A stretch of DNA of 16,666 nucleotides from a virus, in the IMG/VR virus record IMGVR_UViG_3300021431_000601, positions 1 through 16,666 of that record; one strand, written 5' to 3'. Both the position numbers and the translations under genes were made by a program. Each line of letters starts with the position of its first letter. Positions within the stretch are counted from its first letter, which is position 1. Positions 1 through 16,666 of the stretch are shown here, piece by piece. The notes beneath the pieces are model-generated. The model did not search any database and was not told the DNA's origin. It was given only the letters and a program-made list of their open reading frames with translations.

Positions 1-67
1 CGCATACCATTGATATTACTATGCTAGTACTAATGTTTGTGTAATTTGTACTAAAAAATGGTATTTT
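1..67. repeat. Left inverted terminal repeat (67 bp)
   Basis: Bases 1-67 are the exact reverse complement of 16600-16666. Identity breaks at base 68 (g) versus 16599 (t). Internal substructure: ATACCATT (4-11) / AATGGTAT (57-64) inverted pair, GTACTAA direct repeats at 27-33 and 48-54, and TACTA-tgc-TAGTA at 17-29. Confidence 0.97.
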
Positions 68-70
68 GTG

Positions 71-99
71 TTGACTTATTATTAATACTATGAGATAAT
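71..99 (+). promoter_or_regulatory. Left-end early promoter (sigma-A type, extended -10)
   Basis: -35 TTGACT at 71-76, 17-bp spacer, TG at 91-92, -10 GATAAT at 94-99. It lies immediately inside the ITR and upstream of the first + strand ORFs. Confidence 0.6.
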
Positions 100-127
100 A
101 TAATTAAGAAAGAGAGGTTAGATTGTT

Positions 128-274
128 ATGAGATATGTTGTATTAATGAACATGAAGTATTTAAATAGTTTTAGATGTTATGGAGATGCTGTTGATTATA
201 GAGATCATTATCAAAAGAAATATCCAAATAATATTGTAGAGATAATAACATATAATGAATTTAAAGGGAGATAA
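128..274 (+). CDS. Small hypothetical protein (48 aa), not in the supplied ORF track
   Basis: ATG at 128 is preceded by AGAGAGG (111-117). Hand translation gives MRYVVLMNMKYLNSFRCYGDAVDYRDHYQKKYPNNIVEIITYNEFKGR, with stop TAA at 272-274. It is the first ORF after the left promoter. No recognisable family. Confidence 0.3.
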   Translation: MRYVVLMNMKYLNSFRCYGDAVDYRDHYQKKYPNNIVEIITYNEFKGR

Positions 275-278
275 TAAT

Positions 279-482
279 ATGAGTAAAGTTAATATAAGAG
301 CCAAGCAATATTGGAAGTATAAAATTATTGAATATGAATATATAAGTATGAGTCATGGTGATGATGGAGATAAAATAGAAGTATGTAAAACATTACATAA
401 AACTAATAGCAAGTTAATATTCTGGCTAATAAAATTATGTTTAAAATTACAAGGAATTAAATATGAGGTAGTAAATGAATGA
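279..482 (+). CDS. Hypothetical early protein (67 aa)
   Basis: The track ORF is 255..482. ATG at 279 (MSKVNIR...) is preferred because AAGGGAG (264-270) sits 8 nt upstream, whereas ATG 255 has no SD. The stop overlaps the next gene start. Confidence 0.55.
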   Translation: MSKVNIRAKQYWKYKIIEYEYISMSHGDDGDKIEVCKTLHKTNSKLIFWLIKLCLKLQGIKYEVVNE

Positions 483-717
483 TGAAATATTAAAGTATAT
501 ATTAATGATGAAAACATTTAATAGTGAACTTATGGAATTAAATATTAAATACAGTGAACAAATTGAGAAATATAAAGATATTATTCTTGATTTAGAAAAT
601 GAAAGAGATATATTAAAAAGTAAATTATCTGAAACTAAAGCTGATCTACATTATTTATTAGAAAATGGTGAAAGTATTTATATTAGAAATAAATATATTA
701 GAGGTAATAAAGAGTGA
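475..717 (+). CDS. Small helical/coiled-coil early protein (80 aa), ends in ...RGNKE
   Basis: ATG at 475 follows GAGGT (464-468). The sequence is heptad-like and rich in charged residues. It ends in the junction cassette AGAGGTAATAAAGAGTGA (700-717), which overlaps the GTG start of the next gene. Confidence 0.6.
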   Translation: MNDEILKYILMMKTFNSELMELNIKYSEQIEKYKDIILDLENERDILKSKLSETKADLHYLLENGESIYIRNKYIRGNKE

Positions 718-968
718 GATTACAAATACAAAACGATAAAGAATATATAAAAGAATTAGAAAATTATATAGAAATATTAGAACACGAAGAAGATAGATTA
801 AGAGAAAAGTTATTAAACAAAGACAAAGAAATAGAAAGACTAAATAATATCATAAAAGAAGTAAGAGAATATATAGAAAATGGACAGGTTTTTGATATTT
901 CATTAGATAGAGAATTTGCTGTTTTTGATAGAAAAAAACTTTTAGAAATATTAGATAAAGTAGATTAG
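714..968 (+). CDS. Early paralog-family protein (84 aa) with EEDRLREKLLNKDKEIERLNNII module
   Basis: The GTG start overlaps the upstream TGA (GTGA at 714-717). It carries the 71-bp module 786-856, which is identical to 1161-1231. Confidence 0.7.
   Translation: MRLQIQNDKEYIKELENYIEILEHEEDRLREKLLNKDKEIERLNNIIKEVREYIENGQVFDISLDREFAVFDRKKLLEILDKVD
786..856 (+). repeat. 71-bp exact direct repeat, copy 1 (coding)
   Basis: GAAGAAGATAGATTAAGAGAAAAGTTATTAAACAAAGACAAAGAAATAGAAAGACTAAATAATATCATAAA is identical at 786-856 and 1161-1231. A 32-nt core (825-856) recurs at 1200-1231, 1484-1515 (1 mismatch) and 1883-1914 (1 mismatch). Confidence 0.95.
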
Positions 969-977
969 GAGGGTAAT

Positions 978-1337
978 ATGAAAGTAATAGATTTATTAAA
1001 TAAGATAGCAAATGGAGAAGAAGTACCAAAGAAAATAAAATATCATAATAGAATATACATAAAAAGAAGCGATTGCTATAACTATATATTAGAAAATGGT
1101 GGGTTTGATGATGAGTTAAAAGTAATTGTTGGTTGTTTAAATGATGAAGTAGAAATAATAGAAGAAGATAGATTAAGAGAAAAGTTATTAAACAAAGACA
1201 AAGAAATAGAAAGACTAAATAATATCATAAATGAAGCAATAAAATATATAAGAAGTAATGAATGGGGAATTGACTATGAACATAGTAATTGTAGAACTCA
1301 TTTATTAGATATTCTAAAAGGAAGTGATAAAGAGTGA
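978..1337 (+). CDS. Early paralog-family protein (119 aa): unrelated N-terminus + EEDRLREKLLNKDKEIERLNNII + ...ILKGSDKE
   Basis: ATG at 978 follows AGGAGGG (967-973). Contains repeat copy 2. The C-terminal cassette AAAGGAAGTGATAAAGAGTGA (1317-1337) overlaps the next GTG start. Confidence 0.75.
   Translation: MKVIDLLNKIANGEEVPKKIKYHNRIYIKRSDCYNYILENGGFDDELKVIVGCLNDEVEIIEEDRLREKLLNKDKEIERLNNIINEAIKYIRSNEWGIDYEHSNCRTHLLDILKGSDKE
1161..1231 (+). repeat. 71-bp exact direct repeat, copy 2 (coding)
   Basis: Identical to 786-856, and in frame in both host ORFs. Confidence 0.95.
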
Positions 1338-1639
1338 AGTTTGAATACAAAGTTAAATGTAGACATAAATTAGGCTGGAAAGAAATTAAAATTTATGCAG
1401 ATACTGATATTGAGGAGTTTTTTAACAGAAATGGAATTGAATATGTAAGAAACATTACTGACACAATAGAACATAGACAATTAAAAGAAATAGAAAGACT
1501 AAATAACATCATAAACGAATTAGAAAAAACATTATTAGAGTGGCACGAATATTGGGAAGATGATGATAGTTATAGTTGGCAATATAAAAATATTTATGAT
1601 TATTTACAAGAACTAAAAGGAAGTGATAGTAATGAGTGA
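1334..1639 (+). CDS. Early paralog-family protein (101 aa): KEIERLNNIINE core, ...LKGSDSNE tail
   Basis: GTG at 1334 overlaps TGA 1335-1337 and follows AAAGGAAG. Core motif copy at 1484-1515. Confidence 0.7.
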   Translation: MKFEYKVKCRHKLGWKEIKIYADTDIEEFFNRNGIEYVRNITDTIEHRQLKEIERLNNIINELEKTLLEWHEYWEDDDSYSWQYKNIYDYLQELKGSDSNE

Positions 1640-1811
1640 AGAATTATTAAAGTCGTTAGATGAAAAAATACTTGATGAAAAGTTTGAAAAGCTACAAAAA
1701 AATATAGAAAATTATTGTGGAGATTATGGAACGTTAGAAAGTAGATTAGAAGAAACCTTATGGATGATCTTAGATATTCTCAAAGATTTAAAAAAAGGTG
1801 ATAAAGAGTGA
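1632..1811 (+). CDS. Small early protein (59 aa), ...LKKGDKE tail, lacks the KEIERLNNII core
   Basis: The track gives 1623 (GTG). ATG at 1632 (MSEELL...) is preferred: it lies 9 nt downstream of AAAGGAAG (1615-1622) and overlaps the upstream stop (ATGAGTGA). Confidence 0.6.
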   Translation: MSEELLKSLDEKILDEKFEKLQKNIENYCGDYGTLESRLEETLWMILDILKDLKKGDKE

Positions 1812-2032
1812 AAGAAATAGAATTATTAAAAATAATATTCAAAGATAGTCCTGATATTTTAGAACCATTAAATGAAATAGACAAAGAAATAGAAAGATTA
1901 AATAATATCATAAATAAATTATTCGAATATTTAAAAGAAAATAGTAAACAACCTGAATTATTTGAAAGTGATAGATATTACGAAGATATTTTAGATAAAT
2001 TACAAGAGTTGTTAGGAAGTGATAAAGAGTGA
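1808..2032 (+). CDS. Early paralog-family protein (74 aa): DKEIERLNNIINK core, ...LLGSDKE tail
   Basis: GTG at 1808 overlaps TGA 1809-1811 and follows AAGGTGA. Core motif copy at 1883-1914. Confidence 0.7.
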   Translation: MKEIELLKIIFKDSPDILEPLNEIDKEIERLNNIINKLFEYLKENSKQPELFESDRYYEDILDKLQELLGSDKE

Positions 2033-2190
2033 ATAAAATTTACTTATATTTAAGAAATACTGAAAAGAATTTTTCATTCTTCAAATATTTTGATACTGAA
2101 TATGAAAAAGATGAGTTTAAGAGAAAGCTAAAGTTCATTCCTTATCTTATGTTAATTGAGGATTCAACTGATATGATATGGAGTTCTTAA
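2029..2190 (+). CDS. Small hypothetical protein (53 aa), not in the supplied ORF track
   Basis: GTG at 2029 overlaps TGA 2030-2032 in the same GATAAAGAGTGA cassette used by the three preceding junctions. Hand translation gives VNKIYLYLRNTEKNFSFFKYFDTEYEKDEFKRKLKFIPYLMLIEDSTDMIWSS, with stop TAA at 2188-2190. Confidence 0.4.
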   Translation: MNKIYLYLRNTEKNFSFFKYFDTEYEKDEFKRKLKFIPYLMLIEDSTDMIWSS

Positions 2191-2194
2191 TTAA

Positions 2195-2305
2195 CTCACT
2201 ACTTGTTAATAAGTAGTGAGAGTAACAAGTTAACCTCTCGTTACTCTCAGTGCTTATTAGCACTAAAAATAAGGGTGATGACCGACATCAGAACACCTAC
2301 GGGTG
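2195..2305 (+). ncRNA. Structured, relatively GC-rich noncoding element: candidate small RNA (pRNA-like?) or structured 5' leader of the SSB-like gene
   Basis: Five consecutive hairpins. H1: 2195-2204/2211-2220, 10 bp, loop GTTAAT. H2: 2221-2226/2240-2245, extendable to 9 bp in competition with H1, with a 13-nt loop containing GTTAAC and CCTCTC. H3: 2249-2254/2259-2264, loop TATT. H4: 2276-2280/2286-2290. H5: CACC-TACG-GGTG at 2294-2305. I counted 48 G+C in 2191-2310 (40%), visibly above the surrounding sequence. The strand and the boundaries are not established. Confidence 0.4.
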
Positions 2306-2318
2306 AGGAGGAAATTTT

Positions 2319-2774
2319 ATGAATGAAGAAAAAAGAACAGGAGTAAAAAATGCAATAATGGTTACATCAGATATTTTTGGTGAATCAAAAGCTAAAAGAA
2401 TGACATCACTTGATTTAAATGATGAAGAACAAGTTGATATGTTCTTAAATGCTCAAAATGATGCTGATTTTAAGCTAAATGATTGTGCTGGAAAAGTATT
2501 AACTATTATTGGAGCAACTATTGGAGAATATCCAAATGAAACAACTAATGAAGAAACTGGAGAAGTAATTATAAGAAAGAAACATTCACTTTGTTTATTT
2601 GATGAAGATGGAAAGAGTTATGTAACTGGTTCTGGAACTTGTTATTATAGCTTTGCTCAAATAGTAGCACTTAAAGGAATGCCAACAAAGGAATCACCTT
2701 TAAAAATTGAAGTTGTAAAAGTTCCAGCTGAAATTAAAGGACATGAATATTTAAAAGTTAAAATAGCTAAATAA
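2319..2774 (+). CDS. Putative OB-fold single-stranded DNA-binding protein (151 aa); the product assignment is tentative
   Basis: Strong SD GAGGAGG (2305-2311) lies 7 nt before the ATG. The layout (acidic N-terminal part, then KVLTIIGATIGE...ETGEVI...LFDEDGKSYVTGSG...) resembles phage SSBs of Firmicute phages as I remember them. This was not verified by search. The CDS itself is confident; the function is about 0.4. Confidence 0.6.
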   Translation: MNEEKRTGVKNAIMVTSDIFGESKAKRMTSLDLNDEEQVDMFLNAQNDADFKLNDCAGKVLTIIGATIGEYPNETTNEETGEVIIRKKHSLCLFDEDGKSYVTGSGTCYYSFAQIVALKGMPTKESPLKIEVVKVPAEIKGHEYLKVKIAK

Positions 2775-2803
2775 TTGAAAAAATAACCATCTTGTGCTAT
2801 ATA
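2775..2803 (+). promoter_or_regulatory. Internal promoter upstream of the lysis module (extended -10)
   Basis: -35 TTGAAA at 2775-2780, 17-bp spacer, TG at 2795-2796, -10 TATATA at 2798-2803. It is embedded in a long hairpin (2782-2793 / 2813-2824). Confidence 0.5.
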
Positions 2804-2829
2804 TTAGATAGAAAGGTGGTTATTATTTT

Positions 2830-3039
2830 ATGGAAGAATTATTTAAACTTATTGTTGATAATGGATTGGGTATTGGTTCATTTATAGCTCTTTTATATTT
2901 TATATTTACATATGTAAAAGAATTAAATGAAACAATGACAAGAATATCAAACACAATGATCCAGATGCAAATTAATATGGAAAAAATGACAGATAGAATT
3001 GATAAGATAGAAGAAAAGATTAATTTTAAGGAGGTATAA
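2830..3039 (+). CDS. Holin-like protein, BhlA/UviB-type (69 aa)
   Basis: One N-terminal TM segment (GLGIGSFIALLYFIFTYV) is followed by a charged helical tail ending ...DRIDKIEEKINFK. Size and layout match the BhlA/UviB holin-like peptides of Bacillus/Clostridium. It lies upstream of the endolysin. Confidence 0.7.
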   Translation: MEELFKLIVDNGLGIGSFIALLYFIFTYVKELNETMTRISNTMIQMQINMEKMTDRIDKIEEKINFKEV

Positions 3040-3042
3040 TTT

Positions 3043-3246
3043 ATGTTATCAAGAGAAGAGTTAAGATTATTAAATGAAATTTTAGGAGGTTTAGAACTAG
3101 ATGGAGAAAAAGACAAATTAAAAACTAAATTATCATTAATAATTGAACAATTAAACTTAATGGAAAAATCTCAAGAAGAAGTTGCTAAAATACAAGATAA
3201 AATTGTAGCTTTGGATGGTGATAAAGATGAGAAAAAAGAAGATTAA
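3043..3246 (+). CDS. Hypothetical acidic helical protein (67 aa)
   Basis: AAGGAGG (3028-3034) lies 8 nt before ATG 3043. No TM segment and no recognisable family. Confidence 0.65.
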   Translation: MLSREELRLLNEILGGLELDGEKDKLKTKLSLIIEQLNLMEKSQEEVAKIQDKIVALDGDKDEKKED

Positions 3247-3376
3247 AAAAGAAGAAATTAAAGAAGATGTAATTGTTGAAAATGAAGATATTGGAGAAGT
3301 TCTTCCAATAATAGCTGATGAAGATAATCCAGTAAGTGATGGAAAAGAATTTGCTGGAGGTGATGAGGATGAGTAA
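3227..3376 (+). CDS. Possible small overlapping ORF (49 aa, K/E/D-rich), not in the supplied track
   Basis: ATG at 3227 gives MRKKKIKKEEIKEDVIVENEDIGEVLPIIADEDNPVSDGKEFAGGDEDE. It overlaps the 3043 ORF by 20 nt. Its stop (TAA 3374-3376) overlaps the endolysin start (ATGAGTAA), filling an otherwise unexplained 120-nt gap. The SD is weak. Confidence 0.3.
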   Translation: MRKKKIKKEEIKEDVIVENEDIGEVLPIIADEDNPVSDGKEFAGGDEDE

Positions 3377-4097
3377 AACACCACAACAATTTTGTGATAA
3401 AGTATTAGGACATAAATTTGATGAAGATGGTCGTTATGGTTGCCAATGTGTTGATGGATTTAAAACTTGGATAAGAATTGAATTAGGTTTAAATATGGGA
3501 AAAGTTACTTTTTGTTCTCCAACTAATTTAGCAACATCAATTTGGGATAACTTTGAAGAACTAGGACTTGATAAATACTTTGATAAAGTAAGAGCTGATT
3601 CAATGGTTGATGGTGATTGGGCTATATGGGGAATAAAATCAAGAAGTTGTCCATCATCTCATATTGCTATGTTTAGAAAAGATTCTGGAAATAATTTAGG
3701 AATTTTCTTAGGACAAAATCAAAGTAATCATCTAGAATTTACTCAACAAAGAATTTATTATAATGGATTAAGAGGAGGATTAAGACCAAAGATTTATCAT
3801 GAGGAACCAGCACCAACTCCATCAAAAGAGCATCCAATTTATGAAACTTTAGGAGATATGTATGTTAGATGGGATGCATCATATAATGCTGGAATAAAGT
3901 TAGTAAAAGATTTAACTGAGGATGGAAAAAAACATGCAACATCACAAAATCCAAATAGTTATGCTGTTTATAAAAAAGGAACTAGATTCACTTGTTATGA
4001 AACTAAAGACAAAGGATTTGGATTATGGGGAAGAAGTCCATCTGGATGGATTTGTATAAAAGGTAAATCTGGAACAGTTTATTGTAAGGAAGTTTAA
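3369..4097 (+). CDS. Endolysin: N-terminal CHAP domain + C-terminal SH3-like cell-wall-binding domain (242 aa)
   Basis: The CHAP catalytic context is present: GRYGCQCVDGF (Cys) and PSSHIAMF (His). A proline-rich linker (EEPAPTPSKE) follows. The C-terminal region ending ...GLWGRSPSGWICIKG is typical of bacterial SH3 domains. Start moved from 3336 to ATG 3369, which lies 8 nt after GGAGG (3356-3360). Confidence 0.85.
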   Translation: MSKTPQQFCDKVLGHKFDEDGRYGCQCVDGFKTWIRIELGLNMGKVTFCSPTNLATSIWDNFEELGLDKYFDKVRADSMVDGDWAIWGIKSRSCPSSHIAMFRKDSGNNLGIFLGQNQSNHLEFTQQRIYYNGLRGGLRPKIYHEEPAPTPSKEHPIYETLGDMYVRWDASYNAGIKLVKDLTEDGKKHATSQNPNSYAVYKKGTRFTCYETKDKGFGLWGRSPSGWICIKGKSGTVYCKEV

Positions 4098-4717
4098 TGA
4101 GAGCTAATGAACAAAAAATAGCTGCTGATGGATATGAAGTTTGTTTATTTCCATGTGAATGTATGAAATTAAATACTAATAGACCAGAACATGATGTTTA
4201 TGCTTTAGACTTTTTACCAGTAACATCAACTGGAGTTCCAATGACACATATGCCAGTTTATGCTCCATTTACTGGAACAATAGTTTATACTGGAAATGAC
4301 CACAATTGTATTTTACAAAGTAATAGAAAAGTACATACACCAAGTGGATTAAAATATGTTAGAGTTCTAGTTGCTCATAATGACAATCCTCCTCCAGTTG
4401 TAACGACTGAATTTAGACAAGGACAACAATTTTATACTACTGGAAATTATGGATATTCATTTGGAGAACATTTGCATATGGAATATGCTTTAGTTGATAA
4501 TACATCTGATAGATTATGGAATACTGGAGGGATTGGTTTATATAATGGTATTCACATGTGGGATGCTTTATATATAGATGATACATATGTTGTTGCTGGA
4601 GGAAGTTATGATTGGTTAGAATATGGAGAAACACCTCCAATAAAAACATCAAAGAAGAAAAGATTTCCATGGGTATTATATGCTAGGAAGTTTAGAAATA
4701 ATAGAGCAAATGTTTGA
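4097..4717 (+). CDS. M23 (LytM-type) metallopeptidase, 206 aa; second lysin or virion-associated peptidoglycan hydrolase
   Basis: M23-like motifs are present: PVYAPFTGTIVYTG and QGQQFYTTGNYGYSFGEHLHMEY (HxH). An upstream H...D (PEHDVYALDF) is less canonical. The start overlaps the endolysin stop (TAATG). Confidence 0.78.
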   Translation: MRANEQKIAADGYEVCLFPCECMKLNTNRPEHDVYALDFLPVTSTGVPMTHMPVYAPFTGTIVYTGNDHNCILQSNRKVHTPSGLKYVRVLVAHNDNPPPVVTTEFRQGQQFYTTGNYGYSFGEHLHMEYALVDNTSDRLWNTGGIGLYNGIHMWDALYIDDTYVVAGGSYDWLEYGETPPIKTSKKKRFPWVLYARKFRNNRANV

Positions 4718-4732
4718 CATTTGTTCTTTTTT
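4704..4732 (+). terminator. Rho-independent terminator after the lysis module
   Basis: Stem GAGCAAATG (4704-4712) pairs with CATTTGTTC (4718-4726), 9 bp with one G-U. The loop is TTTGA and is followed by TTTTTT (4727-4732). The structure overlaps the TGA stop. Confidence 0.65.
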
Positions 4733-4742
4733 ATTGTATATA
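4714..4742 (+). promoter_or_regulatory. Candidate promoter for the morphogenesis operon
   Basis: Perfect -35 TTGACA at 4714-4719 (inside the terminator loop and right arm), 17-bp spacer, -10 TATATA at 4737-4742. Confidence 0.45.
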
Positions 4743-4763
4743 TAAGACAAGGAGGAGATGCGG

Positions 4764-5054
4764 ATGGCTAAATATAGTGCTGAGGAATTATCAAGTCGAG
4801 TAAATGATCTTGAACTTGATGATGAAGTTAAAATATCTTTAATGGAAGATATTACTGATTCAGTTTCTCCAGATGAATCTGAAGAACTTGCTGGAATTAA
4901 AGCTGAACTTGAAAAAGCTAAAGCTGATTATGAAGAACTAAAAGAAAAATATAAAGCAAGATTTTTAAAAGCTGTTGAATCTGATGAAGAAGAAAAAGAA
5001 GTTGAAGATGAAGATTTAGAAGAAAAAGAAGTTATTGATGTCAAAGAACTATAA
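4764..5054 (+). CDS. Putative scaffolding protein (96 aa)
   Basis: Very acidic and helical (…AELEKAKADYEELKEKYKARF…). It lies immediately upstream of the major capsid gene and is about the size of phi29 gp7. Start moved to ATG 4764, 8 nt after GGAGG (4751-4755). Confidence 0.65.
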   Translation: MAKYSAEELSSRVNDLELDDEVKISLMEDITDSVSPDESEELAGIKAELEKAKADYEELKEKYKARFLKAVESDEEEKEVEDEDLEEKEVIDVKEL

Positions 5055-5071
5055 AAAAGGAGGAATAATAT

Positions 5072-6469
5072 ATGTTAGGACATAATGATGCTGAATTATT
5101 GTCTTTCATAATTAACTCTCAACCAGTTTTAAGAGATAATATTGACCTACCTGTTCAAGGTGAATCAATTGCTCCAATTGGTAAAATTATTGTTAATAAT
5201 GAAAGATACAAAAATGCTTTTATTAATGCTATCAATGTAATTGGTTTAACAATGATTGATAGAAACTATTGGGAAGACCCATGGGAGAATTTTACAAATA
5301 ATGGATATATGAGTTTTGGAGATTCTGCTCGTGAAATGGCTGTTGATATTGCTGATGTATTTGATTACAATACATATGCAACTGATGTTGACCATTTCTT
5401 AGAGAATGTTGTTCCAAATGTTTTAGAATATATTCATCCATTAAATTATCAAAAATTCTACAAAACAACTACTTCAGATACTCAAATGGCTATGGCTTTT
5501 TATAATGAGGGTGGTCTAGTTACTTTAATAGATGAAATTATCTCATCACTTTATGAGGGCTATAAATATGATAAATATATAGTTAATAAGTATATGTTAT
5601 GTAGAAGAATTTTAGATGGTACTGTAACAAGTGTTCAAATAGCTAATTATAATAATTTAACAGCTCGTGAAAGAGTTGCAGCAATGAAGAACATTTCAAA
5701 CTTAATGACATTTAGAAATCCAAATTATAATCCTGCAGGACTTCGAATAGCAACTCCATTCTCTAAACAAATTGCTATTGTTAATACAGATTTTGAAGCT
5801 AGTCTTTCTACTGAAGTTTTAGCAACTTCATTCTTTAGAAATGATGCTGAAATGAAATCTAGAATGGCTCTAATTGATGGTTATGGAAATCATGATGTTG
5901 CTCGTTTAACTGAAGTTTTAGGAGACCAATTCATTCCATTTACTTCAGCTGAATTAGATGCTCTTGCTAATGTTCCAGCAACAATTATTGATAATGAATG
6001 GTTCCAAAATAAAACTTATCGTTTAGATGGAGCTGCTGATACTGATGCCGAAGAAGTATTCACTGAGGGAAATCGTACTGGATTCAAGAGAACAAGTTTC
6101 TATAATCCAGAAACAATGAAGAATAATCATTGGTTACATTATTGGGGAATTAAATCAACTTCACCATTTAAACAAGCTGTTGTATTTACAACTGATACAA
6201 TTGGAGTTACTTCAGTTTCAGTTAGTCCAGCAACAGCAACTATTACAGCTGGTCAAGAATTAAAATTAACTGCATCAGTTGTTACAACTGGATTTGCAAA
6301 TAAGGCTGTTATCTGGAGTGTAGATGATACAAGTGCAGCTGCTGGAGTTACAATCACTCAAGCTGGAGTTCTAAAAGTTCCAGCTGATGCAACTGGAGAA
6401 GTAACAGTTACAGCTACTTCAGTATATGATTCTACTAAATCTAACACAGCAACTATTACTATTGATTAA
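5072..6469 (+). CDS. Major capsid protein with C-terminal Big_2-like Ig domain (465 aa)
   Basis: AAGGAGG lies upstream. It is positioned after the scaffold and before the portal. The C-terminal ~85 aa (VTSVSVSPATATITAGQELKLTASV...VTVTATSVYDSTKSNTATITI) is a typical bacterial Ig-like group 2 domain, as in the phi29 gp8 architecture. A strong terminator follows. Confidence 0.85.
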   Translation: MLGHNDAELLSFIINSQPVLRDNIDLPVQGESIAPIGKIIVNNERYKNAFINAINVIGLTMIDRNYWEDPWENFTNNGYMSFGDSAREMAVDIADVFDYNTYATDVDHFLENVVPNVLEYIHPLNYQKFYKTTTSDTQMAMAFYNEGGLVTLIDEIISSLYEGYKYDKYIVNKYMLCRRILDGTVTSVQIANYNNLTARERVAAMKNISNLMTFRNPNYNPAGLRIATPFSKQIAIVNTDFEASLSTEVLATSFFRNDAEMKSRMALIDGYGNHDVARLTEVLGDQFIPFTSAELDALANVPATIIDNEWFQNKTYRLDGAADTDAEEVFTEGNRTGFKRTSFYNPETMKNNHWLHYWGIKSTSPFKQAVVFTTDTIGVTSVSVSPATATITAGQELKLTASVVTTGFANKAVIWSVDDTSAAAGVTITQAGVLKVPADATGEVTVTATSVYDSTKSNTATITID

Positions 6470-6475
6470 TCCTAT

Positions 6476-6505
6476 AAGGGAGGGAGTTAAAATCCCTCTC
6501 TTTTT
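6476..6505 (+). terminator. Rho-independent terminator/attenuator after the capsid gene
   Basis: Stem AGGGAGGGA (6476-6484) pairs with TCCCTCTCT (6492-6500), 9 bp with one G-U. The loop is GTTAAAA and a T-run extends to 6505. Confidence 0.75.
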
Positions 6506-6528
6506 TAAACTAAGAGAGGAGGAAGATT

Positions 6529-7401
6529 ATGAGAAAAAAATTAATAAATAGTCAGTTAACTAATATGAAAACATATTTAATGTATAGAGAAGAAATGTTA
6601 ACACTTGCTGAAAATGTTTTTGAATTTAAAAATCTTCCAGAGTTTATTGATGTATCATATTTAAATAAAACACTTCTTAGAAATGGTTCAATTGCTTTCT
6701 TTATGGATGATGTATTAGGATTAATTGCACTTCCTTATGATGTAATAGGAAACTTTGATATTTATGGAAGACCACAACAAATTATGTGTAGAGCTGCAAA
6801 TGGTACTTATTACAAACAACTTAATCAAGGAGAATTTGTAATTATGTATGATAATAATGGTCGTTATCCAATCTTTTTAGATATATGTCAGATGGCTGAG
6901 AGAATTGCACTTTCTAAAAGAACAATTGATGTTAATATTGTTCAACAAAGAACCCCTAGAATTTGGAAAACTTCTCAAGATAAAAAGAGAACTTTACAAG
7001 ACATGTTATCAAATATAGATGGAATGGAAGAAAATATTGCTACTTATGAATCAATAGATATTGATGATATGAATGTAGTTTTAGCTCCAGCTCCATTTGT
7101 TGCTGATAAAATAGATCTACATTTAGATAAAGAATGGGCTGAGTTCTATCGTTTAATTGGAGTTGCAAATTTAGTTGAACAGAAAAAAGAGAGAATGATT
7201 AGAGATGAAATGAGTGCATCTCAAGGTGGAACAATAGCAAGTAGATTCTCAAGATTTGAACCTCGTAAAAGAGCAATTGATGAAATCAATAAAAAGTTCG
7301 GAACTAATATTGAAGTGTCATATTATGATGGAGAACCTACAACTGAAGAAGTTAAAGAAATGTTAGAGGAGGTGGAGTTAAATGAGACAGAGAGTTTATA
7401 G
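6529..7401 (+). CDS. Portal / upper collar connector protein (phi29 gp10-like, 290 aa)
   Basis: FEFKNLPEFID and VEQKKERMIRDE correspond to the FEWENLP and LEKKERMVTDE blocks of phi29 gp10 as I recall them. Size and position also fit. Confidence 0.88.
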   Translation: MRKKLINSQLTNMKTYLMYREEMLTLAENVFEFKNLPEFIDVSYLNKTLLRNGSIAFFMDDVLGLIALPYDVIGNFDIYGRPQQIMCRAANGTYYKQLNQGEFVIMYDNNGRYPIFLDICQMAERIALSKRTIDVNIVQQRTPRIWKTSQDKKRTLQDMLSNIDGMEENIATYESIDIDDMNVVLAPAPFVADKIDLHLDKEWAEFYRLIGVANLVEQKKERMIRDEMSASQGGTIASRFSRFEPRKRAIDEINKKFGTNIEVSYYDGEPTTEEVKEMLEEVELNETESL

Positions 7402-8086
7402 AGTATATCCTTTTATAATACCTCCAGCATTTCCAGATTATAATTTACCACCAACACTATATAGGATATTAAATTCATTAGTTAATTATGATGCTCTAGA
7501 ACAAACAAAAATAAAAAATTTAGCAGTGGCTGGAAGAGAAGATATATTTGATTTTGAATATCCTCTATCTTCAAATGTTAATAAGGAAGATTTTGAAGTT
7601 ATGATATTAAATCACTTTCTTATGAGAAGAATTGGTTATGATACAGTTAATGCCTTTAAAATTGCTTTAAATGTTAAAATGAATGAAATTATGCCAATGT
7701 ATAATAAAATGTTTGATATGTTAGAAAATTGGAATATATTTAATGATGGAGAAAGAGTTACAAGAACTGTTACTGATGCTGGAACTAATTCTCTTAATAA
7801 TACTACAACTTCTCAAAATACATCTGATAGAAGATATTCTGATACACCTCAACAACAACTATCAAATGTTAGAGATGGTAAATATATAACTGATTATAAT
7901 TATGATACAGATAATGGAAGTGTTTCTAGTTTATCTAGTGGAACTGATTCAAGAAATACAAGTGAAACTATAATTAGAACACCAAGTGATAAAATGAAAT
8001 TATATAAAGAATTTATTGAAAATAAAAAATCTATAATGACAATGATTTTTGAAGATTTAGAACCATTGTTTTATGGATTAGTATAG
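7382..8086 (+). CDS. Putative lower collar protein (phi29 gp11-like, 234 aa)
   Basis: It immediately follows, and overlaps by 20 nt, the portal gene. GGAGGTGGAG lies upstream. The block ILNHFLMRRIGYDTVNAFK...IMPMYNKMF resembles lower-collar family sequences as I recall them. Not search-verified. Confidence 0.65.
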   Translation: MRQRVYRVYPFIIPPAFPDYNLPPTLYRILNSLVNYDALEQTKIKNLAVAGREDIFDFEYPLSSNVNKEDFEVMILNHFLMRRIGYDTVNAFKIALNVKMNEIMPMYNKMFDMLENWNIFNDGERVTRTVTDAGTNSLNNTTTSQNTSDRRYSDTPQQQLSNVRDGKYITDYNYDTDNGSVSSLSSGTDSRNTSETIIRTPSDKMKLYKEFIENKKSIMTMIFEDLEPLFYGLV

Positions 8087-8099
8087 AGGAGGAATTAAA

Positions 8100-10202
8100 A
8101 TGCAAGGAAATGTAAATATACCAGATTCAACAATTACAACTAATTTAAGTTTTAGACAACTTGTATTAATGAATATGCAACAATTAACTAATTTTCCTTA
8201 TATAGAAAAAGATTTTGATGCTTTAACTGATTATGAATTATTATGTCTAGTTGTTAAATTCTTAAATGATGTAATTGCTAATCAAAATGAACAAAATGAT
8301 TCAATTACTAGAATGTATGAATCATTCTTAGCTTTACAAGATTATGTTAATAATACTAAGGATGAATTAGAAGATGCTTTTAATAATTTGGATGATTATG
8401 TTAGAAATTATTTTGATAACTTAGATGTTCAAGAGGAAATCAACAATAAACTTGATCAAATGTTAGAAGATGGAGTTCTTGAACAAATAATCGAACAATT
8501 TATTCAATCAACTGCTCTTTGGTGTTTTGATAATGTTGCTGAAATGAAATTGGCTACTAATTTAATTAATGGAAGTTATGCAAAAACTTTAGGATATTAT
8601 GAAGTAAACGATGGAGGTTGTTCTACTTATAAAATAACAAATACACAATCACAAACTGAATATCAAGAGCTATTAAATAATGGTTTATATGCTACTTTAA
8701 TTACTAATGGAGAAATAAATGTTAAACAATTGGGAGCCAAAGGAGATGGAGTTACAAATGATGATTTAGCTTTCCAAAAACTTTCTAATATAAATGCTAA
8801 AACAATAAATATTCCATATGGAACATATTTAGTTGAAGCTGTTGCTTTTCCATCTGGAAAAATTAATGGAAATAATTCTACTATTAATTGTTTATTTGAA
8901 ACACAACGATTAACAAATTTTGCAAGTAATAGTATAATTAATAATTTACATATACATTCTTTAAATAATGACAAAGAATGGAATAGAATTGATTTAAGAA
9001 ATAAAAGTTTCATTGAGTTTAATAATTGTAAATTTAGTGGTTTTCAACAACAAGAAGTATCACCAAATGCAAGTGGTTTAAATGTATGGGCTTTATATTT
9101 TAGAGATTGTCATGATATGAGAGTTATTAATTGTGAATTTGAAAATAATAATTTTCAAGATATTATCATTGAATTTAATGTATCTAATTTATATTTTGAA
9201 AATTTACAACGAAATGATGAAATATTTGATGGAGTTGTAGTTGATATTGAACCATCTGAAGAAAATACATGTAAAAACATAACTTTCATAAATTGTAATC
9301 TTAATGATCTAGAAGTATTTGAATATTTTAATACTTTAGATCAAGTTCAAAATGTTAAAATTCTTGATTCAAGAATAGGTAAATTAATGTATCATGGTGG
9401 AGATTTAACAATTGAAAATTGTAAAATTGAAAGTATTGATGCTAATAGTTTTTTACCACATTCAGGAAATTTAAATTTAATTAATTCTGTTAATTTTTCA
9501 AATAATTTAATTACAGATAATTATTTTGCGACTGTAGGAAATCAAACTAATGGTGATTGGATTATGGGATATGTATCAGCATCATGGCTTGATTTTGTAA
9601 ATAGAACAAAAGATAATGAAAATGGTATTGTTCTAAATCTAAACAAAAATAATATAGCTGGTGAATGTATGATTAATTCTAAACCTTTTACTTGCCAACC
9701 TGGTGAAATATATCTTTTAAAAACTTTATGTAAATCAAAGTATCCTTATACAGCTGGAACTCCTATTTCTCAACAAATAGCTATTATGTTTTATAATAGT
9801 AGTGATACTAATTTTGAAACATGGAATGTTTCAATAAATCGTTCAACTAGAGATACTGAAACAAAATTTAAATATTCTAGTAACATATTTAAAATTCCAG
9901 AAAATTGTACTTATTTCAAAATTAGATATAGATGTGAAAATGCATGGTCTAAACATTCATTACATTTAATTAATTCATCTTTATATAAAATAACATGTTC
10001 AACTGATACTAATAATATTGTTGATTTACCTAAAGTAAATAATTTAAAATTTACATTTGATAGTAAACCATCTGATGATAGAAGATACCCTAATTTCTTT
10101 GTAGGTGATACTCTACAATACACAACTCCATCTACATATATTGGTTCAGTATGTACAGTTGATGGTAATACATGGAAAGACTTTGGAAGTTTAGAATCAT
10201 AA
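8100..10202 (+). CDS. Tail appendage / tailspike with right-handed beta-helix (pectate-lyase-like) domain (700 aa)
   Basis: QLGAKGDGVTNDDLAFQKL is the hallmark N-cap motif of pectate-lyase-fold tailspikes, including phi29 gp12. Repeated xNCxF/xNCxI rungs are present (FNNCKFSGF, INCEFENN, INCNLNDL, IENCKIESI). The N-terminal DFDALTDYELLCLVVKFLN block is common in Firmicute phage fibre proteins. Confidence 0.8.
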   Translation: MQGNVNIPDSTITTNLSFRQLVLMNMQQLTNFPYIEKDFDALTDYELLCLVVKFLNDVIANQNEQNDSITRMYESFLALQDYVNNTKDELEDAFNNLDDYVRNYFDNLDVQEEINNKLDQMLEDGVLEQIIEQFIQSTALWCFDNVAEMKLATNLINGSYAKTLGYYEVNDGGCSTYKITNTQSQTEYQELLNNGLYATLITNGEINVKQLGAKGDGVTNDDLAFQKLSNINAKTINIPYGTYLVEAVAFPSGKINGNNSTINCLFETQRLTNFASNSIINNLHIHSLNNDKEWNRIDLRNKSFIEFNNCKFSGFQQQEVSPNASGLNVWALYFRDCHDMRVINCEFENNNFQDIIIEFNVSNLYFENLQRNDEIFDGVVVDIEPSEENTCKNITFINCNLNDLEVFEYFNTLDQVQNVKILDSRIGKLMYHGGDLTIENCKIESIDANSFLPHSGNLNLINSVNFSNNLITDNYFATVGNQTNGDWIMGYVSASWLDFVNRTKDNENGIVLNLNKNNIAGECMINSKPFTCQPGEIYLLKTLCKSKYPYTAGTPISQQIAIMFYNSSDTNFETWNVSINRSTRDTETKFKYSSNIFKIPENCTYFKIRYRCENAWSKHSLHLINSSLYKITCSTDTNNIVDLPKVNNLKFTFDSKPSDDRRYPNFFVGDTLQYTTPSTYIGSVCTVDGNTWKDFGSLES

Positions 10203-10203
10203 T

Positions 10204-10227
10204 AAAAGAACTCAATTGAGTTCTTTT
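10204..10227. terminator. Bidirectional rho-independent terminator between the convergent operons
   Basis: AAAAGAACTC (10204-10213) - AATT - GAGTTCTTTT (10218-10227). The perfect palindrome is flanked by an A-run and a T-run, so either strand reads hairpin plus U-tract. It sits in the 29-nt gap between the stops at 10202 and 10232. Confidence 0.75.
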
Positions 10228-10231
10228 TATT

Positions 10232-11872
10232 TTATACAATTGTATTATTTAAACTATAATTTCCAATATTAGCATGATTATGCCAAATTGTAGTTCCATT
10301 TCTATATATTGTATTTATTATCTCCATTGATGCTGCTGGAACACTTCTATTAGTATTAGTTGAATATCCAATTGATTCTCCACTTCCTATTTTTACAAAG
10401 TTCCAATAAGTTCTTCCAATTTGATTAGGAAGTTTAACTCTATTTATTTTATAACCAAATCTTGTAAACCAATCATCAATTATTCTTGCATATTCTTCTC
10501 TTATTTGCATTTTATAATATGATGGAGCTAATTTATCATAAGCAAAAGTAACATCTCCAATTGTTGTTTGACCACCAATTTGATTAGGAATCATACTTGC
10601 TCTATAATTTTCAGTTACAGCTCCTAACATCTTACCAAATCCAGAACCAACACCCTCAAATGATTTTGTTGCTCCTCCAATTAGAGCTTCAATTGATCCT
10701 CCAATTGCATGAGATGTTGGAGCATCTATCCTCATTCCTAATATATTAACACCATTTTGTGTCATCCAATTTGTATACATGTCAGCATTCCAACTTCCTT
10801 GAGGAATTTTTGCTAAAGGTAATCCCCAAACATAACCACTTCTAGATGTGTCATCTTTCTTATAATTTTTAGGATAAATAAACATAGGACATGATGGAGC
10901 TTGTAAACCGACTAAAGAAAACAATGGAGAATTATTAATAAAATCTTCATATCTATACTCAGCCATTGAACCAGAATTATTAGATATTGTTAATGAATTA
11001 TATGGATAGCATAAAACTTTATTATTCTTAGGAGTATATGAACCAATTGTTGTTGGTCTTGAAATGGATATATTATCATTAATAATTATTACTCCAGTTG
11101 AACCATGTAAAGTTATAAAATTAATATCAGTTTCATCACCTAATCCAGCTGAATTCCAAGTTGTTGAACTAGTAATTGTAGCTAAAACTTCTGGAATCAT
11201 ATAAAGACATTGAATATCAGCTACATGACCAAGTTCAGCATATGCTTTTATAAATTTGGATGCATCCCCTATTCCTTTAAATACTAAATAATATGTTCCA
11301 GAGAATACTCCTCCAATCATTCTATTAGTTGTATATAGACTAGGAGTATTATCTGGTAACCATGAAACACCTATACAAACATGCATTTTTGTATAACTAA
11401 ATGTGCTTGATTCTATTAATCCATAAGATGAAACTATATAATCTCCAAAATCTAATCCCTCATTTATTGTATGTAGACCAAAAGTATCATCATTAACATG
11501 TTCTCTTTCTACAAAACAAGGTTCTGGATTCCAATAATCAAACCATGTAGAAAATTCATCTATTGTATAACGAATCCTAGCTGTTCCATCATTATCATAT
11601 ATAACATCATCAATAAAAGCAAAAAACCATTTATTAGAATAATCTGGATTTTGAAAAGCCATATAATTACATTTTAGAGCATCATTATATGAAAATGATG
11701 TTTTTATATATCCTCTTTCTCCTCTTATAAATGAATAATTGTTTGCACTTGCAACAGCATTAGCTTGACATAAACTAACCATTTGTTGTTCAGTATAATT
11801 TAATACATCTTTATAACTTTTATCTAATTTTATATTTTTACAAATTATTATTTGTGAATTTTGTAATCCCAT
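10232..11872 (-). CDS. Tail knob / distal tube protein (phi29 gp9-like, 546 aa)
   Basis: NYMAFQNPDYSNKWFFAFIDDV, CFVEREHV, FGYKINRVKLPN and TIWHNHANIGNYS match the YIMFQNADYGNKWFYAFV, FIVREHV, YGYKINRVKKPN and LWHTDNIGNYS blocks of phi29 gp9 as I recall them. AAGGAGA SD upstream. Confidence 0.88.
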   Translation of the reverse strand: MGLQNSQIIICKNIKLDKSYKDVLNYTEQQMVSLCQANAVASANNYSFIRGERGYIKTSFSYNDALKCNYMAFQNPDYSNKWFFAFIDDVIYDNDGTARIRYTIDEFSTWFDYWNPEPCFVEREHVNDDTFGLHTINEGLDFGDYIVSSYGLIESSTFSYTKMHVCIGVSWLPDNTPSLYTTNRMIGGVFSGTYYLVFKGIGDASKFIKAYAELGHVADIQCLYMIPEVLATITSSTTWNSAGLGDETDINFITLHGSTGVIIINDNISISRPTTIGSYTPKNNKVLCYPYNSLTISNNSGSMAEYRYEDFINNSPLFSLVGLQAPSCPMFIYPKNYKKDDTSRSGYVWGLPLAKIPQGSWNADMYTNWMTQNGVNILGMRIDAPTSHAIGGSIEALIGGATKSFEGVGSGFGKMLGAVTENYRASMIPNQIGGQTTIGDVTFAYDKLAPSYYKMQIREEYARIIDDWFTRFGYKINRVKLPNQIGRTYWNFVKIGSGESIGYSTNTNRSVPAASMEIINTIYRNGTTIWHNHANIGNYSLNNTIV

Positions 11873-11877
11873 TTAAA

Positions 11878-13041
11878 TCATCTCCTTATTTCAAAATCTA
11901 TTGATTGCTTAAATTCAGTTCCACATAAATCAGTAGAATAAAAAATTCTATTTTCTCTAAATGTTTTAAATAAATCAACCAATGTTTTATTTTTTATTAA
12001 TGGATTATAAATATCTTTTTGCCAATATGGACTTGTTTTTATAATATCACTAAATACAATTATATTTCTTTTTAGTTCTCCAGAATATGGATAAATAAAC
12101 CAAATAACATCTTTTGTTTCTTTATCCATTAAATATTCACATAACCATGTAAAAGTTTTATAATGAAAAGCAAATCTATAAAGCATCTTATATTCTTTAT
12201 AGCTTTTAGGTAATTTTGGTTGAGGATCACTTTGCCATTCACCTTTATTTAACATATTAGCATGAGTTCCAAAAACAAATGAAGAATTTCCAGTTGATTT
12301 ACAATGTTCAACAGCAAGTTTCACTTCAATAGGTATTCCATCATCATCTACTTCTCCAGTAGATAACCATAATGTTTTTATCTCCCCTTGTTTTTGTTTG
12401 AATATTATCTCATTTAATCCCCAATCTTGTATATATGGACAAACTCTTGTAATAGTGTTACCTACTAACCAAAGTTTAGTTGTTCCTCTTTTTCTATCAA
12501 CTGTTGAATAGAAGTTAAGAAGTTTATTAGGTTCATCATGTAAATATGTAGTTCTAGACATGAACTCTTCAAATATAATATCAGATACATCTAAATAAGA
12601 ACCTCCAGCATAATTTTGCTCAGTAGATAGTGAAACAGCATAACCAATTTTAGCTCCTCTTTTAGATTTATGAGTTTCTACATCATAATGAGTTAAATAT
12701 ATTTCCTTTCTATATAATGTAACCATATTATATTCACCATCTGTTAGCTCTTCTATATTAACATCACTAAAATATGATTCAATCCAAGCTGAATTAATTT
12801 CTTCCTTAAATCTTCTCATTAGAATAAATCTTTTTCCAGAATCTTGATGCATCTTAATTATATTACCTTTATCATTATAATTATCAACAAATCTATAGGC
12901 ATCATCTAAATATGGAATAATACCTTTTTTATGCTTTACTTGATAGCTTTTTCCATTACTTCTCTCTCCCCATATTAAATTAACATTAGCTCCTAATTTA
13001 TCTATTTCATCTAACGAGTAGTGGATAACTTTTCTTGACAT
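11878..13041 (-). CDS. DNA encapsidation ATPase (phi29 gp16-like, 387 aa)
   Basis: Walker A is GERSNGKSY (compare GARGIGKSY in gp16). FILMRRF corresponds to FIYVRRY. Walker B is SDIIFEEFM (compare TIVFDEFI). AGGTGA SD lies 6 nt upstream. Confidence 0.9.
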   Translation of the reverse strand: MSRKVIHYSLDEIDKLGANVNLIWGERSNGKSYQVKHKKGIIPYLDDAYRFVDNYNDKGNIIKMHQDSGKRFILMRRFKEEINSAWIESYFSDVNIEELTDGEYNMVTLYRKEIYLTHYDVETHKSKRGAKIGYAVSLSTEQNYAGGSYLDVSDIIFEEFMSRTTYLHDEPNKLLNFYSTVDRKRGTTKLWLVGNTITRVCPYIQDWGLNEIIFKQKQGEIKTLWLSTGEVDDDGIPIEVKLAVEHCKSTGNSSFVFGTHANMLNKGEWQSDPQPKLPKSYKEYKMLYRFAFHYKTFTWLCEYLMDKETKDVIWFIYPYSGELKRNIIVFSDIIKTSPYWQKDIYNPLIKNKTLVDLFKTFRENRIFYSTDLCGTEFKQSIDFEIRR

Positions 13042-13247
13042 TCCAATTCACCTACTAACTCTCCAACTTCAGAAAGTCTTAGATTAGCAAGTTCATATTC
13101 TAAAAACTTTCTAACTTTATTCTCAGCATCTCTTCCACATTTACCTTTCATTAAATTTGATTGATTATATCCAAAGAATCTACATGCTTGACTAACTTTT
13201 ATTTTAGTAAATCCTTGTATGAATTTTAAATCTTTCTTATCTTCCAT
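13011..13247 (-). CDS. Small protein with possible helix-turn-helix (78 aa)
   Basis: TAGGAGG SD upstream. The segment KVSQACRFFGYNQSNLMKGK looks HTH-like. It overlaps the ATPase start by 31 nt. Function unknown. Confidence 0.5.
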   Translation of the reverse strand: MEDKKDLKFIQGFTKIKVSQACRFFGYNQSNLMKGKCGRDAENKVRKFLEYELANLRLSEVGELVGELECQEKLSTTR

Positions 13248-13256
13248 AATAACCTC

Positions 13257-13403
13257 CTAATAATTTTCATAGTATTTGCAATAATCTAATTTAAAATTAT
13301 TATCATAACAATTTTTAAATCTATATAGATTATAACAATTATAACCAAAATAAACAAATATTCCTAATATTACTACAATTAATATATATAAAAATTTATC
13401 CAT
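13257..13403 (-). CDS. Small single-pass membrane protein (48 aa), not in the supplied ORF track
   Basis: Minus-strand ATG at 13403 follows GAGGAG and overlaps the end of the Zn-ribbon ORF (ATGGATAA). Hand translation gives MDKFLYILIVVILGIFVYFGYNCYNLYRFKNCYDNNFKLDYCKYYENY. The stop TAG (13257-13259) is embedded in the SD of the next gene. It fills the otherwise empty 13248-13395 gap. Confidence 0.45.
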   Translation of the reverse strand: MDKFLYILIVVILGIFVYFGYNCYNLYRFKNCYDNNFKLDYCKYYENY

Positions 13404-13605
13404 TTTGTAATCTCCTCTTCATACTTCTAATAAAATAATTTTTATCTAACACACATCCACATAAATTACATTTACCATATTTTTTAATCCAAACATCATG
13501 ATTATGATATTTGCATCTAGGACATATAATATTATGTAAATCTTTTGCTCTTTCTTCCTTTGTAGTATTTTTATATCTATTATAATTACTATAATGTTTT
13601 TTCAT
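13396..13605 (-). CDS. Small zinc-ribbon protein (69 aa)
   Basis: Two CxxC pairs are present (CPRC ... CNLC). Start moved from 13647 to ATG 13605 (MKKHYSNY...), which follows AAGGAGGG and lies 1 nt after the DNA polymerase stop. The longer track ORF would overlap the polymerase by 41 nt with no SD. Confidence 0.65.
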   Translation of the reverse strand: MKKHYSNYNRYKNTTKEERAKDLHNIICPRCKYHNHDVWIKKYGKCNLCGCVLDKNYFIRSMKRRLQNG

Positions 13606-13606
13606 T

Positions 13607-15667
13607 TTATCCCTCCTTAAATCTTGCTCTTGCACTTGAATCATCACTTATTAAATTAGCATAATCTAAGCTCTTACTTAGTTTATATGTATTAGGTAAT
13701 ATACAACATCCACTCCTATCAGTTACTAAATAAGTTAATCCTAAATAATCCATAACTTCAACTGGTGATTGTTCTTCAGTGTACATTACTAAATTTTTAT
13801 TAGTATCTTTATAATTAAATATAAAATCATCTCTAAAATCATCTAAACTCTTTAGAGCTTTTGCTCCAGCTTTAGGAACTCCAGCCACAGTTATATGTAT
13901 TTTATCATCTATTATATAAGCATACTTTTTAGCACCTTGAGTTATAAACTCTTTATAATTACATTCTTTTTCAAATAATCCCATCATGTGTTTATTGCCT
14001 TTAATATCAGATGGAGCATATTTTCTAACATCTAATTTTAATATTTTACATACAAAATTAATTCTATCTTCTACACTTTTATTGTAATCTTCAAATACTT
14101 TTTTATCATATCCATCTACTAATTTACATGAATCAGTATCACAATATACTACATAATCATCATTAGCAATTACTCTTCGAAGTAAATTATCTCTAGCATA
14201 TGCTGTAACCCAAACACCATATGCAAAAGATAAAAATGCTTTTTTCTTTTCACTTCCTAGTTTTTTAATAATTGTATCATTATCAAGTGGAACTTCTTCC
14301 CATGTTCCAGTTGCATCATCATAAATAACATCATCTCTTATATTATTAGTAACACTCATTCCATATATAGAATTATACATTCCTTTTATTCTTCCATATT
14401 CCATCTCTCTTTCTGGAATACCTTTTAACTCAGTTTTACCAACATACTTATCCAGAATAAATTCAATTAATGTTTTAGGTAAATAACTCATACTAGAATA
14501 GTAACATTCTAATATCTCATACTCTAAATCATATGTATCTAAATAAAAGTAAAAATCAATATCGGTTAATGTCATTTCAAATTCAGATGCTGAAATTAAT
14601 CGACCATTATCATATTTTGCTCCTCTTAAATTCCTACATTTACTAGCACTTATAAAATTATTGTAATATTTACATTTAACATTCTTAAATCTAACAACTA
14701 ATAAATAAGCTAATCTTTTTGACATCTCTTCTCTTTTCTTTATCTTACATGGTCTAAACTCACTATTAGGATATTTTTGTGTAACTAATACATAAGGATA
14801 ACTGGATGCAATATCATATGAATCAACATTCTCTAAAACTGAATCAGCATAAATCCAATTAGCATGTGTATATCCTCCTAAAAAAGCATCACAAAGTAGA
14901 TTATAAATATGAGGATTAGTATTAATTGCTTTCTTTACTATTCTCCTATATTTAAAATTAGTTCTTGTTAAGTTCTGGAGTTCTCTTCTAACTTTTCCAG
15001 TATTAGTTGATGGTATATGTTTTACATCTTCATATACTTCTAACTCTTTTAAAATATAATGATATAATACTAAACAATCATATTCACAATATCCAAGCTC
15101 TTTTTCACTCATTGGAGTATTAGGATTTCTTATAAGTGAATAATCTAAATCTCCAACTTTCTTTTCAACTGGTAAACTAAACATTTTAGGTAAATACTTT
15201 AATGCAACATTACTCATCATATAGCTACATTTAAGTATTATGTTATAATCTCTCATTATTGCACTTATAACCTTATGTGATTTACGAGCTGACACCTCAT
15301 CAAAATGAAAGTTACTTTTCAAATATTGAAACTCAAAAGCTAAATTATGAATAAATACATATTTAGTATCACCTATATGATCATCTAGTCTTTTTAAAAA
15401 TAACTTCAACTCATTCCAAGTTCTACCATAATAAACAATATCATTTATACTAAACATCCATATATACATATGACTTCTTTTAATGGCTCTTTGTTTTTCT
15501 TTATCTCCTAATTCATCATATTTAATAGCTGGATAAACTTTTCCATTTAGTATATAATAAGAACTTGTTTCAATATCAAATGTATAAATATTAGTATCAT
15601 AAAATTTTCTTTTTCCTTTGATATTAGGTTCATGACCTACACCATTATATTTATTCCAATAAAGCAC
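13607..15667 (-). CDS. Protein-primed family B DNA polymerase (686 aa)
   Basis: All signature motifs are present: ExoI FDIETS; ExoII HNLAFEF; ExoIII YCEYD; motif A DIASSYP (Dx2SxYP); motif B KGMYNSIYG (Kx3NSxYG); motif C YCDTDS; KxY GAKKYAY. The GTG start immediately follows an in-frame stop. Confidence 0.97.
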   Translation of the reverse strand: MLYWNKYNGVGHEPNIKGKRKFYDTNIYTFDIETSSYYILNGKVYPAIKYDELGDKEKQRAIKRSHMYIWMFSINDIVYYGRTWNELKLFLKRLDDHIGDTKYVFIHNLAFEFQYLKSNFHFDEVSARKSHKVISAIMRDYNIILKCSYMMSNVALKYLPKMFSLPVEKKVGDLDYSLIRNPNTPMSEKELGYCEYDCLVLYHYILKELEVYEDVKHIPSTNTGKVRRELQNLTRTNFKYRRIVKKAINTNPHIYNLLCDAFLGGYTHANWIYADSVLENVDSYDIASSYPYVLVTQKYPNSEFRPCKIKKREEMSKRLAYLLVVRFKNVKCKYYNNFISASKCRNLRGAKYDNGRLISASEFEMTLTDIDFYFYLDTYDLEYEILECYYSSMSYLPKTLIEFILDKYVGKTELKGIPEREMEYGRIKGMYNSIYGMSVTNNIRDDVIYDDATGTWEEVPLDNDTIIKKLGSEKKKAFLSFAYGVWVTAYARDNLLRRVIANDDYVVYCDTDSCKLVDGYDKKVFEDYNKSVEDRINFVCKILKLDVRKYAPSDIKGNKHMMGLFEKECNYKEFITQGAKKYAYIIDDKIHITVAGVPKAGAKALKSLDDFRDDFIFNYKDTNKNLVMYTEEQSPVEVMDYLGLTYLVTDRSGCCILPNTYKLSKSLDYANLISDDSSARARFKEG

Positions 15668-15685
15668 CTAATATCACTAACCTCT

Positions 15686-16363
15686 CTATAATACATATTT
15701 TTCAAACAATGTTTTAGCTGATTCTCTTAAATCCAAATCATTCATAGACAATCCAGCATAAGTTTCAATTCTTTTTATAAAATCATTTTCTGAATCTCCC
15801 TCTTCAATAGCATCCTCAATAACAGCTTGTAATGAACTAGCTCCTATTTTATCAGCTATATTAGAAAAGCTATCTTCTCCAAACATTTCATAAAATTTCT
15901 CAGCATCTTCATAACTCATCTCTTCATCTTCTGTTGATAAAGTTCCTCTTAAACTTTCAATAGTTTGTTCTCTTGTCTTTTTTATTCCTTTCTTAGTTGA
16001 TGTTAAACTATTTAAAAATTGATTAGTTGCTTTATTAACAGCAATCAATTGAGCTTTTGTTGGATTCTTACCTAATTTAATTTTACCTTTTGACCACATT
16101 TTCATTTTATTAGAACTTAATCTATTAGCTAATTTTTTACTAGCCCATGTTCCAGACTTATATCTTCTTTGTAATGAAGATAATCTAGCATTAGCTTTAC
16201 TAACTAGCTTTCTTGTTTCTTTTTCTAAATCAACTTTAGGTTTTCTTCCTCTAACTCTCTTTTTAGCAATACTTCCTTTACCAGTATTAACTATTTTACT
16301 TCCAGTTCCTTTACTTATGTATGAACTTCTTTTTCTTGTTCTTTTGTATTTCTTTCCTTGCAT
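15686..16363 (-). CDS. Putative terminal protein (225 aa)
   Basis: It lies directly upstream of the protein-primed polymerase, as in the phi29 gene 3 - gene 2 order. The N-terminus is extremely basic (KKYKRTRKR...KKRVRGRKPK) and the C-terminal half is acidic. The genome has ITRs. AGGAGAGG SD upstream. No direct sequence identity to phi29 TP that I can recognise. Confidence 0.7.
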   Translation of the reverse strand: MQGKKYKRTRKRSSYISKGTGSKIVNTGKGSIAKKRVRGRKPKVDLEKETRKLVSKANARLSSLQRRYKSGTWASKKLANRLSSNKMKMWSKGKIKLGKNPTKAQLIAVNKATNQFLNSLTSTKKGIKKTREQTIESLRGTLSTEDEEMSYEDAEKFYEMFGEDSFSNIADKIGASSLQAVIEDAIEEGDSENDFIKRIETYAGLSMNDLDLRESAKTLFEKYVL

Positions 16364-16547
16364 AATCTAAATCCTCTCCTAACTTAATTTCAAAATAAAT
16401 ACCATCTCTAGTAATGAATAAATAATCATTATATTTCTTTACATCAGAGAATTTATTTATATATGAAATTATAGCATTATAATCATGACTTGCAACATAT
16501 TTAAATCTTGTATTCTTCTCGTTATGCTGTATTAATATCCACATCAT
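16311..16547 (-). CDS. Hypothetical right-end early protein (78 aa)
   Basis: It is the first ORF after the right-end promoter. ATG at 16547 lies 6 nt after AAGGAGG (16554-16560 on +). The track start at 16553 abuts the SD. The ORF overlaps the terminal-protein ORF by 53 nt. Confidence 0.5.
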   Translation of the reverse strand: MMWILIQHNEKNTRFKYVASHDYNAIISYINKFSDVKKYNDYLFITRDGIYFEIKLGEDLDYARKEIQKNKKKKFIHK

Positions 16548-16566
16548 TACCATCCTCCTTAATTTA

Positions 16567-16595
16567 ATGATAACATATTAATAAATATTATTCAA
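16567..16595 (-). promoter_or_regulatory. Right-end early promoter (sigma-A type, extended -10)
   Basis: Read on the minus strand: -35 TTGAAT (16595-16590), 17-bp spacer, TGt, -10 TATCAT (16572-16567). It mirrors the left-end promoter position (72 nt versus 71 nt from the genome end). Confidence 0.6.
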
Positions 16596-16599
16596 TAAT

Positions 16600-16666
16600 A
16601 AAATACCATTTTTTAGTACAAATTACACAAACATTAGTACTAGCATAGTAATATCAATGGTATGCG
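16600..16666. repeat. Right inverted terminal repeat (67 bp)
   Basis: Exact reverse complement of 1-67. Confidence 0.97.

What the first reader, a model, noticed from the sequence alone, without database searches (positions are those of the whole stretch)
475..2190. Tandem array of mosaic, paralogous small early genes sharing a KEIERLNNII core and an exact 71-bp duplication
Directly downstream of the left-end promoter lie seven back-to-back ORFs of 53-119 aa with almost no intergenic DNA. Four of them (714..968, 978..1337, 1334..1639, 1808..2032) carry the same in-frame core, (D)KEIERLNNII. The core is encoded by a 32-nt element at 825-856, 1200-1231, 1484-1515 (1 mismatch) and 1883-1914 (1 mismatch). 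Two of these genes share an exact 71-bp stretch (786-856 = 1161-1231, encoding EEDRLREKLLNKDKEIERLNNII), yet their N- and C-terminal flanks are unrelated. That pattern indicates recent gene conversion or module shuffling rather than old divergence. The architecture is a variable N-terminal part, a shared helical core, about 25-35 aa, and then a (L)KGSDKE tail. None of the proteins resembles a phi29 early protein that I recognise (p1, p6, p16.7, p17, p56). A diversifying family with a common helical, possibly oligomerising, core and variable heads, at the very start of the early operon, fits host-takeover, anti-defence or replication-organising factors. The function is entirely open. Roughly 10 percent of a 16.7-kb genome is devoted to this family, which is striking.
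Basis: partly seen in the sequence, partly recalled or inferred. Interest (0 to 1): 0.8.

Follow-up and report, generated by a model that had tools for sequence, protein, structure and literature searches.

The report
Shuffled small-gene cassettes in gut phages
Near the left end of this small phage genome lies a dispensable array of tiny genes, built from interchangeable front and back halves joined at two short conserved DNA "handles"; the same system occurs in many unrelated gut phages, and what the proteins do is still unknown.

Summary
The 32-nt core occurs four times, against 0 expected by chance. The 71-bp duplication is exact, and an 18-nt junction recurs four times.

The window is a complete phi29-like genome (67-bp terminal repeats, 26.9% GC) with no close relative among deposited phages. 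Five of the seven ORFs (714-2032) belong to a large family. A profile search finds about 1,500 clusters at 50% identity. The family has no match in Pfam, PHROGs, NCBIfam, PDB or the searched literature.

The proteins are small, acidic and helical. They are combinatorial mosaics: nearly every recurring N-half is found with several C-halves, and the reverse. The crossover lies in the core, which is conserved even at synonymous sites.

The "KGSDKE" tail is mainly a nucleotide signal. It spells an extended Shine-Dalgarno sequence followed by a GTG start that overlaps the TGA stop of the same gene.

Phages with 97%-identical polymerases carry 4-5, 1 or 0 such genes. The differences are bounded exactly by junction copies.

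The closest analogue is the PeSL cassette system of T4-type phages, but here the handles lie in coding sequence. The biochemical function is unresolved. Inhibition or binding of host factors is my inference only.

The parts
71..99 (+). Promoter-like site TTGACT-17-(TG)GATAAT upstream of the left-end operon (context)
   Evidence: Best-scoring sigma-70-like site in 1-3400, 10 of 12 matches with an upstream TG. This is a consensus match only.
475..717 (+). Conserved 80-aa coiled-coil ORF on the left of the array; its last codons form junction copy 1
   Evidence: Present at 90-96% nt identity in L144 and L145, including L145, which lacks the array.
700..717 (+). Junction copy 1 (AGAGGTAATAAAGAGTGA): the stop of ORF 475 overlaps the GTG start of cassette A
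   Evidence: It is the left boundary of the indel relative to L145 and L144.
714..968 (+). Cassette A, 84 aa, with core at 825-856; the C-half is of the KEVREYI...LLEILDK type; ends without the GSDKE junction and is followed by a canonical AGGAGG-ATG
786..856 (+). Left copy of the exact 71-nt duplication (EEDRLREKLLNKDKEIERLNNII)
978..1337 (+). Cassette B, 119 aa: an N-domain of the separate 'KIANGEE...LNDEVEIIEE' family fused to the core (1200-1231) and to a C-half ending LLDILKGSDKE
   Evidence: AlphaFold2 gives pLDDT 79: a small beta domain followed by helices 65-93 and 103-114.
1161..1231 (+). Right copy of the exact 71-nt duplication
1320..1337 (+). Junction copy 2 (GGAAGTGATAAAGAGTGA)
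1334..1639 (+). Cassette C, 101 aa, with core at 1484-1515; its C-half recurs in L144 (92% nt) and L012 (93% nt) behind different N-halves
1632..1811 (+). Cassette D, 59 aa from ATG 1632 (62 aa from GTG 1623): a diverged member with a degenerate core and the tail ILDILKDLKKGDKE
   Evidence: The choice of start codon is my reading of the SD spacing.
1794..1811 (+). Junction copy 3 (AAAGGTGATAAAGAGTGA)
1808..2032 (+). Cassette E, 74 aa, the minimal member, with core at 1883-1914
   Evidence: AlphaFold2 gives pLDDT 85 and pTM 0.66, with helices 2-10, 15-45 (containing the core) and 55-70, and a low-confidence GSDKE end. Its N-half is found with 35 different C-half clusters.
2015..2032 (+). Junction copy 4 (GGAAGTGATAAAGAGTGA), the right boundary of the variable array
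2029..2190 (+). Conserved 53-aa ORF on the right of the array
   Evidence: Present in L144, L145 and L146 directly after whatever cassettes are there.

Best explanation
Positions 714-2032 are a hyperplastic, dispensable array of five translationally coupled mini-gene cassettes. They sit in the left-end operon of a complete phi29-like podovirus.

Each cassette encodes a small (59-119 aa), acidic, soluble helical protein from a very large, unannotated, metagenome-only family. A member has four parts:
- a variable N-half;
- a conserved stretch of about 30-55 nt encoding (D)KEIERLNNII(NELEK), which forms the start of a long central helix;
- a variable C-half, consisting of the rest of that helix, a loop or inserted domain, and a C-terminal helix (..LDKLQEL);
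- a 3' junction.

The junction CTA AAA GGA AGT GAT AAA GAG TGA is primarily a nucleotide signal. AAAGGAAGTGAT matches the extended Firmicute Shine-Dalgarno AAAGGAGGTGAT at 11 of 12 positions. A GTG start follows about 9 nt after the GGAAG core and overlaps the TGA stop. Whatever cassette lands downstream is therefore translated.

The two conserved stretches serve, at least in effect, as homologous-recombination handles. Crossovers at junctions add, delete or replace whole cassettes. Crossovers in the core re-pair N-halves with C-halves, within a genome and between unrelated co-infecting phages.

Shown here: the anatomy, the family, the reassortment, the indel boundaries and the codon-level conservation.

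Inferred: the proteins act as modular binders or inhibitors of host components (anti-defence or host takeover), with rapid turnover driven by an arms race.
For: Anatomy and repeats.

Genome: complete and linear, with a 67-bp inverted terminal repeat. The gene set is phi29-like: DNA polymerase, SSB, connector and the rest. There is no near match in the INPHARED phage collection.

Family size and lack of annotation:
- 71 IMG/VR contigs and 10 MAG contigs carry the exact peptide.
- A profile search gives 1,513 clusters at E <= 1e-3.
- Pfam, PHROGs, NCBIfam and PDB give nothing, and a text search of the paper library for the motif strings found none.

Dispensability and turnover: relatives with 97%, 97% and 90% polymerase identity carry 1, 0 and 2 core genes, against 4-5 here. 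The indel is bounded exactly by the junction copies at 700-717 and 2015-2032.

Crossover in the core:
- The L144 chimera.
- 20 of 20 gene pairs that share at least 45 nt on one side of the core lose identity at or within 30 nt of it.
- 27 of 29 multi-member N clusters join two or more C clusters, and 41 of 43 multi-member C clusters join two or more N clusters.
- blastn hits from dozens of loci pile up only on the four cores.

Nucleotide-level conservation of the core, with position-specific codons:
- the Ile at motif position 9 is ATC in 56% of copies, against 8% background use;
- the Leu is CTA in 46%, against 14%;
- the Ile at motif position 3 is ATA in 99%, against 55%.

Junction:
- GGA in 67 of 69 (background 49%);
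- every Ser is AGT (background 37%);
- GAG in 65 of 69 (background 18%);
- TGA in 67 of 69, with a GTGA overlap in 64 of 69;
- 63 of 69 are followed by an ORF that starts at that GTG;
- GTG starts 63% of family genes, against 12% of long ORFs.

The junction 12-mer occurs 79 times in 652 kb of motif-bearing loci, against 2 times in 885 kb of polymerase relatives. Small ORFs without a core in the same arrays also end in GSDKE.

Fold and chemistry: a helical hairpin with a low-confidence (probably disordered) tail. Median pI is 4.9, and there is no membrane segment.

Context in larger phages: the early DNA-metabolism region, with methyltransferases, HNH endonucleases, ParB-like proteins and nucleases.
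Against: - No experiment and no significant homology bear on what the proteins do. The best structural matches are non-significant: a T4 Vs.4/Acb2-type hairpin at E = 1.6, and a crAssphage Acb2/Tad1 hairpin at E = 1.4.
- Almost all comparative data come from metagenome assemblies, where short shared repeats could in principle create chimeras. Three things mitigate this. The core (30-55 nt) is shorter than typical final k-mers and reads. The L144 chimera has private substitutions inside its core. Identical mosaic genes recur in independent samples: L018/L027, L021/L028 and L044/L059.
- The reassortment counts are enriched by the way the proteins were retrieved, using two window proteins and the exact motif.
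- Conservation of the core could be a consequence of protein function, with recombination only a by-product.
- The junction repeats are short (11-18 nt) for classical homologous recombination.
- Transcription, translation and coupling have not been measured.
Confidence: 0.65

Rival explanations
1. An ordinary protein family with a functionally essential motif. On this view KEIERLNNII is conserved because it is an oligomerisation helix (a = Ile, d = Leu heptads, like a GCN4-type dimer) or the contact surface for one conserved host protein. Mosaic boundaries fall there only because it is the sole stretch with enough identity for recombination. No selection for exchangeability is involved.
For: - The core lies in a confidently predicted long helix.
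- Profile hits to PDB are all coiled coils, namely GCN4 chimeras and coronavirus HR2.
- The peptide is nearly invariant in hundreds of proteins.
- Some proteins carry two or three cores, as repeat proteins do.
Against: - Long-standing protein-level constraint should leave synonymous sites at the background codon usage. Instead codon choice is position-specific and far from background: ATC at one Ile but ATA at the two others, and CTA and GAC over-used.
- In diverged cores the substitutions are not concentrated at third positions.
- The junction shows the same nucleotide-level behaviour even though the GSDKE end is modelled with low confidence and so is probably disordered.
- This rival is compatible with the shuffling described. 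It differs only on cause.
Confidence: 0.25
2. The core is a cis-acting nucleic-acid signal embedded in coding sequence. It could be an internal sense promoter (AAGACA-17-AATAAT), an antisense extended -10 (TATGATATTAT on the minus strand), or the target of a homing endonuclease whose cuts drive gene conversion. That would explain both the synonymous conservation and the clustering of breakpoints.
For: - Three of four window cores score 9-10 of 12 as sigma-70-like sites.
- GAC is preferred over GAT at the Asp codon that would supply the -35 GACA.
- HNH endonuclease genes are the commonest annotated neighbours of arrays in larger phages, matching 8 of 140 neighbouring proteins.
Against: - Promoter-like sites are no more frequent than in shuffled sequence in this 27%-GC DNA: 26 found against 27.1 expected.
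- The would-be -35 codons (K-D) are present in only about half of the copies, and window copy 3 lacks them.
- The ATC codon that supplies the antisense TG is present in only 56% of copies.
- None of the ten largest window ORFs matches an HNH endonuclease family in PHROGs, and HNH genes are common in phage early regions anyway.
- No RNA family matches.
Confidence: 0.07
3. Replication-organising or membrane-anchoring proteins analogous to phi29 p1 and p16.7, duplicated in this lineage.
For: Position at the left end beside the SSB gene, and coiled-coil character.
Against: - Absent from a relative with a 97%-identical polymerase.
- No hydrophobic segment in any of 117 members.
- Present in many non-phi29-like contigs of 30-131 kb.
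- No sequence match to phi29 families, although the phi29 SSB Pfam model does detect the neighbouring gene.
Confidence: 0.03

Closest known systems
PeSL (promoter-early stem-loop) mobile regulatory cassettes in the hyperplastic regions of T4-type phages (Arbiol et al. 2010, PMC2839356; Comeau et al. 2014, PMC4122927)
   Same: A short conserved regulatory motif is repeated at the boundaries of small, non-essential ORFan genes. Insertions, deletions and replacements between very close relatives are bounded by the motif. The motif also supplies expression signals for whatever gene follows.
   Different: - PeSLs are intergenic, consisting of a sigma-70 promoter plus a terminator hairpin. Here the boundary motif is an SD plus an overlapping GTG/TGA lying inside the coding sequence of the upstream gene.
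- There is a second handle in the middle of the genes, so half-genes are shuffled as well as whole genes.
- The hosts are low-GC Gram-positive-type bacteria (inferred).
- The same handles are shared by phages of unrelated architecture.
- Mini-circles have not been examined.
Conserved linker or boundary sequences at gene junctions proposed to guide module exchange in lambdoid and dairy phages (my own knowledge of the mosaicism literature; not checked here)
   Same: Short homologies at module borders, with unrelated sequence on either side.
   Different: Those linkers are sporadic and usually specific to a lineage. Here one 24-nt junction and one 30-55-nt core recur tens of times per 100 kb and across morphotypes. 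Rare codons are kept.
Recombination handles of polymorphic toxin systems, such as the VENN motif before CdiA-CT and the PxxxxDPxGL motif of Rhs, with downstream orphan cassettes (my own knowledge)
   Same: A conserved peptide, and the DNA that encodes it, separates variable modules and lets tandem orphan modules swap in by homologous recombination.
   Different: - There is no toxin/immunity pair, no secretion signal and no large delivery domain.
- Both sides of the handle vary.
- The proteins are 60-140 aa and phage-encoded.
Small phage anti-defence hairpin proteins (Acb2/Vs.4 and Tad-type nucleotide sponges)
   Same: Small, helical, early and accessory. They are the top, though non-significant, fold matches.
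   Different: E-values of 1.4-1.6 and 12-23% identity. Ligand-binding residues and the oligomeric state were not assessed. A helical hairpin is a generic fold.
phi29 early proteins p1, p6, p16.7, p17, p56
   Same: Small products of a terminal operon in a protein-primed podovirus.
   Different: No sequence similarity. No membrane anchor. Not conserved even among near-identical relatives.

Membership tests
KEIERLNNII-core cassette family (defined here; unannotated) | In-frame core (D)KEIERLNNII, encoded by AAAGAAATAGAAAGAYTAAATAATATCATA | tested here: met
   Four window ORFs carry it with 0-1 nt mismatch. A fifth has a degenerate version. The same peptide is present in 81 external loci.
KEIERLNNII-core cassette family (defined here; unannotated) | C-terminal helix ..L(D/Q/K)(E/K)L.. 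followed by a G-x-D-K-E stop, with a GTGA overlap into the next ORF | tested here: met
   Cassettes B, D and E meet it exactly. Cassette C has the variant GSDSNE with an ATG start downstream. Cassette A ends LLEILDKVD and lacks the junction.
KEIERLNNII-core cassette family (defined here; unannotated) | Small, acidic, soluble helical protein | tested here: met
   Window members have pI 4.5-5.3. The family median pI is 4.9, and no member has a hydrophobic stretch. AlphaFold2 predicts helices.
PeSL-type mobile regulatory cassettes (T4-type hyperplastic regions) | A conserved short motif repeated at the borders of small non-essential ORFs, which bounds the indels between close relatives | tested here: met
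   Junction copies at 700-717 and 2015-2032 bound the 1.3-kb difference from L145 and L144.
PeSL-type mobile regulatory cassettes (T4-type hyperplastic regions) | The motif is a strong sigma-70 early promoter followed by a terminator stem-loop in intergenic DNA | tested here: not met
   The junction is coding sequence, made of an SD and a start/stop overlap, with no stem-loop. The only terminator-like site lies at 2217-2249, outside the array, and promoter-like sites are not enriched.
PeSL-type mobile regulatory cassettes (T4-type hyperplastic regions) | Excised mini-circles formed by recombination between neighbouring motifs | not testable with these tools
   Needs PCR or sequencing reads from infected cells or virions.
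phi29 early proteins (p1, p6, p16.7, p17, p56) | Sequence or profile similarity to the phi29 protein families | tested here: not met
   No Pfam or PHROG hit above threshold for any of the seven ORFs. The neighbouring gene does match Phi29_Phage_SSB.
phi29 early proteins (p1, p6, p16.7, p17, p56) | A membrane segment (p1, p16.7) and conservation as a core replication accessory | tested here: not met
   No hydrophobic stretch. The array is absent from L145.
Acb2/Vs.4/Tad-type anti-CBASS/Thoeris hairpin sponges | Significant fold or sequence similarity | tested here: inconclusive
   Top hits, but at E = 1.6 (PDB 7uq2, TM 0.63) and E = 1.4 (BFVD). There is no sequence hit.
Acb2/Vs.4/Tad-type anti-CBASS/Thoeris hairpin sponges | Oligomeric assembly that forms nucleotide-binding pockets | not testable with these tools
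   No multimer prediction or ligand assay was available.
Diversity-generating retroelement or shufflon-type programmed variation | An associated reverse transcriptase with template/variable repeats, or a site-specific recombinase | tested here: not met
   Nine of the ten largest window ORFs match lysis, structural, packaging or DNA-polymerase families. The tenth (15686-16363, the putative terminal protein) matches nothing. No reverse transcriptase or recombinase appears.
Polymorphic toxin / orphan-cassette systems (CdiA-CT, Rhs) | A toxin domain with a cognate immunity gene downstream of the conserved handle | tested here: not met
   No toxin or immunity family hits. The modules are 15-80 aa, and both sides of the handle vary.

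The most novel reading that the evidence does not exclude
The junction and the intragenic core may be maintained as portable recombination handles of a plug-and-play cassette system shared by unrelated phages of the ruminant gut. The junction would guarantee translation of any incoming cassette. The core would let N- and C-terminal half-genes be re-paired. Together they would turn a pool of a few hundred half-genes into a combinatorial library of small acidic two-module proteins, most plausibly inhibitors of host defence or other host factors. That would be a recombination-based counterpart of diversity-generating systems, operating on coding sequence and across phage lineages.
Probability: 0.35. 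Interest if true: 0.85.

Novelty: new variant of a known kind. Interest (0 to 1): 0.64.

Why it matters
Hypervariable small early genes are where phages keep much of their unexplored host-interaction and anti-defence repertoire. How such genes are gained and remixed is understood mechanistically in only a few systems, such as the T4 PeSLs.

Here a simple sequence-defined rule delineates more than a thousand uncharacterised proteins. The rule has two parts: a 24-nt junction made of an SD and an overlapping start/stop, and a 30-55-nt in-frame core. The same rule explains their mosaic structure and gives precise breakpoints.

This makes several questions directly testable:
- whether conserved coding "handles" raise recombination locally;
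- whether half-proteins function as independent modules;
- which host targets drive the turnover.

It also provides a practical search key for finding accessory-gene islands in phages of uncultured low-GC gut bacteria. Finally, it is a caution for metagenome assembly and gene-family clustering of mosaic proteins.

Tried and rejected
- Near-identity DNA search of the whole window against 50,697 deposited phages: no match. tblastn of ORF 978 and ORF 1334 against the same set: no match.
- Pfam, PHROGs and NCBIfam on the window ORFs: only sub-threshold coiled-coil noise. PHROGs on 47 relatives of ORF 1808 and Pfam on 65 relatives of ORF 978 gave the same.
- Profile search of PDB sequences: only coiled coils, such as GCN4 chimeras and coronavirus HR2.
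- Foldseek of both AlphaFold2 models against PDB, and of the 74-aa model against BFVD: nothing at E <= 0.001.
- Rfam on the whole window and on 2100-2400: no family.
- Full-text literature search for the motif strings: no paper. A search for rumen phi29-like phages found nothing describing this family.
- Cluster look-up of the few NCBI-sourced relatives: no names or accessions. The encoding contig of P0079 showed only a generic phage early region.
- TGA read as a sense codon, which would fuse the cassettes: rejected. The frame runs into TAG within a few codons after 1337 (my reading), and the large genes are intact under code 11.
- Internal-promoter reading of the core: kept only as a low-probability rival, because such sites are not enriched over shuffles.
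- Left ends of most polymerase relatives (L072-L143): these could not be compared, because the 10-kb flank limit cuts them off. Only three close relatives (L144-L146) and three distant ones (L012, L064, L148) could be compared.


Full report
**1. What is in the window**

The window is a complete linear genome. Its ends form a perfect 67-bp inverted terminal repeat, and its GC content is 26.9%. The gene set is that of a protein-primed phi29-like podovirus:
- a phi29-type SSB at 2319-2774;
- two lysins, a major head protein, upper and lower collar proteins and tail proteins;
- an encapsidation ATPase at 11878-13041 and a DNA polymerase at 13607-15667 on the minus strand.

It has no near match among 50,697 deposited phage records. 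Its polymerase is at most 37% identical to anything there.

**2. Check of the observation**

No shuffle gave any match. The segment 786-856 is identical to 1161-1231 (71 nt), flanked by mismatches at 785/1160 and 857/1232. The seven ORFs are contiguous or overlapping. An 18-nt junction, GGAAGTGATAAAGAGTGA and variants, recurs at 700, 1320, 1794 and 2015, against 0.01 expected.

A protein alignment shows that ORF 1623/1632-1811 is a fifth, diverged member. ORFs 475-717 and 2029-2190 are the conserved genes that flank the variable part.

**3. The family is large, unannotated and not confined to this phage lineage**

Back-translating KEIERLNNII into a fully degenerate DNA pattern found 71 IMG/VR contigs and 10 MAG contigs. 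My rough estimate is that chance would give only one or two hits in IMG/VR. The MAG record titles name dairy-cattle duodenum, goat ileum and other gut assemblies. The bins are labelled Bacilli, Firmicutes, Lachnospiraceae and Clostridia, with a few implausible labels that probably reflect mis-binned phage contigs.

Many of the viral contigs are 30-47 kb and one is 131 kb, so they are not phi29-like. The encoded proteins are 57-195 aa. They have unrelated N-termini, the core (usually extended to DKEIERLNNIINELEK), a variable middle, and an ..L(K/Q)ELKGSDKE end.

Further searches gave these results:
- A word-indexed search with the 74-aa ORF found 92 relatives, none with a Pfam domain or a meaningful name.
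- A profile search of 1.84 billion cluster representatives found 1,513 at E <= 1e-3 and 64 at E <= 1e-10. Some of the weakest are likely generic coiled coils.
- Pfam, PHROGs, NCBIfam, PDB sequences, tblastn of two members against the deposited-phage collection and the searchable literature all gave nothing.

**4. The array is dispensable and turns over quickly**

Three IMG/VR contigs share this phage's SSB at 93-99% identity and its polymerase at 90-97%. Between the same conserved flanking genes they carry:
- L144: one core gene plus an unrelated 87-aa ORF;
- L145: no cassette at all;
- L146: two different core genes.

The window has five.

The L145 sequence runs from the end of the ORF 475 homologue through a single junction straight into the ORF 2029 homologue. 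The 1.3-kb difference is therefore bounded exactly by the junction copies at 700-717 and 2015-2032.

More distant relatives also keep one or two core genes between the contig end and the SSB gene. These are L064/L148 (SSB 53% identical) and L012 (34%).

In 72 polymerase relatives the core profile hits only L076, and the junction 12-mer occurs twice in 885 kb. In motif-bearing loci it occurs 79 times in 652 kb. Many of those 72 loci lack the distal 0.1-2.4 kb of their contig, so this comparison is only partial.

**5. The core is a crossover point**

- The single core gene of L144 matches ORF 1808 almost base for base up to the core and matches ORF 1334 after it. It has private substitutions inside the core, which argues against an assembly chimera.
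- Among 116 distinct core genes, 20 pairs share at least 45 nt of high identity on one side of the core. In all 20 the identity ends at the core or within 30 nt beyond it.
- Among 258 distinct single-core proteins there are 170 N-half clusters and 168 C-half clusters. Of the 29 N clusters with several members, 27 join two or more C clusters. Of the 43 such C clusters, 41 join two or more N clusters. The N-half of ORF 1808 is seen with 35 C-half clusters, and the C-half of ORF 978 with 12 N-half clusters. The way the proteins were retrieved inflates these counts somewhat.
- blastn of the left 2.3 kb of the window against all fetched loci gives pile-ups of 50-70-nt hits at 80-98% identity on the four cores. 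It finds almost nothing elsewhere except in the close relatives.
- Identical mosaic genes recur in independent samples: L018/L027, L021/L028 and L044/L059.

**6. Both conserved elements are conserved as DNA**

The search allowed every synonymous codon, yet codon choice in 82 distinct copies is position-specific and far from the usage of long ORFs in the same loci:
- the three Ile codons are ATA 99%, ATC 56% and ATA 93%, against a background of ATA 55% and ATC 8%;
- Leu is CTA in 46%, against 14%;
- the preceding Asp is GAC in 70% of Asp codons, against 18%.

In diverged copies the substitutions are spread over all three codon positions.

The junction behaves the same way. In 69 distinct [KLQRI]GxDKE ends:
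- Gly is GGA in 67 (background 49%);
- every Ser is AGT (background 37%);
- Glu is GAG in 65 (background 18%);
- the stop is TGA in 67;
- 64 have the GTGA overlap;
- 63 are followed by an ORF of at least 35 aa that starts at that GTG.

GTG starts 63% of family genes but only 12% of long ORFs.

The junction reads CTA AAA GGA AGT GAT AAA GAG TGA. It contains AAAGGAAGTGAT, which matches at 11 of 12 positions the sequence AAAGGAGGTGAT, the complement of the 3' end of Firmicute 16S rRNA. That 16S sequence is established knowledge, and the match is my own reading. The GTG lies about 9 nt after the GGAAG core.

The GSDKE end is the lowest-confidence part of the AlphaFold2 model. Small ORFs in the same arrays that lack the core also end in GSDKE with the same overlap. 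The "tail" is therefore chiefly a translation-initiation and coupling signal for the next cassette, and the border at which cassettes are exchanged.

**7. The proteins**

With a 47-sequence alignment, AlphaFold2 models the 74-aa member at pLDDT 85 and pTM 0.66. The model has a short N-helix, a 31-residue helix that begins with the core, a loop, and a C-terminal helix.

The 119-aa member has a small beta-rich N-domain followed by the same helix-loop-helix (pLDDT 79). That N-domain belongs to a separate, very large unannotated family, MKVIDLLNKIANGEEVPKKIKY...LNDEVEIIEE, with 2,009 hits.

Neither model has a significant structural neighbour. The top hits are Acb2/Vs.4-type hairpins at E = 1.4-1.6, which I treat as a lead only.

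Members are acidic (median pI 4.9, net charge -6) and have no hydrophobic segment. The heptad pattern of the core, Ile at a and Leu at d, is that of a dimeric coiled coil. This is my reading and is untested.

In the larger phages the arrays lie in the early DNA-metabolism region. Their neighbours are methyltransferases, HNH endonucleases, ParB-like proteins, nucleases and regulators.

**8. Interpretation**

The best-supported account is a hyperplastic array of translationally coupled mini-gene cassettes. Two conserved stretches, the junction and the core, act as recombination handles, at least in effect. Junction crossovers change cassette number and content. Core crossovers re-pair half-genes.

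The closest described system is the PeSL "mobile regulatory cassette" of T4-type phages. There, repeated promoter-terminator motifs bound the indels in hyperplastic regions and provide expression signals. This case fails the PeSL definition on the nature of the motif, which is an SD/start/stop in coding sequence rather than a promoter plus hairpin. It also adds an intragenic handle, so I file it as a new variant of that kind rather than as a member.

What the proteins do is not shown. They are dispensable, turn over fast, sit in an early position, are small and acidic, and have a two-module build. From these features I infer modular binders or inhibitors of host factors, with low confidence.

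The main rival is that the core is conserved for protein function and that recombination there is incidental. That rival is compatible with the mosaic data. It does not by itself explain the position-specific synonymous conservation, or the parallel behaviour of the junction with its low-confidence, probably disordered, tail.

**9. Caveats**

- Nearly all the comparative evidence comes from metagenome assemblies.
- Environment and host rest on a handful of record titles.
- The reassortment statistics are seeded by window proteins.
- No transcription, translation or recombination data exist.

Noticed in passing
window 2186-2320 (+), hairpin arms 2204-2229 / 2237-2262: The 128-nt non-coding gap between ORF 2029 and the SSB gene folds very stably as RNA (-44.5 kcal/mol, z = -6.7). 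It is 98% identical in L146, where the flanking genes are only about 83-93% identical. No Rfam family matches. It could be a structured RNA, a terminator or a regulatory element. No phi29-type packaging RNA has been located in this genome.
   Followed up: partly
window 1-67 and 16600-16666: A perfect 67-bp inverted terminal repeat, so the window is a complete linear genome. This is far longer than the 6-bp repeat of phi29.
   Followed up: yes
window 978-1165 (N-half of ORF 978): The N-domain MKVIDLLNKIANGEEVPKKIKY...LNDEVEIIEE belongs to a separate, very large unannotated family (2,009 hits at E <= 1e-3). That family is itself built as conserved blocks around a hypervariable middle. It occurs both with and without the KEIERLNNII core.
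   Followed up: partly
P0093, P0114, P0125, P0094-P0099 (proteins): Some family proteins carry two or three cores or half-cores. Some are read-through fusions of two whole cassettes (...LQELKGSDKG-VISEL...), as expected if junction stops are occasionally lost.
   Followed up: no
window 820-848, 1195-1223, 1878-1906 (+), and the reverse complement of the cores: The core with its preceding Lys-Asp codons scores as a weak sigma-70-like site (A/TAGACA-17-AATAAT). Its reverse complement reads TATGATATTAT, which resembles an extended -10. Such sites are not enriched over shuffles in this AT-rich DNA.
   Followed up: partly
window 15686-16363 (-): The 225-aa ORF next to the DNA polymerase, in the position of a terminal protein, has no PHROG match.
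   Followed up: no
window 3336-4097 and 4097-4717 (+): Two adjacent endolysin-like genes follow small membrane-protein-like ORFs at 2830-3246. The host therefore has a cell wall, which argues against a wall-less Mollicute host despite the very low GC content.
   Followed up: no
L150 and L155 (MAG contigs, both 40,887 nt): Contigs of identical length, both carrying the motif, are binned in a Methanobrevibacter MAG and in a Clostridia MAG from goat ileum. This is probably one phage genome mis-binned into two MAGs.
   Followed up: no
window 1811-1840 (start of ORF 1808): Right after the junction, the gene begins AAAGAAATAGAATTATTAAAA (KEIELLK). This repeats the 5' half of the core and may be the scar of an earlier junction-to-core recombination.
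   Followed up: no

Follow-up and report, generated by a model that had tools for sequence, protein, structure and literature searches.

A repeated cassette joins the small early genes of a phi29-like phage

The sequence analyzed here (the window) is 16,666 nt long, corresponds to positions 1 to 16,666 of IMG/VR record IMGVR_UViG_3300021431_000601, and belongs to a phi29-like phage. It carries an array of small early genes at positions 475 to 2190, all on the plus strand. A promoter-like site (TTGACT-17-[TG]GATAAT) lies on the same strand at 71 to 99, just inside the left terminal repeat; it matches the consensus at 10 of 12 positions and has a TG-extended −10 element, and its mirror is found at the right genome end. 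Judged by this consensus match, the site is the likely promoter for the whole early array, which would probably be read as a single transcript. Searches of INPHARED phages with the window (megablast and blastn) returned no match. An Rfam scan of the window gave none at the gathering threshold and, at a relaxed threshold, only chance-level matches around positions 2100 to 2400.

The array opens with an 80-amino-acid (aa) gene (475 to 717) ending in IRGNKE; its homologues in two relatives, L081 and L082, are 90 to 96% identical and end in RSDKE and RGDKNE. It is followed by genes of 84 aa (714 to 968, GTG start, ending in LLEILDKVD), 119 aa (978 to 1337, ending in LLDILKGSDKE), 101 aa (1334 to 1639, ending in KGSDSNE), 59 aa (1632 to 1811, ending in ILKDLKKGDKE), and 74 aa (1808 to 2032, ending in LQELLGSDKE), and by a 53-aa open reading frame (ORF; 2029 to 2190). 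The first-pass annotation of this DNA did not mention that array genes are paralogues. They share a central 35-nt block encoding KEIERLNNII, with copies at 825 to 859, 1200 to 1234, 1484 to 1518, and 1883 to 1917 in the 84-, 119-, 101-, and 74-aa genes, respectively. The second copy lies inside a 90-nt repeat (786 to 875 versus 1161 to 1250; 96% identity). The L(Q/K)EL or LLDIL residues near the C termini seem to be a true family trait at the level of the protein. AlphaFold predicts that the 101-aa paralogue (pLDDT of 80) folds into a β-hairpin, a long helix, a short helix, and a disordered tail, with residues 98 to 101 below a pLDDT of 50. A Foldseek search of the PDB with this model found nothing better than an E value of 0.6, and comparison of the small early proteins with Pfam and PHROGs gave only subthreshold coiled-coil noise.

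Successive genes had been reported to meet in nearly the same sequence, and all five junction strings are present exactly as first written: cassette 1, AGAGGTAATAAAGAGTGA (700 to 717, the last 18 nt of the 80-aa gene); cassette 2, AAAGGAAGTGATAAAGAGTGA (1317 to 1337); cassette 3, a variant, AAAGGAAGTGATAGTAATGAGTGA (1616 to 1639); cassette 4, AAAGGTGATAAAGAGTGA (1794 to 1811); and cassette 5, AGGAAGTGATAAAGAGTGA (2014 to 2032). Read in the upstream frame, they encode the expected GSDKE-type tails (RGNKE, KGSDKE, KGSDSNE, KKGDKE, and LGSDKE, each followed by a stop). The 12-mer GATAAAGAGTGA, said to be exact three times, starts at 1326, 1800, and 2021 and is found nowhere else on either strand, with a one-mismatch copy at 706 to 717. 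Three copies compare with 0.01 expected, and none of 200 dinucleotide-preserving shuffles reached three. The one boundary in the array that lacks a cassette is 968/978, where DKVD and a TAG stop are followed by a GGAGGG Shine-Dalgarno (SD) sequence and ATG 978.

The cassette combines an extended Shine-Dalgarno sequence with an overlapping start codon

The copies conform to the consensus (C/T)TAAAAGGAAGTGATAAAGAGTGA(A), about 21 to 25 nt long. Its parts are an extended SD sequence, AAAGGAAGTGAT; a 5-nt A-rich spacer (AAAGA); and a GTG whose last two bases open the TGA stop of the upstream gene. The SD sequence is part of the upstream gene's 3′ terminus; 5 nt separate it from the GTG, and it is complementary at 11 of 12 positions to a Firmicute-type 16S rRNA tail. 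Predicted pairing of this type of 16S 3′ end with the 22 nt upstream of each cassette start ranges from −7.2 to −12.9 kcal/mol: −7.2 for the weak SD of cassette 1, −12.9 for cassette 2 and for cassette 3 (which has the same SD), −9.9 for cassette 4 (AGGTGAT), and −11.8 for cassette 5. These energies resemble those of the genome's other genes (−5.7 to −17.5 kcal/mol), while random 22-mers from the window give −3.7 ± 2.6 kcal/mol. As the first-pass annotation had stated, a start codon overlaps the TGA stop, with GTGA at 714 to 717, 1334 to 1337, 1808 to 1811, and 2029 to 2032. Junction 3 is the exception; its downstream gene starts at ATG 1632 and overlaps the upstream gene by 8 nt. GTG is thus used at four of five cassette starts, while ATG accounts for 17 of the 20 further starts in the scored set (the rest being two GTG codons and the cassette 3 ATG).

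The cassette also contains a direct repeat, AGTGA-N5-AGTGA, and no inverted repeat was found in it. We considered and rejected a role as promoter or terminator. Promoter-like matches occurred at chance level and outside the cassette, and the region from 100 to 2190 contained no terminator-like site. RNA structure that might enforce coupling was likewise rejected, as folding around the cassettes gave no signal and nothing that would mask the SD sequences (z-scores of −1.1 to +0.4).

The cassette had also been used to predict the 53-aa ORF at 2029 to 2190. This ORF appears to be a real gene, judged by its conservation in L081, L082, and L083 and by substitutions biased to the third codon position. 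Between the window and L083, differences at the three codon positions number 6, 5, and 18, with 14 synonymous and 8 nonsynonymous codons, and the other reading frames are closed. The homologue in L082 begins with ATG.

From this architecture, we infer that translation initiates at the cassette GTGs and may be coupled across the junctions. Ribosomes may reinitiate at the GUGA overlap after terminating, or they may load directly on the strong internal SD sequence. Because no RNA structure masks the SD and some copies of the cassette lack an overlap (see below), independent initiation is as likely as reinitiation. The ability of the cassette to work as a free-standing ribosome binding site means that strict coupling is not implied, and dependence of downstream translation on translation of the upstream gene seems doubtful.

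The cassette is conserved as nucleotides rather than as a peptide

The first-pass annotation proposed that the shared C-terminal tail is constrained mainly by translation signals. A competing explanation is that GSDKE is a functional peptide, such as a degradation, interaction, or localization signal, and that its nucleotide identity follows from AT-rich codon bias. The recurrence of the tail, together with the preceding L(Q/K)EL or LLDIL, on many proteins would fit this explanation, as would the fact that GAT, AAA, and GGA are preferred codons in the cassette loci. The remaining codons do not fit. Exact copies of the 18-mer GGAAGTGATAAAGAGTGA number at least 116 among at least 80 IMG/VR stretches, often with two to four per contig. 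The GAG-TGA form was present in at least 80 stretches (a lower bound), compared with 18 stretches for the ATGA variant (GAATGA) and 6 for a nonoverlapping GAA-TAA ending, so the nonpreferred GAG plus TGA outnumber the preferred pair by at least 13:1; in the same loci, background usage is 81% for GAA and 64% for TAA. For serine, AGT is the codon in at least 80 stretches and TCA or TCT in 2, against background frequencies of 40% for AGT and 45% for TCA plus TCT. Among ORFs ending in DKE, 134 of 147 use GAT AAA GAG TGA.

Reading frame provides a second line of evidence against a peptide signal. The same 18-mer occurs in about 20 distinct contexts in which the upstream ORF reads it in frame −1 (ending in RK at an internal TGA) or frame −2 or in which no ORF reads it; it is thus found in upstream frames 0, −1, and −2, between genes, and 8 to 10 nt after a stop. 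The cassette that precedes the 53-aa ORF illustrates this, being read as LGSDKE in the window and in frame −1 as CFRK in L081. The residues before DKE vary nonconservatively (KG, LR, KD, KE, and ED), with G exchanged for R, D, or E, while a purine-rich GGAG, AGGA, or GAGG is kept. When family members were sampled through their central motif, the GSDKE peptide was lost whenever the stop/start layout changed. The converse case, GSDKE retained with other codons and without an overlapping start, was looked for in IMG/VR and is rare. The tail is also predicted to be disordered, and a literature search for "GSDKE" found nothing relevant. We therefore regard a functional peptide as highly improbable. 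The codon, frame, and variant comparisons bear out the proposed constraint by translation signals, and they suggest that the GSDKE "C-terminal motif" is largely a by-product of the cassette being translated in frame 0. The L..L residues directly upstream of the cassette, which appear to be conserved at the protein level, would be a real family feature of the tail.

The repeats might instead be leftovers of a recent tandem duplication of one gene, with no function at the junction. The paralogy of the genes, their common central block, and the 90-nt repeat are what such a duplication would leave. However, the cassette has stayed exact, whereas no similarity is recognizable any longer in the sequence separating the conserved blocks. 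The neighbors of the cassette in at least 80 contigs are unrelated genes, among them genes for membrane peptides and methyltransferases. Only 11 of 83 cassette loci carry phi29-like markers, and the codon and frame evidence is contrary as well. A mere remnant of duplication thus has very little to recommend it.

Gene gain, loss, and replacement have end points in cassettes

The suggestion that the cassette acts as a portable boundary was examined in close relatives, whose SSB proteins are 93 to 99% identical. These relatives appear to have gained, lost, and replaced whole genes with end points inside cassettes, as that suggestion had anticipated. In L082, window position 711 is joined directly to 2013 through one cassette, seamlessly and with a single intact copy, so that all five intervening genes are absent; cassette 1 is the left end point of this difference and cassette 5 is the right one. 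L081 contains a novel gene and a chimeric gene whose crossover lies in the third central block (1484 to 1518). Across L081, L082, and L083, the insertions, deletions, and replacements relative to the window are bounded by cassette copies. Comparisons at single cassettes gave one-sided similarity. At cassette 2, L031 has only the downstream gene in common with the window, as do L005 and L081 at cassette 4, and L003 shares the 59-aa gene up to cassette 4 and diverges right after it.

Among pairs of cassettes, 20 share the downstream gene only and 14 share the upstream gene only; with one exception, pairs sharing both sides came from duplicate contigs. On the upstream side of the 12-mer, the breaks fall at a distance of 0 to 30 nt (no more than 17 nt in 19 of 20), and on the downstream side at 0 to 8 nt; the unshared sides show only short, noncollinear matches. 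In a test not anchored on cassettes, 45 of 202 similarity-block ends lay within 30 nt of a cassette, although cassettes make up about 1.2% of the sequence; the other 78% lay elsewhere. Cassette-type ends account for 27% of the breakpoints at ORF ends and 5.4% of ORF ends. Relative to coverage, breakpoints are enriched at cassettes about 16-fold, and relative to other ORF ends about 5-fold, values that come from cassette-ascertained loci with crude gene calls.

The KEIERLNNII block within genes is also a breakpoint, with 8-fold enrichment and combinatorial pairing of N-terminal and C-terminal modules. One C-terminal module of about 150 nt (95% identity over 137 nt) is common to phi29-like locus L017 and terminase-type locus L075, whose flanks are unrelated. 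By these sequence comparisons, the block is a second, in-frame joint, and it may do for half-genes what the cassette does for whole genes.

Breakpoints could fall at cassettes simply because cassettes mark gene boundaries, with illegitimate exchange followed by selection for products that keep genes intact. About half of the similarity-block ends do lie near some ORF end, and selection of this kind is the prevailing view of phage mosaicism, in which conserved linkers are usually not found (PMC3029335). Here, however, conserved linkers exist at the junctions, the junctions are seamless with one intact cassette, and cassette-type ends are overrepresented among ORF-end breakpoints. The intragenic breakpoint, with its combinatorial modules, is not predicted by boundary selection. 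Since the loci were found through cassette searches and the arrays are hypervariable accessory regions, the breakpoint excess is no proof of homology-driven exchange. We consider boundary selection alone unlikely and infer that recombination is probably homology driven, as opposed to filtered by selection.

A probable translation-initiation cassette that may also serve as a recombination joint

Our preferred interpretation, to which we assign a probability of roughly 0.7, is that each junction is a nucleotide-level translation-initiation cassette that is also a recombination joint for whole genes, with the GSDKE tail largely a by-product. The observations behind it are conservation at the nucleotide level, use in all frames, codon bias, SD complementarity, and mosaic breakpoints at cassettes. 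Recombination between cassettes, within one genome or between coinfecting phages (unrelated lineages included), would insert, delete, or replace whole genes in register, since all modules share a terminal stretch of at least 18 nt. An arriving gene would automatically receive a start signal and pass one to its neighbor.

The needs of translation alone do not explain the dominance of one exact spacer and GTG, since ATG would be a stronger start, GAA is the preferred codon, and many alternative stop/start layouts work in the same family. Retention of the spacer and GTG would be explained if the cassette were also an operator for a trans-acting factor, such as a T4 RegA-type repressor, a small RNA, or an RNase, that coregulates all the early genes. 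The AAAGA spacer and the choice of GTG over ATG are not needed for rRNA pairing and yet are conserved far beyond the alternatives; the same argument has been made for start-associated sequences of Cluster K mycobacteriophages (PMC3203893), and the direct repeat within the cassette would suit such a factor. On the other hand, no candidate regulator was found in the 16.7-kb genome, which has few unassigned genes; unrelated phage lineages would all need the same factor, unless the host supplied it; and continual recombination between copies could homogenize the sequence with no factor at all. An operator role therefore seems quite unlikely.

A broader version of the joint interpretation is speculative and rather unlikely. 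The cassette and the KEIERLNNII block may form a community-wide "standard connector" system, in which unrelated phage lineages with a common low-GC host in the ruminant gut keep two fixed joints, one within the genes and one at their ends. Small early proteins, possibly for host takeover or antidefense, would be assembled combinatorially from N-terminal and C-terminal modules, and whole genes would be plugged into any array with their expression assured. The exact sequence, including the suboptimal GTG and GAG, would then persist through selection for exchangeability or through a dedicated RNA- or DNA-binding factor and not through translation efficiency alone.

Comparison with known systems

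The cassette is akin to several described elements. Like genes subject to termination-reinitiation coupling, the array genes are codirectional, with a start on the stop (here GTGA, sometimes ATGA) and an SD sequence in the upstream 3′ end; Firmicutes are reported to use strong SD motifs for both de novo initiation and reinitiation (Huber et al. 2019, PMC6728339). Ordinary 4-nt overlaps are individually evolved, whereas the cassette is one exact 18- to 21-mer at more than 100 junctions in many genomes, prefers GTG to ATG, and is also used without an overlap.

Similar behavior is described for the start-associated sequences (SAS) of Cluster K mycobacteriophages, which occur in a single phage cluster only and are presumed to function in translation (Pope et al. 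2011, PMC3203893). Both are short, asymmetric repeats with an SD core that lie a few bases upstream of many unrelated nonstructural starts in one orientation, with conserved positions unable to pair with rRNA and sometimes with the upstream stop inside the repeat. The cassette thus behaves as an SAS does in position, orientation, and conservation beyond rRNA pairing, a resemblance in behavior only. The 13-bp SAS consensus, GGGATAGGAGCCC, has no match in the window with up to three mismatches, and the two differ in sequence, host phylum, and start codon, ATG being preferred in SAS. Nor have SAS been reported to encode the ends of preceding proteins or to act as recombination joints, and the cassette is shared across phages of unrelated lineages.

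PeSL cassettes of T4-type phages are intergenic units of promoter and terminator that act on transcription (Arbiol et al. 2010, PMC2839356; PMC4122927). They are similar in that small conserved regulatory units flank nonessential ORFs in hyperplastic regions and in that insertions, deletions, and replacements among close relatives are attributed to recombination from one copy to another. In contrast to PeSL, the cassette has no promoter or stem-loop, is translational, and lies inside the upstream coding sequence. Under the modular theory, short conserved junction sequences were proposed to guide homologous recombination, but they are reported to be absent at most mosaic boundaries (PMC3029335). 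The cassette resembles such boundary sequences in being conserved at module junctions across genomes with unrelated flanks; it differs from most mosaic boundaries in that its linkers are explicit and abundant, have a second, translational role, and are accompanied by an in-frame intragenic linker. Homologous exchange at linkers has been discounted because linkers are usually not found, and illegitimate recombination with selection is preferred. With explicit linkers at many mosaic junctions, including those between unrelated phage types and inside genes, the linker model is directly testable here.

Integrons hold arrays of small genes that lack promoters of their own and are expressed from a single promoter ahead of them, and their units are gained or lost at a repeated boundary element. 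The early array is likewise a series of small genes, probably read from one promoter, with a repeated boundary element at which units are gained and lost. Unlike integrons, it shows no attC-like inverted repeat or hairpin, and we rejected an attC-like site on this ground. No integrase domain was found in the ORFs scanned, which comprised all but a few small ones. Cassette exchange presumably proceeds by general or phage recombination and is not site specific.

Consequences for annotation and evidence on the host

The cassette illustrates cleanly, in a natural setting, how a signal for translation dictates the C-terminal residues of the preceding protein. For annotation, this implies that little of the "conserved C-terminal motif" in a family of over 1,700 members is a feature of the protein and that GTG starts and short ORFs such as that at 2029 to 2190 are missed unless the cassette is recognized.

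The lysin-like ORF at 3369 to 4097 had no Pfam match even at an E value of 1. Genome bins with multicopy cassette matches are labeled Firmicutes, Bacilli, Clostridia, or Bacillales. What appears to be one contig, of identical length (40,887 bp), turns up in a Methanobrevibacter bin and also in a Clostridia bin, and a member of the cassette-gene family also occurs in Methanosphaera and Methanobrevibacter metagenome-assembled genomes. A bacterial host is favored by the promoter-like sites at the two genome ends, which are of the bacterial, TG-extended type, and by a weak match to an M23 peptidase in the genome.

Junction cassettes in the early gene array

The window is a complete linear genome of 16,666 bases (22 to 31% G+C) with an exact 67-bp inverted terminal repeat (1-67 and 16600-16666). 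It encodes a phi29-type set comprising a major capsid protein, connector, tail knob gp9, gp16 packaging ATPase, family-B DNA polymerase, and phi29-type SSB; no relatives were found in the INPHARED phage collection. The cassettes are carried by an array of small genes at the left end, to the right of a promoter-like site (71-99) and to the left of the SSB gene (2319). All five junction strings listed in the first-pass annotation (700-717, 1317-1337, 1616-1639, 1794-1811, and 2014-2032) were found exactly as quoted there. The 12-mer GATAAAGAGTGA, which it had described as repeated, is exact at 1326, 1800, and 2021 and nowhere else in the window (3 copies versus 0.01 expected from shuffles), with a one-mismatch copy at 706. 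The shared upstream-frame C-termini were likewise present (RGNKE, KGSDKE, KGSDSNE, KKGDKE, and LGSDKE, each followed by the stop), as were the starts: GTG at 714, 1334, 1808, and 2029, each overlapping the TGA, and ATG at 1632 in junction 3. One junction within the array, 968/978, lacks the cassette and has a separate GGAGGG and ATG instead.

The sequence AAAGGAAGTGAT agrees at 11 of 12 positions with AAAGGAGGTGAT, which is complementary to a Firmicute-type 16S 3′ end. Computed duplex energies at the five junctions were -7.2 to -12.9 kcal/mol, inside the range of other genes in the window genome and far from random 22-mers. The Shine-Dalgarno element is followed by a 5-nt AAAGA spacer and then GTG. 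With the 12-mer as anchor, conservation 5′ of GGAAGT (the seed bases) reaches background by ~14 nt upstream, giving a cassette length of ~21 to 25 nt. Cassette starts are GTG in 4 of 5 cases, the start of cassette 3 (1632) being ATG; ATG accounts for 17 of 20 other starts scored for Shine-Dalgarno pairing, with GTG 15667 and GTG 714 (cassette 1) as exceptions among the scored starts. There was no significant RNA structure around any of the five junctions, and promoter and terminator signals at the cassette did not exceed chance. An integron-like element was considered and rejected, as no inverted repeat was found in the cassette.

The best-supported reading of these sequences is that the cassette serves as a reusable translation-initiation junction which, when in frame, would also supply the last codons of the gene before it. 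In both bacteria and archaea, ribosomes are known to terminate and reinitiate at overlaps with the help of an internal Shine-Dalgarno (PMC6728339). Dependence on upstream translation is doubtful at the cassettes, and the cassette appears also to work after a gap.

The tail follows the nucleotide layout

The proposal that the GSDKE tail is constrained by translation signals held up: variants with other codons are rare, the same nucleotides are read in other frames, and residues change while the Shine-Dalgarno is kept. The exact 18-mer GGAAGTGATAAAGAGTGA occurs in at least 116 copies in at least 80 IMG/VR stretches, often 2 to 4 per contig at spacings of 200 to 500 nt, and terminates ORFs of unrelated kinds (small membrane peptides, coiled-coil proteins, and methyltransferases of 185 to 357 amino acids). 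Across the whole collection, 6 stretches encode the same peptide with GAA TAA (preferred for Glu and for the stop), 18 with GAA TGA (giving an ATGA overlap), and 2 with Ser as TCA or TCT. Long ORFs at these loci have GAA for 81% of Glu codons, TAA for 64% of stops, and, for Ser, AGT in 40% versus TCA plus TCT in 45%; selection on the peptide alone therefore predicts the opposite of the observed variant ranking. GAT AAA GAG TGA is used by 134 of 147 ORFs ending in DKE. Residues before DKE in non-seed copies show nonconservative swaps (KG, LR, KD, KE, ED, and RG), with purine-rich GGAG, AGGA, or GAGG retained.

In ~20 distinct contexts, the ORF upstream of the 18-mer is in another frame. Frame -1 ORFs end in RK, GK, or WK at an internal TGA; elsewhere, an upstream TAG or TAA immediately precedes GGAAGTG, the cassette is read through to KEVIKSE-stop, or it sits between genes or follows a mini-ORF of 10 codons. 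A mini-ORF of this length on the reverse strand of locus L011 (where the cassette ends at reverse-complement position 2427) reads MDYIKGSDKE-stop, has its own GGAG and ATG, and may be a leader peptide feeding ribosomes into the cassette start. Ahead of the 53-aa ORF, the same nucleotides are read as CFRK-stop in L081, a relative with a 99% identical SSB, versus LGSDKE-stop in the window. In a family sample drawn via the central motif, and hence independent of the tail, GSDKE occurred only with GAGTGA or GAATGA; other tails included RGEDK with ATGA, KENNK with ATGA, KGD-stop with TAATATG, KEGK-stop with TAAATG, and KDK-stop with TAGGAGG...ATG. The tail peptide tracks the arrangement of Shine-Dalgarno, stop, and start. 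The L(Q/K)EL or LLDIL residues directly before the cassette are retained across tail variants and look like a protein-level feature. An AlphaFold model of the 1334 gene product has a helix to residue 95 and a disordered tail.

Translation alone does not account for the predominance of a single exact spacer and the weaker GTG over the synonymous ATGA version. Possible explanations of their retention are homogenization through frequent recombination, selection for limited expression, and a sequence-specific factor.

Gene gain and loss at cassettes

The idea that the cassette is a portable gene-module boundary was supported by the differences in L082 and L081, by one-sided sharing at 12-mer copies, and by enriched block ends. 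Three close relatives, L081, L082, and L083, were found through the SSB gene. L082 aligns with window positions 140-711 and then directly with 2013-3100; these alignments share 14 nt inside a single cassette, and the five genes lying between cassettes 1 and 5 are all missing from it. The order in L081 is 475 gene, cassette, chimeric gene, cassette, 87-aa gene (absent from the window), cassette, 53-aa ORF, the chimera joining the N-half of the window 1808 gene, the central block, and the C-half of the 1334 gene. L083 has different variable segments between the same conserved blocks. L081, L082 (there starting at ATG), and L083 also have the additional 53-aa ORF that the first-pass annotation had predicted at 2029-2190. 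Window-L083 differences fall 6/5/18 by codon position, with 14 synonymous versus 8 nonsynonymous codons and conservative replacements, and other frames across it are closed; the ORF very likely represents a gene.

The 12-mer has 177 copies in the retrieved loci; all were compared, with sharing defined as ≥60 nt. Twenty pairs shared the downstream side only and 14 the upstream side only; both sides were shared only by duplicate contigs, with one exception. Similarity ended 0 to 30 nt upstream of the 12-mer (within 17 nt in 19 of 20) or 0 to 8 nt downstream, and gapped searches of the nonshared sides gave only short, noncollinear matches to other conserved blocks. At window junction 1811, the upstream gene is common to L003 and the downstream gene to L005. 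In an unanchored test, 45 of 202 internal ends of high-identity blocks lay ≤30 nt from a cassette core, a zone of ~1.2% of the sequence; cassette-type ends were 5.4% of ORF ends versus 28 of 102 breakpoints at ORF ends, and central blocks showed ~8-fold breakpoint enrichment, all figures being biased because the loci were found through the cassette and ORF calls were crude. On the best-supported reading, the cassette, being identical at many boundaries, would also serve as a crossover point for in-register gene exchange.

Exchange extends across lineages. A C-module delimited by the central block and a cassette is common to the phi29-like L017, whose connector and polymerase are 28% and 23% identical, respectively, to those of the window, and L075, a 37-kb contig carrying a terminase and SPP1-type portal. 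The two copies of the module are 95% identical over 137 nt, and the DNA on either side is unrelated. Only 11 of 83 loci have phi29-type markers. Cassette-bounded genes in L017, L035, L054, and L034 encode DNA methyltransferases (NPPY, DPPY, and SPPY motifs; one Dcm-like N-terminus), and gene content hints that the arrays carry anti-restriction or host takeover cargo.

The central block as a second joint

The array genes are paralogues, a point absent from the first-pass annotation. Four copies of the KEIERLNNII central block (825-859, 1200-1234, 1484-1518, and 1883-1917) are 89 to 97% identical over 35 nt. A 90-nt direct repeat, EEDRLREKLLNKDKEIERLNNII, 96% identical between 786-875 and 1161-1250 in two adjacent paralogues, suggests recent gene conversion or duplication within the window genome. 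A profile search scored 8,000 candidates and yielded at least 1,734 family members at E ≤ 0.001. The best 120 listed had no Pfam domain, came from metagenomes or MAGs where a source was given, and had few names, "hypothetical protein" or similar. Among 108 of the best matches, 45 N-module and 52 C-module clusters were paired almost at random: the largest N cluster (23 members) was paired with 20 C clusters and the largest C cluster (15 members) with 13 N clusters, a diversity inflated somewhat by 90%-identity database clustering. Central block nucleotides are strongly conserved (73 instances, 17 versions, some synonymous variation). Along with the L081 chimera, these pairings mark the central block as another recombination joint, this one in frame.

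Fusions or read-throughs lacking the cassette stop occur among the family members. P0039, of 171 amino acids, holds two full N-central-C-tail units, and P0010 and P0088 run beyond LQELKG into a common ...IPPE.IGTNG..GGLFDYGDR extension. A promoter scan matched (A/T)AGACA-17-AATAAT in three central block copies (820-848, 1195-1223, and 1878-1906); total promoter-like sites equaled the shuffled expectation, so these matches are no evidence of internal promoters.

Relation to known systems

Like the start-associated sequences of Cluster K mycobacteriophages, whose function is unknown, the cassette is a repeat with a Shine-Dalgarno core at many nonstructural gene starts and is conserved beyond rRNA pairing (PMC3203893), although the two sequences are unrelated. 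It also resembles the PeSL cassettes of T4-type phages, in which small ORFs are shuffled by recombination between repeated regulatory cassettes (PMC2839356), but has neither the promoter nor the terminator of those elements. The cassette also fits the "conserved boundary sequence" model of phage mosaicism, a model put aside on the grounds that sequences of this kind are seldom found (PMC3029335).

Host assignment and a noncoding stretch

Genome-bin labels conflict, naming Firmicutes, Bacilli, or Clostridia versus Methanobrevibacter or Methanosphaera. L096 and L123, both 40,887 bp with two cassettes each, were binned once as Methanobrevibacter and once as Clostridia, and the family protein P0025 is recorded in four MAGs labeled Methanosphaera or Methanobrevibacter; host labels of these phage contigs are therefore unreliable. 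The promoter-like site at 71-99 (plus strand; TTGACT-17-TG-GATAAT) is a 10/12 match to the consensus, with a TG-extended -10 just inside the left repeat, and another with a TG-extended -10 lies at 16595-16567 (minus strand), just inside the right repeat. These bacterial-type sites at both genome ends favor a bacterial host.

Between the early array and the SSB gene lies a noncoding stretch, 2196-2313. One indel aside, 2196-2300 is 100% identical to L083, with a single substitution before the SSB start, and the flanking coding DNA is only 83 to 88% identical. The stretch matched no Rfam family; its predicted fold (-44.5 kcal/mol, z = -6.7) may represent a packaging-RNA-like or other structured RNA.

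Follow-up and report, generated by a model that had tools for sequence, protein, structure and literature searches.

The window, that is the whole stretch of 16,666 nucleotides analysed here, is the complete genome of an uncultured phi29-like phage and contains only one sizeable internal noncoding region. This locus raises the question of the function of the 120-base element which it carries immediately upstream of the gene for a single-stranded-DNA-binding protein (SSB). A preliminary description, made from the letters alone, had offered two readings, a packaging RNA of the phi29 type and a structured leader of the SSB gene; the evidence fits the second and does not support the first. The coordinates and strings listed there (H1, H2, the loops, GGGTG, CACCT, the Shine-Dalgarno (SD) sequence and TGATATGAT) were all correct on recheck, as were the noncoding location and the G+C content of the element, 48/120 in a genome at 26.9%. 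The element is a real, conserved and tightly folded RNA leader located 5' of the SSB gene.

The dense structure, originally described as five hairpins, exceeds what is expected by chance. Region 2185-2318 folds with a minimum free energy (MFE) of -44.5 kcal/mol (z = -5.6) and equally good folds were obtained in 0/200 shuffles. In a sliding scan of the whole + strand the element is the most stable 120-nt stretch (z about -5). Its own 120-nt scan windows reach MFE values of -40.7 and -34.6 (z of -4.5 and -5.1), those of the remaining top-z windows among those listed being -25.4 or higher. A cmscan search against Rfam gave no relevant match over the whole window (both strands, E<=10) and zero matches in 13 relatives (E<=1). 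The tRNA/tmRNA scans found none and ARAGORN likewise no tRNA. The leader RNA is a member of no described RNA family. No further copies were found in the genome: the covariance model (CM) of its distal module (see below) gives a single match, on the + strand, and a descriptor scan yielded one unrelated match (6199-6291), shuffled genomes averaging 0.05 hits. The leader motif likewise does not occur in any of about 186,000 species genomes of bacteria and archaea; elsewhere it was found only in the same viral contigs and only upstream of SSB. Neither megablast and blastn searches of INPHARED nor tblastn with the SSB identified cultured relatives, and PolB identity to cultured phages is 37% or lower.

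The element is intercistronic. It lies between a small ORF (2029-2190, + strand) and the SSB gene (2319-2774, + strand), upstream of a terminator at 4703-4727. The SSB gene encodes a phi29-type protein of 151 aa which matches PHROG 6243 (E 6.6e-16) and the Pfam profile PF17427 (Phi29_Phage_SSB; 24.8 bits, slightly below the 25-bit cutoff), and for which 235 homologues were collected. The nearest good promoter is a promoter-like site at the left end (71-99, + strand), TTGACT-17-GATAAT preceded by a TG, located 2.1 kb from the element. Transcription of the RNA carrying the element probably starts there. No conserved promoter adjoining the element was found in the clade of the window. The extended -10 TGATATGAT (2169-2177), suggested earlier as a possible start of transcription, falls within the upstream ORF and is not retained in relatives with a different flank (L003, L008). 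In some relatives an HTH protein is encoded just upstream.

The element is composed of a distal module (2195-2264) and a proximal H4-H5-SD block (2265-2311), both on the + strand. The distal module includes three hairpins. H1 (2195-2204/2211-2220; stem CTCACTACTT/AAGTAGTGAG, loop GTTAAT) has an 8-bp core (2197-2204/2211-2218) common to the relatives. H2 (core 2221-2226/2240-2245, feature 2217-2249) exposes a 13-nt loop, AAGTTAACCTCTC, with GTTAAC at 2229-2234 and, as already recognized in the preliminary description, shares GAG with H1, so that it can be extended to 2217-2226/2240-2249. H3 (AGTGCT-TATT-AGCACT, 2249-2264; GUGCU...AGCAC in the RNA) is the hairpin of the module with the most conserved sequence. 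H1, H2 and H3 adjoin with linkers of 0-1 nt and their topology is that of a nicked three-way junction.

This arrangement is retained in the relatives, metagenomic contigs retrieved through SSB homology. An automatic detector found triple hairpins in the upstream regions of 17/25 of them, 0.05 being expected from shuffles. H1 stems have unrelated sequences at the same position (e.g. GCTACC/GGTAGC, GTGCAACTT/AAGTTGCAC or TTATCAA/TTGATAG) and the H3 stem variants retain pairing (GGTATTC/GAATACT, GTGTC/GACAC, GGTGTTA/TAACACC). H2 is supported by covariation, five of its pairs being changed on both sides across 7 close relatives. In other relatives, the length of its apex is hypervariable, from 13 to >100 nt. 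The CCTCTC end of the H2 loop, in which a complement of the SD had been seen, is conserved only in the closest subclade and its match to the SD amounts to 4-5 bp. H2 loops are C/U-rich and poor in G, and in two lineages their insertions carry a tRNA T-arm-like GGTTCGATTCC. The relatives possess 1 to 4 tandem copies of the module, and the modules within one array are not sequence repeats; L021 lacks H1 and L027 is reduced to two hairpins. MAFFT failed on the divergent modules, and the H1/H3 statistics given below were obtained with custom scripts from a hand-curated table checked against the sequences.

A second pairing scheme, overlooked in the preliminary description, involves the apex of H1 and H3. 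In this fold B, positions 2204-2215 pair with 2251-2262 (+ strand; 12 bp including 2 G·U) and stack on H2, resulting in one quasi-continuous helix of 24 bp that excludes both H1 and H3. Fold B is the MFE structure in the window and the RNAalifold consensus of 7 relatives. The complementarity between the H1 apex and H3 is present in every curated module and is stronger between cognate partners than after permutation (6.96 vs 4.86; 0/5000 permutations, and 0/2000 in a second test). It provides a helix of 20-36 bp in 22/22 modules, where H2 alone is mostly of 8-14 bp; in the two relatives that lack H1, H2 is 19 bp long. The energies of fold B and of the local fold A are close (-33.1 vs -30.3). 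The module therefore has two mutually exclusive folds, three hairpins or a single 20-36-bp helix. Alternatively, the H1/H3 complementarity could correspond to a tertiary kissing contact, which nearest-neighbour folding cannot separate from an alternative helix. The loop-loop contact proposed initially was a different one, between H1 and H2. The complementary run of 6 observed here falls to 3 in the close relatives L019 and L033, and across 22 modules the H1/H2 loops score 4.73 vs 4.63 permuted (673/2000), which is no better than chance.

The asymmetric distribution of its G·U pairs, 80 on the + strand vs 22 on the - strand, places the structure on the + (mRNA-sense) strand. Folding is better on the + strand in 20/22 modules (mean -34.4 vs -27.8 kcal/mol; Wilcoxon p = 7e-5). 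This bears on the idea of a DNA-level signal in which the nested inverted repeats would serve as protein-binding palindromes or as a cruciform (operator, replication or packaging signal). Every hairpin is indeed an inverted repeat in the duplex, and an HTH protein is encoded just upstream in some relatives. However, each G·U pair of the + strand corresponds to an A·C mismatch on the -, 20/22 modules are more stable on the +, the module CM match at 2195-2264 scores 99 bits on the + and 38 bits on the -, and pairing is conserved where stem sequences are not, the reverse of the pattern of a protein operator. We regard a signal of this type as hardly credible, a DNA palindrome being rejected by the strand asymmetry. 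Formally, displaced + strand ssDNA could still be the carrier of the fold.

The element is associated with SSB rather than with its upstream neighbours. All relatives examined carry it directly before the SSB gene, whatever lies upstream, and it is kept there even when the upstream flank is unrelated (L003). In distant clades, SSB is the first gene behind a promoter with an 11/12 consensus match, and the element is retained in that position. From H3 to the SD, leader identity is 73-97% vs 61-80% at third codon positions, so that the leader is more conserved than synonymous sites.

The proximal block begins with an A-rich single-stranded linker, AAAAATAAGGG (2265-2275, + strand), whose GGG is invariant in the alignment. 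It is followed by H4 (TGATG-ACCGA-CATCA, 2276-2280/2286-2290, + strand), in which compensatory changes on both sides affect 3/5 pairs; pairing is kept in 97.8% of cells, and the covariation score is reached by 0/500 shuffles. H5 (CACC-TACG-GGTG, 2294-2297/2302-2305, + strand) is paired in 100% of cells, with a compensated CAGC/GCTG in L010, and is, as claimed before, a TACG-loop hairpin abutting the SD. The latter (GAGGAGG, 2305-2311) is followed by a 7-nt spacer and the SSB ATG at 2319 (whole feature 2305-2321, + strand). The alternative pairing of either GGGUG (2273-2277, 2301-2305) with CACCU (2294-2298), also put forward earlier, is broken by variation in the relatives. The H4-H5-SD block is conserved in sequence, including the loops ACCGA and TACG, with invariant GGG and CC, and differs between SSB clades. 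Of the 55 nt before the ATG, only the 11-nt A-rich linker and the 7-nt spacer are unpaired. H5 leaves GGAGG free and a simple structural on/off switch of translation is not visible.

A block of this kind might be an autogenous translational operator, to which the SSB or some other early phage protein would bind at H4, H5, the linker and the SD. Binding, perhaps with the module as its site of nucleation, would repress translation when free protein accumulates. The position directly before the SSB gene agrees with this, the sequence conservation of H4-H5-SD down to its loops suggests specific recognition, and the block changes between SSB clades. A precedent exists in T4, where the leader of the SSB gene 32 is an operator bound by gp32 (PMC535899). 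As in T4 and RB69, the element is a structured and conserved 5' leader directly before a phage SSB gene in a polycistronic early region, with a folded 5' part followed by the ribosome-binding region (PMC535899). The T4 operator consists of one H-type pseudoknot of ~28 nt and of >40 nt of unstructured UUAAA/UAAA repeats spanning the ribosome-binding site (PMC535899). Here, 1 to 4 bistable three-hairpin modules precede two further hairpins reaching the SD, and the space left unstructured in T4 is occupied by these two covariation-supported hairpins. The SSB families are unrelated (PF17427 here, distinct from gp32), binding of the SSB to its leader is putative, and tandem modules of variable number and sequence are left unexplained. 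The gene 32 analogy drawn in the preliminary description is retained for the position of the leader and abandoned for the detail of the operator, a long unstructured UUAAA tract being absent. We know of no autoregulation by phi29 p5. We consider autogenous repression rather unlikely as the principal function of the leader.

An SSB-gene leader is indicated jointly by the phi29-type SSB, the position of the element in the relatives, the mRNA-sense fold and a conservation above that of synonymous sites; as far as sequence can tell, its most likely targets are processing, stability and translation of the SSB messenger. Our preferred explanation, to which we give a probability of about one half, is a cis-acting and post-transcriptional structured 5' leader of the SSB mRNA which would combine a bistable processing and end-capping module with a translation-initiation block. 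The data shown above establish the structure, its conservation and strand, its association with SSB and the existence of two folds, whereas nuclease, capping, ribosome trigger and any consequence for expression are inferred. The module is bistable, either as local H1-H2-H3 or with the H1 apex zipped onto H3, which lengthens H2 to at least 20 bp. The extended helix may be an RNase III-type processing site whose cleavage would separate the SSB message from the upstream early ORFs. After cleavage, H1 and H3 could re-form as terminal hairpins, one at the 3' end of the upstream RNA and the other at the 5' end of the SSB mRNA, and so cap both against exonucleases, e.g. RNase J1. H1 would be melted, and the extended form favoured, by a ribosome that terminates at the upstream stop codon, which is located within H1 or 0-6 nt before it. 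Finally, H4-H5-SD would hold the ribosome-binding site in a fixed and open context and may double as a protein operator. The stop codon of the upstream ORF (2188-2190) ends 6 nt before the H1 core, so that the 5' arm of H1 would be covered by a ribosome during termination, and in 16/19 loci the upstream stop codon ends -6 to +13 nt relative to the H1 start. Some observations fit less easily. A plain long hairpin would suffice if only long dsRNA were needed; the conservation of the H1 5' arm thus requires an extra "capping" or "switch" assumption. The ribosome trigger would also be unusable in clades which have a promoter in place of the upstream ORF.

Parts of this scheme resemble known systems. 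Phage intercistronic RNase III sites are known, the example cited in PMC4838370 being SP82. Like the T7 R-sites and those of SP82, the element is intercistronic in an early transcript and has the potential for roughly two or more turns of dsRNA (24 bp with a 1x1 internal loop), and cleavage of the putative site would leave hairpins at the ends of the products. It differs in that its long helix competes with the conserved local hairpins H1 and H3. To our knowledge, no built-in alternative fold of this kind has been reported for the T7 and SP82 sites, and a logic in which an RNA is cut and then refolds into two end-caps has not been described before. Folded RNAs can block RNase J1, as a flaviviral xrRNA does in vitro (PMC5760640). 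The element shares with the xrRNAs of flaviviruses and plant viruses a compact multi-helix fold, long-range pairing, tandem copies and a location 5' of the RNA to be protected. However, its long-range pairing joins two hairpin apices and not the 5' end, and there is no Rfam xrRNA match. In xrRNAs, a three-way junction and a pseudoknot build a ring through which the 5' end is threaded, and this fold stalls 5'-3' exonucleases. If the preferred reading is correct, the element would represent an undescribed family of structured phage RNAs, a modular and bistable leader of variable copy number governing a protein needed in very large amounts in protein-primed replication. It would add to T4 gene 32 a second and independent case in which an SSB gene has its own dedicated region of RNA control, here of a different design, and could supply compact, orthogonal parts to insulate and stabilise cistrons in Gram-positive hosts.

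The alternative pairings also recall bistable switches such as trp-type attenuators and hok: the H1 apex and 3' arm can pair with an upstream or a downstream partner, and the upstream ORF ends at the first hairpin, so that a ribosome could choose the fold. This would be compatible with a transcription attenuator or antiterminator in which H1 would serve as anti-antiterminator, H1-apex:H3 as antiterminator and H3 as terminator, together setting the level of transcription into SSB and the genes behind it; in a variant, the RNA would modify RNA polymerase in the manner of HK022 put. The 1:2 / 2:3 / 3:4 topology of alternative pairings does exist and the upstream stop codon abuts H1. Moreover, the last hairpin of the distant clades is followed by a U tract and is terminator-like, ~40 nt before SSB and ~200 nt past the consensus promoter. 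In these promoter-bearing clades it points to attenuation. The sequence behind H3 is A-rich and not U-rich in the window and its clade; no + strand terminator was found at 2264-2318, between the element and the SSB ATG, and no visibly controlled terminator or SD is present. In addition, the terminator at 4703-4727 embeds the TTGACA-17-TATATA promoter of the structural genes, an arrangement conserved in relatives. With a promoter of their own, these genes do not require processive antitermination or read-through of terminators, which weakens the put-type reading. Control of transcription by the element appears improbable.

The packaging RNA remains to be weighed. It would be a nicked, circularly permuted three-way junction whose H1 and H3 apices pair between molecules to form a ring on the portal and scaffold the gp16-type ATPase. 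The genome does encode, as stated originally, a gp16-type ATPase and a gp10-type portal (connector). The element also shares with phi29 pRNA its occurrence in a phi29-like phage, a size of roughly 70-120 nt, three helices which may meet at one point (here with 0-1-nt linkers), two apical regions (H1 and H3) with covarying Watson-Crick complementarity, and a structure kept among relatives of low sequence conservation. It occupies the one sizeable noncoding region inside this complete genome and, in distant clades, the structured RNA is close to the left end, with a strong promoter before it and the terminator-like hairpin at its end. The complementarity between the H1 apex and H3, loop-loop in style, leaves room for a self-associating RNA.

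The phi29 pRNA is a separate small transcript from an early promoter near the genome end, has a 3' end of its own and binds the prohead connector, and DNA packaging depends on it; its 5' and 3' ends pair to give helix A, which binds the ATPase and has a CCA bulge. Unlike this RNA, the element is located in the SSB 5' UTR without a separate gene, and lacks helix A. A closing helix from its 5' and 3' ends, whose absence had been conceded from the start, is found neither in the MFE nor in the centroid or RNAalifold consensus structures. The pRNA model RF00044 has no match in the whole window on both strands (E<=10), either at the candidate or, in agreement with the preliminary description, elsewhere in the genome, nor in 13 relatives (E<=1). 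In the window, the element is 2.1 kb past the promoter, has no terminator of its own and runs directly into the SSB ribosome-binding site. Its copy number varies from 1 to 4, L021 has no H1 and L027 only two hairpins. The 7-12-nt complementarity includes stem bases and can be satisfied within one molecule, as in the MFE, modules of one array bear different "addresses", and the H1/H2 loop pair initially proposed shows no covariation. pRNA has been reported only in Bacillus phi29-like phages, and the ATPase rings of asccphi28 form alone (PMC7823558, PMC11476376). We find a packaging RNA highly improbable. There is a correspondingly slim chance that the three-hairpin modules constitute a new class of self-pairing phage RNA, a circularly permuted three-way junction with "addressed" apices that serves as a trans-acting motor scaffold in non-Bacillus phi29-like phages; on that reading they would be a structural analogue of pRNA missed by CM searches. 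The question of pRNA outside Bacillus is narrowed by this complete genome, which has no classical pRNA and whose sole structured noncoding RNA is tied to SSB expression.

The variable number of modules (1 to 4) and the hypervariable H2 apices could also suggest a trans-acting or decoy RNA, the modules being released as small stable RNAs which sponge or mimic a host factor (nuclease, defence protein or tRNA-binding enzyme). The T-arm-like GGTTCGATTCC of the H2 insertions in two lineages and the G-poor, C/U-rich H2 loops would agree with such a role. However, ARAGORN detected no tRNA and Rfam no match, the modules of an array are not sequence repeats, and modules are seen only upstream of SSB, the motif being absent from the ~186,000 bacterial and archaeal species genomes. 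A decoy is quite improbable.

Downstream of the leader, a hairpin at the 3' end of the SSB cistron sequesters the SD of the following gene, an arrangement that fits differential expression within the operon.

The 120-nt stretch directly ahead of the SSB gene (2191-2310, + strand) has, in our estimate, about an even chance of serving the SSB mRNA as a cis-acting 5' leader. The genome that carries it is complete and linear (16,666 bp) and phi29-like, as judged from perfect 67-bp inverted terminal repeats (1-67 and 16600-16666), and its gene set is of the phi29-like podovirus type. A rightward block (255-10202, +) carries small ORFs, the SSB gene (2319-2774, +), a holin-like gene, lysins, the capsid gene, a gp10-type connector and tail genes. 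The leftward block (16553 to 10232, -) includes the terminal protein, PolB, a gp16-type ATPase and a tail gene. No close relative was found among 50,697 deposited phage genomes, where no PolB is more than 37% identical to that of the window; the phage is therefore known from metagenomic contigs only. Promoter-like sites lie just inside both ends (71-99, +; 16595-16567, -). The left one (TTGACT-17-GATAAT with TG) is the probable start of the unit carrying the element and a terminator-like structure at 4703-4727 (+) ends it, which places the element inside one transcription unit. This terminator is a stem followed by a T run 3' of the lysin gene; its loop and 3' arm contain TTGACA (4714-4719), after which come a 17-nt spacer and TATATA (4737-4742). 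The terminator with its embedded promoter (4703-4742) sits directly 5' of the structural genes, and the same arrangement occurs in L031, L033, L034, L039, L041 and L046, metagenomic relatives retrieved through SSB homology. The small overlapping early ORFs at 475-2032 are mutual paralogues: four have the motif KEIERLNNII in common, and a terminal (D/N)KE is seen in five, as GSDKE in three of them. They matched no known family, and the small-ORF sets at this position differ among relatives.

Coordinates and strings in the preliminary description of the element were all correct, as was its G+C count (48/120; genome 26.9%). The dense structure that it described is borne out: 2185-2318 has an MFE of -44.5 kcal/mol (z = -5.6) and 0/200 shuffles fold as well. 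Scanning the + strand in 120-nt segments put the genome's energy minima at 2161-2280 (-34.6, z = -5.1) and 2201-2320 (-40.7, z = -4.5), and only the bidirectional terminator near 10200 had a lower z.

Metagenomic protein collections contain 235 homologues of the SSB, and DNA was fetched around about 40 of them (SSB identity 99% down to 42%). In the relative L003, sequence upstream of position 2196 is unrelated to the window while the 115 nt from the first hairpin to the SD are essentially the same, with one loop substitution and one indel. Across the clade, leader identity from the third hairpin to the SD is 73-97% versus 61-80% at SSB third codon positions, indicating purifying selection on this noncoding stretch. 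In distant clades SSB is the first gene after an 11/12-consensus promoter (TTGACA-17-TATACT), with a structured leader of about 200 nt in between; there the region is thus transcribed in the SSB direction. The structured leader that had been offered as a second reading is linked to SSB across relatives. The leader motif was not found in species genomes of bacteria and archaea (about 186,000). The distant clades (L027, L029, L031 and L047-L052) have a conserved box in common, CCATATAA(T/A), which lies 30-45 nt ahead of the SSB ATG and separates the SD from the terminator-like last hairpin of the structured RNA; a second promoter -10 and a signal acting in the RNA are both possible roles.

The proximal part (2265-2311, +) comprises an A-rich linker, in which a GGG is invariant, H4 (2276-2290, +; TGATG-ACCGA-CATCA), H5 (2294-2305, +; CACC-TACG-GGTG) and the SD. 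Among 18 distinct sequences, 98.8% of H4 and H5 cells are paired and 12 show double-sided changes. The covariation score was reached by 0/500 column shuffles, and pairing collapses once partner columns are slid. The same variation breaks the alternative GGGUG:CACCU helix that had been suggested. H5 does not occlude the SD (GGAGG, 2307-2311). T4 gene 32 already provides an example of this kind of element, a phage SSB gene with a structured control leader, and the logic of that autogenous operator is common to both. However, the T4 operator is defined by an unstructured UUAAA tract (PMC535899), where the element has two hairpins instead, and an autogenous operator of the T4 style is unlikely here. 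The element is a new design of tandem, addressable, bistable three-hairpin modules and a two-hairpin block adjoining the SD.

The distal part (2195-2264, +) is formed by three abutting hairpins, H1 (2195-2220), H2 (2217-2249) and H3 (2249-2264), with 0-1-nt linkers. Relatives keep this arrangement despite quite different sequences, in one, two, three or four tandem modules. A triple-hairpin detector found at least one module in 17/25 upstream regions (0.05 expected from dinucleotide shuffles); its miss of the window's own module is attributed to a 4-nt overlap of the maximal H1 and H2 helices, beyond its tolerance. With five close sequences as its input, a covariance model has exactly one + strand match in the genome, at 2195-2264 (99 bits). 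A descriptor scan gave one other triple-hairpin match, at 6199-6291 inside the capsid gene (background about 0.05 per shuffled genome), but it is no match to the covariance model. In L040-L045 the noncoding stretch ahead of SSB extends to about 550-700 nt (e.g. 1950-2500 in L043). These leaders hold three full modules and a reduced one; every module has an H1-apex/H3 address of its own, and a gene for an HTH-domain protein lies a little upstream.

Some modules carry a homologous insertion at the H2 apex, TATTCCAAAACTAAGAC.CTGG... (L037 ~545-615, L048 ~265-335, L051 ~120-190), that ends in a tRNA T-arm-like hairpin with GGTTCGATTCC and is found in two separate SSB clades. No tRNA was called there by ARAGORN, and Rfam gave no match for L037. 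These insertions and the variable copy number might suggest a trans-acting or decoy RNA, a very unlikely reading that nothing else supports.

The H1 apex (loop and start of the 3' arm) is complementary to H3 (in the window, 2204-2215 with 2251-2262), and the partners change together across relatives: L043 module 3 (UUUCAUAA and UUAUGAAA), L043 module 4 (UUUUUUGA and UCAAAAGA), L023 (CUUUUUGG and CUAAAAAG), L012 (UCUUUU and AAAAGA), L039 (UGUUUAUA and UAUAAACA) and L056 module 1 (UAAAU and AUUUA). Mean runs are 6.96 for cognate versus 4.86 ± 0.25 for permuted partners (0/5000), and duplex energies -11.1 versus -7.1 kcal/mol (0/5000); with loops ±1 nt only, runs are 5.45 versus 3.86 (0/2000). 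Addresses differ among modules of one array. This complementarity implies two mutually exclusive folds, A (three local hairpins) and B (H1 apex paired with H3, H2 extended). Most sequences have fold B as their MFE, and RNAalifold gives it as consensus for the close clade, where one-sided changes are absorbed as G·U; on average it is near fold A in energy (-33.1 vs -30.3). The basal stems of H1 and H3 covary too, so both folds appear to be maintained; H2 has five compensatory double-changed pairs among seven close relatives. A tertiary kissing contact in place of full strand exchange would look alike to folding and permutation methods.

Such alternative pairings, and the terminator-like last hairpins of distant clades, would suit an attenuator. 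However, in the window clade the sequence 3' of H3 is A-rich, and the terminator at 4703-4727 gives the structural genes a promoter of their own; attenuation is improbable. The pairing of H1 and H2 loops, proposed earlier as pRNA-like, does exist in the window (run of 6) but is lost in L019 and L033 (run of 3); across modules it shows no excess over permutation (4.73 vs 4.63), which rules it out as a conserved feature. The meeting of three helices at one point, the covariation of complementary apices and the position in the only internal noncoding region do recall a pRNA. Yet the element matched no Rfam family, pRNA included (window at E<=10, 13 relatives at E<=1), there is no helix A or separate gene, and pRNA is not seen outside Bacillus phages (PMC7823558, PMC11476376); a packaging role is highly improbable. 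In L029 and L031 the module order is permuted (a GUGCU...AGCAC hairpin, a long hairpin, a third hairpin), with complementary first and third apices (AUUAG/CUAAU; UAUUAA/UUAAUA).

The + strand folds more stably in 20/22 modules (mean -34.4 vs -27.8 kcal/mol; Wilcoxon p = 7e-5), and MFE structures contain 80 G·U pairs on + versus 22 on -, indicating selection of the structure in a single strand of mRNA sense. Protein-bound duplex palindromes do not fit this asymmetry, which also makes a DNA-level signal extremely unlikely.

For the cis-acting leader we propose a specific cut-and-cap mechanism, more tentatively, at roughly half the credence of the general statement. The structure, its conservation, its strand, its tie to SSB and its two folds are what the data show; nuclease, capping, ribosome trigger and effect on expression belong to the proposal. 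We picture the module as a bistable cassette for processing and stability. RNase III substrates measure about two helical turns, and classical intercistronic RNase III sites occur in T7 early mRNAs. The quasi-continuous fold B duplex has 24 bp in the window and always 20-36 bp; H2 alone has mostly 8-14 bp, and 19 bp in two relatives without H1. An RNase III-type enzyme could cut this extended form, after which each of the two products would be capped by a re-formed terminal hairpin, H1 or H3. H3 would shield the SSB message, at its 5' end, against 5'-3' decay and might thereby affect expression. Intercistronic RNase III sites are likewise described for early mRNAs of phage SP82, as cited in PMC4838370. 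The upstream ORF stop ends -6 to +13 nt from the H1 start in 16/19 loci, and inside the H1 loop in four or five loci, so that a terminating ribosome would have to open H1; this might free the H1 apex for H3. The H4-H5-SD block would serve as the translation-initiation region and possibly as a protein operator.

Just 3' of the SSB stop lies a 12-bp hairpin (2782-2793/2813-2824; -16.7 kcal/mol, z = -3.5). The holin-like gene that comes next (ATG 2830) has its SD, AAGGTGG, buried in this hairpin, which fits an operon needing far more SSB than its neighbours. A U-rich stretch follows this hairpin (region 2776-2830).
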